IMG/VR virus record: IMGVR_UViG_3300035666_000002
Length of the DNA: 64,000 nt
Direction: 5' to 3' (one strand)
Origin: a virus
Each line of letters starts with the position of its first letter. Position 1 is the stretch's first letter. Under the pieces are notes generated by a model. That model was not told the origin of the DNA, did no database searches, and worked only from the letters and a program-made list of their open reading frames with translations. Made by a program: the position numbers and the translations under genes. This document shows, one piece after another, positions 1 through 64,000 of this stretch.

Positions 1-1174
1 CTTTTCTATCTAAACTTTTACGAATTGAGAAAACTGAAATATCTTTTGGTTTATTATTTTCGTATTTCTCTAATGCTCGTTGATGAATTTCTTGAACTCT
101 TCCTGTTGAGCTGTCCCAATACATTGAAGTGTCGATGAAGTTCACATAATTGGGAAATGCATTTGTTCGTTCAGGTTGTAACATTCTTGTGGTTTGTTTA
201 ACCATGTTTTCATAATCACCGATTTTTTCATAAAGAAGAGTTAGTGCCCAAATGTGATCATTTCTTCCTGGTGCAAACTTCTCGGAAAGATTATACGAAG
301 CAATTGCTGCTGATGTATTATCTAACATCTGATAACAATCACCACAAAAAATTAATGAGAGATAACAAGTCTCATCAATTGGAACTTCTTTTTTATCTTT
401 ATATAAAAAATTTACGAATTCTTGAAAATAATAAATTGCTCTCCTAGCATATTCTTTTCTTTGTGAATTTCCTAAAGGAAATGAATCACACTCTCTAGCA
501 TCAAAATAACTTTTACCTATGTACCAAAAATGATATAGATTGGTCAACATCGTGCCATCAGATATCATTTGCTGCTCTAACGTTAAAGAATGTTTTACAA
601 ATTTAAACGGATCGGACCAACTTTCACCTGTATTGAATCCTGTTTGTCTGAACTTAGGTGACAAATCATATCTCTGAAAATCTTTTCCGATTTCAGGTAA
701 GTCACAATAAACAGTTTCATGACAAGGATCGTGATTGAATCTCCAAGGCATTTTTGCATTATACATCCACGCTCTATGATAGATGCTGGTGCCTTGAACT
801 GCGGGTATATGAAAAGTATGAATATTCGTATCATCAAATACAGACCAATCGAAGTCATCATCAACTTCTAATATCTCATCACAATCCATTTTTAAAATCC
901 AATCACACCCGTGATCGACACTTTGACAGTATTTAATTAGATGATCTCGATTCCAACCGAACCCTTTCCACCCTTCTTCACAAATATAAATTTCACCTGA
1001 AAGATTATTGTCTAATAGAAATTGTTTTGCAATTTCATCTGTTCCATCAGTTGATCCGTTGTTTTGCATAACATAATAATCAACATAAGGCAAACAAGAA
1101 TTTAACATTCTAAGAATGCTTTTAGATTCATTCTTGAACATTGTAATCATAACAATTTTTGTTTTCTTATTCAT
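1..1174 (-). CDS. GT2-family glycosyltransferase with TPR-like C-terminal helices (runs off the window edge; missing from the ORF track)
   Basis: Manual translation from ATG at 1174 (ATGA overlap with the upstream stop): MNKKTKIVMITMFKNESKSILRMLNSCLPYVDYYVMQNNGSTDGT...WILKMDCDE (GT-A N-terminal motif and DxD), later helical segment AAIASYNLSEKFAPGRND; open to position 1. Confidence 0.8.
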   Translation of the reverse strand, partial: MNKKTKIVMITMFKNESKSILRMLNSCLPYVDYYVMQNNGSTDGTDEIAKQFLLDNNLSGEIYICEEGWKGFGWNRDHLIKYCQSVDHGCDWILKMDCDEILEVDDDFDWSVFDDTNIHTFHIPAVQGTSIYHRAWMYNAKMPWRFNHDPCHETVYCDLPEIGKDFQRYDLSPKFRQTGFNTGESWSDPFKFVKHSLTLEQQMISDGTMLTNLYHFWYIGKSYFDARECDSFPLGNSQRKEYARRAIYYFQEFVNFLYKDKKEVPIDETCYLSLIFCGDCYQMLDNTSAAIASYNLSEKFAPGRNDHIWALTLLYEKIGDYENMVKQTTRMLQPERTNAFPNYVNFIDTSMYWDSSTGRVQEIHQRALEKYENNKPKDISVFSIRKSLDRK

Positions 1175-1881
1175 AATGTTCTTTCTTGTATCAACTTCAA
1201 AATTTCAGTGTTACTCTTTTGTTCTTCTGTTGGAGAATATAAAGCTCGTTTTCTCTGATTGGTATTTTCGGTAGAAGGTATTACATAATACATCGCAATG
1301 CTTTTTCGGTAGACATTTTCTGGGCATCTAATTGGTTTTGAAAATCCGTGCCAAGAATTTTGTGTGGTGTCGAACAGTAACAATCTGTTGAATTTATTTT
1401 CAATAGTCTTTACTAATTCCTTTGGTGTATTGTTGGTCTCATCATGTGACCAAAACTCCAAGTTGCCTCCCCAATTTTCATCCCAATCTTCCGAGAGATA
1501 ATAAATTAGATTTATCTTTCGCTCCATTTTTAATTTAGGGTGTAATGAATAATCTAAATGCACATTCAGTTTACCATTATTACCTTGAATGTGCCATCCA
1601 GCACCATGAAGCCCACAATCAGGAGTTAATTCATGACAAAAAGTTGAATTTCGTAAAAAATCTACGAATTGAGGAGAAATTAGATGTTGAAAAAATTGAT
1701 ATGTAGTTTCTGGAAAATGATACCAATTGTTTAATGCTTTTTTATTTTCCAAAGGATTGTCATAAACAAACCACTCTTTAGAATTATAGTCTATAAATTC
1801 GTTCGATAATTTTTTTGCTAAATCAATAGGTAAAAAATCATCTATAATAATGTGTGAAAAAGGATCATCATAAAATTGCAT
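1171..1881 (-). CDS. 2OG-Fe(II) oxygenase superfamily protein
   Basis: HxD (VHLD), WGGNLEFW, distal His (SWHG), RKS 2OG-binding motif; likely start at ATG 1881 behind a GGAG SD. Confidence 0.85.
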   Translation of the reverse strand: MQFYDDPFSHIIIDDFLPIDLAKKLSNEFIDYNSKEWFVYDNPLENKKALNNWYHFPETTYQFFQHLISPQFVDFLRNSTFCHELTPDCGLHGAGWHIQGNNGKLNVHLDYSLHPKLKMERKINLIYYLSEDWDENWGGNLEFWSHDETNNTPKELVKTIENKFNRLLLFDTTQNSWHGFSKPIRCPENVYRKSIAMYYVIPSTENTNQRKRALYSPTEEQKSNTEILKLIQERTL

Positions 1882-1882
1882 G

Positions 1883-2455
1883 TCATCTCCATTTTGGACC
1901 TTCAAACCATGCTGCTATACTATATCTAGTGCCTCTTGTAACTGGGTTTGCTTTGTGGCGAAATAGTGAAGGAAAGTAAATGAATGTTCCTTGCTGATTA
2001 ATATCTTTGTCTAATTTCGCCGAAGTTTCTGTGAGTTCAAGTTCACCACCAACATAATCGTTTGGATCGGAAAGTTGAATTACACAAGATAATTTTCTAT
2101 GATAAATTGGATCATTGTTTATCCAAAAAACATCATGATGCTCTTTATATTCACCTAGATATGTTTCATCATATTCTGCAAACTGAATAAAATCTAATTT
2201 GGTGATATGAAGATTGAAAAAATCTCGATTTGCTTCGAGTGCTGTTCTCCATAGTGCATCGAAAATATATTGATATCTCCAATCACCGGAATTTATAAAT
2301 CTAATCTTACTTCTTCGGTAATTATAATCAACACCTTCACCACCGTCTGTTCCTATATAACCATCTTGTATAGGCAAAACTTGTACTTCACTTATAATTT
2401 TCTCACACATTTCCTTGCTGAAATATGATTTAAAATAACACCATTCACCTTTCAT
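1883..2455 (-). CDS. 2OG-Fe(II) oxygenase, prolyl-4-hydroxylase/PKHD-like
   Basis: RRS...YKEHHD (HxD), RKLSCVIQLSDPNDYVGGEL, FPSLFRHKANPVTRGTRYSIAAW. Confidence 0.85.
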   Translation of the reverse strand: MKGEWCYFKSYFSKEMCEKIISEVQVLPIQDGYIGTDGGEGVDYNYRRSKIRFINSGDWRYQYIFDALWRTALEANRDFFNLHITKLDFIQFAEYDETYLGEYKEHHDVFWINNDPIYHRKLSCVIQLSDPNDYVGGELELTETSAKLDKDINQQGTFIYFPSLFRHKANPVTRGTRYSIAAWFEGPKWR

Positions 2456-2468
2456 TTTATAACAATCC

Positions 2469-4583
2469 TTATGTTTTAGATTTTATATATTCTATTTGAT
2501 CCTTTTGTTCTTTTAGAGCTTGTATTAAAAGTGGAACAACTCTTTCATACATAACAGTCAAATAGTTTTCACCAGATACACTATGCCCATATTTATTAGA
2601 GTCAAATGGAGCGTTTGTGATAACTTCAGGTAAAACCTCTTGAACTTCTTGCGCTATGAATCCTACCTGCCTTTCACCTTCTTTTTTGAAACCTAGTTGC
2701 TTGGCTAATTCATTCTGTTCATAATACACACCTCGAATTCTCTCCAATCTTTCCAAACTTTTTTCAACCGGTCCTAATATATCTTTTAATCTCATATCAG
2801 AGTAACCGGCAGTAATATCTCCTGTAGCCCTAACTGTTCCTGTCGTACCAGCAGCAGTGTTCACACCAAGTGCTGCAACTTGATTTGGTGGTACAGCGGG
2901 AGGTCCTTGAAAACCTTGTCTGCCTTGAAATCCAGAAGTTGTGCTTTGTGGTCCTTGAGGACCTTGAGCACCTTGTCTACCTTGAAATCCTGGTACTCCA
3001 AAAATATTCTGTGGACCTAGAGGTCCTTGTCTACCTTGAAATCCTGATGTGGTTGCTTGAGCACCTTGAGGTCCTTGAACTCCTTGGCGACCTTGGAATC
3101 CTACAGTTGTTCCTTGAACACCAGTTGCACCTTGAACTCCTTGGTGACCTTGGAATCCTGCTGTGGGTCCTTGTGCGCCTTGAGGTCCTTGGAATCCTTG
3201 TCTACCCTGAAATCCAGATGTTGGTCCTTGAGCACCTTGAGGCCCTTGAACTCCTTGGCGACCTTGGAACCCTGCTGTTGGTCCTTGAGCACCAGTTGCT
3301 CCTTGAACTCCTTGGTGACCTTGGAATCCTGCTGTGGGTCCTTGTGCGCCTTGGAATCCTTGTCGACCTTGGAATCCTTGTGCACCTGCTGTAGGTCCTT
3401 GAGCACCTTGAGGTCCTTGAAAACCAGAAGGTCCCTGAGCACCAGTTGTTGGTCCTTGAGCACCTTGGAATCCTTGTCGACCTTGGAATCCTTGAGCACC
3501 TGCTGTTGGTCCTTGAGCACCTTGCGGTCCTTGAAAACCAGAAGGTCCTTGAGCACCAGTTGTTGGTCCTTGAGCACCTTGAGGACCTTGGAATCCTTGT
3601 CTACCTTGGAATCCAGATGTTGGTCCTTGAGCACCAGTTGCTCCTTGAACTCCTTGGTGACCTTGGAATCCAGATGTTGGTCCTTGAGCACCTTGAGGTC
3701 CTTGGAATCCTTGGCGACCTTGGAATCCTACAGTTGTTCCTTGAACACCAGTTGCTCCTTGAACACCTTGGCGTCCTTGAAACCCTGCTGTTGGTCCTTG
3801 AGCGCCTTGCGGACCTTGAACTCCTTGAAATCCTTGAAACCCTGCTGTTGGTCCTTGAGCGCCTTGCGGACCTTGAACTCCTTGGCGACCTTGGAATCCT
3901 ACAGTTGTTCCTTGAACTCCTTGAGGACCTTGAACTCCTTGAGTGCCTTGAAAACCTGAAGTTACTCCTTGAGGTCCTTGAAAACCTTGTCTGCCTTGAG
4001 CACCTTGAAAGCCGAAAACAGAACTTTGTGCACCTTGAGGACCTTGAGGTCCTTGAACTCCTTGGAATCCAGATGTAGGTCCTTGAGCACCAGTTGCTCC
4101 TTGGACTCCTTGGGCACCTTGGAATCCCGCTGTGGGTCCTTGAGCACCTTGCGGTCCTTGGACTCCTTGGCGCCCTTGGAATCCTGCTGTTGGTCCTTGA
4201 GCACCTTGAGGTCCTTGAGCACCTTGAATGCCTTGAGCACCTGGTGCTCCAGTAGGACCAGAAACTCCTTGAAAACCCTGAGCGCCTTGAGCACCTGCAA
4301 CAGTGCTTTGTGCACCTTGAGGTCCTTGAGCACCTTGAATGCCTTGAGCACCTGGTGCTCCAGTAGGACCAGAAACTCCTTGAACTCCTTGAGCACCTTG
4401 AAATCCTGATGGACCTTGAACGCCTTGAAAACCTACAGCACCTTGCACTCCTTGAAAACCTTGCGGACCTTGAGGTCCTCTTATGTTTTGTGTGTCGCCT
4501 ATCCAAACACCATTAGCTGCAATAACACCATGTGTTTCAATTGTCAATCCATTTTTTACAACAAATGTATTTGCAGTAGCCAA
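2469..4583 (-). CDS. Collagen-like tail fibre protein A with C-terminal S74-type intramolecular chaperone
   Basis: ~530 aa of Gly-X-Y with periodic interruptions; C-terminal YSDMRLKD...GFIAQEVQEVLPE...LTVMYERVVPLLIQALKE; TTG start. Confidence 0.85.
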   Translation of the reverse strand: MATANTFVVKNGLTIETHGVIAANGVWIGDTQNIRGPQGPQGFQGVQGAVGFQGVQGPSGFQGAQGVQGVSGPTGAPGAQGIQGAQGPQGAQSTVAGAQGAQGFQGVSGPTGAPGAQGIQGAQGPQGAQGPTAGFQGRQGVQGPQGAQGPTAGFQGAQGVQGATGAQGPTSGFQGVQGPQGPQGAQSSVFGFQGAQGRQGFQGPQGVTSGFQGTQGVQGPQGVQGTTVGFQGRQGVQGPQGAQGPTAGFQGFQGVQGPQGAQGPTAGFQGRQGVQGATGVQGTTVGFQGRQGFQGPQGAQGPTSGFQGHQGVQGATGAQGPTSGFQGRQGFQGPQGAQGPTTGAQGPSGFQGPQGAQGPTAGAQGFQGRQGFQGAQGPTTGAQGPSGFQGPQGAQGPTAGAQGFQGRQGFQGAQGPTAGFQGHQGVQGATGAQGPTAGFQGRQGVQGPQGAQGPTSGFQGRQGFQGPQGAQGPTAGFQGHQGVQGATGVQGTTVGFQGRQGVQGPQGAQATTSGFQGRQGPLGPQNIFGVPGFQGRQGAQGPQGPQSTTSGFQGRQGFQGPPAVPPNQVAALGVNTAAGTTGTVRATGDITAGYSDMRLKDILGPVEKSLERLERIRGVYYEQNELAKQLGFKKEGERQVGFIAQEVQEVLPEVITNAPFDSNKYGHSVSGENYLTVMYERVVPLLIQALKEQKDQIEYIKSKT

Positions 4584-7500
4584 AGTTTATTACCTTTTTT
4601 CTATTTTTTTAATTAAGTCTGATATAATTAATTGTTGTTCTTTTATAGCTTGAGTGATTACCGGAATTAGTTTCTCATATTGAACAGCAAGGAAATTTTC
4701 ACCAGTTTTACTTTTTCCATTTTCATCAAGATCAAAAGGTGCTTGTGATATAATTTCGGGAACAGAAGGTTGTATTTGTTGTGCTATGAGCCCAACTTTT
4801 CTCGAATAATCTTTATATCCATATTTCTCAGCCAATCTATTTTGGGTGTAGTAAATTCCTGTCATGTTTAATATTTTTTCTAAACAATTTTCAATGACAG
4901 CAATTTTTGTTTTCAATCTTGCATCCGAATATCCTGAAATAATATCACTTGTTGCTCTAATTGTTCCAGTCGGACCGGCAGCAGTATTTATACCTAAAGC
5001 ACTCACATTAGGTGTTGATGTGGTACCTTGAGCACCTTGAGGTCCTTGTGGACCTTGAGCACCTTGAGCACCTTGAACTCCAGTAAATCCAGTTGGACCT
5101 GCACCACCTTGTGGACCTTGCGGACCTTGCACACCTTGAAATCCAAAAGGTCCCCCAGGTCCTTGCGGTCCTTGTGGACCTTGAACTCCAACTGGACCCT
5201 GCGGACCTTGAGGACCTTGTGCTCCTTGCGGTCCTTGAACACCGACCGGACCTTGTGAACCAGGAGGTCCTTGCGGTCCTTGTGGACCTTGAACACCAAC
5301 TGGACCTTGAGGTCCTTGTGGACCTTGTGCTCCTTGAGGTCCTTGAACACCGACCGGACCTTGACCACCAACTGGACCTTGTGCTCCTTGAGGTCCTTGA
5401 ACACCGACCGGACCTTGAGGACCTTGCGGTCCTTGAGGACCTTGAGGTCCTTGAACACCAACTGGACCTTGTGCGCCTGGAGGTCCTTGAGGTCCTTGCG
5501 GTCCTTGAACTCCAACCGGACCTTGTACACCTACCGGTCCTTGAGGACCTTGAGGACCCTGTACGCCGACTGGTCCTTGAGGACCCTGAGGTCCTTGTGG
5601 ACCTTGAGGTCCTTGTACACCAACTGGACCTTGACCACCTATTGGTCCTTGAAAACCTGATGGTCCTTGGACACCAACAGGACCTTGAGGTCCTTGAGGT
5701 CCTTGCGGACCTTGAGGTCCTTGCACACCGACCGGACCTTGACCTCCTATTGGTCCCTGAAAACCTGATGGACCTTGAACACCAACAGGTCCTTGAGGAC
5801 CTTGCGGTCCTTGTGGTCCTTGCGGTCCTTGTACACCAACCGGACCTTGAACACCAACTGGTCCTTGAGGACCTTGAGGTCCTTGTACACCGACCGGTCC
5901 TTGAGGACCTTGAGGTCCTTGCGGACCTTGAGGTCCTTGCACACCGACTGGACCTTGTGTGCCAGGAGGTCCTTGCGGTCCTTGTGGTCCTTGCACACCG
6001 ACCGGTCCTTGTCCACCAATTGGACCCTGAGGTCCTTGCGGACCTTGTACACCAACCGGACCTTGTGCTCCAACAGGTCCTTGAGCACCTTGTGGACCTT
6101 GTACGCCAACTGGACCTTGTACACCGACCGGTCCTTGAGCGCCTTGTGGACCTTGAACACCAACAGGACCTTGAGGTCCTTGAGGTCCTTGCGGTCCTTG
6201 CGGTCCTTGTACGCCAACTGGACCTTGTACACCGACCGGTCCTTGAGCGCCTTGAGGTCCTTGAACACCAACAGGACCTTGTGCACCAGGAGGTCCTTGC
6301 GGACCTTGCGGACCTTGTACACCTACTGGACCTTGTCCACCAATTGGTCCCTGTGGACCTTGAGGACCTTGTACACCTACTGGACCTTGTCCACCAATTG
6401 GACCCTGTGGACCTTGAGCACCAGGAGGTCCTTGAAAACCAGGTGATCCTTGCGGACCTTGGGGTCCTTGTGGACCTTGTACACCAACTGGACCTTGTAC
6501 ACCAACTGGACCTTGAGGACCTTGAGCACCAGGAGGTCCTTGAAAACCAGGTGATCCTTGCGGACCTTGAGGACCTTGAGGACCTTGAACGCCAGAAAAT
6601 CCTTGTGGTCCTTGCGAACCTACAAACCCTTGAGGACCTTGACTGCCAGGATAGTTAGATTTATTTCCTTGCCAAATACCCGATGAAGATATAATTATCT
6701 TTCCATTAGATAAAGATGTATTGCTTACTGCTAATCCATTTTTTACTACAAAATCCTTATTAGTTGCCATTCAATTTTTCTCTGAGAATTTCTATTTCTT
6801 TTTGTTGTATTTTTATTGTTTCAACAATTAGAGGTATAAGGAATTGATATTGAACCGTTAAATAATTTTGGCCGCTTTTACTGTTACCATATTCATCTAT
6901 ATCAAAAGGAGCTAAAGAAATAATTTCAGGTAATATCTTTTGAACTTCTTGTGCTATAACACCAATCTCTGTTTTATAAGTGTGATAACCAAACTTCTCT
7001 GACAATTCATTTTGTTTATAAAAAATAGCACTTAATGAATACAATTTTTTATCCGCTTCTTTTATGTATTCTATATTATCTTTAAGTCTTACATCAGAAA
7101 ATCCAGCAACAATATCGCTTGTTGCCCTTAATGTGCCTGTAGGACCAGCAGCAGTATTTACACCTAATGCCGTTGCTTGTGTGCCTAATGCTCCTACTAT
7201 ACCTTGAGCACCAGGAACTCCTGTAGGTCCTGTTGGACCTGGAGCACCTTGACGACCTTGTGCACCAGGAACACCTGATGAGCCTGTTGCACCTTGAGCA
7301 CCTTGAGCACCTTGTGCACCTGGAACTCCTGTTGGACCTGTTGGACCCGGAACTCCTTGAAATCCTGGAGCACCTGTTACTCCGGTTGGTCCTGTTGGAC
7401 CTGGAACGCCTTGTGCTCCTGAAACACCTGGAACACCCGTTGGTCCGGCAAAACCTGGAACACCTTGGAATCCTGGTGCACCTGGCACACCTGTAGGTCC

Positions 7501-8874
7501 TGTTGGACCTGGAACACCTTGAAATCCAGAAACGCCAGGAACTCCTGTTGGTCCTGTTGGACCTGGAACTCCTTGGGCGCCCGAAACTCCTGGTACACCT
7601 GTAGGCCCAGCAACACCTGGAACTCCTTGAAATCCTGGAGCACCTGGAACACCTGTAGGTCCAGTAACACCCGGAACTCCTTGAGCACCTGAAACACCTG
7701 GAACCCCGGTTGGTCCTGTCGGACCTGCTACACCTTGTGCTCCTGCAACACCCGGAACTCCTGTTGGTCCTGTAACACCCGGAACTCCTTGAGCACCCGA
7801 AATACCCGGAACTCCTGTCGGTCCAGTAACACCAGGAACACCTTGAAATCCTGAAGGTCCTGTAGAACCCGTTGCACCTTGCGGTCCGGGAACTCCTTGG
7901 GCACCTGAAACTCCTGGAACTCCTGTCGGTCCAGTAACACCAGGAACACCTTGAAATCCTGAAGGTCCTGTAGAACCCGTTGCACCTTGCGGTCCGGGAA
8001 CTCCTTGAAATCCTGAAGCACCAGGAATTCCTGTAGGACCCGTTGGACCTGGAACGCCTTGTGCTCCTGAAACACCTGGAACACCCGTTGGTCCAGCAAC
8101 ACCAGGAACACCTTGAAACCCTGGAGCTCCTGGAACTCCTGTGGGTCCCGTTGGACCTGGAACGCCTTGTGCTCCTGAAACACCTGGAACACCCGTTGGT
8201 CCGGCAACACCAGGAACACCTTGAAATCCAGAGACGCCTGGAACTCCTGTAGGTCCTGTTGGACCTGGAACACCTTGAAATCCAGAGACACCAGGTACGC
8301 CTGTGGCTCCTGTTGGACCTGGAACTCCTTGAGCACCAGATACGCCAGATACACCCGTAGGACCTTGAGGTCCTGGAACTCCTTGTGCCCCAGAAACGCC
8401 AGGCACGCCTGTAGGTCCTGTTTGTCCTGCAACACCTTGGAATCCTGGAGCACCTGAAACTCCTGTGGCACCTTGAGGTCCTGGAACACCTTGAGCGCCA
8501 GAAACGCCAGGCACACCTGTAGGTCCTGTTGGACCTGGAACACCTTGAAATCCAGAGACACCAGGTACGCCTGTGGGTCCTGTTGGACCTGGAACTCCTT
8601 GAAATCCAGAGACACCAGGTACTCCTGTGGGTCCTGTAATTCCCGTACCACCTTGTGGTCCTTGTGCACCTGCTACACTGCTTGCTGCTCCTTGAGGACC
8701 GAGAACGCCTTGAAATCCAGAAACACCAGTAGCTCCAGTTGCTCCAATTAAACCAGTAGCGCCTTGTGGTCCTTGTGCTCCCGCCACACTGCTAGCCGCA
8801 CCTTGTGCACCTTGAGTGCCTTGTGGACCTCTATCACCACCTTGACCGGTTGCTCCTTGAAATCCTGAAAATCC
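2890..8874. repeat. Gly-X-Y coding tandem repeats in three blocks (about 2890-4478, 5025-6644, 7180-8874)
   Basis: 9-nt periodicity (e.g. ggaccttga) with higher-order 54-57 nt units; GC content clearly above the rest of the window. Confidence 0.95.
4590..6770 (-). CDS. Collagen-like tail fibre protein B with S74-type chaperone
   Basis: Uninterrupted GPQ/GVQ/GPV triplets over ~540 aa; C-terminal YSDARLK...GLIAQQIQ...[16 protein letters not shown]. Confidence 0.85.
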
Positions 8875-8979
8875 CGTTATATTTGTTCCGGGACCTATCC
8901 AGTTTCCTGATGAATCGATTACATCTGTAGTGCCTACAGACAAACCATTTTTTACTATGAAATTAGAATTAGTAGCCAA
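6760..8979 (-). CDS. Collagen-like tail fibre protein C with S74-type chaperone
   Basis: GVP/GPT/GVS/GFQ triplets over ~560 aa; C-terminal [10 protein letters not shown]...[13 protein letters not shown]; TTG start. Confidence 0.85.
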
Positions 8980-9009
8980 GGTTCATTATCCCCTTTTTTA
9001 TTTTTTTAA

Positions 9010-11610
9010 TTATACAGGAATTAATGTTCTCATGGCTTTATATGTCGTAGAAGCATTAGTTGGTGTTGATAACAATCTAACTTGGCCTCCAGTTATATTG
9101 GCATCAAATGTTGCTAAAGATGCTCCAGTTCTTATCTCACCATATTGCACTAAAAATACTGTGCTACCATCATGGACTAAACTTATCTCTATGACTTGAT
9201 ATGCAGAACCACTTGTTATCTGAACAAAGTATTTTGCTGATCTATAAACAGAAGAACTAAAGAAATCTAATATAAACTCTGTTGTACTAGACGTTGTTTG
9301 TGTAGTTGATGATAATGTAGAATTGGTGTTAAGTGTAATTGAAGTATTTGATATGAGAGAAGAACCAGTTAATGTTGAACTAGTTGTTAAAGCTCCAGTC
9401 ATAACATCGCCAGATTTATTGACTTTGGCGATATTAATTGCTCCAGTGTTGGCTAAAATTTCTAATCTAGCCGCACCCGTATTTGCTTGTGCAGCAGCGG
9501 TATCAGCAATTCTGGCGGCACCAACGTTCGCCTGATATGCATTGGTAATCGATGTTGTGGTTGATATTAAACCAGCACCAACATTAGCTTGAGAGATAGT
9601 CTGGTATGAAATTAAACCAGCACCAACATTAGCTTGTGAAGAGGCGGTATCAGCAATTCTAGCGGCACCGATATTTGCTTCGTATGCATTTGTAACAGAA
9701 ATTAAGCCTGCACCAACATTAGATTGACTACTTGATTGTATTGTATTTGCATAGTCAAGTGGATCTAATCCACGCAAACTTATTACATTTGTAACAAGAT
9801 TAGCACTTAGAGTTGCAACTCTAGTGTTTGCAACATCAATTATGTTTGTTGGTTCATTGTTTGTTAATAAATTGTCAAATAGGTAATATTTACCGTCTGA
9901 GTGTTTACGAACTAAACCGGTATGATTGTTTGGTGTGTTTGCATAGTGTCCAACAAAACCAATATCCAAAGCATCAGTTGAATTTTCAAACCCCAACTGA
10001 ATTATAGTATCAGTAACTTTAAGTGAGGTAACATTAATAGTGGTAGTGTTTCCAGCAATGGTTAAATTTCCCGTTACTGCCAAATCGCCCGAAATTGTAC
10101 CACCTGTTTTGTCCAGTTTATTTAATAAACCAGCGCCAACGTTTGCTTGATAAGCGTTTGTTACTGATATTAGACCAAGACCAACATTAGCTTCAGTCGT
10201 AGCTCTATCTGCAATTCTAGCCGCACCAACGTTTGCTTGATAAGCATTTGTTACCGATATTAGACCAAAACCAACATTTGCTTGACTTGCAGCCGTGTCG
10301 GTGATTCTAGCTGCTCCAATGTTTGCTTGGAGCCAAGTATTTGCAGTATTTGAAGATTCGAAAGCTAAATTTGCTTGATCAAAGGCTGAGTTTGCTCTGT
10401 TTGAAATGGCAATAAAGCTTGGAGTTGTGGAGTCGGACAATACTAGATCGGATGCACCAGAAATAGAAAGTGTTCCTGATGAATTGCTGATAACTGTTCC
10501 ACCCAAGTCGATAGAACCTGGTCCCACAAACAATGAATGCCAGCGTTTTGAAGGAGATCCTAAATTCCAAGTAACATCAGTATTGGGTGTAATGTTTCCT
10601 GAGACTTCAACATTTCCTAAAATTAACCCGCCAGTTTTGGCAAAGAATGTGCTATCAGCATAATTCTTTAAATTGGTATTTGCTGTTATTATCCCTATAC
10701 CAACGTTCGCTTCAGTCGTTGCTCTGTCTGCAATTCTAGCTGCACCAACATTTGCCTCATAAGCATTCGTGACTGATATTAATCCAGCACCGACGTTAGC
10801 TTGTGAAGCAGCAGCATCAGCGATTCTGGCGGCACCAATGTTTGCATATATGCTATTAACATTAGATACTAAATCTATACGAAGTTCACCAGTATTAGCA
10901 TAAACACCATTTGAAAGTAAATCAATTTTATCCAGCAAGAATATTTTTGCACCACCAACATTAGCCTGTAGCCAGGTATTTGCCGTATTCGATGAATCAT
11001 ACGCTTGTTGAGCTAAAATGTTTGCAGAATTAGCTTTATTGAAGGCTAAATTCGCTTGGTCGAATGCTGAGTTAGCAAGATTTCTAGCCGTAGTGTCTGG
11101 TGCGGATCCAGGATTTAAAAGGTTTGTTCCTGCACCACCAACGCATTCCGTTAAATCTATATAAGCTCCTCGGGCGCCACCGCCTTGCTCAAAGAATCTT
11201 ATTTTATTTTGATACGAATCAATAGTTATACCAACACCATCAAGTGTGGTATTGGTTACAGCCTTAGCTAATAATATTTCACCACCCTCATCACCGCCAG
11301 AATTGTTTGATATCAGCTTATTTGCTGTGACATCTACACTGGCTAATATTTTGTCTGTGCTAAGAGTTTTTGTGCTGGTGTCATATTTGAGATTTGCTGA
11401 AGCTCCAAATACACCAGAGTTATTGAATTGTATTTCACCGTTTAAACCGCTTGGTTCTGTTACGACATCAAATTGTGTGGCTATAGATGAAGAATTGCCA
11501 TAATACAATTTTCCATCATAATAGTTGATAGCAAGTTCACCAGGATATAATGTTGCTGGAACATTTCCTGCTTGACCTGAATTTTTTAATAAAATTATTG
11601 TATTAGCCAT
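9010..11610 (-). CDS. Tail fibre/adaptor protein with Mtd-N-like N-terminus, QANVGAARI repeats and a C-terminal YRSAKY beta domain
   Basis: MANTIILLKNSGQAGNVP...GELAINYYDGKLY; repeated QANVGA; KTGGTISGDL fibre motifs; C-terminal YRSAKYFVQI...HDG. Confidence 0.7.
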   Translation of the reverse strand: MANTIILLKNSGQAGNVPATLYPGELAINYYDGKLYYGNSSSIATQFDVVTEPSGLNGEIQFNNSGVFGASANLKYDTSTKTLSTDKILASVDVTANKLISNNSGGDEGGEILLAKAVTNTTLDGVGITIDSYQNKIRFFEQGGGARGAYIDLTECVGGAGTNLLNPGSAPDTTARNLANSAFDQANLAFNKANSANILAQQAYDSSNTANTWLQANVGGAKIFLLDKIDLLSNGVYANTGELRIDLVSNVNSIYANIGAARIADAAASQANVGAGLISVTNAYEANVGAARIADRATTEANVGIGIITANTNLKNYADSTFFAKTGGLILGNVEVSGNITPNTDVTWNLGSPSKRWHSLFVGPGSIDLGGTVISNSSGTLSISGASDLVLSDSTTPSFIAISNRANSAFDQANLAFESSNTANTWLQANIGAARITDTAASQANVGFGLISVTNAYQANVGAARIADRATTEANVGLGLISVTNAYQANVGAGLLNKLDKTGGTISGDLAVTGNLTIAGNTTTINVTSLKVTDTIIQLGFENSTDALDIGFVGHYANTPNNHTGLVRKHSDGKYYLFDNLLTNNEPTNIIDVANTRVATLSANLVTNVISLRGLDPLDYANTIQSSSQSNVGAGLISVTNAYEANIGAARIADTASSQANVGAGLISYQTISQANVGAGLISTTTSITNAYQANVGAARIADTAAAQANTGAARLEILANTGAINIAKVNKSGDVMTGALTTSSTLTGSSLISNTSITLNTNSTLSSTTQTTSSTTEFILDFFSSSVYRSAKYFVQITSGSAYQVIEISLVHDGSTVFLVQYGEIRTGASLATFDANITGGQVRLLSTPTNASTTYKAMRTLIPV

Positions 11611-11619
11611 TGCCCGATG

Positions 11620-12207
11620 TTAAAATGTGCCTCCAGACTTCACCAAATCATTTTCTTCTTGTGCATTATCTATTGGTTCTGGTTGAACATTTTCACCAAG
11701 TCTAACTTTTTTCAGTTTCGCGGCTGGAACTACGTTTTCTAATTTGAGTATGTATCTATTTAATTCTTCGATTTTATTTACGTTTTGTATCAGAATTTCT
11801 TGAGATTCAATTTTCACTTTTAAAATTTCTTTTCTTGTTTCTTCTAATTGTCTCATGTAGTCGTTTACGGCATTTTGCAATCTATTCTTTTCAGCAACAA
11901 TACTATTCATGACATTTGCTTGTGTATCCTTAGTGTTTAACGAAGATTTCAAGTTATCTTTTTCACTTATCAATGAATTTATTTGTTTATCTTTTTCGCT
12001 TAAATTAAAATCTCTTTGTTGCAAGCCATGTTGTAACTCTTCATTTCTTCTAGACAAATCATTAACTTGCCTTCTAAAATCTTCGAGAACTTCAAATTCA
12101 TTTTTATTAACTTCTAATTGAGCTTGAAACATAACGTTTTGCTTGATAACAGAAACAAAATTATCAAGCAAAACGTTAACATAAGCATTTTGTAACTTCA
12201 CATCCAT
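11620..12207 (-). CDS. Coiled-coil hypothetical protein ending in GGTF
   Basis: Heptad-rich E/K/Q/L sequence; GGAG SD upstream. Confidence 0.7.
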   Translation of the reverse strand: MDVKLQNAYVNVLLDNFVSVIKQNVMFQAQLEVNKNEFEVLEDFRRQVNDLSRRNEELQHGLQQRDFNLSEKDKQINSLISEKDNLKSSLNTKDTQANVMNSIVAEKNRLQNAVNDYMRQLEETRKEILKVKIESQEILIQNVNKIEELNRYILKLENVVPAAKLKKVRLGENVQPEPIDNAQEENDLVKSGGTF

Positions 12208-12229
12208 GATAAACTCCGTTCAAAATAAT

Positions 12230-14137
12230 TTAGAATGTTCCACCACTTATTGTATATGTATATCGTATTTCTTTTGTAGATGCATTGTATATCATAAAGC
12301 CGTCATATGTTGCATCTTGTGTTGCAGTGAAACGAATTGGATTAACATAGAACCCAGACTGCGAAGCACTTAGATTATTTCCTGAAGCATTCAATACAAT
12401 ACTGTTTGCTGCACCAGATTCAAATCCTGCTTTATTACCAATTGCAATTGCATTAACACCTATTGAAGTTGTGTTTCCTTTACCTGCTTGATTACCAATT
12501 ACAACTGAGTAATTACCTTGTGATCCTCCAGTATCATAACCCATCGCAATCGCATACTGTCCCTGATTACTACCAGAAGATCCACCGATTGCAATACCAT
12601 TATATCCTTGAGCACTTATACCTGCATTCAAACCAATCGCGATTGCCACTTGACCTTGGTTCTGATTACCAGCACCATAACCTATCGCAATACCGTAAGC
12701 ACCTTGAGTATTGTAACCGGCAGATTCGCCGATTGCAACCGCTTGTGCTCCTTGAGCTATCGTACCTGCGAATTCACCAAATGCAACAGCACTGTCTGCT
12801 GTATCTTTTATAATTGCACCATTTGCAAGAAGAATACTTGTTGCGTTTGTGGTGATTTGACCACTGCTCTCTAAAGTGAAATTATAGTTACCATTTACAA
12901 GAGCAGTGATCGAAGTATTTGTAACTCCAGATACTCTGCCGTAATTATCTACTGTTATGACTGGAACATGAGTCGTGTTTCCATATGTTCCGGCTGAACT
13001 TGTATTTGAGAGTACACCTAGAGCACCGCTACCATTACCAACTAAAATTGAACCTGTTGTAAACGATGATTGTCCAGTACCACCATTTCCAACAGACAAA
13101 TCATTCGTCAGTGTTAATGTACCAATCGTTGCTTCTGTAAAACTACCAACATTAGAAGAAACTAATTTACCGATTAAGTTCGCACGAACATTAGCATAAA
13201 CTAAAGATGGATTCGCTAAATTGAGTGTATTAGTAACAAATTCTTCATTATAACCAGTAAAAATGTAAGCATCATTTGTTGCTGCTTTACGAATAATACC
13301 AAAATGATTATTTGAGCCTGACTCATTATAATGACCAACGAAGCCTATATCAACAATGTCCGATGTGGTATTATTTGCCGCAAGGAAAATAACAGGGTCA
13401 GTAATATTCAATGATTGTACACCGATTGATGTTACATTGCCGGAAATAGTTAAGTTGCCTGTGAGACTTAGATCACCAGAAATTGTTTGGTTACCAGTCG
13501 TTCTAATAACCGTATTATCAACATCAATTTTAATTGTATCTGTAGGATCAATAGAGGTTGTGATTCCGTCACCGCCAGCAACAGTTAATGTTTCCGTTAG
13601 CAACGAAATTGTATTGATGCCTGTATCAGCAGCAATACTTAAATTTGTAGAAATACTGACATTTGCAGCATAACTAATACGTCCTTTTGTATCTACAGTA
13701 AAGACTGGAACATTAGCTGTTCCACCGTATGTTCCAGATGAAACTCCAGTTGTTTTCAGATTACCTTGGAGAACAACATCTGATGTTCCATTGAAACTGA
13801 CAGCAGCAGAATCTACATCAGAACCATCAATACTGAAATTTCTTCCATTTAATAAAGATGTGGCAGTATCAGCATTACCTTTAAAACCATTCGCTGTAAC
13901 AAAATTGAAAGAAACATTCCCCGCAAGGTCTCTTAGTGCAATGGTATTAGCAGTTGGTGAAGCAGTTGCATTATCGATTCTTGTGGTATACGATTTACCA
14001 CCGATGGCAACGACACCAGAACCATCATCAATCCAAAGTACCCCAGATACATTAGAATATGCGGGTTCTGCAACATTTAATGTTGGTGGTTGGGAAGTTA
14101 CATTTGAATATTTTAGCTGGATTACGGTGTTTGCCAT
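12230..14137 (-). CDS. Tail fibre protein with YadA-head-like AIG repeats
   Basis: Likely start MANTVIQLKYS at 14137; VPVFTVDTKGRI fibre motif; repeated AVAIG/GIAIG units near the C-terminus; ends SGGTF. Confidence 0.7.
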   Translation of the reverse strand: MANTVIQLKYSNVTSQPPTLNVAEPAYSNVSGVLWIDDGSGVVAIGGKSYTTRIDNATASPTANTIALRDLAGNVSFNFVTANGFKGNADTATSLLNGRNFSIDGSDVDSAAVSFNGTSDVVLQGNLKTTGVSSGTYGGTANVPVFTVDTKGRISYAANVSISTNLSIAADTGINTISLLTETLTVAGGDGITTSIDPTDTIKIDVDNTVIRTTGNQTISGDLSLTGNLTISGNVTSIGVQSLNITDPVIFLAANNTTSDIVDIGFVGHYNESGSNNHFGIIRKAATNDAYIFTGYNEEFVTNTLNLANPSLVYANVRANLIGKLVSSNVGSFTEATIGTLTLTNDLSVGNGGTGQSSFTTGSILVGNGSGALGVLSNTSSAGTYGNTTHVPVITVDNYGRVSGVTNTSITALVNGNYNFTLESSGQITTNATSILLANGAIIKDTADSAVAFGEFAGTIAQGAQAVAIGESAGYNTQGAYGIAIGYGAGNQNQGQVAIAIGLNAGISAQGYNGIAIGGSSGSNQGQYAIAMGYDTGGSQGNYSVVIGNQAGKGNTTSIGVNAIAIGNKAGFESGAANSIVLNASGNNLSASQSGFYVNPIRFTATQDATYDGFMIYNASTKEIRYTYTISGGTF

Positions 14138-14171
14138 TTTTTGCCCTATTGAGTTATTATTGTATTTATCC

Positions 14172-14420
14172 CTAAAACGAACCACCATTTATGGAACGAA
14201 TAGCCACTTGTGTAAGAGATTGATTGGTAAATTTTTGTTGTGTCGCATCATAAGCAACCACATCTCCGTTTTGTAGACCTGAAACTGAGGTGTCTACAAG
14301 TTCAACCAAAGCTACATTAGGTTTAGGTTTAAATTTTGGATCCGCTATTGTAGTTCTTACACTACCAGAAACAGAAACTTTTCCTATTATTCCTGGTGTT
14401 CTTATTTTAACAGTTGTCAT
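14172..14420 (-). CDS. Small fibre-associated hypothetical protein ending in GGSF
   Basis: LVDTSVSGLQNGDVVAYDATQQKF motif typical of phage fibre proteins; sits within the operon. Confidence 0.6.
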   Translation of the reverse strand: MTTVKIRTPGIIGKVSVSGSVRTTIADPKFKPKPNVALVELVDTSVSGLQNGDVVAYDATQQKFTNQSLTQVAIRSINGGSF

Positions 14421-14421
14421 T

Positions 14422-14754
14422 TTATCTCGTTACAGATGGTAGAACTGTTACGATTCCTTCAACCACTCTCGTAACAACATTTGCTGAAGAAGTGATAATA
14501 ACGTCATAAACATATCTTCCAGGAGTTAAATTAGCCGTGTTTGCAGCCGACATCGACAAGGTTATCTCACCATTAGATGTTCCTGTTACCGTAGAAACTA
14601 TGGTAGTTGATGATGTCGAATAATAAGATTTACGCATTTGGGAACCGGAGGTGTATGCATAAAGATTAATAGCATCGCCATTAGAATCTTCAACATTCAG
14701 AAGACTACTAAAAGTAGCCCCCTGCTCTATTACTAACTCGGAAAAGGCTGCCAA
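14422..14754 (-). CDS. Small virion structural/adaptor protein (BppU-N/LtfC-like)
   Basis: IEQGATF...GRYVYDV...RVVEGIVTV pattern; AGGAG SD with TTG start. Confidence 0.6.
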   Translation of the reverse strand: MAAFSELVIEQGATFSSLLNVEDSNGDAINLYAYTSGSQMRKSYYSTSSTTIVSTVTGTSNGEITLSMSAANTANLTPGRYVYDVIITSSANVVTRVVEGIVTVLPSVTR

Positions 14755-14764
14755 GATTTACTCC

Positions 14765-17700
14765 TTAAATTTTCTTTTTAATATCTTCAATTTCCGATTT
14801 CAATTCTTTAATTGCTTCAATCAATAAAGGAATCATTCTGTCATATTTCACGGTTAAGAATTGGCTTCCGATTGGAGCTGGAACAACAACTTCTGGAAGA
14901 ACTTTTTGAACTTCTTGAGCAGAAACACCAACCTGAACAGAATCATCATAACCCAAAGATTTAGCTAATTCATTTGGCTGATAATAGAAACCTGCAAGCT
15001 GTACAACTTTATCGATAGCATTTTCAATATTACCTATCTTATCTTTTAGCTTATCATCAGAGTAGCCAGAAGTAATATCACCTGTTGCTCTTATTTCACC
15101 TGTGGTTCCTGATGCGGCCGTACCCACACCAAGAGAAGCGAATTGAGGTGTCCCTGTTGTTCCTAAAGATATCGCGGTGTTTGTAACTGTTGTAATATGA
15201 CCTCTGTCATTTACAGTAAACACCGGAATCTCAGTAGCAGAACCGTGTGTTGCAGCAACAACCCCTGAGGTATCATGTGAAATTGATAATGCACCGTTTG
15301 TTAATGATGCAGTAATTGGTGCTGTTCCTGATACTGATCTTGCAACTCTGACACCACCATCGAACACACCTGTTGCACCATAAACTGGACCAGTTGAAAC
15401 CACATTTGCTGCCCAAACATTTCCAGCTACACCAACACCACCAGAAACTTTTAATGAACCAGTAGAGGTAGAAGTTGCTGCTGTAGTGTCAGTGATTGTA
15501 AGGGCACCAGTTAACGTTCCACCACCTGTGCTCAGATATGTTCCATCATGGTTGTGATTTGATAAAGAAACTGTAGCACCAGCAGAGTCGGTGATATGAC
15601 CGAAACCGTCTATTGTTAAAGAGGTTATAACACCTGTTGTACCTGATGTGAATGGTCCTGTTGGTCCTAATGCTCCAGATAATGTTGAAGTGTCAGCGTG
15701 ACCAATAGATAGATTACCATTAGCAGCTAGAGAACTCACAATTCCTGTTTGAGGATTCACCGATCTTGCAACTCTCACACCACCATCAAATACTCCTGTT
15801 GCACCGTAAACTGGTCCTGTTGAAACAAGATTTGCTGCCCAAGCATTTCCAGAAACACCTATACCGCCAGAAGTTACTATCGAACCTGTAGTTCTTGAAG
15901 TTGAAGCATCGGTTGATAAAACTTCAATAAAACCACCAGCTTCAATATTTAAAGCAGTTGAATATAGTTGATCCGCATACAAATCACCACTAACACCGGC
16001 ACCACCCGCTACAATTAATGCTCCAGTTATTCTTGATGTTGCGACCGTTGCATTCGCAATATTCAATGCTCCAGTCATTGTATCACCGGTCACATTAACA
16101 AATCTACTATCTGCTTCTGTTTCCGTATAATAACGGTCATCCAAGTTTACGGAACCTAAAGCTGTTATATGCCCATTAGTGTCCAGTGTAACATCTTGTA
16201 TTACATTTCCAGCACTGTTATCAACACTTGCTTGAGTTGATGTATCATCATGTGAAATGTAAAGTTTTCCGTTTGCAGCTAACGAACCTAGTATTGATGA
16301 TGAAGCAACTATTGCGCTTGCAACTCTTACACCAGTATCAAATACGCCTGTTGCGCCGTAAACTGGACCAGTTGAAACAAGATTTGCTGCCCAAACATTT
16401 CCAGCCACACCTATACCGCCACCACCAACACCACCACCAACAATTAAAGCACCAGTAGCCGTGGAAGTTGCTGCTGTGGTAGTAGCAATGTTTAAAGCAC
16501 CAGTCATTGTATCACCGGTCACATTAACAAATCTATTATCAGATTCGGTTTCGGTGTAATAACGGTCATCCAAGTTTACGGAACCTAAAGCTGTTATATG
16601 TCCAAAACCATCTAATGTAACATCTTGTATTACATTTCCAGCACTGTTATCAACATTTTCTTGAGTTGATGTATCCTGGTGCGAAATATACAGCCTTCCA
16701 TTGGCAGCTAACGAACCTAATATTGCAGAGGATGCAGTAATCGCACTTGCAACTCTAGTTCCAGTGTCATAAACTGGTCCAGTTGAAACCACATTTGCTG
16801 CCCAAACATTTCCAGCTACACCAACACCACCAGAAACTTTTAATGAACCAGTAGAGGTAGAAGTTGCTGCTGTATTATCAGTAATTGTAAGAGCACCAGT
16901 CATTGTATCGCCGGTCACATTAACGAATCTACTGTCAGATTCGGCTTCAGTGTAATAACGATCATCCAAGTTTACAGAACCTAAAGCTGTTATATGACCG
17001 AAACCGTCTAATGTAACATCTTGTATTACATTTCCAGCACTGTTATCAACATTTTCTTGAGTTGACGTATCTTCATGAGAGACATATAGTCTTCCATTGG
17101 CGGCTAAAGAACCTAATATTGCAGACGATGCAGTAATCGCACTTGCAACTCTTGTACCGGTATCGAACACTCCTGTTGCACCGTAAATTGGACCAGTTGA
17201 AACAAGATTTGCTGCCCAAGCACTTCCAGCAATACCAGCGCCACCTCCAACTATTAACGCACCAGTAATCGTAGAAGTTGCTGCCGTGTTAATAGCAACG
17301 TTTAAAGCACCAGTCATTGTATCACCAGATTTATTAACTTTAGTAATAAGCCCAGCACCAACGTTTGCTTGATATGCACTAGTTACTGCAATATCTCCAG
17401 CACCAGCATTAGCTGTTGTTCCAACAATAAACTGCCCAGAGTTATCTCGGAGAACCCAATAATCATTGCCCTCATCATAACGAATGTAAACATTAGGAGA
17501 ATTGGCTATATTCCCTCTGTTAATTATAATGCCAGCATTTTGTGTTGGCATCATATTAGTTGTATGATTGGAATTTAATACAATTTCATTATCTGCTAAA
17601 TTAATTTCTTCTGTGTTTATAGTAGTAATAGAGCCACTTACAGTTAAACTACCAGAAATCGTCAGATCACTAGAAATTGTTCCTCCAGTTTTTGGAAGGA

Positions 17701-20700
17701 AAGTAGAATCTGCATAATTTTTTAACTTAGTGTTGGCAGTATCAATATCCGCTCTAGCGGTAATTAATGCTACTCCAGAATTTGCTTGTGCATTAGCAGC
17801 ATCAGCAATCCTAGCAGCACCAATATTAGCTGCTAGTGAAGTATTGGCGTTTTGAGTATCAAGTCTTAATTGACCAACGTTTGCTTGATATGCATTGGTA
17901 ATCGATATTAAACCAGCACCAACGTTTGCTTGACCACTCAGCACAGCAGTTCTGACTGCATTTGAAGTTGCAACATTAGATGAACTATCAAGTGAAATGC
18001 TGTTACTCATTAAGTTGGCAGTTAATATTCTAGAATATGCAGTGGAATCATCGAGATTTCCCACATCTCTAAATTCCCAAACTTTAGAAACTTCGCTCCA
18101 ACGAAGATCGGCATCTTTATTATCTTGATCGAATGTTAGTGTTGTTCCATTGTTAGCAAAGTTTATTGGTGTTGATGTTGCTGGAGAAGCAGAATTATAT
18201 CCAGCAGAAGTTGTTACTTTGAAGAAGTTAGAGTTTGTTCCGCCAACTGCAACCGCTCCACTTGCATTCAAAACAAGAACACGATATATCGTATTATTTG
18301 AAAGACCTGTTACTGGTGATCCAACACTTGCTGCACTAATGTTTGTGAACATAACATTTTGACCCATAGAAAATCCATGAGCAGACATGTTAATAGTATC
18401 ACTTGTTCCATCTAATGTTGCTGTAGCATTTACTCTGTTAATCGTGATATAATCATATCCTGCGCCAATAGTTTGCTTAGTCGTTGCCATCAACTTAATT
18501 CTATTGGTATCAACTAATTGTTGCCCAGTTATAGTGAAATCACCACCAACAGAAACTCCACCAGTAATAGCTAAGGAACCGGTTATTGTTTGTGAGGTTG
18601 AAGTTAATTTCACATGATTAGCAAATGCTGATATATTTGCTGCACCGACATTAGCCTGATATGCATTTGTGATAGCAATCCTAGCTGCACCGACATTAGC
18701 CTGATATGCATTTGTAACAGTGATATCTCCAGCACCCGAATTTGCTTGTGCATTAGCGGTATCAGTAATTCTAGCAGCACCAACGTTTGCTTGTGCAGCA
18801 GCGACATCAGCAATTCTAGCAGCACCAACGTTTGCTTGAAAAAGGAGAACCGCAGTATTAATAGAATTTGCTGTTGCTGCGGTAGTCGTACTGGTGCTAG
18901 TAATAGAGTCTGTAAGTTGTAGAATACCCGTTTCTGTTGTAGAACCAGTTCTAATTGCAACATTTTGAGCAGATGTAATATGCCCTCTATCATTAACCGT
19001 AAATGAAGCAACATTTACACTATTACCATAAGTTGTTGCAGTCACACCAGAAACATCATGAGATATTGCTAATGCACCTGTCGAAGAATTTAAAGTGGCA
19101 CTTATTGGTGCGGTTGCTGATACAGTTCTAGCCACTCTGTTTCCGTTATCGTAAACCGAAGAAGCATATAAATTTACAGCAGAAAGATTGCTGGTTATTC
19201 TAGCATTGTCAGCAACTAAAGTGCCAGTCGCTACAAAACTGTTTGCTGTTACATTAGCAGTAATTCTAGCATTGTCAGCAACTAAAGTGCCAGTCGCTAC
19301 AAAACTGTTTGCTGTTACATTAGCAGTAATTCTAGCGTTATCCGCAACTAATGAATTTGATGCTGTTATACTGGAAACATTAGCGTTATCAGAAATTCTA
19401 GCATTGGTAGCATTTATAGTTGTTGCAGTTGTTTCAGTAAAAGTAGCATTGGATGTAATTCTAGCATTATCAACAACTAAAGAGCCTGTTCCCACAAAAC
19501 TGTTTGCGGTCACATTAGCTGTAATTCTAGCGTTATCCGCAACTAATGAATTTGAAATAGTAACATTAGCTACGTTAGCGTTACCAGAAATTCTAGCATT
19601 GGTAGCATTTATAGTTGTTGCAGTTGTTTCACCAAACGTGGCGTTAGCAGTAATTCTAGCGTTATCCGCAACTAAAGTGCCAGTTGCTACAAAACTGTTT
19701 GCTGTTACGTTAGCAGTGATTCTAGCACTATCAACAACTAACGAACCTGTTCCTACAAAACTGTTCGCTGTTACATTAGCTGTAATTCTAGCATTATCAA
19801 CAACTAAAGAGCCTGTTCCCACAAAACTGTTTGCGGTCACATTAGCAGTAATTCTGGCATTGTCAGCAACTAATGAATTTGATGCTGTTATACTAGAAAC
19901 ATTAGCGTTACCAGAAATTCTAGCATTGGTAGCATTTATAGTTGTTGCAGTGGTTTCACCGAACGTGGCGTTAGCCGTAATCCTAGCGTTATTAACAACT
20001 AAAGATCCTGTTCCTACAAAACTGTTTGCGGTCACATTAGCTGTAATTCTGGCGTTATCCGCAACTAATGAATTTGTTGCTATAAAATCTGTTGCATGTA
20101 CGTTTGCTGATACACCAACACCACCTTCGACAATTAATGATCCTGTTGTTTTTGATGATGAAACTAGACCACTACCTAATCTTAAATTGCCAGTGATGTT
20201 GGAATTACCTTGGACAGTTAATGATCCGTTAGCACCACCATTTGCTGTATTTGCTGCATAAATGTATAGATTTCCAGCACTATTGGACGCAAGACTTCCC
20301 AAAGAAAGTAAAACAGTGTTATTAACTGCACCGGCAGCATCACCTTTAACTGTAACATTTCCAGAAATGAATGCTGATTTTGATACTCCAACACCACCGT
20401 ATATTATTGCAGCACCAGAAATATTTGAAGAAGTTTCCGTTGTATCATTAACTCTTAGTGATCCAGTCGATGTTGCATTCGCAGTTGTTAAATTGCCAGC
20501 AGTTGTATTCCCAGTAATTATGGCAATACTATCAACAAGTAAATTACCACTCTGCGTAGTTCCAGATACAGTTACATTAACATTTGCAACAATATTATTT
20601 GTTCTTACATTTTGAGTTACTTGTAAATTCGTATTTACGGTTGCATTGTTTGCAACAAAAAGAGCAGTTCCAACTCCGTAGATAAAGACATTTGCACCTA

Positions 20701-20968
20701 CAGTTAAATTACCAGTGGCAATTTCTCTAGAACCTAATTCAACATTTCTACCTATTGTTACAGTGTTTGAAAGAAGAACATTATTAGCAACTGTAAGTGA
20801 TGTTCCCTGAGCGGTTATTGATAACGCTCCAGTATTAGAAATCGTCAGGGTACCTGATGTCTTATTAAAATTACCCGTTTCGATGTTATTAATTGCATTA
20901 GCTGATTGATTGGTCTGAATTCTCCATTCATCAACTGTGTTTATTCTAGTGATATTATTAATAGGCAT
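14765..20968 (-). CDS. Long tail fibre (2067 aa) with internal repeats and S74-type chaperone
   Basis: N-terminal NTVDEWRIQTN; 22-aa DNARITANVTANSFV repeats; three ~140-aa repeats; C-terminal YSDDKLK...GVSAQEVQKVLPE. Confidence 0.8.
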   Translation of the reverse strand: MPINNITRINTVDEWRIQTNQSANAINNIETGNFNKTSGTLTISNTGALSITAQGTSLTVANNVLLSNTVTIGRNVELGSREIATGNLTVGANVFIYGVGTALFVANNATVNTNLQVTQNVRTNNIVANVNVTVSGTTQSGNLLVDSIAIITGNTTAGNLTTANATSTGSLRVNDTTETSSNISGAAIIYGGVGVSKSAFISGNVTVKGDAAGAVNNTVLLSLGSLASNSAGNLYIYAANTANGGANGSLTVQGNSNITGNLRLGSGLVSSSKTTGSLIVEGGVGVSANVHATDFIATNSLVADNARITANVTANSFVGTGSLVVNNARITANATFGETTATTINATNARISGNANVSSITASNSLVADNARITANVTANSFVGTGSLVVDNARITANVTANSFVGTGSLVVDSARITANVTANSFVATGTLVADNARITANATFGETTATTINATNARISGNANVANVTISNSLVADNARITANVTANSFVGTGSLVVDNARITSNATFTETTATTINATNARISDNANVSSITASNSLVADNARITANVTANSFVATGTLVADNARITANVTANSFVATGTLVADNARITSNLSAVNLYASSVYDNGNRVARTVSATAPISATLNSSTGALAISHDVSGVTATTYGNSVNVASFTVNDRGHITSAQNVAIRTGSTTETGILQLTDSITSTSTTTAATANSINTAVLLFQANVGAARIADVAAAQANVGAARITDTANAQANSGAGDITVTNAYQANVGAARIAITNAYQANVGAANISAFANHVKLTSTSQTITGSLAITGGVSVGGDFTITGQQLVDTNRIKLMATTKQTIGAGYDYITINRVNATATLDGTSDTINMSAHGFSMGQNVMFTNISAASVGSPVTGLSNNTIYRVLVLNASGAVAVGGTNSNFFKVTTSAGYNSASPATSTPINFANNGTTLTFDQDNKDADLRWSEVSKVWEFRDVGNLDDSTAYSRILTANLMSNSISLDSSSNVATSNAVRTAVLSGQANVGAGLISITNAYQANVGQLRLDTQNANTSLAANIGAARIADAANAQANSGVALITARADIDTANTKLKNYADSTFLPKTGGTISSDLTISGSLTVSGSITTINTEEINLADNEIVLNSNHTTNMMPTQNAGIIINRGNIANSPNVYIRYDEGNDYWVLRDNSGQFIVGTTANAGAGDIAVTSAYQANVGAGLITKVNKSGDTMTGALNVAINTAATSTITGALIVGGGAGIAGSAWAANLVSTGPIYGATGVFDTGTRVASAITASSAILGSLAANGRLYVSHEDTSTQENVDNSAGNVIQDVTLDGFGHITALGSVNLDDRYYTEAESDSRFVNVTGDTMTGALTITDNTAATSTSTGSLKVSGGVGVAGNVWAANVVSTGPVYDTGTRVASAITASSAILGSLAANGRLYISHQDTSTQENVDNSAGNVIQDVTLDGFGHITALGSVNLDDRYYTETESDNRFVNVTGDTMTGALNIATTTAATSTATGALIVGGGVGGGGIGVAGNVWAANLVSTGPVYGATGVFDTGVRVASAIVASSSILGSLAANGKLYISHDDTSTQASVDNSAGNVIQDVTLDTNGHITALGSVNLDDRYYTETEADSRFVNVTGDTMTGALNIANATVATSRITGALIVAGGAGVSGDLYADQLYSTALNIEAGGFIEVLSTDASTSRTTGSIVTSGGIGVSGNAWAANLVSTGPVYGATGVFDGGVRVARSVNPQTGIVSSLAANGNLSIGHADTSTLSGALGPTGPFTSGTTGVITSLTIDGFGHITDSAGATVSLSNHNHDGTYLSTGGGTLTGALTITDTTAATSTSTGSLKVSGGVGVAGNVWAANVVSTGPVYGATGVFDGGVRVARSVSGTAPITASLTNGALSISHDTSGVVAATHGSATEIPVFTVNDRGHITTVTNTAISLGTTGTPQFASLGVGTAASGTTGEIRATGDITSGYSDDKLKDKIGNIENAIDKVVQLAGFYYQPNELAKSLGYDDSVQVGVSAQEVQKVLPEVVVPAPIGSQFLTVKYDRMIPLLIEAIKELKSEIEDIKKKI
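15380..17340 (-). repeat. Large (~420 bp) internal duplications in the long fibre gene
   Basis: Three copies of DTSTQ...NVIQDVTLD...GHITALGSVNLDDRYYTE...RFVNVTGDTMTGAL; about 96 bp identical between ~15390-15485 and ~16779-16874. Confidence 0.9.
19190..20080 (-). repeat. ~66-bp tandem repeats encoding (DNARITANVTANSFVxTGxLVx)n
   Basis: Directly visible near-identical units in the DNA and protein. Confidence 0.9.
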
Positions 20969-21201
20969 TATTGTTTACTCTGTTTCAGCAAGGAGTTTAA
21001 AAGTTCTTTTATGTCTTTCATGTCGTTAGAAAGCTCATCGACTTTACTTTTAAGATTATTTATCTCATCATTTTTGCCGTTAATTCTCTGAGCTAACTTT
21101 TTTCTCGCTTCATTTTCAAGAAGAGCATTTTGCCCAGTCATTAATAATGCATTAGTTGATACATCTTTTACAAAATTTGTACCTTCAACTTTTAGCTTCA
21201 T
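20968..21201 (-). CDS. Small conserved hypothetical protein, coiled-coil C-terminus
   Basis: KVEG...LVKD..TNA.. N-terminus typical of T4-like environmental phages; tight operon spacing. Confidence 0.7.
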   Translation of the reverse strand: MKLKVEGTNFVKDVSTNALLMTGQNALLENEARKKLAQRINGKNDEINNLKSKVDELSNDMKDIKELLNSLLKQSKQ

Positions 21202-21204
21202 CGA

Positions 21205-24200
21205 TTACTCCGCAGGTGTTGCAATAATACGTAAATCTCTTACACTGGGTGGAATCGCTGGGTCTGTAGAGGTGAGAACAATTTTTATAGCAAAGGTTTT
21301 GAAACTATCATAAGTCACACCATTTGATCCTGTGTAAGTTACTTGATTTACCGTAGCTGAAGGGCGATATTCATATTCTCTATAAGTTGTTAAATCTGGC
21401 GAAGGAGTTGTTGTTGGATTGATACAAACCATCTTTTCATAAGGTCTATCTGCGAATTCTGTTCCATCCGAATCTGAAAGAACTTTATAGTAGACTGACA
21501 CCTCAGAAATACCAGGTTTGTTTGCAGACAAGAACACACGTAAATCTCCAGCATCATAACCATCTGCCAATTTGATAGGCTTAGTGATGTATCTTGCAAG
21601 GCAAGGACCACCAGAAGAATCAAACTCGCTATTCAGTACGATTGTAGCTGGAGTAGTTGGATGTGTATAATATGAAATTGTGAAATCATCCAAATAACCA
21701 GACCCAGAAGAAGTGACATAGATTCCTACAACATTTCCATTCGCATCAACTGTGACGTTCGCATTCGCTCCAGAACCGGTGGAACTCGTTACCGAAATTA
21801 AATTAGCATTGCTGTATTTGGATCCTGGAGCAATAATTGTAAAATCATCTGAGGTAATTTCTCCATTGTCTAAGAAATTTTCCCAAACGTTCAAAAACAG
21901 ACTTTCTTCGGAAATAATAGGAGATACAGCATCATTTGTCGTCGATATAGTCGCTTTTAATGTCCAATCATTCTTACTTCCAATTTTTTTGCGTCTATTT
22001 CCTACTGCGTAAATATCATCTTCCGCCATCATATATGTGACGTAAGGAGTAATTGGTCTATAAGTCGTTTCTTTCGAACCTGTTACTGGTGTGGTAACAA
22101 TAGAGTAATTGAGATTTGTCACACCAGCAGAAGGAATAATAGAAGTTTCCATCAATTTAAATTTATCAACATAATATAAAGATGGAGTTGCCTGATTCTC
22201 GAAAGCATAAGTTGCTGAAGAAGTAGAGAAAACACAACGATTCAATCTAAACATCAAATCTTCATTCATGAACGGAACATATTCCATGGAATTTTGTGAT
22301 TTGTAAAGTGTTCCGACATATGGTTGTTTATCAACAAATTCGTTGTTGGTTGTCGTTGAACCTTTTTCAGCACCCCAAATTGTATAATCATTTGAGTCTG
22401 TTAGAACAACAAATGCATACAGACCTGGTTTCAGATAAACTGGAAAATCAAATTTGAAGTTGGTTGCAGTCGCAGTTGTTGATACCGAAGGATTATCAGA
22501 AATGTTAATCTCACTAGGATACTTGACTACGACCGATTCTGGATACCAATAATCTGAGGAAGGTGCGCCATTAATAGTTGGTCTAATTTGAACGATAACT
22601 GGTATATTTTCATCATCCTTTGCTCTGAAAAATAAATCCATGCTATCCAAAAATAATCCATAAGGATACTTTTCAACATCAACGAAGAATGTTTGCGCTA
22701 GAGGATCTCTATTAACTGCGGTAAATACTGTACTTAATTCTCTAGTACCAATAATTTTCTCTGAAGTGAGCGCACCAACAATTTTGCTATCCACATCAAC
22801 ATTCAAAACAGTATCAACTAATGTAGTTTTATTTACTGTAATGCCTGAAGATGTATAAACTTTATCTGCAAAAGAAATTGCATCTGCATCATAAGTGTTG
22901 TTGAATGATTCAGTTACACGGAAGTTTCTTTGCCCAGAACGGAAGGTTGCTTCAGGTATGTAAAGAGCGCCACCAATTTGACCTAATTTATTTGTGTTAT
23001 TATTACCAAAACTGTAAACATATTCTTGCCCTGCATAAGCAGAAGCTCCGCTAACGGTTGCAACTTTAGTCGTTGTATTATAATTAATAACATTAAATGA
23101 GGCACCGACACCAATTTCATTATTTGATTTGTGTATTAAGTATAATGTATTGCTAGAAATATTATAAGATGGAGCATCTGAAGCGAGAGTAATTTCTGTG
23201 GCTGTAATTCCTCTTGTAACTCCGGAGCGATGATCATTTACACTAGAGATAGAATAAACATTTCCTGAGTCTACACCGTATACGAATTTGCCTGATAAGT
23301 TTATTGTAGCATTTTCGTTTATGATTGAAACATTAGCAGAACCAATTTCACTCATAACGATTGTGCCGGTTTTAAATGATGATCCTCCGGCGACTAAACT
23401 TGCTACATTAGCAACCAAATCTGCATAGGTATTGGCTATCAGGATAGTTTCACCATTTGTTAATCTTGTGTTCACATTTAATGTGACTCTGTTGGGAACA
23501 ACAACATATTTGTTAACATCAACATCATCAAAGAAAGAATACATTCTTGTTGATGGTCTTAAACCAACCGAAGAGAAAACAATTCTCTTTGGTTTCATAT
23601 AAGGCTGAATTGCTAAATCTGTAACAAAAGTTCCAACATCAACTTGTGAAGAAGAAGTTGATATTTGTTTTTGTGAAAACTCTGTTCCAGCTTTAGCAAA
23701 AGTTAATTCATTAGTCGTTGTCAAGAAACCAAAGCCTTGTGATTTCCAACCTACATCACTAACTATTGTTTGATTTCTAGTCTGGTACCATTTACTATCA
23801 ATTATTTGAGCAAACGGACTATTTTTATCATCTCTCCATTGAGGTACATTATCTGAAATATATTTAAATGCTTGATTAACAAAATTAAATGCGTTTTCTA
23901 CCCCTTGTGTTGAATTTAAAGTTACCTTAGCAGTAACTCCAGTATCAACATCACCTGTAAATTCAGGAAATAATTTCGTTACACCTTTAAAGTTTGCAAA
24001 AAGTGCTTGTGCAACAGGAATGGATTTAGTAAAATATTGTTGTTGAGCAAAATTAGAAGATGTATAAGAAAGAATGTGTGCTTTCTTTGATCCTGTTCCT
24101 ATAGTTTTAGTTGAACCAGTAAATGAAGAAGTAATTGCTTGTAATTTTACAGTTCTCATTAGTGAAGCAGGATATAATGTTCCATTATCAAGAAGATTTC

Positions 24201-27200
24201 TATTATCGAAAGTAGTTGTATCCTGAACTAATTCTTTATTTGTAAAATTATCAACAAGTATACCATACTTCGCTCTTTCTAATCCATTGTTGTCCAATAT
24301 CTTAGCGTCTGCGGCACTCTTCTCAAGTGCGTTTAAAGAAACATAATATTCTAGACCACGAATTCTATCTTCAAAGTTTTGAATGTCCTGCATTGTATAA
24401 CGACGATTATTCTTGAAATCTGCACGAATATCTTTTACATTTTCGGTATACGCAGGAATAGTCAAAGTATAAATCAACATATCTTTTACATCAACCACTG
24501 GAGGAAGAGGTTGTACGGCAGCCTGCCCCTTAACAACAGCAAACTCTCCTCCTGATTTTACAATAACTCTATCGATTCTCGGCAGATAATAATCATATGA
24601 CATCTCAATGTTTTCTAATGGTTCTGGATTTAAAGCACCTGATAGTGTTGTTCCGCCAATAGCTTTGTATGGTCTGAAATCAAATGCCGATCTTAAACTT
24701 AGAATGTTATTGTTTTCTTTATCATTAAATGAAGGAATGTCATCATAATTAATATTAGAACCTTGTGCATAAGAATCTACAGTAAATAAGCCGCTAAAAA
24801 CTGTTAGTTGTTTAAAGTAACGGTACTGAACAAAAATTCTTCCGGTTGGTGCAGAAAATCCTCTTTTCAATTTAATAGTTGCATGATCATAGTGTGTTTT
24901 TCTTTGACCAGTATCAAATTCATATCTTTCTGTGACATCATACGCTGTATTTGTAAGCATTGCAGAAGTCACATTTGATGTTGTATTTTTAGAATCAAAT
25001 ATGCCGACAATTTCATAAACATCAGGAACTTGTAAACTAACAACTTTTCCTGGCGTTCTCAGATCGGTTAGAATTGATGATTCTGTGAAGTTTGTTGCAC
25101 CAATACTTTTGAAAACCATTCCTCCGGCAAAACTAGTAGTTTCACCAGAAGTATTTGCCGAATAGAGAACATCCGTACCTTGTGTTCCAGAAGTATTCAT
25201 CTCATAAGGGATTAAATCATGAAGAGTGTCACTTATAGGAACTAATTGCTTTTTCTTTGTTACACCTGTTGTGGCATTTTCGGCATTGTTTATTTTTGTT
25301 GTCACCAATAAATCAACTCTTATAGTATCTTCCGTTTTCAAATCTACTTCGAAGGAGTTAGTACCAATAGATGTGACTGTAAAGTTATCATTCGAAAGGG
25401 CTAAAACAGTATTTGCAGTTATTCCTAATTGAGCATTGCTTGTGCTATCGGAGCGAACAAAACATATAATATTATCTCGTATTAAAGAATCTGAAATTAC
25501 GCCACTTCCTGAAGAGAATGCAAAAGTATCAGGAGAGGTTGCAGTAACAGTAAATTTGCCTGTAGCGGCAACTGTCACACCAGAATATTTCTTTCTAACA
25601 TAAAAATCCATATCAGAAATCGTATTCGCTTTAATTGCGGTTTGTCTTGGGTTAAATATCAACGAAGCTCTAGCTTGTTCATTAATTGATGCGAATCCAG
25701 TGGACGTCGATTTAGAATCGGCATCAATATTTCCCGCAAATGCAATATAAAGCCCACCATTTGCAACAAGAGATTCAGCAGCAGTGAAGTCTGATTCAAT
25801 ACTAAATGTGTTCGACGCTGGAATAAAAGGTAAAGAAGATGAAAGATTTAATGTTACAGTATTTGAACTTGTAATCAATATTGGTGAAAGACTAGAACCA
25901 CCAGAATCAGTGATTCTAAAATACATGTTAGCATAAGCATTAGTTGTAAGTGTCGAACTAAATGTGGTAGGAATAGCAATCGTTGTTGGTGAACTTCCGC
26001 TTGCTGCTAATGTACCCGTAACAGGAACATTATTGGCACCAAAAAGATACGTCGTGAATGTATGTGTATTTCCGTTAGATGAATCTGTGGAATCATTGTA
26101 ACGAATCATATGAGCATAAACCGTACCAATTTTTGTAGAGTTATATTTTGATGCAGTTGTTATCTGTATACTTTCGTGTGGGACGCAATGAATATCGAGT
26201 TGAGGAAAAGTTGTGATGTCTAATGTGTTACGAACGTTTGCTAATACAACACTTGATTCATAGTTAGTTGGAAGATCAAAATCATTCACATTCGCAACTT
26301 CTCTTGCTCTATCAACTTTGATTCTGCTTGGAGCTATAGTTTGAAATTCATAACCTCCAACATAAGCTTTACCTGGATCCAACACTACATCAAATTTACC
26401 ATTAGCTTGATCACCTTCTTCTAAAGAAATAACAAAAGGATCGACCGTGTAGTTGCCTGATTCATCATATGTTCTTCTAGCTAAAGTTTTCTCAATTTCA
26501 CTATAAATTGGATATTCTATCTCTTTTGTTTTAACGTCTTCAACAAGTCGTATAATTTCAAAAAATGTTGAAGTATCGGCTGAATCCAGAGTTCTCTTTG
26601 AAAGAGTTGTTGTAACTTGAAAACGATTTGCGCCGGGAGCTTGATAGTTAAATGAGCCTTGTGCAGGATCTAACAGTGAAGTATCATCAATTTCATCTAC
26701 AATATTTTCTTCAAACTCAATACCAATCTTGTAAGAGGGTAAGACATTGACTGTTGAACTAGATCCAATTCGATAAAAAGATTCAATAATTAAAAATTGA
26801 GGAACAACTTTAACAAATTGACCTTTAAAATAATAAACACCTTCTTGTATGCTTGCAACAAAAGAACCTCCTGTTGCATTTGTTCCTCTTAATACCGCAA
26901 AAATATCTTGTCCAAAAACTCGAAGCTCATCACCCTCTGCAAATTTCTCTCCACTTAAATACTTAATAACGAGAATTGATAACCCTCCAGTGGTGTCTGT
27001 TGCTATAACTTTAGCTCTAACCAATTTGGAACTATTATATGAGACAATAGTTTTATCACGGAAATCATTTAAGTCAATATCTACACCACTATATTGATTT
27101 TGCAAAATAATATAGTTAGCTTTTCTATCTAAAGAAATTCTTCCACCAATAATAGGGCTGCCACTCTTAAAAATGTGATTGCCGAACTTTTCTATTTGAT

Positions 27201-27333
27201 TAGATAAAATAGTTTGTAATTGAGTCAATTCTCTAGCCTGAACAGCATATCCAGGTCTAAATAGAACCCTTAAAAAATTCTTATCTTCATCAAAATCGTC
27301 GTAGTATGGGTCGTAATTGAAAAGCGTAGTCAT
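21205..27333 (-). CDS. Large virion structural protein (DUF4815/VrlC-like)
   Basis: PYYDDFD...VLFRPGYAVQARELTQLQ N-terminus; APGANRF; RRTYDESGNY; DPLAQTF; C-terminal FAIKIVL. Confidence 0.8.
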   Translation of the reverse strand: MTTLFNYDPYYDDFDEDKNFLRVLFRPGYAVQARELTQLQTILSNQIEKFGNHIFKSGSPIIGGRISLDRKANYIILQNQYSGVDIDLNDFRDKTIVSYNSSKLVRAKVIATDTTGGLSILVIKYLSGEKFAEGDELRVFGQDIFAVLRGTNATGGSFVASIQEGVYYFKGQFVKVVPQFLIIESFYRIGSSSTVNVLPSYKIGIEFEENIVDEIDDTSLLDPAQGSFNYQAPGANRFQVTTTLSKRTLDSADTSTFFEIIRLVEDVKTKEIEYPIYSEIEKTLARRTYDESGNYTVDPFVISLEEGDQANGKFDVVLDPGKAYVGGYEFQTIAPSRIKVDRAREVANVNDFDLPTNYESSVVLANVRNTLDITTFPQLDIHCVPHESIQITTASKYNSTKIGTVYAHMIRYNDSTDSSNGNTHTFTTYLFGANNVPVTGTLAASGSSPTTIAIPTTFSSTLTTNAYANMYFRITDSGGSSLSPILITSSNTVTLNLSSSLPFIPASNTFSIESDFTAAESLVANGGLYIAFAGNIDADSKSTSTGFASINEQARASLIFNPRQTAIKANTISDMDFYVRKKYSGVTVAATGKFTVTATSPDTFAFSSGSGVISDSLIRDNIICFVRSDSTSNAQLGITANTVLALSNDNFTVTSIGTNSFEVDLKTEDTIRVDLLVTTKINNAENATTGVTKKKQLVPISDTLHDLIPYEMNTSGTQGTDVLYSANTSGETTSFAGGMVFKSIGATNFTESSILTDLRTPGKVVSLQVPDVYEIVGIFDSKNTTSNVTSAMLTNTAYDVTERYEFDTGQRKTHYDHATIKLKRGFSAPTGRIFVQYRYFKQLTVFSGLFTVDSYAQGSNINYDDIPSFNDKENNNILSLRSAFDFRPYKAIGGTTLSGALNPEPLENIEMSYDYYLPRIDRVIVKSGGEFAVVKGQAAVQPLPPVVDVKDMLIYTLTIPAYTENVKDIRADFKNNRRYTMQDIQNFEDRIRGLEYYVSLNALEKSAADAKILDNNGLERAKYGILVDNFTNKELVQDTTTFDNRNLLDNGTLYPASLMRTVKLQAITSSFTGSTKTIGTGSKKAHILSYTSSNFAQQQYFTKSIPVAQALFANFKGVTKLFPEFTGDVDTGVTAKVTLNSTQGVENAFNFVNQAFKYISDNVPQWRDDKNSPFAQIIDSKWYQTRNQTIVSDVGWKSQGFGFLTTTNELTFAKAGTEFSQKQISTSSSQVDVGTFVTDLAIQPYMKPKRIVFSSVGLRPSTRMYSFFDDVDVNKYVVVPNRVTLNVNTRLTNGETILIANTYADLVANVASLVAGGSSFKTGTIVMSEIGSANVSIINENATINLSGKFVYGVDSGNVYSISSVNDHRSGVTRGITATEITLASDAPSYNISSNTLYLIHKSNNEIGVGASFNVINYNTTTKVATVSGASAYAGQEYVYSFGNNNTNKLGQIGGALYIPEATFRSGQRNFRVTESFNNTYDADAISFADKVYTSSGITVNKTTLVDTVLNVDVDSKIVGALTSEKIIGTRELSTVFTAVNRDPLAQTFFVDVEKYPYGLFLDSMDLFFRAKDDENIPVIVQIRPTINGAPSSDYWYPESVVVKYPSEINISDNPSVSTTATATNFKFDFPVYLKPGLYAFVVLTDSNDYTIWGAEKGSTTTNNEFVDKQPYVGTLYKSQNSMEYVPFMNEDLMFRLNRCVFSTSSATYAFENQATPSLYYVDKFKLMETSIIPSAGVTNLNYSIVTTPVTGSKETTYRPITPYVTYMMAEDDIYAVGNRRKKIGSKNDWTLKATISTTNDAVSPIISEESLFLNVWENFLDNGEITSDDFTIIAPGSKYSNANLISVTSSTGSGANANVTVDANGNVVGIYVTSSGSGYLDDFTISYYTHPTTPATIVLNSEFDSSGGPCLARYITKPIKLADGYDAGDLRVFLSANKPGISEVSVYYKVLSDSDGTEFADRPYEKMVCINPTTTPSPDLTTYREYEYRPSATVNQVTYTGSNGVTYDSFKTFAIKIVLTSTDPAIPPSVRDLRIIATPAE

Positions 27334-27343
27334 TTATTCCTCG

Positions 27344-28669
27344 TTAGAAACTCAATATGAAACGGATTCTTTCCGTTTGTGAGGGGTCTCTTGTTACAGG
27401 CAATTTATCTGATATGTATAAAACTTTTCCAGAGTATAATTCGAGAGAAGGATTTGTTACAGAGTTAACAACTCGAATCGCACCTGAAGATATGCCTTTA
27501 ATTGATTGATTTACACCTAAGGTGCCTTTTACATTATTCAAGTATAAGAAATTTTCTACATCATCAAACGATATAACATCTGCGGTAAAAGTGCTCGTAG
27601 AAATGTCTGTTCCTTGATAAACGACTTCATCCGAAGAGAAGTCTCCAACTCCAGGAGAAACTTTAACTTTCGTATATAAACTATAGGTATTACTTGTAGC
27701 TAAGGTTGTGGTTCCTCTTAAATAAGGATTTTGAATCAGTGTTATTTCTCTGAAATCATTGTTGGTGGGTATTAACCCAGATTCATCTTCTTCAAAGTCA
27801 ACGTTGAATAATATTGTAGAAGCTCGCAACTCATAAACAGGATCATAACCATGACCATCGACAGGAGATATTGAAACTGTAGCAGCAGCATCAGAACCAG
27901 AACCACCAACAACATCTTGAAAGCTCAAGTTCGCATAAGTGTAATTTGTTCCTCTATTTTGTATAATAATGTTAACAACTTTTCCATCCGAAACATTTGC
28001 TTTTAATACAGCACCAGTTCCGTCACCCGATATGTTTATGATGGACTGTGTTGCACCATTAGTATAATTATTTCCAGAATTTGTTATATGTACAATATCA
28101 ATTGAACCGGGTTCGGCTGCTGCTCTAACGAATTTATTAAAAACTGTAGGCATCCATTCTTCAGTCAAAAACTTTTGTTTTTGAATCGAGGTTAGAGTGA
28201 ACATATATTTCCATTTATAACCGTCTTCTGTCTGAACGAAAGGCTCTTCTAATGAAGTTGTGGAAAGGCTGAGTTCGGGTTCACTTGTAGATAAAGCTCC
28301 AGAATTGTTGGATAAACATTTAAAAACTTGATCTTTGGATGTTAGAACATAAAAATTAGTATTTGATGTATACGTATTATAAATTGTACTATTAGCCCAA
28401 TTTATTCTTGGAGCAACGAGAGAAGCATTCTCAATGGAAAGTCTTTTAGCAGCAATTGCCGTTTTATAAACATCATTTAGATAGGTTATAGTGTCAGAAG
28501 GAGTTCCTGCAACTTCAGTGCCAGCATTCCATCTTAATTGTTTACCCATTAAAGCATAGACATAAGATTTTCTTGGCGCAGGAAGGTAAGAATTTGCTCC
28601 AACCTCTAATAGGTTGTAAACTTGTTTTGCAAGTAAAATCTTGAAGTTTTCTGTTATTATAGATGACAT
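27344..28669 (-). CDS. gp8: Baseplate wedge subunit, gp8-like
   Basis: PRINW...FYVLT...VFKCLSN...DGYKWKYMF...WMP; NDFREI; YSGKVLY. Confidence 0.85.
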   Translation of the reverse strand: MSSIITENFKILLAKQVYNLLEVGANSYLPAPRKSYVYALMGKQLRWNAGTEVAGTPSDTITYLNDVYKTAIAAKRLSIENASLVAPRINWANSTIYNTYTSNTNFYVLTSKDQVFKCLSNNSGALSTSEPELSLSTTSLEEPFVQTEDGYKWKYMFTLTSIQKQKFLTEEWMPTVFNKFVRAAAEPGSIDIVHITNSGNNYTNGATQSIINISGDGTGAVLKANVSDGKVVNIIIQNRGTNYTYANLSFQDVVGGSGSDAAATVSISPVDGHGYDPVYELRASTILFNVDFEEDESGLIPTNNDFREITLIQNPYLRGTTTLATSNTYSLYTKVKVSPGVGDFSSDEVVYQGTDISTSTFTADVISFDDVENFLYLNNVKGTLGVNQSIKGISSGAIRVVNSVTNPSLELYSGKVLYISDKLPVTRDPSQTERIRFILSF

Positions 28670-28677
28670 AGTATTAT

Positions 28678-31600
28678 TTATCTAACTTTTTGTATGGTAG
28701 CGAAAAGATTACTTCCGTTAGCTTTAAATGTTGTTGTCGTTATTATTGTATTAGCATTTACAGAATTAGCTTTTGCATATTCAACCAAAACAACATTAGC
28801 ATTTACTTGTGTGGAAGAGACATTTAATATTGAACTTACGATTGCAACATTAGCATTTGTAACTTCTCTAACTGTAACTGTGTTTCCGGTGGAAAGATAT
28901 AGTGTATCTCCTTCTTGAAAATCATTCAAGAAATTAGCAGTTCCTTGATACGAAATAATTATATTTGAACCTGTTGAGACATTAACCGTACCAACAAGTC
29001 TCCTATGAACATTTGACAATAAGATAATATCACCAACATTTACGGTAGTTATCAGATTTGCAGATACATTTGTCGTTGTAATTGTATTTGATGATGCTGC
29101 AATATTATAAGTATCTGAAAGGTCATTTATTGTAATGTATTTTGTCTCATCTGTCGTTGTAATGATTTCTTTATTTTCATCTGTTTTAAAGGTAAATGTT
29201 TTTGTTCCTATTGGATGAACAATTTCATTTAAAGGTTTTTTGAATGTAGCATAATCTTTAGTCGATTTAATAACGTAAGAGAAGTTATGGTATTTTTCAC
29301 CATCTTGCAATCTCTTGTCTGAACTCACTTGACCGTCAGTGTTTAAATAAATTCCTGGATATCTAATCAATCCATTTTCAAATTTTGCAGTTGCTTTTGC
29401 GTTTCCATCTCCGTAGAAAGTTGAGGAAACCACTGTTGCTGAAACAGCATTCAATGCAATAGAGCTATCATATTTTATTAATAGACTATTATTTAAAGTT
29501 CCGACATAATCAAATATTCTTAAAACACCAGTGTCCGGGTCATAGCTATCAACACTCGCTTTGAATGAGAAGTTGGTATTCGAAGTTCCTTGGTATATAA
29601 TAGTGTTTGAAACAAACAATTGCCCAGCTGTAACTCCAGTAACATTTAGGTCCGCATTTCTCAAAGAAACATACGGAGCCGAAACATAATCATATCCATA
29701 ACTTATAACTCGTATTGAAGAAACAGCACCGATCCTTGAAGTTGTCAATCCATAAGACTCACCATCGCCTGCAATTTCTGAAACTGTTAGATTTGCTCCA
29801 GCACCGGCAGCAGACTGAACAGTGATGGCTGGTAATGAATCTCTTTTATAACCCTCACCACCAATAACATACGCATCTTGAGAATGATTGTTAATCGTAA
29901 CTGAAGTTATTACTCCAGCAGAAACGTTTACATAACCATTAGCACCATAACCAGAGCCTCCGGTAAAAATTAGAATATCACCATTCGCATATCCTGTTCC
30001 GCCATTATTAACATCAATTCTACCTATTGAACCTATATTATATAAATCATTTCGATTTATTTTATATACCGAAACGCCTATATCCGAAAGACTTCTAGGA
30101 ATGTCATTCTGAAAATTATCAGAAAAATAAATTCTGTTAGTATCCACATAGGTAATAACTTTGACTTCTTCATAAAGGTTTGGTATAAACAACCTTACAT
30201 AATCTCCTGTTTCCAATGAAAGAGTTAAATCTTGACTTGTATCTTCTATATAATTTGTATTTTTTATTATTCTTCTGGATGACATTATCAATGAATCTGA
30301 TAAATCTTCATTGTAAAAACTGTAAGTTTCTACCGTGGGTCTTGATCGGTATCCACCCCCAGAACCATCTATTGTAATAAAGGATATTGGATGAACATTA
30401 AATGCAGAATAAGTTGAAATGTTTTCTATTGTAGTTGAACGTATTCTAGAAATAGTTCTGCCTGCTTTTTTTAGAGTTAAACCAGACTCGGTTGTGGAAA
30501 AAACAGTATTTGTTCTTATCTGTGTAGTTGAGTTTATCTGATTTACTTCAGTAAGATAAGATCCAACATAAATTGCATCACCAACTGACAATTCAGTTGT
30601 AAATAAAGTTCCTGTTCCCGTAACAATATTGCTGGAAGGAGATATTGCTCCGGTTCCAGTTAATGTTGTATTAGATCCCAATCCATCTAGAGTTGATATA
30701 GCCATGTTAGAAACATTTATAAGTCTGACAGTATCTTCATCAATCAGACCAATAGATGCTTTAGCTTCCGAACCGAAAGGAGAATTTTCAAATCCTCCTT
30801 TGAAATCTACAATTGAAGAATTAGGATAATCTATAGAACTTCTAAACCCGAATCCTCCATCTAAAACAAATATATCAGAAATGCCACCTTTTGTGGTGTC
30901 TCCCACATAAGCTATGGCGCCGATAGGATTAGCTGAGTTGGCATTTAAACCTCCAACAATACTAACTGGATCTCCGTTATATCCAATGTCGGCATCAAAA
31001 CCATTATAGAAGAGACCTCTGTTTGTAGGATTAATTTTTATTTCAGAAAGAGAACCAATAAGCTTACCTGTTACAGTAACGTTTGTTTCTGAATTTTCAT
31101 CATAATAGGTTGCACTTAAAGTTTCTCCTGTCTGAAATAATCGTTCAACATTACTTACATAAGCCTCAATGTAAGTAATACCTAACTGTCGATCTACCGA
31201 TCTAATAACTTTTTCTACAACAGCACTAGATTTAGAAGACAACCCTGTTATTTTTGTTTTTGCGATATTGAAAATATTATTATCATTTGTATCAATACGC
31301 AACGCTAGAGGGAGAATCCATTTTCCATCTGAAGTTTTTAATATGTCTTCTTTTGGATAATATATGTCGATGTTGTCGTTGTAGAGAGCCTTAAATAAAA
31401 ATTTTACTGATTGTGGTGTTCCGCTAGACTTATAAAAATTTGTTACTAATTTTAGAAACAATCTTTTATCATTAACAATATTTTGCGGAAAGTAAGGAGC
31501 TAGATCCTGTTTTAATTTTTCAATATAAAAAGAATCTGAGTAGTCAATATCATTAGAATCAACTAGTGCTTCAACAGCATAATTGACTCTATTAGTTTGC

Positions 31601-31710
31601 TCTAACCATTCATAATATTTTTCCAAAAATGTAACAAATTTTGGATATTCACCTCTTACAAAATCTGGTAATTGACTTTTTACCAGAGTAGAAAGTTTAT
31701 AATTTTCCAT
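28678..31710 (-). CDS. gp7: Baseplate wedge initiator, gp7-like
   Basis: QLPDFVR..YPKFVTFLEKYYEW; FYKSSGT..S.KFLFK.LY; RLQDG..YHNFSYVIKS...HPIG; lies between gp6 and gp8. Confidence 0.7.
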   Translation of the reverse strand: MENYKLSTLVKSQLPDFVRGEYPKFVTFLEKYYEWLEQTNRVNYAVEALVDSNDIDYSDSFYIEKLKQDLAPYFPQNIVNDKRLFLKLVTNFYKSSGTPQSVKFLFKALYNDNIDIYYPKEDILKTSDGKWILPLALRIDTNDNNIFNIAKTKITGLSSKSSAVVEKVIRSVDRQLGITYIEAYVSNVERLFQTGETLSATYYDENSETNVTVTGKLIGSLSEIKINPTNRGLFYNGFDADIGYNGDPVSIVGGLNANSANPIGAIAYVGDTTKGGISDIFVLDGGFGFRSSIDYPNSSIVDFKGGFENSPFGSEAKASIGLIDEDTVRLINVSNMAISTLDGLGSNTTLTGTGAISPSSNIVTGTGTLFTTELSVGDAIYVGSYLTEVNQINSTTQIRTNTVFSTTESGLTLKKAGRTISRIRSTTIENISTYSAFNVHPISFITIDGSGGGYRSRPTVETYSFYNEDLSDSLIMSSRRIIKNTNYIEDTSQDLTLSLETGDYVRLFIPNLYEEVKVITYVDTNRIYFSDNFQNDIPRSLSDIGVSVYKINRNDLYNIGSIGRIDVNNGGTGYANGDILIFTGGSGYGANGYVNVSAGVITSVTINNHSQDAYVIGGEGYKRDSLPAITVQSAAGAGANLTVSEIAGDGESYGLTTSRIGAVSSIRVISYGYDYVSAPYVSLRNADLNVTGVTAGQLFVSNTIIYQGTSNTNFSFKASVDSYDPDTGVLRIFDYVGTLNNSLLIKYDSSIALNAVSATVVSSTFYGDGNAKATAKFENGLIRYPGIYLNTDGQVSSDKRLQDGEKYHNFSYVIKSTKDYATFKKPLNEIVHPIGTKTFTFKTDENKEIITTTDETKYITINDLSDTYNIAASSNTITTTNVSANLITTVNVGDIILLSNVHRRLVGTVNVSTGSNIIISYQGTANFLNDFQEGDTLYLSTGNTVTVREVTNANVAIVSSILNVSSTQVNANVVLVEYAKANSVNANTIITTTTFKANGSNLFATIQKVR

Positions 31711-33782
31711 CAGACTATTACAGTTTTAACGGTTACACTTGTTGGATCTGCTTCATCTAAAACCAGCATCTTATTTAATTTAGATTGAATAATGTTAATT
31801 TTAGGTTTTATATGTACTAATACATCACCAAAATCATTATTGATTGCTATAGGTTTGAAATCGTTTATGTATATTCTTCCCAAAAAGTAGTCAATAGTTC
31901 CTGTAACACCATTATTTTTATTTTTATTGATAACAACTTTTGTACTTTGACTACTTATTGCATCTATTTTATAGTAAGAAATTCTAATCTGCCCAAATCT
32001 TCCCTCCAAAACAGCACTTGCTGCTGCGAGCACTCCGCCTCCTCCAGTTATCTGTATTGCTGCCGTTGTATAACCAATACCTGGAGTTAACACTTCAACC
32101 TTAGAAAGTTTACCGTTTACAATCACTGCTTTAGCTGTAGCTCCCTCGCCATCACCTACTATTGTCACTGTAGGTGTTGAAGTATATCCGTATCCTGGAT
32201 TAGTTACAGTGATTCCCTCTAATCCCGTAAATGAAGAGGGAATTTCTTCAAAGAAACATTGACGAGAAACACCTTCTTCATCAACGACGGTAAAGTCTGG
32301 TGATGAGTAAAAGTTATCATTAGTTGTTCCTCGTGAAAGTTCGAATCCATAATCTAAAATATAATTATCTGCTTGACCCAACACTGGTCTGAATTTTTTA
32401 GCGACGAATAATTCAACTTCATTTGATATGATTGCTGGGCTGTAAGAATCAATAGTAGATTCAAGACCCGAATATTTGAAGTATGAATTAAATTTATTTA
32501 AGTTATTATTACAGTAGTTGGTTATTACAGTTTTTAGATTAGTTTTTATTTCAGAATCGGAAAGTGTAGTTTTACTTTTATCATAAAACACAGTTGTCTC
32601 AAGTTTTAAGTAATTGTAATCGATATCTACAATTTCAGGAGTCACAGTCAAAATGCTGATAGGTTTCAAAATAGTGTTTGTAACAAATTCTTTTTCTGTA
32701 TCCGTTATTTCAAATCCTAATTTAGGTTTGGCTGCAATAAAAACTTTTCCGTAAACTGGAGGGTCGTTTTCTTCACCACCCCAAACGTTAACCGCTTCGA
32801 AAGAAGGGTATTTTTGCTGGATCAATTTGATATAATCGTTCTTTGTAACTGCTCTATTTTGAGAGAGTAAATTTAATGGTGCGGCAAATTTTATCTGCTC
32901 AACAGTTTCTTTCTGAGATCCACCTGATGCTGCGCTTATAGAATTTACTGATATGGTTGAAAACCCACCTATAGCAGTCGTTGATGTGAAATTGTTGGAT
33001 TTATTAGATGCGTTTCCATTTGTTATCAGATATTCCAGTGTTACAATACCACCATCGGGTATTTTTTTACCTATAACATCATCTCCAAAATACACATCAT
33101 ATTGCCCGTTTCTTCCCTCTTGTAAAAAATAAACTTCCGAATTAGAAGTTAAATTTAAAACATCATCCGCTTTTTCATAAATTTCTGACTGAACATTAGC
33201 GACAGATTGTCTTACACTTACAGTGAGTTTTGAAGTATCTACTCTAGAATCGGGTATCGCAAATAATTGTCTAGGATTAGTCGTATAATCATTAGTATAT
33301 GAAAATGTAACTAGTTGACCCTCATAAATCATCACATTATTAAATACAAAATTTGTTCCAGTTTTAGTTGTAGTGTATGCTTCCATCGTAACAAAACGAT
33401 AAGAAATGCCATCTAAAACTGATGATAGAAAGACATATCCTTTTGGAATAGTTAAAGACCCTGGAGTAGAATTGTCTGTTTGAACCGTAACATTAATTAT
33501 TGCTCTAGGTGCAGTCGTTGAACGAGGAACATAACCAACTCTTTTAGCGTGTGAAACAACCGAATTTCTTAGAACAGCGGTGTCCATAAAAGATTCGTTG
33601 GCAATCATATTCAAGTAATAGGCATTGTAATGTGTATTATATGCCAAAACATCAAGAAGAATATTTAATCCTGACCCTTCAAAGTCATAGTCCTGAAACT
33701 CAGATTGCTGCTTTAAGAAGTTTCTTAAATTTGTTTTGATTGTATCGAAATCTAAATCTGTGACAATTAAACGATCAGTCAT
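31710..33782 (-). CDS. gp6: Baseplate wedge subunit gp6
   Basis: LDFDTIK...DYDFEGSGLNILLDVLAYNTHY; QNRAVT; WGGEENDPPVYGKV. Confidence 0.92.
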   Translation of the reverse strand: MTDRLIVTDLDFDTIKTNLRNFLKQQSEFQDYDFEGSGLNILLDVLAYNTHYNAYYLNMIANESFMDTAVLRNSVVSHAKRVGYVPRSTTAPRAIINVTVQTDNSTPGSLTIPKGYVFLSSVLDGISYRFVTMEAYTTTKTGTNFVFNNVMIYEGQLVTFSYTNDYTTNPRQLFAIPDSRVDTSKLTVSVRQSVANVQSEIYEKADDVLNLTSNSEVYFLQEGRNGQYDVYFGDDVIGKKIPDGGIVTLEYLITNGNASNKSNNFTSTTAIGGFSTISVNSISAASGGSQKETVEQIKFAAPLNLLSQNRAVTKNDYIKLIQQKYPSFEAVNVWGGEENDPPVYGKVFIAAKPKLGFEITDTEKEFVTNTILKPISILTVTPEIVDIDYNYLKLETTVFYDKSKTTLSDSEIKTNLKTVITNYCNNNLNKFNSYFKYSGLESTIDSYSPAIISNEVELFVAKKFRPVLGQADNYILDYGFELSRGTTNDNFYSSPDFTVVDEEGVSRQCFFEEIPSSFTGLEGITVTNPGYGYTSTPTVTIVGDGEGATAKAVIVNGKLSKVEVLTPGIGYTTAAIQITGGGGVLAAASAVLEGRFGQIRISYYKIDAISSQSTKVVINKNKNNGVTGTIDYFLGRIYINDFKPIAINNDFGDVLVHIKPKINIIQSKLNKMLVLDEADPTSVTVKTVIV

Positions 33783-33783
33783 T

Positions 33784-34188
33784 TTATCTTTCTCTGTTTA
33801 GAAAAAATTGTATTACTATAGGCTCGGAAGAGTTATTAATAAGAAATGTCATTCCTATATTATATCCGTTATTTTCATAGTCCGGTGAGACTGCTACTTC
33901 CCTTAACTGTATTCTAGGCTCATAATTTGTTAATACTTGTGTTATTTCTCTCTGTAACAAATTAGTGGATATTGTGTCCATTGGTTCGAATAACATCTTT
34001 GAAACATTCGAACCGATTTCAGGTCTAAAAAGTCTCTCATAATGATTAGTTAAAATTAAATTTTTAACTGAATTAATGACCGCTAAGTCATCAACATGCT
34101 TATTCACATCCTTTTTTATAGGATGTGCGGTAAAAGACAAATCCAAGTCTTTATATTTTCTTGTTGTTTGTGCGACTATTGTTGTCAT
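33784..34188 (-). CDS. gp25: Baseplate wedge subunit gp25
   Basis: YKDLDLSF...SVKNLILT...ERLFRPEIGS...YEPRI. Confidence 0.9.
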   Translation of the reverse strand: MTTIVAQTTRKYKDLDLSFTAHPIKKDVNKHVDDLAVINSVKNLILTNHYERLFRPEIGSNVSKMLFEPMDTISTNLLQREITQVLTNYEPRIQLREVAVSPDYENNGYNIGMTFLINNSSEPIVIQFFLNRER

Positions 34189-34198
34189 GTCTTATTTA

Positions 34199-35062
34199 TT
34201 AGTTGTTTGCCGAAAGTTTGTTTATATAAGATTCGGTTCCAATATAATTTTTAATCAAATATTCCTGTGTTGTTCCAACATCTTCCAACTTAGAAACCTT
34301 ATCATAATCATTCAGTAATGACAACCCTTCTCTGTAAAAATTCCAGTCATGCTCTCTTCTTCCACCTATCAAAGTGTTTGCTGTTTGAATTCGTGAAAAA
34401 ATAGAGTTTACTGTTGTGGCAGAAATATTTGAGTACACATTACTGGCAACAAGTCTCGTGCTATTATTGATAGTATTAAAATCAGAAACAACTAAGGTGT
34501 TCGTGTTTGCGATATCAGACTCGATGAATATGCTGGTCATCGATGCTAAAACTGGAGAAGCGTCTTCTCTGTCATCAGTTGCTTTTAACAACATAACTAA
34601 ATTACGACCTAAATCAATTACTTTTTCATAATCAGGATACTCCAAAACTATTTCGGTATTTTCAATTGCAGTCGGAGAACTCACATTTACACCAGAAACG
34701 TTATTAGTATGTGAAATGAATTGATCTATTTCTAGAATCAAATTGGCACTAAGAGAAACAACATTACTTGCAGGAGAAATTGCTTGTACATCATCATAAA
34801 ATTCTATCGTTAGAATAACATTGCTTAGATTCTGTATACTTTGTTTTAATGCATTGGAAACGTTTAGAACAGGATTTCTATAGTAATTTGCAGAAGTTGC
34901 AACATTAGAGTTAGCTAAATCTGATATTTGCCAATCAGTCAAAACTATGGGTTGCGTATTTAAAAATTCTTTTGTTCCATTACTCAGATTGATTGCATCA
35001 CCGAATTTCGTAGTGTCGAAATCGAAACCTAGTCTACCATAAAGTACATTAGCCGTTGCCAT
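34199..35062 (-). CDS. Hypothetical protein, probably virion/baseplate-associated
   Basis: Full-length ORF within the baseplate operon; no recognised motif. Confidence 0.6.
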   Translation of the reverse strand: MATANVLYGRLGFDFDTTKFGDAINLSNGTKEFLNTQPIVLTDWQISDLANSNVATSANYYRNPVLNVSNALKQSIQNLSNVILTIEFYDDVQAISPASNVVSLSANLILEIDQFISHTNNVSGVNVSSPTAIENTEIVLEYPDYEKVIDLGRNLVMLLKATDDREDASPVLASMTSIFIESDIANTNTLVVSDFNTINNSTRLVASNVYSNISATTVNSIFSRIQTANTLIGGRREHDWNFYREGLSLLNDYDKVSKLEDVGTTQEYLIKNYIGTESYINKLSANN

Positions 35063-35070
35063 TTATTTTC

Positions 35071-35901
35071 TCAAATCATCTTTTTAAGTGGTGTTGAAGT
35101 TTTGCCTTTAGGTGCAATGTGCGTATGTAAATTGTATTGCAATCTCATTGTTGTCATTGTTCCTGTAGCATCTCTAACAACTGTTCCTATAATCAAAGGA
35201 GATTTAACTGCGGTGGCTGCATCGACTGTTAAAGGTGTTGCTACCGGTAATCCAAGAGCTAACCCACCAGACTCAGATACAAATCCTAAAGGTCCAGCAG
35301 TCACTTGTGTACCACCATTAACCTTTGTTATCGCAGTAAGCATATCGGCTGTAGCTGATCCAGCAACCAATAAATCACTATCGACGTATGTAATATCGCC
35401 TGCTCTCAAATTTATGACGCCATTTGGAAGAATTGAATTTGGATCTCCAGAATTTATAGAAGTATCACCTAAAGATTGGAACGTAGATTCTCCCACTACG
35501 GTTTGTATAAAATCTCCTCGCACCTCTCTGTAATAATTACCATCAACTCTCTCATACTTATCACCTTTCACATGAACGACCGAATCACCTTCGATAGTTA
35601 TGTTGCAGACGCCTTTTATGAGAACATTATTTTTTCCTGCGACGATTTCATAATTATCACCTACAACTTTTGTTATCATATCCCCATTGGACTGCATTTC
35701 AAAAAATGTACCTACACCACCAGTTTTTGCACCACCATGTTGCAAGCGTATTCTTTCACGATTTTTAGAGTCATCCATTTCAAATGAATGCCCAGATTTC
35801 GTAACTGTCACATGACTATAAGGATAATCTGGAGGATTAGCATCATTAACCTCAGACTCCGGTTCTGTCCAAGAATAATCTTTTTCTGGTTTAGTAGCCA
35901 T
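35071..35901 (-). CDS. gp5 C-terminal (beta-helix spike) portion
   Basis: YPYSHVTVTKSGHSFEMDD...ERIRLQH; VxG beta-helix repeats; terminal HTH (HxH) motif. Confidence 0.75.
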   Translation of the reverse strand: MATKPEKDYSWTEPESEVNDANPPDYPYSHVTVTKSGHSFEMDDSKNRERIRLQHGGAKTGGVGTFFEMQSNGDMITKVVGDNYEIVAGKNNVLIKGVCNITIEGDSVVHVKGDKYERVDGNYYREVRGDFIQTVVGESTFQSLGDTSINSGDPNSILPNGVINLRAGDITYVDSDLLVAGSATADMLTAITKVNGGTQVTAGPLGFVSESGGLALGLPVATPLTVDAATAVKSPLIIGTVVRDATGTMTTMRLQYNLHTHIAPKGKTSTPLKKMI

Positions 35902-35904
35902 TTT

Positions 35905-36909
35905 TTATATCTTAAATGTCCTAGAAGTTACTGATGATACAGTTTGTGCTGTTGCAGCAGCATTTGCAGCCGCAGCAGCGGCGTTGCTAGCAGTTTGCAC
36001 AGCAGCACCTAATGTGTTTTGAATCTCTTTGGCTGCTTCAGTAAATGCAGATAAATCGGAAGAAGAACCTTGAGTTGAAAACAACTCAGAAAATCCTATC
36101 GCTAAAGAACGTCTCAAGTTTTCTAAGCAACCTACTAGAAGTGCTAACAGTTTTTCGGGTAGAGAAAGTATCCATTCAATCATTTGATTAACTTGTGCAA
36201 CATAAGCATTGAAAATTTCAATCGCACTATTTACCTGTTTAAGAAACTTTTGTATTTGTTTTGCTTCCCTCGTTACAGCCTGTGCTATCTCTTTCAATCT
36301 AGCTGAAGTTCCGTCTGGGCTAAATCCTAATGCTTTCAATGCAGCGCGTATTCCCTCGCGAATAATTTTCATGAATTCACTAAACTTCAAACGAACCCAC
36401 TCAGCAGCCCTCCTCATAGGCAAAGAAACATCACAAACATGTTCTCTTCTCTTATTATTTAATGAAATGGTACTTCCAACTACTGTATAGGCTAATCTGG
36501 GTCCTGTAGGTTTACTTTCTTCACTCAAAATAATATTCTGTGCATATTGAGGAAGTTTTTCTAACTGTTGAGGAGTTAATTCGTCGGTACCATTACCGTT
36601 TTTTAGACCATTAAATACTCCGTAAATTACAGGCTTTTGTGCATATCTTCCATCCATAAAAAAGCCAACAACCCAATCACCATGATTCACATCTAGACTT
36701 GATTGTCTTTGATTAACAGGAAGAATAGGTTCTGCCCAAGGTAAATGCTCTTTTGGCATCACGGTAGGATCCAATGAATGAAAACCGAAACATCTAACTT
36801 TCATTCTTCCTAGTTTCAGTGGATCATCAATATCAACTACAACACCAACAAACCATGTGAACCAATTAAGACCAGAAAAACTAGGATCTAAATTTTGTGC
36901 GTTATACAT
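35905..36909 (-). CDS. gp5 N-terminal OB-fold portion
   Basis: WFVGVVVDIDDPLKLGRMKVRCFGFH...LPWA...WVVGFFMDG..AQKPVI. Confidence 0.85.
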   Translation of the reverse strand: MYNAQNLDPSFSGLNWFTWFVGVVVDIDDPLKLGRMKVRCFGFHSLDPTVMPKEHLPWAEPILPVNQRQSSLDVNHGDWVVGFFMDGRYAQKPVIYGVFNGLKNGNGTDELTPQQLEKLPQYAQNIILSEESKPTGPRLAYTVVGSTISLNNKRREHVCDVSLPMRRAAEWVRLKFSEFMKIIREGIRAALKALGFSPDGTSARLKEIAQAVTREAKQIQKFLKQVNSAIEIFNAYVAQVNQMIEWILSLPEKLLALLVGCLENLRRSLAIGFSELFSTQGSSSDLSAFTEAAKEIQNTLGAAVQTASNAAAAAANAAATAQTVSSVTSRTFKI

Positions 36910-38231
36910 TAAGAATATACCTCTAAAGCAGCAGTTTGCGCTTGTGTATTTAAGTACATAGAATCTCTATTATTTGAATCTGTAGCAACTTCAATTATGG
37001 TTTCATGTTTCTGATAACTTATAATATGCCTTGTTGCAATGATTAAATATTTGCCACTTAATGATAAATCTTCGGTAGATTCATCCTGAGATTTTTCACT
37101 TCTTTTAGGAATCAAAAGATTTGCAGTTAAACCAGAAGACAAATCAAAATTGCCAGGCATAGTGACTCTAATTCTTCTTGACACTAAGTTTCTATATAGT
37201 GCTTCTCTTTGTATCAGATAATTGTAATTGTCATCTTCAACATCAATTGAAAAAGGATCATTCTCCCTAACGTAATCACTCTTAGAACTTAAAACAGATG
37301 TTGGATAAAATACAACTCTCGAATCAAACATTTTCGTATTTTCAAATCCTGCCCTATTTTTTATTATTCCCACATGAGGAGTTTTATTTGCATGTTCGCT
37401 TAATGAATAAGTTGAATTAAAATCTACGTATTTTTTAACTATCGCTCTATTCGTGACATCAAATCCCAAATAAGTTCCAGCATAAAGACCTGATGTTATA
37501 TTTTTGTTCAAATCAAATTGTGAAATAATATCATAGTCTCTAGCACCCATCAATTCATATCGATCATCTGATAAATTTTTTGGCTGAAAATTAATAAAGA
37601 ATTTTTCAGGTCTTGCAAGCATAGTAGATAAAGTTACGAAATTGTAACCTTCTCTATTTTCAAAAAATATAAAAGTGGGTGATCCTCTATAATTTATGGC
37701 TCTTCTACAACACAAATCAATAGCCTCGAAAGGAGTTCTATTTGGTACTAAGAGTATTCTGTTACCAATCGTATTTTCTAAAATTCCAAAACTTGCTTGA
37801 GACATCGATAGGTAATTAGATGCTATGTCTAAAACAATTTTAGAATATGTGTCTTTAAATGATTGACGTATTTTTATTTGTTGGGACAGAATAAATTCAT
37901 CAGAAACAAAATGAAGAATGTATTGCTCTTCATTCATACTAACCGATTTTCTGTCACTTTGTTTGTATATTCTAAAAGATTTTTCAATTAAACCATCTTC
38001 AGAGGTTTTTCCCATATTTACTATCAACGCTTCTGAACCATCGAACGATAGTTTGTCTGATAATCCTATAGCATCTCTTATAACTATATTTCCTGTCATG
38101 CAAGGATTGAAAATGCTGTCGTAAATATTCAACTCTTCAAACAAACCTGTAACATCAATAGTTCCTATTTTGGAAACTATCGCCAGTTGTTTTATTGTAA
38201 ATTGTGTCGTATGAATAATTCTATCATCCAT
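36909..38231 (-). CDS. Baseplate hub protein (gp27-like position)
   Basis: IYDSIF...TG.IVI.D; FIFFENREGYNF; LSGKYLI...RH; synteny between gp53 and gp5. Confidence 0.6.
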   Translation of the reverse strand: MDDRIIHTTQFTIKQLAIVSKIGTIDVTGLFEELNIYDSIFNPCMTGNIVIRDAIGLSDKLSFDGSEALIVNMGKTSEDGLIEKSFRIYKQSDRKSVSMNEEQYILHFVSDEFILSQQIKIRQSFKDTYSKIVLDIASNYLSMSQASFGILENTIGNRILLVPNRTPFEAIDLCCRRAINYRGSPTFIFFENREGYNFVTLSTMLARPEKFFINFQPKNLSDDRYELMGARDYDIISQFDLNKNITSGLYAGTYLGFDVTNRAIVKKYVDFNSTYSLSEHANKTPHVGIIKNRAGFENTKMFDSRVVFYPTSVLSSKSDYVRENDPFSIDVEDDNYNYLIQREALYRNLVSRRIRVTMPGNFDLSSGLTANLLIPKRSEKSQDESTEDLSLSGKYLIIATRHIISYQKHETIIEVATDSNNRDSMYLNTQAQTAALEVYS

Positions 38232-38862
38232 TACGCATCAACTCTCTAAACTCTTTTTCTATAACACCAATATATTCTCTTTTCAGAATTTTAATATTTC
38301 TTTTTAGTTCATTTTGCTCAGAATCATATTCGTAATACGTTTTAGATTGTTTACTGGTTGACACAATTACAGAAGAGTTGTCTGGTAATGTATACGTTGA
38401 TTGCTCAGTTGATACATTCGCATAAACATCAGCATCAACTTGAATCATATCTATTGTTTTTTCACCAGTTAATACAAGTGTTCTTGTTTCTATTTTGTAA
38501 TAAGAATGAATATTTTCGTGTGCCCATTCATAACCTGTTTGACCAACGTTTGCGTTATTAGCATACTTCCTATCAATTGCATCCGCAAAACTGATTTGAT
38601 CGAGAGGCCAATCATTTTTGACATCTTTGATTCCATTCATTTTCAATATGAGCCAGTGTTTTTCAGACGAACCATAAACTTTATGAGCGACGATCTCTGG
38701 TGTTTCACCGTCCGGAATAGTATATTCATAATACAAAACTGAATTGTCAAGTATGTTATTGTCAAAAGAAAATCCAGTTGTTAGATTAGTAATTGTGTCT
38801 AACCCAAAAGAATCATCTAAATTATAAACGGTTTTTGGAAAGTAGTTAAAGAAATTTGCCAT
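38224..38862 (-). CDS. gp53: Baseplate wedge protein gp53
   Basis: FFNYFP; YTIPDGETPEIVAHKVYGS...HWLIL.MN...DWP; NELKRNIKIL. Confidence 0.88.
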   Translation of the reverse strand: MANFFNYFPKTVYNLDDSFGLDTITNLTTGFSFDNNILDNSVLYYEYTIPDGETPEIVAHKVYGSSEKHWLILKMNGIKDVKNDWPLDQISFADAIDRKYANNANVGQTGYEWAHENIHSYYKIETRTLVLTGEKTIDMIQVDADVYANVSTEQSTYTLPDNSSVIVSTSKQSKTYYEYDSEQNELKRNIKILKREYIGVIEKEFRELMRNG

Positions 38863-38863
38863 A

Positions 38864-40135
38864 TTAGCCTGGTCCGACTTCTGTTTGTGCTCTTTCTAAG
38901 AGACTTCTATTACCTTCTAAATTTCCTTTTGTTACGATTTCGGTCTCTTCAAATCCTAAACTCATACGAATACTCACCGGGCTTCCTGTTCTACCTGGAT
39001 AAGGATAATCTTCTCCAGGAACTTCATAAGTCTGAAAACCACCTGGAGCATAGTCAACATCAACTGTTTTCAAAACGCATGTTGATATTTTAGGTATGTT
39101 TGGATTTTGAATACCGTTATAATAAAATTCAATATCAAATTCTGAAGGAGGAATCAAAAAATAACCTGCTGTTCCTTGTGCTATTTCGGGTGCCTGATGA
39201 AATTTCAATCTTTCAATTATATCATAAACTTGTTTAGATTCCACTTCACTTCGAGGGTGAAACATGAAGTCGAATCTAAAATTTCTAAAGCTTGGGCTAG
39301 TATAAATTAATTCCATCATAGGGTTTTGTACAAGCCCTGTTACACCAGTAAAAATAGCTTGTGCTGAGTTTTGTCCTAAAAGAGATGACGCTAAACGAGA
39401 TTGTAAAACTCTTTGTGCAACAAAAGGAGTTAAATTTCTTCCTATGTCTTGAGCGGAAAGTCTTCCATTAATAGCATCAGTTATAATTGAAGCTCCAGCT
39501 CCAAAAAATGCAGCATTTTCTCCACCCAACTCCAATTGACGATAATTTTGATTGTGCGTAAAAGCTAGAGTATTGGGCATATATAATGCGATACTGTCTG
39601 TTGTTCTTTTTATTGTTCTCAAAAAATTTACATTATTTAAAGTGCTAACTGAAGAGGCTGCTCCTCCAATAAAGTCTCTAACTTCTTTAGGTAAAGATTT
39701 TTCTATTGATCCAGCAGTCGTTTGAACTGATTTTGCTATATTGTAGAGATTTTGTGAAGTTTTAGAAGGTCCATCGAAACCTTCTGCAATAGAATAATTG
39801 GCAAACTCAACTTCGGCCACCGCATTGTTAATCGCATTTGATCCTCCAGTGATCAAAGAACCAACCACATTTTCAAAATATCCACCTAAGTTGCTGGCTC
39901 CACCCGTTCGATTTGCACTTCTAAAAACCGAAGGTATATTCTGTCCATCCAAATTAGCTTGATATCTGGACTTTTCTTGGACATTGATATGAATTATCAT
40001 ATAATGCCCTTTGTCTGTATTTCCTAGGTCTATTGGATATTTGTAGACATTTGAATCATATCTCTTTGAAACTTGAGTGAAGTTTCTATTGTCATTTTTT
40101 ATATAACGTATGTCTTTGAGGTTGAATAGTGACAT
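38864..40135 (-). CDS. gp48: Baseplate tail tube cap gp48
   Basis: YPIDL; IALYMP; NPMMELIY..PSFRNFRFDF.F.PRS; P.EFDIEFY; CVL..V.VDY. Confidence 0.85.
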   Translation of the reverse strand: MSLFNLKDIRYIKNDNRNFTQVSKRYDSNVYKYPIDLGNTDKGHYMIIHINVQEKSRYQANLDGQNIPSVFRSANRTGGASNLGGYFENVVGSLITGGSNAINNAVAEVEFANYSIAEGFDGPSKTSQNLYNIAKSVQTTAGSIEKSLPKEVRDFIGGAASSVSTLNNVNFLRTIKRTTDSIALYMPNTLAFTHNQNYRQLELGGENAAFFGAGASIITDAINGRLSAQDIGRNLTPFVAQRVLQSRLASSLLGQNSAQAIFTGVTGLVQNPMMELIYTSPSFRNFRFDFMFHPRSEVESKQVYDIIERLKFHQAPEIAQGTAGYFLIPPSEFDIEFYYNGIQNPNIPKISTCVLKTVDVDYAPGGFQTYEVPGEDYPYPGRTGSPVSIRMSLGFEETEIVTKGNLEGNRSLLERAQTEVGPG

Positions 40136-40158
40136 GACTTTCCTATGAGTTGACTACA

Positions 40159-40166
40159 TATTTATA
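40159..40166 (-). promoter_or_regulatory. T4-type late promoter TATAAATA upstream of gp48
   Basis: Exact TATAAATA on the minus strand, 23 nt before the gp48 ATG. Confidence 0.7.
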
Positions 40167-40615
40167 TGTCATACGGAAAAAACACTTACAAAGGCTGGTT
40201 TAAGCCTCAAAACCCTCAAAAGTACAAAGGAAACCCAGAAAATATCATTTATCGATCTTCCTGGGAACTTCGTTGTATGAAATACTTCGATGATCACCCA
40301 AATATCATCTGGTGGTCATCGGAAGAATTGGCTATTCCTTATATCTCTCCAGTTGATGGAAAGAGACACAGATACTTTCCTGACTTCATCATAAAAGTAC
40401 AGAGAAAGGATAATACAGTTATGACATACGTGATTGAAGTAAAACCTGAATCACAGACTAAAAAGCCTACACAAAAGAAGAAAACTAAAAAATTCATTCA
40501 AGAAGCAGCTACATACGCTATAAATCAAATGAAGTGGAAAGCTGCGGATGAATTCTGCCATGAACATGGATGGCAATTCAAGATACTTACGGAGAAGGAT
40601 TTAGGATTAATCTGA
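40166..40615 (+). CDS. gp4: Head completion nuclease gp4 (TnsA-like)
   Basis: KYKGNPENIIYRSSWE...WWSSEE..IPY.SP.D...HRYFPDF...EVKP...KW.AA. Confidence 0.9.
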   Translation: MSYGKNTYKGWFKPQNPQKYKGNPENIIYRSSWELRCMKYFDDHPNIIWWSSEELAIPYISPVDGKRHRYFPDFIIKVQRKDNTVMTYVIEVKPESQTKKPTQKKKTKKFIQEAATYAINQMKWKAADEFCHEHGWQFKILTEKDLGLI

Positions 40616-40686
40616 ACCGAGGACACCAATACTTATAATCCAGGAACCTAAAAAACCAGGTTAACATAAGGCAAATAAATAGAGCC

Positions 40687-41268
40687 ATGGCTTATTTAAT
40701 GGATCGTATCAATCAACAGTTAGCTAAAACTGGGTATCAAGCTCGCTCAAGGCAAGCTAGGAACTGGCTTCGCTCTAAAATTCCAGATTTGAATCCTACA
40801 GCAAGAAAGTTGATGACCAGAGCGGATGAAAGAATGACTCTGACAAGTATTGTCGGTCACATGTATTTCTTTTATTATGATCCCAAAACAAAAGATAAGT
40901 TACCTTATTACGACAAGTTTCCTTTGGTTATGCCTATACAACTGTATGGTGATGGATTTCTAGGCATAAACCTGCATTATATTCATCCTAAACACAGAAT
41001 AATATTATTAGACAAATTGAGTAGTTTTGCTTCAAATCGAGCATACGACCAAAGTACGAAACTCAGATTGAACTATCAAGCACTTTCTGCTTTCTCCCAG
41101 GCTTATGAAGCAACACCATGTTTAAAAAGATATCTTTCAAGCCATGTACAATCTAGATTTTTGGAGATACCAGCAAACGAATGGGATATTGCTGCTCTGT
41201 TACCTGTAGAACAGTTTGAAAAAGCAAGCACCAGTAAAGTCTGGGCAGACTCAAGGAAAAAATTCTAA
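40687..41268 (+). CDS. gp2: DNA end protector gp2
   Basis: MYFFYYDPKTKDKLPYYDKFPLV...GFLGINLHY...KRYL. Confidence 0.9.
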   Translation: MAYLMDRINQQLAKTGYQARSRQARNWLRSKIPDLNPTARKLMTRADERMTLTSIVGHMYFFYYDPKTKDKLPYYDKFPLVMPIQLYGDGFLGINLHYIHPKHRIILLDKLSSFASNRAYDQSTKLRLNYQALSAFSQAYEATPCLKRYLSSHVQSRFLEIPANEWDIAALLPVEQFEKASTSKVWADSRKKF

Positions 41269-42038
41269 TGGCATTCTTACCACAATTATTCTTATCGAAT
41301 ATCAATGCAAAAGATGGGCTAGCAAGACCTAGCCGATTTCAAGTCGTACTACCAATTCCACGATACATAAGCGAATTCGTTTCGACAAGTGTAATCGAAA
41401 GACTTTTGAATTTGCCTAATTCTGTCTTCTCAGACATCACCGCAAGAGTAATTGGTACTGAAGATGGAGCACGTTCATTCGATCCTGTCATCAGTCGCTA
41501 CTTGGCTTTGCAGTGTGAATCTACAGAATTGCCAGGAAAGTCTTTACAGACTGATGAAGTACAAATATACGGTCCAACTTTCCAAGTGCCAAGACAAGCG
41601 GTTTACGGAGATATCTCTTTTACTTTCCTTTGCACCAATGATTTCTATGAAAGAAAACTTTTCGATAGATGGCTTGAAGCAATAGTTCCTACGGATACTA
41701 ATAATACAAGATTTGCGAAAGGTGAAAGAACTAGGTTCCTAACTGATATTAAAATTGTTCAATATGATGATGTTTTTAAGCAAGTGTATGCAGTCGAATT
41801 AATCGATGCATTTCCTAAAGCAATAAGCCCACAAACACTAAGTTGGTCTGAAGAAGGTTTTCATAGACTGAATGTTCAATTTGCTTATCAAAAATTCAGA
41901 ACGATCTACAAGGGCGATTATGATGTTGGAGCGATAGGTGCTGCACTTGTTGGTGCGGGAATCGCTGGAACACCAACAGGAAGAGCATTGAAAACCTTGT
42001 TAAAAGGAACGATAGCTGAAGTTAAACAGATTTTTTAA
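41268..42038 (+). CDS. gp54: Baseplate tail tube initiator gp54-like
   Basis: GLARPSRFQV; CESTELPG; ERKLFDRW; DAFP...LSW...V.FAY. Confidence 0.75.
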   Translation: MAFLPQLFLSNINAKDGLARPSRFQVVLPIPRYISEFVSTSVIERLLNLPNSVFSDITARVIGTEDGARSFDPVISRYLALQCESTELPGKSLQTDEVQIYGPTFQVPRQAVYGDISFTFLCTNDFYERKLFDRWLEAIVPTDTNNTRFAKGERTRFLTDIKIVQYDDVFKQVYAVELIDAFPKAISPQTLSWSEEGFHRLNVQFAYQKFRTIYKGDYDVGAIGAALVGAGIAGTPTGRALKTLLKGTIAEVKQIF

Positions 42039-42048
42039 TGGAGAATTT

Positions 42049-42786
42049 ATGTTACCTAAAATTGATGTGCCTTTATATGAATTAAAGTTACCTCTTAGTA
42101 AGAAGAAGATTAAGTTTAGACCTTTTCTCGTCAAAGAAGAAAAGATTCTTTTGATGGCGATGGAATCAGATAATCAAGATTCTATTTTATTGGCAATTAA
42201 ACAGATTTTAAATAACTGCATTGTAAGTAAAATTAATATTGATGATTTACCGATTGTAGACTTCGAATTTCTTTTCATGCATTTGCGAGCAAGATCGGTC
42301 AGTGAACTTGTTGAATTGCAATATAGATGCAACAATGATGTTGAGGTCGAAGGTGAAAAGAAAAAGTGTGATAATTTAGTTAAGTTGAGTTTCAATGCAC
42401 TTGAAGTGGAACCGGATCTTAAAGATGTCAAAGAGAAAATTGAATTAACACCTAAGCTAGGTATTGCAATGAAGTATCCAACTTACAAAGGTGTTGAAGA
42501 GTTAACGAAGAACAATGAGAAAATTTCTGCTGCTGATGTGGTCGCAAGAACAATCATCAATTCTATCGATTACATTTACGATGAAGAAAGTATTTACTAT
42601 GCAAAAGATGTTCCCGAAAATGAGTTAGTTGAATTTATTGACAGTCTAACCAGAGAGCAATTTTTAAAAGTACAAGCATTTTTTGAAACTTTACCTAAAT
42701 TGAAAAAAGAAATTAACTTCAAGTGCCCAAAATGTCAATATGAAGAATCTCTTGTATTAGAAGGAATCCAAAGTTTTTTCGGATGA
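42049..42786 (+). CDS. gp26: Baseplate hub assembly protein gp26
   Basis: LPKIDVP.YEL.LP...IKFRPFLVKEEKILL; LRARSV; CPKC...LEGIQSFF. Confidence 0.88.
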   Translation: MLPKIDVPLYELKLPLSKKKIKFRPFLVKEEKILLMAMESDNQDSILLAIKQILNNCIVSKINIDDLPIVDFEFLFMHLRARSVSELVELQYRCNNDVEVEGEKKKCDNLVKLSFNALEVEPDLKDVKEKIELTPKLGIAMKYPTYKGVEELTKNNEKISAADVVARTIINSIDYIYDEESIYYAKDVPENELVEFIDSLTREQFLKVQAFFETLPKLKKEINFKCPKCQYEESLVLEGIQSFFG

Positions 42787-42980
42787 TCTTTCGTTATGAA
42801 TCACTGAGTAACCATTACCAAACTAATTTCTCACTTATGCAACATCACAAATACAGCTTGACAGAATTAGATAATATGATTCCGTGGGAAAGAAGTATAT
42901 ACGTTACTATGCTTCTCAAATATATTGAAGAAGAAAATGAGAAGATTAAACAACAACAACTAGCAAGAAGAAAACAATAA
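42783..42980 (+). CDS. gp51: Baseplate hub assembly catalyst gp51
   Basis: YQTNFSLMQHHKYSLTELDNMIPWERSIY. Confidence 0.88.
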   Translation: MIFRYESLSNHYQTNFSLMQHHKYSLTELDNMIPWERSIYVTMLLKYIEEENEKIKQQQLARRKQ

Positions 42981-45028
42981 TGGCAACTAAATTTTCTACC
43001 GTATATCGCCAAGAATTAAAAAACAAAGGCGTATTAGCTTCTCTAGGTGCAGCCGCTGGAAAAGGGCTTGCTGAACGAATGGACATCAGAAACTTGCTAT
43101 TCAGTGGGCAAGGATTTTTGGGATCTACAGGTCAGAAAATTTTTGGAAAAGGATATTCACCAATTCGAAAATCTGGAGTAAAAGTTTCTGGGTTGTCTGA
43201 TACACCTTCTGTTGAACTGACTTCTTTGCAACAATCTAATGAAAGACAAGAAGCATTACTGAAAGTTGTTGCTAAGAACACATTTAATATGAATATGATG
43301 GCGAGAGACATGAACATCACTCGCCAAAATATTGCATCATTGACAAAATCGGTAACTGGAAAATCTTCAAAGGGTGCTGATGCACTTTGGATGGGCGCAG
43401 CAAAAAGAGATTCATTATTATCATCTGCAAAGGCTGCACCTCAAACTACTACACCACAAAAAACAACAGGATCAACTTCATCATTTTTGGGTGGAATAGT
43501 TGGTGGTCTAGCAGGGCTTGGCGGTGGTGTCGGTTCTGTTATTTTTAGAGCACTTGGTTCTGTAATTGCAATTGCTCCTCTTTTAGGTATTGTAGGTATA
43601 GCAGCGTCCGCTTATGCAATCAAAGAAATGTCTAAAGGAATTAATTTTGGAGGAATTTTTGATTCTATCCAAAAAAGCATCGCAGATTTTTTGGGTGTTG
43701 ATCTGGAAAGTGAAGAGCCGGTTTTAAAACAACTAGCGAAAAAATTGAATAATCTTTTTGCAACAACAAAATTTACAGACATATATGACTGGGTTGAAAA
43801 AACTTTTGGTGATGATTTCAAAGCAATTCGAAAAATGATCTCAGACGGAACCAAAATTACAATGGACTACACCAAAGCAGCATTTATAACTCTAGGAGAA
43901 AATTTTGGTAAAATTGGCGAGATGTTTGGTTATCACTTCAGTCAATTTATCAATCAATACAAACCAGCAATTTTCGCAACTATGGGTGCTGCAATTGGTG
44001 CATCAGTCGGCTCACTACTGGGATTAAAAGGTGCCGGATTAGGTCTTGTTATAGGAGCAGGAGCTGGTTGGATTTTGGGAAAACTAGGTAGAGAAAAAAC
44101 TATAGCAGACTTGGAGGAAGAAGTCTCCGCTAAACAAGAACAAGCAAAAAAACTAGAAAGTTTAATGATAAAAAATGAAAAAGGTGAATTTGTTCCAAGA
44201 AATGAGGCACAAAAAGATGCTATGATATCTTTACAATCGGACATAATGAATCTCCAAGCAGAAATTGCATTAAAAAAACAACAAAAAGAACAGATGACAT
44301 TAGGAAACCTTCCTCTGGGTGCAAATTTTAATAAAAATCTGGAACAGGTTCGAGCAGATAGGGAGAGGGGAGAAGGAACACCAAGTTCGGGTGGAGATAC
44401 GAGAGCATTGAGCCCAACCAGAGTTGACCATAGCCCAAAAGCTATGATAGATTTGATAAGATCAAAATTTTTGCTTGCGGGTTATTCCGAAGAACAAGCT
44501 ATGGCAGCCGTAGCGAATGCAATACAAGAATCTAGATTGAATCCTTTAGCAAAGAGTGAGCCTCCTGAAAAAAGTTACGGATTATTTCAAATCAATACCG
44601 AAGCTCATCCTGGGTATACTAAAGAACAGTTGTTAGACCCGGAAAAAAATATTGATGCTATGTTGAAAATTATGAAAACTGATTATGCAGAAGATGATAA
44701 AATTTTTAGAACAATAAATGATGTAGAAAAAGCAACACGATATTTCGGTCTTAGAATGTCAAGACCATTCGATAGATCGGAAGGTGCAATGCAAAAAAGA
44801 GTTGCTAACCTGCAAAGAATACCTGGGCTTATGTTGGATCAGAAAAGTCAGGACCTAGCTGCAACAACTAGAGGCTTCAGTGCTCCTTCTTCAGCACCTG
44901 CTATTCCAGTTCCTCCTTCACCACCCAATCAACAAGCAGCCGCACCGAAGACTTCAACACCACAAGTTGCAAATCCAGATACAATAGAACTTTTCTTTAA
45001 TCTGGCTTTTGCTGGCACTACAAGATAG
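42980..45028 (+). CDS. Tape-measure-like (gp29 position) protein with C-terminal lysozyme-like domain
   Basis: Gly-rich hydrophobic segments and coiled coils; AAVANAIQESRLNP...SYGLFQIN motif. Confidence 0.65.
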   Translation: MATKFSTVYRQELKNKGVLASLGAAAGKGLAERMDIRNLLFSGQGFLGSTGQKIFGKGYSPIRKSGVKVSGLSDTPSVELTSLQQSNERQEALLKVVAKNTFNMNMMARDMNITRQNIASLTKSVTGKSSKGADALWMGAAKRDSLLSSAKAAPQTTTPQKTTGSTSSFLGGIVGGLAGLGGGVGSVIFRALGSVIAIAPLLGIVGIAASAYAIKEMSKGINFGGIFDSIQKSIADFLGVDLESEEPVLKQLAKKLNNLFATTKFTDIYDWVEKTFGDDFKAIRKMISDGTKITMDYTKAAFITLGENFGKIGEMFGYHFSQFINQYKPAIFATMGAAIGASVGSLLGLKGAGLGLVIGAGAGWILGKLGREKTIADLEEEVSAKQEQAKKLESLMIKNEKGEFVPRNEAQKDAMISLQSDIMNLQAEIALKKQQKEQMTLGNLPLGANFNKNLEQVRADRERGEGTPSSGGDTRALSPTRVDHSPKAMIDLIRSKFLLAGYSEEQAMAAVANAIQESRLNPLAKSEPPEKSYGLFQINTEAHPGYTKEQLLDPEKNIDAMLKIMKTDYAEDDKIFRTINDVEKATRYFGLRMSRPFDRSEGAMQKRVANLQRIPGLMLDQKSQDLAATTRGFSAPSSAPAIPVPPSPPNQQAAAPKTSTPQVANPDTIELFFNLAFAGTTR

Positions 45029-45055
45029 AAAAAACCCCGCTTTCGCGGGGTTTTT
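45029..45055. terminator. Bidirectional rho-independent terminator
   Basis: AAAAAACCCCGC-TTTC-GCGGGGTTTTT between convergent genes. Confidence 0.92.
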
Positions 45056-45058
45056 GTT

Positions 45059-45952
45059 TTAGTTTGATTCTGCTAGAGATTTGAAATAATCTAGATCATC
45101 TTCTTCAGCAGTTACGGGTGCTTTAGTTGGTGCTGGCATAAGCGACTTTGGTGCTTCAGTCACACGCGCCTGCGCGGGAGCAGGAGCATCTTCAGTATCA
45201 CCTTCAAAACCCAGAACTTTATCCAAACGACCTTTCAGCAATTCATAACTCTTGAAATTCTTACGGTCAAGAAATTCTTTGAGTGAATGTTCTTGAGCAT
45301 AAAGTTTTTCAAGTTTAGCATCATCACCATCAAAAAGTGCAGACGGATCCGAGAATTCTGATTTATCATAATTGCGATAACCTTCGACATTACGAATCTT
45401 CAGTTTGAAGTTAGCGCCTTCCCAGAAGTCAAACGGATTCAAGGGCTTTTCATCCGCGAATTCTGGATTCATTGCTTCAGTAATCTTGTCGAAAATTTTC
45501 TTACCGAACTTAAACAAACGAACCGTTCCTTCATTTTCAGGATTTGAAGGATCGGATACAACATAAATGTTAGCAACATATGAAAGCTTACGCTTTTGTT
45601 TCCTAACAATCTCTTTGTTCGATTCGACACCTGAATTCCAAAGAGTGCTATTGTGTTCGCACACAGGGCACTTCTCATTCAAAGTTGTCAAACAGTTGTC
45701 AATCAGCCAACCACCTGGTCCCTGAAAGCCATGATTGAAGATTCGTACCCAAGGAAGACCATCCTCACCATCAACAGAGGGTGCGGGAAGAAAACGAATA
45801 ACTGCCATTCCGTTTCCAGATTTGTCTACATTAGGTTGCCAGAATCGAGTATCGTCTTTTGAGCCAGCTTCAGCAGCTTGATTGGTGCTCTCGATTGCTT
45901 TAGTCAGTTTATCGAGGCTAGAACGATTGCGTTTGAGATTTGCAAATGACAT
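45059..45952 (-). CDS. gp32: Single-stranded DNA binding protein gp32
   Basis: DDTRFW...GNGMAVIRFLP; HGFQGPGGW..NC.TT....CPVC; FGKKIFDKI; NYDKSEF; acidic tail; start at ATG 45952 behind AAGGA. Confidence 0.95.
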   Translation of the reverse strand: MSFANLKRNRSSLDKLTKAIESTNQAAEAGSKDDTRFWQPNVDKSGNGMAVIRFLPAPSVDGEDGLPWVRIFNHGFQGPGGWLIDNCLTTLNEKCPVCEHNSTLWNSGVESNKEIVRKQKRKLSYVANIYVVSDPSNPENEGTVRLFKFGKKIFDKITEAMNPEFADEKPLNPFDFWEGANFKLKIRNVEGYRNYDKSEFSDPSALFDGDDAKLEKLYAQEHSLKEFLDRKNFKSYELLKGRLDKVLGFEGDTEDAPAPAQARVTEAPKSLMPAPTKAPVTAEEDDLDYFKSLAESN

Positions 45953-46020
45953 GATATTTCCTTTCGTATAACGGTGTATAAACGGTGTATTTAAATTGTC
46001 CACATAAACATAATATACTA

Positions 46021-46512
46021 TTATTTAGCAACATGCAAGATGTGGTTTAGTTTTTTTACGGTATCTTTTACATCTACATGAAGAATTCCGTAACCACCTG
46101 CTTTATTGAAAGACTCAATAACATCAGGTGTATCGTCGATCAAAATACTTTTTGAGTTTGCATATTTTGCTTTGAGTGAACGACCTGGTACGATGTTCAC
46201 CTTCACACGAATATCTTTACTCTGCAACCAAAATTTCTTTTGATCTTCAACAACAGGATGATACTTTTTGCCTCCAGAAGAAGACAAGATTTCAATATCA
46301 ATCCCTGTATCTTTTACAACTTGTAAAAGTGTTTGACCTCCAGGATTCCAATCCAATGTTTTGAATTGCTCAGTCTCAACAAATTTAGTCCAGTTGTCCG
46401 ACCATTCTTTGTTAGCGCGAGAAAGTGTTGGAGATTCTCCAAAAAGTTTAGTGTACCTTGCTTCAAAATCGCAAAGAACACCATCCATATCAAGATAAAT
46501 TTTTGTGATCAT
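46021..46512 (-). CDS. HAD-superfamily 5'(3')-deoxyribonucleotidase-like protein
   Basis: YLDMDGVLCDF; ILIDD. Confidence 0.8.
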   Translation of the reverse strand: MITKIYLDMDGVLCDFEARYTKLFGESPTLSRANKEWSDNWTKFVETEQFKTLDWNPGGQTLLQVVKDTGIDIEILSSSGGKKYHPVVEDQKKFWLQSKDIRVKVNIVPGRSLKAKYANSKSILIDDTPDVIESFNKAGGYGILHVDVKDTVKKLNHILHVAK

Positions 46513-47090
46513 TTAAATGCCTCTAGAGCGATTTTCCTACATTTTTCTTTATCGAAACTTACAAATGGAGTATATCTCATCCACCTAGAAAAAGCAATAG
46601 GCCAGACGATGGTATCCTTGATTTTTTCCTTCCACTTAGGTAAGAAATTCATCAATGAATTCAATATGATAACAGTCTCATCACAGACAGTTCCCTGTCT
46701 ACTGAGTACGAAAAGTTTCGGATAGTCACTGCAAACCTTTAACAAATCGTTAACTTTGCCGTGATTTGAGAGTTCATGGCAATCATTTTTGAAAACATAG
46801 GACAATGATTGAATTCGTTTCATTCGATTGTAGTGCGTTTCATTCGCTTCATCTGTCAGTAGATTGCCAGCCCAAGAATCGGGATCATTCAAAAGATTAG
46901 AAATAACAAATTCTTTATATTCGTCTGTATCATACTTTCTGGACAACTTATAAAAATAATACTTGTCTTTTCTTTTCTCGAATGTCTCGATTGTGATGTT
47001 GCATTTACCATTGTACTTGAAATAATCATAATTCGTTGTGAAATGTAATTTCAAGACATGGTAAATGCTGAACGCTTCATAGCCTGTCAT
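46509..47090 (-). CDS. gp59: Helicase loader gp59
   Basis: Y..LKLHFT..YDYFKYNGK...F.KRKDKY.F.KL. Confidence 0.85.
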   Translation of the reverse strand: MTGYEAFSIYHVLKLHFTTNYDYFKYNGKCNITIETFEKRKDKYYFYKLSRKYDTDEYKEFVISNLLNDPDSWAGNLLTDEANETHYNRMKRIQSLSYVFKNDCHELSNHGKVNDLLKVCSDYPKLFVLSRQGTVCDETVIILNSLMNFLPKWKEKIKDTIVWPIAFSRWMRYTPFVSFDKEKCRKIALEAFK

Positions 47091-47308
47091 ATTGGTAAAC
47101 GTCTAGTTTTCGGAAGTAAATTCAATGCTTGTGCATCAATTTCGATTTTAGCCTTCAAATCTTTATTGACAAGGGTTGATGCAACTTCTACTTCCATTCC
47201 TGTTCGATTACAATATTCTATGATTGCTTCCATATAGTTGTAATCAGTTCCAGAAACAATATTTTCTATTTCTTCATAGAACTTGTGCATCTCTTCTTTT
47301 GTAGGCAT
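47087..47308 (-). CDS. gp33: Late transcription coactivator gp33
   Basis: F...IE......YMEAII.YC....E.E....L....LK.KI..DA..LNLL; synteny with gp59. Confidence 0.85.
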   Translation of the reverse strand: MPTKEEMHKFYEEIENIVSGTDYNYMEAIIEYCNRTGMEVEVASTLVNKDLKAKIEIDAQALNLLPKTRRLPI

Positions 47309-47309
47309 A

Positions 47310-47582
47310 TTACTTTACAATCGTTTCATAGAGTTGTTCAAATTGTTCGTGTGTTGCAACTTCTTCATCATAGTTCTGTTTATGATACACTTTAACCAAA
47401 CGATTTACAAGTCGTTTTGGAAGTTTCAAATCTTCACATACAGTCTTTACCGCTTCTTTGATAAGATCCTTCTCTGCTTCGATTCTTGTCATTGAATTAG
47501 AACATTCGCGAATTGCATCGAGAAGTTTCTTGCGATCCGCCTCAGCAGAAATTTGATTGATACTAAATTGTTTCACTGCCAT
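47310..47582 (-). CDS. dsbA: T4 DsbA-like dsDNA-binding protein
   Basis: IRECSNSMTRIEAEKDLIKE...LVKVYHKQ; dsbA-33-59 synteny as in T4. Confidence 0.7.
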   Translation of the reverse strand: MAVKQFSINQISAEADRKKLLDAIRECSNSMTRIEAEKDLIKEAVKTVCEDLKLPKRLVNRLVKVYHKQNYDEEVATHEQFEQLYETIVK

Positions 47583-47593
47583 AATATATCTCC

Positions 47594-48757
47594 TTAAAAG
47601 AAACCGATTTTACCACCGACTTTGTGGTTAGTTTTTAACTCATTCTTAGATTTGTCACCAAAAATTTCAGCGAGAGTCCAAGAATCTTTCTTTTCATTCA
47701 AACTAAAACCTTGTTTTTCAGCCAAAGCCTTAGCTTGGTTGTCATCCAACTTTTCGAATTTCAGAATATCAAAACAACGACCTGGTCGAATCAGTGCTTC
47801 ATCAACATCACGAACGGAAGGAAGATTTGTTGAAAAAATCAACTTCTTTCCCTTTGTTGTGACTAGACCATCACCAACATTCAGAAATCGATGCATCATT
47901 GTATTACCTTCACTTCTTGCTTTCAAAAAATTATCCGAATCTTCAAGAACAAGTAGATTTACATTCTGCTCAATGAAGTTTGCGAATACGAAATCTTTCT
48001 CCAGAATCGAAGCATCATATGTCACCATTGCTGATGATCCAGTATGTGAGAGAAGACCTCGAATGAAAGTTGTCTTGCCTGTTCCTGGAGGTCCAATCAA
48101 AAGAAGAACATTTGAGTTGGACTTCATGAAAGAATCATAGTAATCTGCTAGAGGTGTACCTAGAAAAGGATACATCTCATCACAAGGAAGCAAATTAGTG
48201 TTTAGAGGAACATTAACGCTATCACCATTCTGAGAATAAATCCATTCAATATATGATGTCACTTCCTCAAATTCGTTTAGAAGAACGTCAGTCTCTTCTT
48301 GAACAAATTTTTCATCGCCATAAATTTTCACTTCAATAGAATTCGATGATGCATCATATCGAATGAAGTTCAAATTGTCCAACAGAATAATACCTGAAGT
48401 ATCATTCATCTGAAGAATTTTACAATCGATGTATGCTTGCATCATATATTCGTTCCAGACTTTGCGATTACCATGCAACTTCAATTCTTCATTGATGGTA
48501 GACAAATCGGAGTCATAACGCTCCTTCATCATCTTACTAAAAACATAATCAGAAAAGTCTGATGCACCAACAAAAATACTATTATCTTCCATATTATTCC
48601 TCAAAATGGGAGCCGGAAAGTCATAAGAATCCCAAACAAATCTTTTCAATACTCTTTTTTTTCTGCGACCCGACAATTTCCACCTTCTAGGTCTAACAGT
48701 TGGTTTAGAAATTGTTCCTGCTCTGAGTTCGGCTAAAATTTGCTCAAATGGGCTCAT
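47594..48757 (-). CDS. AAA-family ATPase
   Basis: Walker A GPPGTGKT, Walker B LLVLEDSD, SRH STNL...DEALIRPGR; alternative start ATG 48592 behind a GAGG SD. Confidence 0.85.
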   Translation of the reverse strand: MSPFEQILAELRAGTISKPTVRPRRWKLSGRRKKRVLKRFVWDSYDFPAPILRNNMEDNSIFVGASDFSDYVFSKMMKERYDSDLSTINEELKLHGNRKVWNEYMMQAYIDCKILQMNDTSGIILLDNLNFIRYDASSNSIEVKIYGDEKFVQEETDVLLNEFEEVTSYIEWIYSQNGDSVNVPLNTNLLPCDEMYPFLGTPLADYYDSFMKSNSNVLLLIGPPGTGKTTFIRGLLSHTGSSAMVTYDASILEKDFVFANFIEQNVNLLVLEDSDNFLKARSEGNTMMHRFLNVGDGLVTTKGKKLIFSTNLPSVRDVDEALIRPGRCFDILKFEKLDDNQAKALAEKQGFSLNEKKDSWTLAEIFGDKSKNELKTNHKVGGKIGFF

Positions 48758-49098
48758 TTAAATAGAATCAAAGCAAGAAAAACTGAATTAACAATAAAAC
48801 CTGCACCAATTGTAAGAACATTTATTGTGTCTTTCAAAATAGCAGCACGAATAAATCCCATGACTAAAGCTCCCCACATAAACAAAACAAGATCGATAGG
48901 AGGAGTTTTGTCTGTTATGCCAGCCATTATAGCAAGAAATGTTGGAATAAGCGAGGCATGAAGTAGAACAATACCGAGCCAACCAATCGATTCTGCTGTA
49001 CTAGGCTTCAGCTTATGTTCAAAAAAATGTTTGATTCCTTCTCGAAAGGTTAAAAGTCTTTCTTGCCAATCAGCCTTTGTAGAAGATGTGTTTTCCAA
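48754..49098 (-). CDS. Small membrane protein with about 3 TM helices (start uncertain)
   Basis: Three hydrophobic segments; probable TTG start at 49098 rather than the deeply overlapping track start at 49242. Confidence 0.6.
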   Translation of the reverse strand: MENTSSTKADWQERLLTFREGIKHFFEHKLKPSTAESIGWLGIVLLHASLIPTFLAIMAGITDKTPPIDLVLFMWGALVMGFIRAAILKDTINVLTIGAGFIVNSVFLALILFK

Positions 49099-49603
49099 TT
49101 TTGGCAACTCTTTGTCTTTTCCATCCTGGGTTGATGTAGTCTGCATGATAGTATAATGTGTCCTCTTTGATAATGTCAAGTTTGAATCCTTCGAGAAGTA
49201 CCTTTTTAGCCACAGCCTCGGATTCTTTATAGGTTGCTGCATGGATGGGCCTCACTTTCGCTTTTGAATCACAGTACCAACTAAACTGACAGATTAAATT
49301 ATTATACACTAAATTTCGTTCATATACAACTGCACAAATATCTTTTGGAAATTTACCTGATTTAGTTCTATTGATGGTTACTTGAGCAACAGCTACTTTG
49401 CCTTCAAAAGGTTCTGTTCCTGCTTCATAATATATGTTTTTCGTTAGACAGTCAAGTTCTTTTTCGCGTTGAGCCATTGTGACATATGGCGGATGTTTAC
49501 TTTCTTTAACCTCTTCAAATTTTTGATCGACTAGTATATGAAAGTGTTGCACGAAAAAGTATCCAAGAATGCCTATGAAAACAAGTTTCATAAAATGCAT
49601 CAA
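49070..49603 (-). CDS. Cell wall hydrolase (SleB/Hydrolase_2 family) with N-terminal membrane anchor
   Basis: CLTKNIYYEAGTE...GKVAVAQVTINR...FP..IC.VV...CQFSW...YYHADYINPGW...IGKHIFY. Confidence 0.88.
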   Translation of the reverse strand: MMHFMKLVFIGILGYFFVQHFHILVDQKFEEVKESKHPPYVTMAQREKELDCLTKNIYYEAGTEPFEGKVAVAQVTINRTKSGKFPKDICAVVYERNLVYNNLICQFSWYCDSKAKVRPIHAATYKESEAVAKKVLLEGFKLDIIKEDTLYYHADYINPGWKRQRVAKIGKHIFYKG

Positions 49604-49618
49604 TGATCTCCTTTGAAT

Positions 49619-49903
49619 GGTGGGTTATTCTGTTACGAGGAAACCCACCGAAACCCTAGGCTGTGTTTAGGCAGCCAATGCGAAACGTTCTTCGTTTGCG
49701 TTTACTTCGATTTACTTTTAGCGACTCTCTGTGTCGAACCGTCCATCTTCCTACTTATTGCCCCGTCGAAACCAGGTCAGGCCCATCAGAAGCACACAAA
49801 GACCTTTTGGCTACTGCCGATACCAGTCGATATGCACTTCTGGTGGACCTGGGCGGAATCGAACCGCCGTCCGAGACACTTTTCAGTCAACTTCATACGA
49901 TCA
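49619..49903 (-). ncRNA. ssrA: Circularly permuted (two-piece) tmRNA, tag (A)ANEERFALAA
   Basis: Minus-strand order: T-arm GGCGG-TTCGATT-CCGCC plus CAGGTCC-ACCA (CCA ends at 49841); 56-nt intervening hairpin; 5' end GGGCCTGACCTGGTTTCGAC from 49784 (acceptor stem with G3.U); tag ORF 49699-49667 after GTAAAC; terminal hairpin GGTGGGTT...AACCCACC; outer boundaries approximate. Confidence 0.92.
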
Positions 49904-49909
49904 TGTGGT

Positions 49910-49915
49910 ATTATA
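49910..49915 (-). promoter_or_regulatory. Putative -10 box (TATAAT) for the tmRNA
   Basis: TATAAT just upstream of the acceptor piece; no canonically spaced -35. Confidence 0.5.
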
Positions 49916-49945
49916 TAGCAATAAAGATTTAAGGTGAGGCAATCT

Positions 49946-51157
49946 TTACTCTACAAAATATTTTTTACTATGCAATAAAGGTAAAGTAGAAAATTCGAAT
50001 CTTTTTTGTTGATTAAAATTGTAAGAAGTTGTCTTAATCAAACTAGAAAAATTTTGTATATATTTTAAAGCACCATTATTCCATATTTTAACATACTTGT
50101 CATCCAACTTATCGACCCACCAACAATCAATATTTTTTTTACCATTAAGACGTAGTTTGGGGGTTACTATATTTGGAGACCAATGTGGATATATTGTTTT
50201 GTGATATAGATCATATCTCAAATTTTTTCTCAAATGTAATTTAGATTCACAGGTAAAAGAATTTCTGAATTCTGTATTATCTAACTTATTTGAATTTTCG
50301 AAGAGTGACACATCATTTTGTTTCTCATATTTTTCCACTGTTTTTTTGAGAAGGTGAATTTGCTTTATGATTAATTCGGGGAACTTTGGAGTTTGATAAA
50401 AAAATTCTATTATATTCGTTGGATTTAACTCGATACAATTATGCATACTTGTTGTTATGTCGCATGCCATAATATCATTGAATACTGTATAATATTTTTT
50501 ATCGTTTAATTTAAGCAAAGGTTTATCGACACCCATAACCACACCCACTTTTTTGCCGGATGATATCATATCGAATATATGAGGAATATATTTAACCCAT
50601 ATTCCTCTCATCATCCAGAATGATGGAAATGTACCAGATGAAAACAATAACTCATAATAGTCTTTAGAATATAAATCATCCCATATTTTTTTAGTAATTT
50701 CTATTTCATCTACAATCGTTACCTTAGTTTCCATGTTTTCTTTTAAAAGTCTTTCTAAAATAGGTTTAACATTATAGACGTAATCGGCGTTATGGATTGT
50801 TCCTTGCACAACAGATGTAGAATTGTAAGTGTTGAAATTTATGATTTCATCTAACTTTATTTGATTTCTCAAAAAAGTTTGTAAAATATTTGTGCTATCT
50901 GGTCCTCCACTATATTGAAGGATGACATAATCATATTCATCTCTTATTTGCTGTGCTCTTCTTCTATAAAACTCCTCTATAGAAACTTCAGGTTCCGGCT
51001 CTCGCGTCCAATCATATCTATCAAAAACATGTTCATTAAATTTATACTCAACTCTAGCATTTTTAAGCAAAGCTTCGTTGTATGCTAAATTTTTAGAAAA
51101 GAATATTTTTCCACCAACTGAGTAATATCCAAAATCGTTATTCAGAGATAATGTCAT
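49946..51157 (-). CDS. PP-loop (adenine nucleotide alpha-hydrolase-like) protein 1
   Basis: VILQYSGGPDS; GVDKP; paralogous to 54041-55123. Confidence 0.7.
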   Translation of the reverse strand: MTLSLNNDFGYYSVGGKIFFSKNLAYNEALLKNARVEYKFNEHVFDRYDWTREPEPEVSIEEFYRRRAQQIRDEYDYVILQYSGGPDSTNILQTFLRNQIKLDEIINFNTYNSTSVVQGTIHNADYVYNVKPILERLLKENMETKVTIVDEIEITKKIWDDLYSKDYYELLFSSGTFPSFWMMRGIWVKYIPHIFDMISSGKKVGVVMGVDKPLLKLNDKKYYTVFNDIMACDITTSMHNCIELNPTNIIEFFYQTPKFPELIIKQIHLLKKTVEKYEKQNDVSLFENSNKLDNTEFRNSFTCESKLHLRKNLRYDLYHKTIYPHWSPNIVTPKLRLNGKKNIDCWWVDKLDDKYVKIWNNGALKYIQNFSSLIKTTSYNFNQQKRFEFSTLPLLHSKKYFVE

Positions 51158-52016
51158 TTATAAGTTTTTCAGGAGATGTTATTGAATGTGTCCCAAAGTG
51201 AATATCCATAGTTTTCCTAACATTTATAGATGTTTCACTTTCGAAATATTTTTTCAGATACACTCTAAGTTTATCAACTTGTTCTTTATTAGCATTCTTA
51301 TTTGCAAACAAGAAGATGTTATTGTACAACTTAAATTCATTTTCAACCGACAAATTTAAATCTTTCAGAGTGGGAACATCTGGCAAGTAACTCGATTTGG
51401 AAGGACCAAATATTGCTAAGGGGATTAATGTATTATTTTTTACGTATTGGTGTATATTATTTGGTATACTAACTCCCAATACTATGTGCCTTCCTATGAC
51501 ATCGTTTGTCACAGCAGTTCCGCTCTTATATGGTATTCCTATAAAATTTTTAGAATTTGAATATGTATCAGTGATGATATGAATCAATTTTCCATTACTA
51601 CTACTTCCCGCGAATCCATAGCTGATTACATCAGTCTGAGATTTTTCCAATACTTCTTTAAGGCTACGATAATTACTTTTAGAGTTTACGAAAATAATTC
51701 CAGGTATAGTTCCCATATAAGCAACTGGAGTCAAATCGCGCAAAGGATTGGTTGACCAATTTTGAACTGGTCCCATCATTAAAGTAATCTTTTCTGTTTT
51801 ATTCTCAGAAAGAGCAGAAGCACCAATAGAACCTTGGGCTCCTGGCTTAAACTCTATTATCACATTTCCAAAAAATTCATTAAAAAATGACTGCATCTCC
51901 AGAGCATATTTGTGAACAAGTCCACCGGGACCCACTGGCAGAATTAAAACGGTCGGCTGCTTAGCCGAACATATTGAAGAGAAAAATATTAACAAAGATA
52001 ATAACAAACGTTTCAT
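51138..52016 (-). CDS. Bug/TctC-family (tripartite tricarboxylate transporter) solute-binding protein
   Basis: Signal peptide; LPVGPGG; EFKPGAQGSIG; DLTPVA; PYKSG; LPDVPTLKD. Confidence 0.8.
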   Translation of the reverse strand: MKRLLLSLLIFFSSICSAKQPTVLILPVGPGGLVHKYALEMQSFFNEFFGNVIIEFKPGAQGSIGASALSENKTEKITLMMGPVQNWSTNPLRDLTPVAYMGTIPGIIFVNSKSNYRSLKEVLEKSQTDVISYGFAGSSSNGKLIHIITDTYSNSKNFIGIPYKSGTAVTNDVIGRHIVLGVSIPNNIHQYVKNNTLIPLAIFGPSKSSYLPDVPTLKDLNLSVENEFKLYNNIFLFANKNANKEQVDKLRVYLKKYFESETSINVRKTMDIHFGTHSITSPEKLINDIISE

Positions 52017-52366
52017 TTTAATTCCACATAAAAATCATAATTTAAGCCTAATTTATTTCTTTTTAACTTCATAAACTGTTGTCTGATGTAAATTAGAGAA
52101 TTTATTGCAGGATTTTTAATGATATCATATGCGCTTGCTGCTGCTTCTTGTGTATCAAATTCTAATGTAAATGTGTATGAATAATCGTCTATAAAATCAG
52201 TAGATGACGTAACATATCCAGGAAGATATGAATACGCATTTCTAGTATTAACAATAACATCAATTTCTTCTTTACTAAAAATACCTTTGTCTATCGTTTC
52301 TTTATTAGGTATAACCCAGTCTTTTGATGTATCATCTCTTGTCCAAGTCATAAGAACTTTTGCCAT
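52013..52366 (-). CDS. Hypothetical protein
   Basis: Tightly coupled ORF within the cluster. Confidence 0.65.
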   Translation of the reverse strand: MAKVLMTWTRDDTSKDWVIPNKETIDKGIFSKEEIDVIVNTRNAYSYLPGYVTSSTDFIDDYSYTFTLEFDTQEAAASAYDIIKNPAINSLIYIRQQFMKLKRNKLGLNYDFYVELK

Positions 52367-53203
52367 TTAAATCTCCTTATACTTTTCGAAAAAATCGAAG
52401 AATTGTTTTCTTGACAATGCCACTTTTATTTTTTTGTTCGGATATTTTATTATTTTTAATAATTCTTGTATTCTGTTTTCCGTTTCATCTGAATATCTAT
52501 ATCGCATCTTATTTCTCAATTTTAAATTAAATTTTTTATGCTTAAATATAGCCCAAATCATTCCGGTACTTTGACTATCCGGAATAACAGAATAAACCAT
52601 TTCTATATTATACGTGAAAAAATTTATATTGATTGGCTTTTCCAAGAAATAATCAACATAAAAATCCCAATCATAGCCAAGAAATATTTCTGCATCTTGT
52701 ATAAAGTCGATTCCGTCGCCAGTTAAAAAATGATTTCCGCTTATTAATACGGAGTTATCAATTTTAGACACATAATCCGCAGCGACCATATTGTATACAC
52801 TATTATATCCTACACTATCAAATTTATTAATTATGTGCTCTTCAAAGAAATCTAAGAAATATTTTTCACTTATCTCCAATATTGTTGGATCCAATCGCAA
52901 TTCCTTACATGTTTCGTATGCATATTCTAGTTCATGTGTGGGTCCACATTTAACTATTATTGGAACAAAATTGATAGAATTTTTATGTAAACTTCTTACA
53001 ACATACTCTGAATCATAACCACCACTGAATGCGACAAAAATTTTCTTATTCAGGTCACCTAGTTGTTGGCATGTAAAATTCGTTGCCTCATCAAACGACA
53101 TTGACTTAAACCGATAAGGGTTAATTATAAACTTTAGATCGGCCGACTTATCAACAAATCTTTGCCGAAGATTAGTATCAAACCAATTTTGATTTGTCAA
53201 CAT
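52367..53203 (-). CDS. PP-loop protein 2 (divergent)
   Basis: IFVAFSGGYDSEY; likely start ATG 53203. Confidence 0.65.
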   Translation of the reverse strand: MLTNQNWFDTNLRQRFVDKSADLKFIINPYRFKSMSFDEATNFTCQQLGDLNKKIFVAFSGGYDSEYVVRSLHKNSINFVPIIVKCGPTHELEYAYETCKELRLDPTILEISEKYFLDFFEEHIINKFDSVGYNSVYNMVAADYVSKIDNSVLISGNHFLTGDGIDFIQDAEIFLGYDWDFYVDYFLEKPININFFTYNIEMVYSVIPDSQSTGMIWAIFKHKKFNLKLRNKMRYRYSDETENRIQELLKIIKYPNKKIKVALSRKQFFDFFEKYKEI

Positions 53204-54044
53204 TGTTTCTATACCACTCACCAAAGTGTACACAGTGAGATTCATATCTATTAGACGTATTCATCAATGGAAAATATGGAACACGTTGTTTTGAAGTAGC
53301 TTCAACGTCTTGTCTAAACACATCTTCCATAGTTTCGAAAATTAACTTATCATTTGCACTCACGTTATCATCATAAAAAAATTGTGTGATCCATGTATAT
53401 CCGAATTCAGTATTATGATTTTTAGGAAACACTCTATTGACAGCCAATTTTCCTTTTGCTCCATATTCTACAAAAACATATGGAAAAATATATAGCCACC
53501 AACCATCTGGATGTTCTTGATATATCCATCCGTCACCTTGGTCCAATTTGATGTCTTCCAATTTCACTTGTTGATAAAGAAAAGGATGAATTCCATCCCT
53601 CCACAAATGAAGTAGGTCTGCTTCTATATCCATCAACCAAAGCCAACTACCATGACTTTCACCGGAGCGAAAATGACTATATTTAAGTGATGTTTCGCTC
53701 TGCAAATCCCTAACCCATTTATGATCAGGTTCTACAAAATCTTTTAAAATTAAATTTGAAGCACCAACTTCTGCTTTTCCGCAGATAAGATTTTTATCGT
53801 TGTCCAATGGATTTCCAAATTTGTCCCAATTAAAATTATGAAGTTTGCAGTGTATGCTTTGTACAATTTCCCCCGGTTCGTGCAATGGGTACATTCTATG
53901 TGGGCAGTTTTTTCTAAACAATCGAACTTCATAAAAATATTTGTTTAGGATATAGTCTGGCAATACATAGTTGCCGTTATCTAATACGGAGATGTGCGAC
54001 AACACTATTGGAACTTTGTTTTTAAACATGATAAAATCGTTCAA
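53178..54044 (-). CDS. Compact Rieske non-heme iron oxygenase (ring-hydroxylating alpha-subunit-like)
   Basis: Rieske ligands CPH...CKLH; mononuclear iron motif EADLLHLWRDGIH and distal FRQD. Confidence 0.75.
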   Translation of the reverse strand: MNDFIMFKNKVPIVLSHISVLDNGNYVLPDYILNKYFYEVRLFRKNCPHRMYPLHEPGEIVQSIHCKLHNFNWDKFGNPLDNDKNLICGKAEVGASNLILKDFVEPDHKWVRDLQSETSLKYSHFRSGESHGSWLWLMDIEADLLHLWRDGIHPFLYQQVKLEDIKLDQGDGWIYQEHPDGWWLYIFPYVFVEYGAKGKLAVNRVFPKNHNTEFGYTWITQFFYDDNVSANDKLIFETMEDVFRQDVEATSKQRVPYFPLMNTSNRYESHCVHFGEWYRNNVDKSKLV

Positions 54045-55123
54045 AGATAGTATCGTTTTGAATAAATTATAGGAAGATTTTTACCTGTTGGAATTTTTCC
54101 TTGCAATCTTCTTTTCATATTTTTCATACCACCCAAGTATATTTTAAACATTTCTGTATCTTTTTTATTCAAAATATATCTATCTCTACTACTCAAATAA
54201 AAACTACTGCTTTTTGGTGACTTTACAGATAAAGCATTTTTTATATCATAAACTAAAGAAACGTTACGACCATCTTCAGTTAAAACAGTATTAGAAATCA
54301 AATCATTAATATGATGCACACATACATCAATTGGCTTTTTAGATAAGTTATGGTAAACCAAACAATTATTTTTAATAATATGTAATTGCTTCAATAAAAT
54401 ATCAGGAAAATTTACATCCCAGAAGAAAAACAATCGATCACTATATAATGAACTAAATCTATTTCCATAAGAATTTATCGTATAATCCTTAAAAGAAAAA
54501 TAAAATTTATTATTTGGTAAATCGAAAAATAGATATGGTTTATCCATCCCGAAAATTATTCCTGTTTTCTTATCTCTCCATGAATTTGGCACTATAATTT
54601 CTTCCAAATTGTGCCAGAAAAAATGATGTAGACTGAAGTATGAACCAACCTTATCTATCCAATTGTGACCATATTCATTTAGCATGAAATTTGAAGGATT
54701 ATCGAAAAGTTTTGTGTAATCGAAAACTTCATATATTTCCGAAAGATTGTATTTCTTTATAAGAGGAAAAGCATTCTTGTAAGCCTCTATATTCATATTT
54801 TCATCAGAATCCGAATTTGCATCTTGACTAAATGCTCCTACGGTGACGATTTTATCCAGCTTTATATTATTAAAAATGAAGGTTTCTAATACTTGAGTTG
54901 AATCGTATCCTCCACTATAACAAAGTATCAATTTGTCATACTTTTCCCGAATGCGTAAAGCATTGAGTTTATATAACTCTTTAATGTTTAAAGCAGGTTC
55001 GACATTCCAATTTAATTTATCATATTCTTGGTCATGATAGTAAAAAAATACATTTCCATCATTCTCTAAAGCTTCAATTTTAGAATGAAATATTTTTTGT
55101 TTAGAATAATAAAAAGTGTGCAT
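54041..55123 (-). CDS. PP-loop protein 3
   Basis: LILCYSGGYDS; GMDKP; paralogous to 49946-51157. Confidence 0.7.
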   Translation of the reverse strand: MHTFYYSKQKIFHSKIEALENDGNVFFYYHDQEYDKLNWNVEPALNIKELYKLNALRIREKYDKLILCYSGGYDSTQVLETFIFNNIKLDKIVTVGAFSQDANSDSDENMNIEAYKNAFPLIKKYNLSEIYEVFDYTKLFDNPSNFMLNEYGHNWIDKVGSYFSLHHFFWHNLEEIIVPNSWRDKKTGIIFGMDKPYLFFDLPNNKFYFSFKDYTINSYGNRFSSLYSDRLFFFWDVNFPDILLKQLHIIKNNCLVYHNLSKKPIDVCVHHINDLISNTVLTEDGRNVSLVYDIKNALSVKSPKSSSFYLSSRDRYILNKKDTEMFKIYLGGMKNMKRRLQGKIPTGKNLPIIYSKRYYL

Positions 55124-55126
55124 TTT

Positions 55127-55858
55127 TCACCTAGGTGTTTTCCATACTACAGGATGAAACGGAGCTTTCTCATTCTCCGGTCTATCTTTCGTATAATAAT
55201 ACAGTGCGAGAGACAATCTGTCAACCTCTTTTGGTGTGTTTAGAGGATGGGGATGACCATGAAATGCATCATCAGTAATTCTAAAAATTACTGCTCGATT
55301 AAATAGTGGAGGAACCTGAACACAACATTTGCTCATGTCTTTTTCCCAAAGTTCTAGATTACCGCCCCAATCTTCTTTCCAATATTCATTGAGATAAATC
55401 AACATGTTCAATCTACGATGAAGATTGTTTTTAAATTGTATATTAAAATCGGCGTGTATTCCTAATTTGCCACCAGTCGTTACTTTATGAACACCTCCAC
55501 CCAAAAAAGTTTCATCACCACTCAGTTCAGGTATGCCTGTAAGATTCTCAAGAAATTTTAGAGTAGTCGAATCATTCAGATAGTCCAACGTGAACTTGGT
55601 AATTGGGCAATCTCTTTGGAGATATTTCAGAGTCTCCAGATCAAAAACATCGGGTGTATAGAACTTATTAACTTGATAGTCTTTTACCGTCTCTGTTGTA
55701 TCTTGCGACCAATGTTGGTAAGATTTAAGTTCGGTTGCAATTTTTCTTGCAACCTCACCATGCAAAAAATTATCTATTACGATATATGGAAAAGGATAAG
55801 CAGAAGAGTAAGCAGACTTAAAAAAGTTAGCTGAGTTTAAGACTGTTTGATTGATCAT
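55127..55858 (-). CDS. 2OG-Fe(II) oxygenase superfamily protein
   Basis: IHADF, WGGNLELW, FHGHP, RLSLALYYY; paralogous to 1171-1881. Confidence 0.85.
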   Translation of the reverse strand: MINQTVLNSANFFKSAYSSAYPFPYIVIDNFLHGEVARKIATELKSYQHWSQDTTETVKDYQVNKFYTPDVFDLETLKYLQRDCPITKFTLDYLNDSTTLKFLENLTGIPELSGDETFLGGGVHKVTTGGKLGIHADFNIQFKNNLHRRLNMLIYLNEYWKEDWGGNLELWEKDMSKCCVQVPPLFNRAVIFRITDDAFHGHPHPLNTPKEVDRLSLALYYYTKDRPENEKAPFHPVVWKTPR

Positions 55859-56519
55859 AATATAGTTCCAATCTTTGCATTAAAATATCTTTATATGATG
55901 AAGTAGATTCAACAAATACTTGACCAGGTCCTTCTTCAACACCAATCAAGACTACAATATTATCTATAGGTTGTTTAGTTATCTCTTCAAACATCAAAGA
56001 ATATGCTGTACACTGAACAAAATAATTTTCTATATACTCTTTTTTCTTTATCTTTCTTGAATTTTTAAAATCCAGAATAGTTGTTTTTCCATCCCATTCA
56101 CAAATACAATCGGTTCTTCCAGCCATTTTGTATTGATTGGAATAGAGTGGCTGTTCTAATGCGTGTACTTTATTTACAGAAGAATCAATAAAAGGTTTCA
56201 TTTTGTAAAACAACTCTTTCACATGAGGCATCATCATCTTCAATTTAAGAGGCGACATCTCATTTAAAAGATATTTTTCACATATGCTATGCAGTTCTGT
56301 TCCTCTACGAGAAGACCTTCCTACAATTTTGTTTGCTTCTTCTTCACCAACTCTTTCTCTCCAAGCAATCAAGCCTTCTTTTGAAGATGTTGCGGAAAGA
56401 ATTGTGGTTATGGAAGGGTACCGATTACCATCTGGTGTAATGTATACCCTCCCATTCTCGGTAGTTTCATCTTGAAGATCAAAATTTAACTGAGGAATTT
56501 TTTCAAAAATAAAACTCAT
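55827..56519 (-). CDS. PD-(D/E)XK exonuclease (Cas4-like phage exonuclease)
   Basis: YPSITTIL; RGTELH; AGRTDCI...ILDFKNS; Y.VQ..AY. Confidence 0.8.
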   Translation of the reverse strand: MSFIFEKIPQLNFDLQDETTENGRVYITPDGNRYPSITTILSATSSKEGLIAWRERVGEEEANKIVGRSSRRGTELHSICEKYLLNEMSPLKLKMMMPHVKELFYKMKPFIDSSVNKVHALEQPLYSNQYKMAGRTDCICEWDGKTTILDFKNSRKIKKKEYIENYFVQCTAYSLMFEEITKQPIDNIVVLIGVEEGPGQVFVESTSSYKDILMQRLELYYDQSNSLKLS

Positions 56520-57256
56520 TCAACCATATCTTCATATCTAAGCTTAGCCAAAATATAGTCTTTGACTAGTGATGACCTAACGATATCATCTGGAGTAAAT
56601 TCAATTTTCGTAAAGGCTTCCATGTGTGTAGCGATATCGAAGAATTTAAGAATACCACTCATATCATTTTTCTTCTTATTTAAGTCGGTCTGCCTATAAT
56701 CACCACACCAAAGAATCTTGGATCGATATCCAACACGTGTCATTACCGTATCAATCTCTTCGAAAGTTAGATTTTGCATCTCATCAACAATAATGATCGC
56801 ATCATCAAAACTCATACCTCGAATGAATGAAGTGGAGATAAATTCAACATAGCCTTGCTCAGACAATCTCTGATACGCATCTTTTCTTCCGAAAAGTGTC
56901 TCACAAATCTGTTGATATGGTTGCTGATAAATTTCCATCTTCTCAGTTACATCACCAGGCAAATGACCAATTTCACGGGACTGAACGGCAGATCGAACTA
57001 AAATTATTTTCTTGAATGGATTGCCTTTGTCCAAAACTTCTTCGAGTGCTTTGTACATCGCACAGAAAGTTTTTCCTGTACCTGCGACTCCATGGAGAGC
57101 TACGAAGTAGTCTCCCCTTTTATATGCATCAAAAAATTTCTTTTGGTTTTCTGTGAGAGGTTCGAATATCTTTAGCTCATCTAATTTTAATTTTAGAGTG
57201 TTTGTTTTTAATTCTTCTTCTACTATTTTTATTCTAGTGTTTGCTTTTCTAGACAT
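56516..57256 (-). CDS. phoH: PhoH-family ATPase
   Basis: GVAGTGKT; IGHLPG; FIRGMSF; DEMQN; GDYRQTD; DIVRS. Confidence 0.92.
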   Translation of the reverse strand: MSRKANTRIKIVEEELKTNTLKLKLDELKIFEPLTENQKKFFDAYKRGDYFVALHGVAGTGKTFCAMYKALEEVLDKGNPFKKIILVRSAVQSREIGHLPGDVTEKMEIYQQPYQQICETLFGRKDAYQRLSEQGYVEFISTSFIRGMSFDDAIIIVDEMQNLTFEEIDTVMTRVGYRSKILWCGDYRQTDLNKKKNDMSGILKFFDIATHMEAFTKIEFTPDDIVRSSLVKDYILAKLRYEDMVE

Positions 57257-57270
57257 TCGATCTCCTTATA

Positions 57271-57582
57271 TTATGTTTTAACTCCCGTCACTCGTTCAAC
57301 ATGCTTTTTTACAACCTGGTCCGTCTTCGCTTCTTTGATTGTTTTTTTACCATAACGTTCAGCTACGGTGCTGCTAGGATGTGCTTCAGCAACTTTAGAA
57401 AGAACTTCTTTGAAACCGTCAGGTACTCGGTTAGATGTTGATACACCCGACACAAGTGCCGGGGCATGAATGATAGGTTGAATGTGAGGATTTTCAACCA
57501 TGAATTGGTCGCGTTCGGAAATTTTCATCATAATTTCGAACTCTTCACCAGTCTCAGTATTAAAAAATGAATAAATTGGCAT
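57271..57582 (-). CDS. FmdB-like small hypothetical protein
   Basis: MPIYSF.N.ETGEEFE N-terminus (lacks the CxxC pairs); start ATG 57582. Confidence 0.55.
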   Translation of the reverse strand: MPIYSFFNTETGEEFEIMMKISERDQFMVENPHIQPIIHAPALVSGVSTSNRVPDGFKEVLSKVAEAHPSSTVAERYGKKTIKEAKTDQVVKKHVERVTGVKT

Positions 57583-57586
57583 ATCT

Positions 57587-58129
57587 TTATATAGCCTGAT
57601 ACCAAGAAGGAATTTCTCGCTTAGTCCATTTCGCAAAGTGATTCTTACGTTCGCGATAATAACGATGATAAGATTCTAGAGAATTTCCAACAACTTTACA
57701 TTCATCAGGCATTGCAGGAGTTGGGCAAGTAAAAGGAAGATCAGGAGTATTATTTGGCCAAATATACAGTGCATCACTCATGCGTTTTTCTACAGCATGA
57801 ATTTTACCATAGCGATAAGTATACTCTTTGCAAAGATGATACCACATTCTGTTAAGCCACAAGTAATTTTGTTTACTTGCACGAACCCATACGGCTGAAG
57901 GATGATTGATATGTGAAGCCTTCATCATAATGGTTTCAAAAGGTTCTTCCAAACGCCATCGTTTGATGTTGCGACCGTTTGCAGTTTTGTCCAAATACGG
58001 AACACCATCGAGCAAACGGTGTGCAGTAGACATCAATTGTGCATACTCGATAATCATTTTTACAACATGTTTATCGAGGTGCATTTCCGCGCACACGCGC
58101 GGATCATTGTCTAGATAGAAAATGTTCAT
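57587..58129 (-). CDS. denV: Pyrimidine dimer DNA glycosylase/endonuclease V-like
   Basis: MNIFYLD...DKHVVKMIIEYAQLMSTAH; HINHPS..W; Y.YRYGK.H. Confidence 0.75.
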   Translation of the reverse strand: MNIFYLDNDPRVCAEMHLDKHVVKMIIEYAQLMSTAHRLLDGVPYLDKTANGRNIKRWRLEEPFETIMMKASHINHPSAVWVRASKQNYLWLNRMWYHLCKEYTYRYGKIHAVEKRMSDALYIWPNNTPDLPFTCPTPAMPDECKVVGNSLESYHRYYRERKNHFAKWTKREIPSWYQAI

Positions 58130-58545
58130 GCTTTCACTTCGTCAACGATTTCGGTTACTTCTAGAGTATCTTCAGTTTTAGCGACCGTTTCGGTTACGAT
58201 AGGTTGAACTTCAACTTGAGGTTCTGCTTTCAAATCTTCAAGTTTTTGTACAGGCTGAGTATCAGCATCACCAGCAAAGTAAATGCCTTTATCTTTAAGA
58301 TATTTCACGATATCTGCCGGATTAACAAGCTGATATGCCAAAACTTTACGCCCGTCTTTGATAACACGAACGATTCCATTGGCATTCATCTTAATGTGCC
58401 ACATATAGGTTGAGATACGATAGATTTGAATCTCATCACCGAGAGTAGCACCAATTTCTTCTTTAGTCATTGGCTCACCAGTGACCATAAGATTGAGAAT
58501 CTTTTCGAAAGGTGCCATTTTGACAGGCTTCACATTTTTAGACAT
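58126..58545 (-). CDS. Hypothetical protein, likely early
   Basis: GGAG SD before ATG 58545; downstream of a sigma70 promoter. Confidence 0.7.
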   Translation of the reverse strand: MSKNVKPVKMAPFEKILNLMVTGEPMTKEEIGATLGDEIQIYRISTYMWHIKMNANGIVRVIKDGRKVLAYQLVNPADIVKYLKDKGIYFAGDADTQPVQKLEDLKAEPQVEVQPIVTETVAKTEDTLEVTEIVDEVKA

Positions 58546-58575
58546 AATAAACTCCAATCAATTTAAGGAAGAATA

Positions 58576-58604
58576 ATGATAACACACAAGGAAGAAATTG
58601 TCAA
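58576..58604 (-). promoter_or_regulatory. Sigma70-type early promoter TTGACA-N17-TATCAT
   Basis: Near-consensus boxes with 17-nt spacer in an intergenic region. Confidence 0.8.
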
Positions 58605-58636
58605 GGTAGATATCCGAGTGTTGCATAAAAACAACA

Positions 58637-58765
58637 TCAGAATTTCGTAAACAAAACAATGACAAGGCAGAAAGCCAAAACGCAGAAAGTTATTGTCCTA
58701 CCTAGGAGTGCGCCTAGGAACGCCCCCACCACGAAGGAAGTGATAAGTAGATTGTCTACTATCAT
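58637..58765 (-). CDS. 42-aa hydrophobic membrane peptide (below the ORF-track cutoff)
   Basis: MIVDNLLITSFVVGAFLGALLGRTITFCVLAFCLVIVLFTKF; ATGA-coupled to the upstream gene. Confidence 0.55.
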   Translation of the reverse strand: MIVDNLLITSFVVGAFLGALLGRTITFCVLAFCLVIVLFTKF

Positions 58766-59112
58766 CGGCGCATGGAAGCTTGGTCCCGAGCTTCCTCCTC
58801 AGTGAAGATAGGAACGGCGTTACTCTTATGTAACGTTCCGATACCTTTCATTAAACTACCAGTATAGACTTTGCCATGAATAGGCTTAGTTGTAGAACCA
58901 CCACCAGAATCTACACTCGGATATCGTGGTGTTTCACGACCAGGAGGAACTTTAGGACCAAAAGAAAAAGACCTTTCCACACGCTTAACTGGTGTCTTCG
59001 AAAAGGAAGTCCGTTGAGTGTTCACACTATCGAGCCAAGCTTGATATTCGATTGCTGATTGTTTCGTAGGCTTCTTGACCTTTCGGGATCGGTCATTCAC
59101 GTAGATCATCAT
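58762..59112 (-). CDS. Conserved phage hypothetical protein
   Basis: YTG...GIGTLHKSNAVPIF motif. Confidence 0.7.
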   Translation of the reverse strand: MMIYVNDRSRKVKKPTKQSAIEYQAWLDSVNTQRTSFSKTPVKRVERSFSFGPKVPPGRETPRYPSVDSGGGSTTKPIHGKVYTGSLMKGIGTLHKSNAVPIFTEEEARDQASMRR

Positions 59113-59216
59113 TTGAGTGCCCAGGTTTTCCAGTCTTTACGATAAATTTTATTCAAGGGAATTTTATTCTTATAACAATGATACCATGCATCCAGATAAA
59201 AAGCAAATTCTGTCAT
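59109..59216 (-). CDS. 35-aa hypothetical protein
   Basis: MTEFAFYLDAWYHCYKNKIP...; ATGA-coupled on both sides. Confidence 0.5.
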   Translation of the reverse strand: MTEFAFYLDAWYHCYKNKIPLNKIYRKDWKTWALK

Positions 59217-59350
59217 TTTGCATCCTTGGTAATGTTGTATCCAAACAACATAAGCTTTTCAACATAGAGACAAGATTCTTGCTCAGTTCGAAGGGGTTCA
59301 TCAGAATTCAAACGAATAATTTCAGATACCATCATTTCAAAACAATCCAT
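59213..59350 (-). CDS. 45-aa hypothetical protein
   Basis: MDCFEMMVSEIIRLNSDEP...; GGAG SD and ATGA coupling. Confidence 0.5.
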   Translation of the reverse strand: MDCFEMMVSEIIRLNSDEPLRTEQESCLYVEKLMLFGYNITKDAK

Positions 59351-59353
59351 ATT

Positions 59354-59734
59354 TTACTCCAAGCTATTAGAAACTGCGGTTATGTGTTTACATTTGGAAT
59401 GATACTTGAAACCGACACAAGTGCAAGAATAGTTTTTCCCACTCTTGGTTACGATATAAGTACCGCCCTTTCCTTTGACGTTGAACCGTCTTACATTAAT
59501 TGATGCACCACTGATGATTTTTAAATCATGTACGCGACCAATGTTTATGATTTTTACAGGATGTTCTTTATCCTGTGTTTGAAGTGAGAAACTATCAGCA
59601 TCAACCCACTTAGCATTTTTTACGACAACACCTGTGTATCGATTCTCATCGAAAGGTGAAGTTGCAAAAAGATTAATGGATCGATATCGAACAGTCACAT
59701 TGACGGTAGAGCCAACTGAAGGAATTTTCATCAT
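59354..59734 (-). CDS. SWIM zinc-finger protein
   Basis: C-terminal CTCVGFKYHSKCKH; likely start ATG 59734. Confidence 0.75.
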   Translation of the reverse strand: MMKIPSVGSTVNVTVRYRSINLFATSPFDENRYTGVVVKNAKWVDADSFSLQTQDKEHPVKIINIGRVHDLKIISGASINVRRFNVKGKGGTYIVTKSGKNYSCTCVGFKYHSKCKHITAVSNSLE

Positions 59735-59740
59735 GTAGAG

Positions 59741-59768
59741 ATTATAACACAAGAGGAAACGCTGTCAA
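59741..59768 (-). promoter_or_regulatory. Sigma70-type early promoter TTGACA-N16-TATAAT
   Basis: Perfect -35 and -10 hexamers. Confidence 0.85.
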
Positions 59769-59788
59769 CCTGTGTTGTTTTTTTACAA

Positions 59789-59956
59789 CTATTCCTGGAG
59801 AAGTCTTCTATTGCTCTCTTCGCGCAGGTCTTCTTCAAATTCTTGAAATTTCAGGCGATGTAGTTCCTTTTTCAAAAATTCTACATCACCTTGACTTCTT
59901 TGAATTTGTTCCTCAAGTTCTTCGATTCTTTTTCGAATATAGTTGGAGATCGCCAT
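59789..59956 (-). CDS. 55-aa coiled-coil hypothetical protein
   Basis: MAISNYIRKRIEELEEQIQRSQ...; GAGGG SD. Confidence 0.55.
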   Translation of the reverse strand: MAISNYIRKRIEELEEQIQRSQGDVEFLKKELHRLKFQEFEEDLREESNRRLLQE

Positions 59957-60098
59957 AATCGCCCTCTTCTTTTGCTAAACGGTAGTATGACTTGTCATGA
60001 TGTTTCTTTTTTTGCTGCTGAAACTGTTCATCTTGTCGTTCGCTATTTTTGCGAAACTTGGTCTTTTGAATACGTTCTACTTTAATTCCACCGATCAT
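59913..60098 (-). CDS. Small basic hypothetical protein
   Basis: ATG 60098 behind a GAGG SD. Confidence 0.5.
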   Translation of the reverse strand: MIGGIKVERIQKTKFRKNSERQDEQFQQQKKKHHDKSYYRLAKEEGDYGDLQLYSKKNRRT

Positions 60099-60118
60099 TT
60101 TAGTAACCTCTTCTCCTT

Positions 60119-60700
60119 TTAGATAATATGATCTGCTGCACCCAGTTTTACCAACTCCTCTGCTGTCAACCAAACATCACTGGGTGTGAGAAGTTTGGTC
60201 TTAACACCTTTTGCATCCAAAGTTGTAGCTGACTGTAAAACGTTTGTCATTCTTTGAATGCACAATTCGGTTTCTTTTCTATATGACTCCAGGTCGTGAT
60301 ATTTTCCTTCAAAGAAATCTGTGTATTGATGGCACATTATTCCACAGTTTTTTGAAATGAATCTTTCACCTTTTTCACCTGAAGCAAAAATCAGAAATGC
60401 TGCTGACATTACAGTTCCAAGACCTATGGTTCTGATTGGCACTTTGCTCCAACTCATTGCATCAATAAGTGCGAAGGCTTGATATAAATCTCCACCTGGT
60501 GAATTGATGAATAGTTGTAGAGTTTTATTTTTTTCTTCCAGATTGTTCTCATACAATATCCATTGTATTGCTCTGGTGATATTGTACTCATCAATTTCTC
60601 CAAACAAAAAGTGAATATGTTGTTTTAAAAAATCAGATTCAATTTTGTCTTGTACAGAGAAACTAATATTATCGAGAGGTTCTTTTTTTCTGCCAAGCAT
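60119..60700 (-). CDS. clpP: ClpP-family protease subunit
   Basis: LFINSPGGD; GLGTVMSAA (catalytic Ser); IMCHQ (His); DVWLTAEE...G.AD. Confidence 0.85.
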   Translation of the reverse strand: MLGRKKEPLDNISFSVQDKIESDFLKQHIHFLFGEIDEYNITRAIQWILYENNLEEKNKTLQLFINSPGGDLYQAFALIDAMSWSKVPIRTIGLGTVMSAAFLIFASGEKGERFISKNCGIMCHQYTDFFEGKYHDLESYRKETELCIQRMTNVLQSATTLDAKGVKTKLLTPSDVWLTAEELVKLGAADHII

Positions 60701-61601
60701 ACGCAGTTTTGATGATTGATTCGATGTCATGTTTTGGCTCATAATTCAATAGTTTTTTGGCTAGGTTGATATTGGCTACCAGAAAATCTGGGTCACCTTC
60801 TCTTCTCGGTCCAATTTTATAATTTACTTTTTCTCCAGTAATCTTTTCAATTGTCTGTACAACTTCCAAGTTGCTATACCCGACACCTGATCCCAAATTA
60901 ACTAAAATATTTTTTTCTTCCAAATTCAAAGCTTCAATGTGTGCATCAACAACATCTAAAACATGAACGTAATCTCGAACACAAGTTCCGTCCGGTGTTG
61001 AATAATCATCACCATTGATTGTAACGTTATTTAGATTTCCAAGAATTAGAGGAATTAGATGTGTCTCTGGCTCATGATTTTCACCCAGATCATCATCTGC
61101 GCCAGCAAGATTGAAGTATCTAAAAATAACAAAGTTTAAACCAGAATCTTCAATAGCTCGCTCACAGCAAAGTTTGGTATTCGAATACACAGAATTGTCG
61201 ATTGTACACTCATCTTCATCAACAGGAATTCTACCACAAAAATAAACACCCGCTGTAGATGAAAAAAAGATAGTATCGCATCCATGATTCTTCATTGCAT
61301 CGAGAACAATCAAAGTTCCGCCAACGTTTACTTCCCAAAACTTTGTGGGTTCTTCAAAAGAAAGCCCAACTTCGATTCGACCTGCAAGATGAAATACCAC
61401 ATCAATTTTATTGTTCTGGAAAACAGTTTGAACCATATTACGGTTCAAAATGTCATCAATGATGATAGTGTCACAGTAAGTATGAAGAGGAGGCTTAATG
61501 TCATATAGGATGACATCCCATCCTTCTTTTTTCAATCGTTTGCAGAGAAAACTACCGAGATACCCGGACCCACCGGTAACGAGTGCTGTTCTTTTTTCCA
61601 T
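60669..61601 (-). CDS. galE: UDP-glucose 4-epimerase
   Basis: VTGGSGYLGS; YSNTK (YxxxK); FRYFNLAGA; ETHLIP; TPDGTCVRDYVHV. Confidence 0.88.
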   Translation of the reverse strand: MEKRTALVTGGSGYLGSFLCKRLKKEGWDVILYDIKPPLHTYCDTIIIDDILNRNMVQTVFQNNKIDVVFHLAGRIEVGLSFEEPTKFWEVNVGGTLIVLDAMKNHGCDTIFFSSTAGVYFCGRIPVDEDECTIDNSVYSNTKLCCERAIEDSGLNFVIFRYFNLAGADDDLGENHEPETHLIPLILGNLNNVTINGDDYSTPDGTCVRDYVHVLDVVDAHIEALNLEEKNILVNLGSGVGYSNLEVVQTIEKITGEKVNYKIGPRREGDPDFLVANINLAKKLLNYEPKHDIESIIKTAYAWQKKRTSR

Positions 61602-62293
61602 GGAAATTTACCACCATACTTTAAAATATTTTCGTTGTTACCAATTTCGAAGAAGTCTTTTGAGACAGAGTTAGCATTACCATCCAATCTATAACAAACT
61701 GTGTGATTGTTTGTACAATCAAACTTGGGAAAGTATTTTGCTAGATTGAAAAAGAATTTTCTATCTGCACCCCACTGCCCATACCAAGCATGACCAATAT
61801 TCACAGCAACATCTCTTTTTACTGCATAGCAAGAGGTATCGATATGGTTAACTTTTTCATCAAAATAGACAGGCCATTTTCCTAATGATTCACAATTATC
61901 TTCACAGAGATAATTTCCTTCTTTATCATAAATTTTTCTGAGACTGTATGCCCATTGAAGATCATTTTTTTGAATCGCAGAAACAAGACTTTCTACATGA
62001 TCAGGTTCAATCCAATTATCTTCATCAAGATAGCAAATGATATCCGCATTTACCAGAAAAGATGATGCTGCATACACACGATGCCCATACCATCCTTTAC
62101 CAATATTCTCTTGCAATCGAACAGTTTTTACTTTGGAGAATCCATCAAGTTGGTGCCAAATTTTTGAACCATATTCTTCACCATCGAGAAAAATATAGTG
62201 AGTTAAGTTTTCATAAGTCTGGCTATCGACAGAATTGAGGCAATCTGAAAGATAGGTTGTGCCTATCGTAGGAGTGACTACTGCTACCTTCAT
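61532..62293 (-). CDS. GT2-family glycosyltransferase
   Basis: VAVVTPT...SVDSQTY; CYLDEDNW (DxD). Confidence 0.8.
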   Translation of the reverse strand: MKVAVVTPTIGTTYLSDCLNSVDSQTYENLTHYIFLDGEEYGSKIWHQLDGFSKVKTVRLQENIGKGWYGHRVYAASSFLVNADIICYLDEDNWIEPDHVESLVSAIQKNDLQWAYSLRKIYDKEGNYLCEDNCESLGKWPVYFDEKVNHIDTSCYAVKRDVAVNIGHAWYGQWGADRKFFFNLAKYFPKFDCTNNHTVCYRLDGNANSVSKDFFEIGNNENILKYGGKFPWKKEQHSLPVGPGISVVFSAND

Positions 62294-62727
62294 TTTACAC
62301 CAAGATCAATTTCAGGAAAGGCTTCTTTAATCAATTTAGGTGTCAAGAACGGAACTCGAAGGTCTTTTTTAACACAACGAATCATCAAATCTGCTTCATC
62401 TTTGTGAAGAGATTCGAGTAGAAAGGTGAAAAGACTTTTTTGTTTAGCAGCAGTCAAACCTTCTGGTCGTTTAGGATGACCTTTGATGAATCGATAGAGT
62501 TTTTGGACCTCATTATGAAGATATACATCATTTAGCCCAGCAGGCATCAAAGAAGGTTTGTAAACAGGAATTTCAACATCGAATTCGATTCGAGGATCGA
62601 AAGAGTAAGTTAGAAAGATCAAAAAATTTTGATCAGCATGTTTTCGCAGAACCTGAATTTTATCTGCTCTCTTTTCCGTCTTTTCAAACAGTTCAAGAAT
62701 TTCATAGTACAATAAATTAGAACTCAT
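62290..62727 (-). CDS. Conserved T4-like hypothetical protein
   Basis: FTFLLESLHKDEA...K.AFP pattern; lies directly downstream of rnh. Confidence 0.65.
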   Translation of the reverse strand: MSSNLLYYEILELFEKTEKRADKIQVLRKHADQNFLIFLTYSFDPRIEFDVEIPVYKPSLMPAGLNDVYLHNEVQKLYRFIKGHPKRPEGLTAAKQKSLFTFLLESLHKDEADLMIRCVKKDLRVPFLTPKLIKEAFPEIDLGVK

Positions 62728-63553
62728 CCAACACCTCAAGTAAATTTTTCAGTCTATTCTGAATCATATAATTCATAAACTGTTGTCGCGAAGCGGGCTT
62801 CACTTCACTATATGTATCTATGATATTCTTGCAAATGGATTGTGGAATCCTATTCAAATCGATAAGATGACTATTTCTGTCCCAATTTCTAGCAACCGAT
62901 TCTGTGGTTGGTTGTGTAATATCCATCAACTGAAGAAGGATTTTTTTCGTGATGGGCTTTTGGCGCAAACCTTCAACCAAACAATTGTCTGGTGACAATA
63001 CATTTGGAATTCCATCACCACTATCACCACGAATGATCAGTTCTCTCAACTGTTCTTTTGGATCTTCAGTCTTGATAAACTTCTTCAGAATAGGAGAATA
63101 TTGCTTAACATTAGGATAAGATTGCAATTGAACGAAATCTTTATCTGAAGACAGGATCAGAATAGGTTCTCGGCTCGAATATTCACGAACCAAAGCACCA
63201 ATTACATCATCTGCTTCAGCACCATCTACATCAATCACTTTGTATGGTGAATGATCTTTTAGTTCTTGGCGAATCTTAGCCATACATTCGAAAATTGTAA
63301 CCCAGTCATGCCCTGAAGCATCACGGTTTTTCTTTCGATTGGCTTTGTAAGCGGGAAAAATTTCGCGGCGCCAGTAACGTTTATTGTCACAAGCAATAAC
63401 AACTTCTCCATATTCTTTGAATTTCTTCACGTTTGATCGAATGGTATTAAGAACCATGTGTCGAACCAAACCTTCATCAACCGCAGACTTGGAGTATCCG
63501 ATTTGTTCCATCAGATTAGACAGAACGACTTGATTGTAGTCAAATATTAACAT
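62717..63553 (-). CDS. rnh: T4-like RNase H (5'-3' exonuclease)
   Basis: YWRR..FP.YKANR; EADD; SSDKDF.QL; GDSGDGIPN. Confidence 0.92.
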   Translation of the reverse strand: MLIFDYNQVVLSNLMEQIGYSKSAVDEGLVRHMVLNTIRSNVKKFKEYGEVVIACDNKRYWRREIFPAYKANRKKNRDASGHDWVTIFECMAKIRQELKDHSPYKVIDVDGAEADDVIGALVREYSSREPILILSSDKDFVQLQSYPNVKQYSPILKKFIKTEDPKEQLRELIIRGDSGDGIPNVLSPDNCLVEGLRQKPITKKILLQLMDITQPTTESVARNWDRNSHLIDLNRIPQSICKNIIDTYSEVKPASRQQFMNYMIQNRLKNLLEVLDEF

Positions 63554-63591
63554 GATTTAATTTTATCATAGTAAATTATTTAGTGAGGCAA

Positions 63592-64000
63592 TTATACTAC
63601 TTTTAGAAGAATTGTTTCCTTGTTGATTCGACCGGTCAGAGGTGTTTCTTTCGATTTGATTGTTGACAACAAATTTCGAAGAGCAACCTTACCACCTGTC
63701 GCAACAACACTCAAAACATCATTTGGTTTTTTGGCAGTCTTACAAACAGACTTCATTTCACTGAAGTTTAGAATTGTACTGCCTTTTACACCGAAACCAC
63801 CAGCATCTTCAGAGTGATAAACACCAATCTTTTTATATTTAACATTGAAGACCCAGAGTTGAGTGGCACCAATAATTTTGGCTGGCTCAATAGACTTCAA
63901 TTTGTATTCTTTGCATTCTTTCAAGAAATTAAGCTTTGAAATTAATTGCTGAGGAGATTTGGCTTTACGCTTACGTGGTTTACGAGTAGCTTTAGCTTCA
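63592..64000 (-). CDS. Conserved phage hypothetical protein (5' part outside the window)
   Basis: Frame open to the window edge; SIEPAKIIGA..LWVFN.K; GRIN...ILL. Confidence 0.7.
   Translation of the reverse strand, partial: EAKATRKPRKRKAKSPQQLISKLNFLKECKEYKLKSIEPAKIIGATQLWVFNVKYKKIGVYHSEDAGGFGVKGSTILNFSEMKSVCKTAKKPNDVLSVVATGGKVALRNLLSTIKSKETPLTGRINKETILLKVV

What the first reader, a model, noticed from the sequence alone, without database searches (positions are those of the whole stretch)
49946..55858. Phage-encoded biosynthetic-like cluster: three PP-loop enzymes, a Rieske oxygenase, a 2OG-Fe(II) oxygenase and a Bug/TctC receptor
Seen: seven co-oriented, abutting or overlapping genes, visibly more AT-rich than the flanks. 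Three carry the SGGxDS PP-loop; two of these are clear paralogues sharing EP...Y...A..IR..YD, G.DKP and KQ.H motifs. One has a complete Rieske CxH/CxxH plus 2-His-1-carboxylate site, one is a 2OG-Fe(II) oxygenase, and one is a secreted Bug protein with no TctA/TctB partner in the window. Established: PP-loop N-type ATP pyrophosphatases adenylate substrates (asparagine synthetase, lasso cyclase, tRNA thiolases, QueC); Rieske oxygenases hydroxylate or demethylate small molecules; Bug proteins bind carboxylates in the betaproteobacterial periplasm. Inference: a dedicated pathway that makes or modifies a small carboxylate/amide metabolite, with a cognate periplasmic receptor (signalling, metal or nutrient capture), or alternatively modifies a nucleoside or peptide. 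I know of no described phage system with this composition.
Basis: partly seen in the sequence, partly recalled or inferred. Interest (0 to 1): 0.85.

Follow-up and report, generated by a model that had tools for sequence, protein, structure and literature searches.

The report
Phage carboxylate-uptake and amidation cassette
A lake T4-like phage carries a tight operon that pairs a secreted carboxylate-binding protein with three members of a virus-only family of ATP-using enzymes shaped like asparagine synthetase, and this pairing recurs across many uncultured phages, pointing to an undescribed way for phages to capture and chemically convert dissolved organic acids.

Summary
Seven abutting or overlapping minus-strand genes lie at 49946-55858. 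Three have an SGGxDS PP-loop, and two of these are clear paralogues. The others are a TctC/Bug binding protein with a signal peptide, a complete Rieske oxygenase, a 2OG-Fe(II) oxygenase and a 117-aa ORF.

The replicon is an uncultured T4-like lake phage (gp32, gp59, PhoH, betaproteobacterial-type tmRNA).

The seven genes are not a fixed unit. The conserved core is a virus-restricted PP-loop family placed directly beside a periplasmic carboxylate-binding protein.
- The family has no Pfam match. Its fold is closest to the asparagine synthetase/beta-lactam synthetase synthetase domain (Z about 10). It has no invariant cysteine.
- It has 1,179 representatives at E<=0.001 and relatives on 336 IMG/VR contigs, but only 3 MAG contigs among 185,579 species genomes.
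- 64 of 87 fetched loci carry a TctC or DctP gene. 51 of 62 TctC copies are directly adjacent to a PP gene.
- Two phage loci also encode the permease TctA.

The Rieske gene recurs in a subset of loci. The 2OG gene was found in no other locus.

Best reading (about 0.45): import of an organic carboxylate, then ATP-dependent adenylation and amidation in the cytoplasm, with oxidative tailoring. The substrate is unknown. No paper or earlier scan note describing this was found.

The parts
55127..55858 (-). 2OG-Fe(II) oxygenase (prolyl-4-hydroxylase-like), 243 aa. Window-specific addition, not part of the conserved core.
   Evidence: PF13640 67.9 bits and PF13661. HAD...H and RLS motifs are visible in the translation. 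No homologue in 87 related loci at BLASTP 1e-4.
54041..55123 (-). PP2: virus-specific PP-loop ATP pyrophosphatase, 360 aa, paralogue of PP1.
   Evidence: YSGGYDST motif. 27% identity, E 1e-22 to PP1. 1,179 representatives at E<=0.001. Orthologues in the same position in L006, L007, L010, L032, L057 and L064.
53178..54044 (-). Compact Rieske non-haem iron oxygenase alpha subunit (about 283 aa; likely start at ATG 54029).
   Evidence: PF00355. Invariant C47, H49, C66, H69 and D143, H146, H153, D246. AF2 pLDDT 91.6. Foldseek: CntA, SxtT/GxtA, stachydrine demethylase, terephthalate dioxygenase, E about 1e-11 to 1e-10. More than 187 homologues at 55-87% identity.
52367..53245 (-). PP3: short PP-loop protein (292 aa) of a viral Asn-synthase/QueC-like group, distantly related to PP1/PP2.
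   Evidence: FSGGYDSE motif. ESM Atlas: viral clusters, with structure matches to Asn_synthase domains at TM about 0.7. hhalign to the PP1/2 family 88.6% over 63 columns. Orthologues in L007, L010 and L057 at 39-43% identity.
52013..52366 (-). Small acidic ORF, 117 aa, function unknown. Conserved in position in the closest cassettes.
   Evidence: No family hit. 32-39% identical ORFs between PP3 and the next gene in L007 and L057. The 123-aa ORF in L006 is only marginally similar (E 0.023).
51138..52016 (-). TctC/Bug-family periplasmic solute-binding protein with a Sec signal peptide, 292 aa. It overlaps PP1 by 20 nt.
   Evidence: PF03401 62.3 bits. Best solved relative is Bug27 (2qpq), E 9e-17. 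N-terminus MKRLLLSLLIFFSSICSA. TctC homologues lie adjacent to PP genes in 51 of 62 copies.
49946..51157 (-). PP1: virus-specific PP-loop ATP pyrophosphatase, 403 aa, with an asparagine-synthetase-like synthetase fold.
   Evidence: YSGGPDST motif. 70 metagenomic homologues, none named. AF2 pLDDT 89.4. VIA-align: AsnS 9b6c Z 10.2, AsnB 1ct9 Z 9.7, beta-lactam synthetase Z 8.3, TsnB9 Z 8.3, CarA Z 7.9. Invariant S83, G84, G85, D87, D150, G209, K212, D228.
49604..49951 (-). Betaproteobacterial-type, circularly permuted tmRNA immediately downstream. A syntenic neighbour; membership in the cassette is not shown.
   Evidence: ARAGORN tag ANEERFALAA. Rfam RF01850 133.8 bits and RF04321 126.8 bits. 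A tmRNA lies next to the TctC-PP module in L004, L006, L007, L009-L011, L032 and L064.

Best explanation
This is an auxiliary cassette of an uncultured T4-like lake phage whose host is probably a betaproteobacterium.

Its conserved core is a capture-and-convert module.
1. The exported TctC/Bug protein binds an organic carboxylate in the periplasm. It hands the ligand to a tripartite tricarboxylate permease, which is the host's here and phage-encoded in some relatives.
2. In the cytoplasm the virus-specific PP-loop enzymes (PP1, PP2, PP3) adenylate a carboxylate with ATP. A nitrogen nucleophile (ammonia or an amine) then resolves the acyl-adenylate, giving an amide or lactam, as in asparagine synthetase or beta-lactam synthetase.
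3. The Rieske oxygenase, and in this phage the 2OG oxygenase, hydroxylate or demethylate the same small molecule.

Shown: the gene content, the folds, the motifs, the restriction to viruses and the conserved linkage. Inferred: the direction (uptake), the chemistry (amidation), that all genes act on one substrate, and what the phage gains. The substrate is unknown.
For: Replicon:
- T4-like phage: gp59, gp32, PhoH, exonuclease, tail lysozyme.
- The stretch is held by 24 lake-water metagenome runs from 2020-2024; 12 of these may be the source sample, and runs of one year and habitat may be one campaign.

PP family:
- PP1 model pLDDT 89. Best fold matches are asparagine synthetase Z 10.2 and 9.7, beta-lactam synthetase 8.3, hydroxyamidotransferase TsnB9 8.3 and carbapenam synthetase 7.9. 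These stand above NadE, LarE and TilS at 5-7.
- PP-loop S-G-G-x-D-S plus D150, K212 and D228 are invariant, and there is no invariant Cys. This rules against sulfur-transfer and QueC-type chemistry.
- Median pI is 6.6.
- The family is virus-restricted: 336 IMG/VR contigs against 3 MAG contigs in 185,579 species genomes.

Linkage:
- TctC occurs in 54 loci and DctP in 22, so 64 of 87 loci carry one or both. 51 of 62 TctC copies lie within 150 bp of a PP gene, and 46 of these are on the same strand.
- All 62 TctC N-termini were printed. Most show a typical Sec signal by eye; no signal-peptide predictor was run.
- 20 of 25 locus groups that share no PP at 50% identity or more carry a binding protein.
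- The adjacent binding protein switches between TctC and DctP at least 4 times on the PP tree. Two different carboxylate-receptor families are therefore interchangeable partners.
- TctA lies between PP and TctC in L087, a contig with the T4-like nrdA-GIY-YIG-nrdB arrangement. A second TctA is in L081.

Oxygenase and operon:
- The Rieske model matches oxygenases of small carboxylates: carnitine, stachydrine and terephthalate.
- The genes overlap or abut, consistent with one operon.
Against: - No substrate is identified.
- No ammonia source (glutaminase) and no Rieske reductase is encoded in the cassette.
- Similarity to asparagine synthetase is structural only. There is no PF00733 hit in 56 family members, and hhalign aligns only the 12-column PP-loop.
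- The accessory enzymes in related loci also fit natural-product or glycan tailoring: radical SAM/SPASM, Trp-halogenase-like, ATP-grasp, AMP-binding, BKACE, Amidohydro_2 and sugar nucleotidyltransferases.
- About a quarter of the loci show no binding protein, although several of these are cut at the PP gene.
- Many loci come from related phage lineages, so part of the linkage is shared descent.
Confidence: 0.45

Rival explanations
1. Biosynthetic tailoring cluster. The PP enzymes form amide or lactam bonds in a peptide (RiPP-like) or other secondary metabolite made during infection. The oxygenases, halogenases, radical SAM and ATP-grasp enzymes are tailoring steps. The binding protein is a receptor, carrier or immunity factor for the product.
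For: - Related cassettes carry radical SAM/SPASM and a Trp-halogenase-like enzyme (L007; L044) and an ATP-grasp enzyme (L006).
- The 2OG oxygenase weakly resembles the cyclophane-peptide maturase YhhC (44 bits).
- Asparagine-synthetase-like enzymes include lasso cyclases and beta-lactam synthetases (established knowledge; fold match).
- A small, fast-evolving ORF sits inside the cassette.
Against: - No recognisable precursor, leader-recognition domain, protease or exporter was found.
- The small ORF is 117 aa and looks like a folded domain.
- The tailoring genes differ from locus to locus, whereas PP plus binding protein is the constant part.
- TctA next to PP-TctC points to import.
Confidence: 0.2
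2. Nucleic-acid modification. The PP enzymes are TilS-, QueC- or ArgG-style enzymes that activate a base on phage tRNA, tmRNA or DNA. The binding protein imports the group to be attached.
For: - The phage has a tmRNA directly downstream, and this is syntenic in 8 related loci.
- An earlier scan note reports a large tRNA array in the same genome.
- PP-loop enzymes include many tRNA modifiers. There are weak TilS and MnmA/tRNA_Me_trans hits (E 0.09 to 0.02; 8.5e-4).
Against: - Fold matches to TilS, MnmA, ThiI and QueC are weaker (Z 4.2-5.8) than to asparagine synthetase (Z about 10).
- The family's median pI of 6.6 is not typical of nucleic-acid binders.
- There is no conserved Cys and no Zn motif.
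- No TGT/DpdA or other transfer enzyme was seen in the cassette.
- The constant partner is a periplasmic carboxylate receptor.
Confidence: 0.1
3. NAD-related counter-defence. The Bug protein imports nicotinate. The PP enzymes act like NadE, NMN synthetase or LarE on a nicotinate-nucleotide carboxylate to rebuild NAD+ depleted by host immunity.
For: - The best solved relative of the TctC is Bug27, which is reported to bind nicotinate (from memory, not checked here).
- Foldseek's top PP1 hits are LarE (E about 7e-4). NadE and NMN synthetase score Z 7.1 and 6.5.
- In L004 the TctC-PP pair lies beside NAMPT and an NMNAT-Nudix gene.
Against: - The recurrent cytidylyltransferase-like neighbours are RfaE-II/heptose-1-phosphate adenylyltransferase-like, not NMNAT.
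- The 460-530-aa neighbours are not NAMPT.
- No NAD genes lie near the cassette in this window.
- Two to three paralogues and TRAP partners are hard to fit to one cofactor.
- LarE chemistry needs a Cys that is not conserved here.
Confidence: 0.07
4. No common function. The genes are independent accessory genes piled up in a hypervariable region between the PhoH/exonuclease and gp59/gp32 blocks, and the linkage reflects shared ancestry only.
For: - The cassette sits at the same genomic position in related phages whose PhoH is 85-91% identical.
- Content varies, and the 2OG gene is unique to this phage.
Against: PP-binding-protein adjacency persists at about 30% PP identity. It appears in both orders and both orientations, with two receptor families, and in different genomic contexts including 250-350 kb phage contigs.
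Confidence: 0.1

Closest known systems
Asparagine synthetase B, beta-lactam synthetase, carbapenam synthetase, TsnB9 (class II amidotransferase synthetase domains)
   Same: PP-loop SGGxDS motif. The overall fold of the synthetase domain is shared (Z 7.9-10.2 over about 280 aligned residues). The expected chemistry is carboxylate adenylation followed by attack of a nitrogen nucleophile.
   Different: - No N-terminal Ntn glutaminase domain.
- No PF00733 signal in 56 members.
- About 10% identity.
- A distinct conserved N-terminal GYYxVG...SK motif and a GxDK motif.
- Virus-restricted.
Phage-encoded periplasmic binding proteins as auxiliary metabolic genes (e.g. cyanophage PstS; from general knowledge)
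   Same: A phage carries an exported solute-binding protein that presumably plugs into a host membrane transporter to raise uptake during infection.
   Different: - The receptor here is of the TTT (or TRAP) carboxylate type.
- It is translationally coupled to a dedicated cytoplasmic enzyme family.
- Some relatives add TctA.
- In the paper library, only tctA had been listed as a viral AMG of unknown role (PMC4164917).
Terephthalate catabolic genes of Comamonas (TphC TTT receptor plus Rieske terephthalate dioxygenase)
   Same: A TTT binding protein is combined with a Rieske oxygenase that acts on the imported carboxylate. TphC-type terephthalate-binding proteins (8hka and relatives) and terephthalate dioxygenase are both among the matches.
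   Different: Here there is no reductase, dehydrogenase or ring-cleavage gene. PP-loop enzymes take their place, and the setting is a lytic phage.
CntA, Stc2, GbcA-type and SxtT/GxtA alpha3 Rieske monooxygenases
   Same: Full-length fold match (TMq 0.68). A Rieske CxH/CxxH site plus conserved His, His and Asp.
   Different: About 280 aa against 350-410 aa. The putative iron histidines are spaced H-x6-H. Identity is 13-15%.

Membership tests
PP-loop ATP pyrophosphatase superfamily | SGGxDS pyrophosphate-binding loop at the end of the first strand of a Rossmann-like domain | tested here: met
   The motif is present in PP1, PP2 and PP3. It is invariant in 27- and 56-sequence alignments. All top fold matches are PP-loop enzymes.
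Asparagine synthetase B / beta-lactam synthetase family (PF00733) | Sequence membership in Asn_synthase (PF00733) | tested here: not met
   No PF00733 hit for PP1-3 or for any of 56 family members. hhalign to a cellular AsnB domain aligns only 12 columns, probability 15%.
Asparagine synthetase B / beta-lactam synthetase family (PF00733) | Synthetase-domain fold | tested here: met
   VIA-align Z 10.2 (9b6c), 9.7 (1ct9), 8.3 (1jgt), 7.9 (1q15), with 279-293 residues aligned. The PP3 Atlas model matches Asn_synthase clusters at TM about 0.7.
Asparagine synthetase B / beta-lactam synthetase family (PF00733) | N-terminal Ntn glutaminase (GATase) domain | tested here: not met
   The proteins are 292-403 aa and have no GATase hit. 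No longer fused forms were found (weak evidence).
Sulfur-transfer PP-loop enzymes (MnmA, ThiI, TtcA/TtuA, NcsA, LarE) | Conserved catalytic or Fe-S-binding cysteines | tested here: not met
   There is no Cys among the invariant or nearly invariant columns of A1 and A4.
QueC (PF06508) | PF06508 membership and a C-terminal Zn-binding Cys motif | tested here: not met
   No Pfam or NCBIfam hit and no conserved Cys. Only 13-38% of members of related Atlas clusters carry PF06508.
TTT solute receptor (Bug/TctC, PF03401) | PF03401 above the gathering score, a signal peptide, and similarity to solved Bug proteins | tested here: met
   62.3 bits against a cut-off of 27. Bug27 E 9e-17, BugE (2dvz) E 4e-15, BugD E 5e-9. 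The N-terminal signal was read from the sequence.
Complete TTT transporter (TctABC) | TctA and TctB membrane subunits encoded with TctC | tested here: not met
   The window has no genuine multi-TM ORF. TctA is present in the related phage loci L087 and L081. Host genes could not be examined.
Rieske non-haem iron oxygenase alpha subunit | CxH-x(15-17)-CxxH cluster site, a 2-His-1-carboxylate iron site, and the alpha-subunit fold | tested here: met
   C47-P-H49...C66-K-L-H69 are invariant. D143, H146, H153 and D246 are invariant; their assignment as iron ligands is inferred, with unusual H-x6-H spacing. Foldseek E about 4e-12 to CntA, TMq 0.68.
Rieske oxygenase system | Dedicated reductase or ferredoxin partner | tested here: not met
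   No such gene is in the cassette. A host partner would be needed, and this is not testable here.
2OG-Fe(II) oxygenase superfamily | Double-stranded beta-helix domain with HxD...H and a 2OG-binding Arg | tested here: met
   PF13640 67.9 bits. H-A-D, a later His, and R-L-S were read from the translation.
RiPP / lasso-peptide cluster | Precursor peptide, leader-recognition (RRE) element and leader protease next to the cyclase | tested here: inconclusive
   No family hit for any such component. The small ORFs are uncharacterised.

The most novel reading that the evidence does not exclude
Large freshwater phages carry a previously unrecognised class of auxiliary system. Interchangeable periplasmic carboxylate receptors (TTT or TRAP, sometimes with their own permease) feed a virus-only radiation of asparagine-synthetase-like enzymes. 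These convert dissolved organic acids into phage-specific amides, for example precursors for a hypermodified nucleic acid, a cofactor or an antimicrobial lactam. That would link lake DOC turnover directly to phage-encoded chemistry.
Probability: 0.15. Interest if true: 0.85.

Novelty: new variant of a known kind. Interest (0 to 1): 0.62.

Why it matters
Phage auxiliary genes are usually borrowed host enzymes. Here the enzyme family is essentially confined to viruses. It is large (more than a thousand 50%-identity clusters), unannotated in Pfam, PHROGs and NCBIfam, and consistently wired to host-type carboxylate uptake receptors.

If the capture-and-convert reading is right, it defines a new enzyme family with a tractable assay. 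It would also be a new way for phages to reprogram nutrient uptake in abundant lake bacteria, and it gives a handle on the ligands of orphan Bug and TRAP receptors. If the product turns out to be a modified nucleotide, cofactor or lactam, the interest rises further.

Tried and rejected
- GenBank phages: no DNA match to the cassette, and no protein match for PP1, PP2 or PP3. There was one weak TctC hit in a faecal phage contig.
- Sequence searches of the PDB with PP2 and with the PP1-family profile gave nothing meaningful.
- PADLOC: no defence family for any PP, TctC or Rieske protein. The only hits were a generic 2OG model and a 16-bit PtuB hit.
- Complex prediction on PP1 with mature TctC returned no verdict (score 0.00). 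It is not used as evidence either way.
- A search for longer fused forms of PP1 found none, which is weak evidence.
- NAD hypothesis: the recurrent cytidylyltransferase neighbours proved to be RfaE-II-like, and the 460-530-aa neighbours are not NAMPT.
- No whole genome is held for the window.
- No RNA run holding the stretch is listed, so expression is untested.
- Literature searches for phage TctC/TTT, DctP AMGs, phage asparagine synthase with binding proteins, and PP-loop/Rieske/2OG in phages found no description of this module.
- The 123-aa ORF of L006 is only marginally similar to the 117-aa ORF.

Full report
**What is there**

The interval 49946-55858 holds seven minus-strand ORFs that abut or overlap. 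The junctions are a 3-nt gap, an ATGA overlap, and 20-nt and 68-nt overlaps. Upstream are an exonuclease and PhoH. Immediately downstream is a tmRNA.

The translations show SGGxDS PP-loops in three proteins:
- PP1: 403 aa, 49946-51157.
- PP2: 360 aa, 54041-55123.
- PP3: 292 aa, 52367-53245.

PP1 and PP2 are paralogues (27% identity, E 1e-22). PP3 is only distantly related to them. BLASTP is not significant, but a profile of the PP1/2 family aligns to PP3 with 88.6% probability over the region around the PP-loop. Protein-language and structure look-ups place all three near the same viral clusters.

Pfam recognises TctC (62 bits), a Rieske domain (25 bits) and a 2OG-Fe(II) oxygenase (68 bits). 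It recognises none of the PP proteins or the 117-aa ORF. PHROGs and NCBIfam add nothing firm.

The AT-richness is real but modest. The Rieske gene probably starts at the ATG at 54029.

**The replicon**

The window encodes gp59, gp32, a tail lysozyme, PhoH, an AAA protein, three collagen-repeat fibre paralogues and two ORFs of about 2,050 aa. Its PhoH is about 53% identical to those of T4-like cyanophages, and no cultured phage is closer.

The tmRNA is of betaproteobacterial type (RF01850, 134 bits). The cassette DNA is held almost word for word by 24 lake-water metagenome runs from 2020-2024. Twelve of these may be the source sample, and runs of one year and habitat may be one campaign. The element is therefore an uncultured T4-like lake phage. 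A betaproteobacterial host is likely but inferred.

**The PP family**

PP1 has 70 homologues in the 90% clusters. All are metagenomic hypothetical proteins, many on contigs of 70-360 kb. PP2 finds 1,179 representatives at E<=0.001 in the 50% clusters. None of 56 diverse members hits any relevant Pfam family.

A pattern-seeded scan found relatives on 336 IMG/VR contigs. The same kind of scan found only 3 MAG contigs among 185,579 species genomes. No GenBank phage matches.

The AlphaFold model of PP1 is confident (pLDDT 89.4, pTM 0.91). An exhaustive structural comparison ranks these first:
- human and E. coli asparagine synthetase, Z 10.2 and 9.7;
- beta-lactam synthetase, Z 8.3;
- hydroxyamidotransferase TsnB9, Z 8.3;
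- carbapenam synthetase, Z 7.9.

NadE, NMN synthetase, LarE, NcsA, TilS and QueC score Z 5-7. Foldseek agrees on the superfamily.

The invariant residues are the PP-loop, D150, G209/K212 (the GxDK motif), D228 and a few aromatics. No cysteine is conserved. This argues against thiolation, Fe-S or QueC-type chemistry, and leaves adenylation followed by amide or amidine formation. The family's median pI is 6.6.

There is no glutaminase domain, and no longer fused form was found.

**The linkage**

Neighbourhoods of PP1 homologues and of 80 IMG/VR loci were clustered by all-against-all BLASTP. Several patterns emerged.
- The PP family occurs 138 times in 87 loci, often as two or three tandem paralogues.
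- The next most frequent cluster is TctC. It has 62 copies in 54 loci. 51 copies lie within 150 bp of a PP gene, and 46 of these are on the same strand. All 62 N-termini were printed; most show a typical Sec signal by eye, and no signal-peptide predictor was run.
- A second cluster, in 22 loci and always within 2.5 kb of a PP gene, is the TRAP receptor DctP.
- Together, 64 of 87 loci carry a carboxylate receptor. Several of the remainder are contigs cut at the PP gene.
- After grouping loci that share any PP at 50% identity or more, 20 of 25 independent groups carry a receptor.
- On a PP tree the adjacent receptor switches between TctC and DctP at least four times, and receptor adjacency is scattered over the whole tree.
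- Two phage loci also encode the TTT permease TctA. In L087 it lies between PP and TctC, on a contig with the T4-like nrdA-homing endonuclease-nrdB arrangement. In L081 it lies among genes shared with 13-15 other viral loci.

The full order PP2-Rieske-PP3-small ORF-(radical SAM)-TctC-PP1 is conserved in L007, L010 and L057. L006, L032 and L064 have PP2-small ORF-PP3-TctC-PP1 without the Rieske gene. The 2OG oxygenase has no homologue in any locus.

**The oxygenases**

The Rieske protein belongs to a well-conserved group of about 280-aa proteins, with more than 187 members at 55-87% identity. They occur on large phage contigs, in islands rich in oxygenases and receptors: FA_desaturase paralogues, TauD, radical SAM, Amidohydro_2, TctC, DctP and a 400-aa gene beside TctC.

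The Rieske ligands C47, H49, C66 and H69 are invariant, as are D143, H146, H153 and D246. The model is confident (pLDDT 91.6). It matches full-length alpha3 Rieske oxygenases that act on small carboxylates or alkaloids: carnitine oxygenase CntA, stachydrine demethylase, terephthalate dioxygenase, SxtT/GxtA and NdmA.

The 2OG enzyme is prolyl-hydroxylase-like with intact motifs.

**Interpretation**

Two unrelated receptor families share only one property: they bind organic carboxylates for secondary transporters. They serve as interchangeable partners of an enzyme family whose fold and motifs point to carboxylate adenylation. A cognate permease sometimes accompanies the pair.

The simplest reading is import of an organic acid, followed by ATP-dependent conversion, most likely amidation, in the cytoplasm. 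Oxygenases and other enzymes would act as variable tailoring steps. I give this about 0.45. The substrate, the nitrogen donor, the electron donor for the Rieske protein and the benefit to the phage remain unknown.

The rivals are:
- a RiPP-like or natural-product tailoring cluster, 0.2;
- nucleic-acid modification, 0.1;
- NAD-related counter-defence, 0.07;
- an unrelated pile-up of accessory genes, 0.1.

The NAD idea was tested through the neighbours and weakened. A complex prediction for PP1 with TctC gave no verdict.

**Comparison and novelty**

The parts belong to known superfamilies: PP-loop ATP pyrophosphatases, TTT/Bug receptors, Rieske oxygenases and 2OG oxygenases. The PP family fails sequence membership in Asn_synthase, lacks the glutaminase domain and is virus-restricted. 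The PP-receptor module was not found in GenBank phages or in the paper library. There, only tctA had been listed as a viral AMG of unknown role (PMC4164917).

I rate it a new variant of a known kind: a phage auxiliary uptake gene coupled to a new enzyme family. The scan had noted this same stretch, and the adjacent tmRNA, on this genome only.

Noticed in passing
window 49604-49951 (-); L004:8721-9129, L006:12407-12787, L007:11389-11764, L009, L010, L011, L032, L064: A betaproteobacterial-type, permuted tmRNA (tags ANEERFALAA, ANDE(K/R)FALAA, ANDSVFALAA) lies next to the TctC-PP module in this phage and in eight related loci. In L004 it is upstream of the module rather than downstream.
   Followed up: partly
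window 2469-8979 (-): Three tandem paralogues of about 700-740 aa with long collagen triple-helix repeats and a C-terminal S74 intramolecular-chaperone domain. They explain the GC-rich block (0.42-0.57) in a genome of about 35% GC. They are probably alternative tail fibres.
   Followed up: partly
window 14765-20968 (-) and 21205-27333 (-): Two giant ORFs of 2,067 and 2,042 aa. The first ends in an S74 chaperone domain (fibre-like). An antisense ORF at 19155-20258 with 12 hydrophobic segments is probably spurious.
   Followed up: no
L087:5130-6422 and L081:1784-3283: TctA permease genes of the tripartite tricarboxylate transporter are encoded on viral contigs. In L087 the gene lies between the PP gene and TctC.
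   Followed up: partly
L004:11879-14633: Next to the TctC-PP pair lie a bifunctional NMNAT-Nudix gene and a NAMPT gene (an NAD+ salvage pair of the kind reported in phage counter-defence), followed by a tRNA with a CUA anticodon (called tRNA-Pyl by ARAGORN).
   Followed up: partly
L091:4737-12308: A homologue of the Rieske gene sits on a 266-kb phage contig among four FA_desaturase-family paralogues, a RimK-type ATP-grasp and a B12-radical SAM enzyme. This is an oxygenase-rich island of unknown role.
   Followed up: no
L003:6475-15820; L001:11207-12293: Large phage contigs with PP genes also encode curli secretion proteins CsgF/CsgG and ribosomal protein S21 (L003). L001 encodes an IF1/eIF-1a-like protein, Fe/Mn superoxide dismutase and an Fe-S assembly protein.
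   Followed up: no
L040:6109-6966, L043:6379-7248, L073:3078-3836 and others: RfaE-II-like sugar-phosphate nucleotidyltransferases, some fused to a mannose-6-phosphate-isomerase-type cupin, recur 1-3 genes upstream of PP-PP-TctC modules together with a methyltransferase. This may be a glycan or sugar-nucleotide module.
   Followed up: partly
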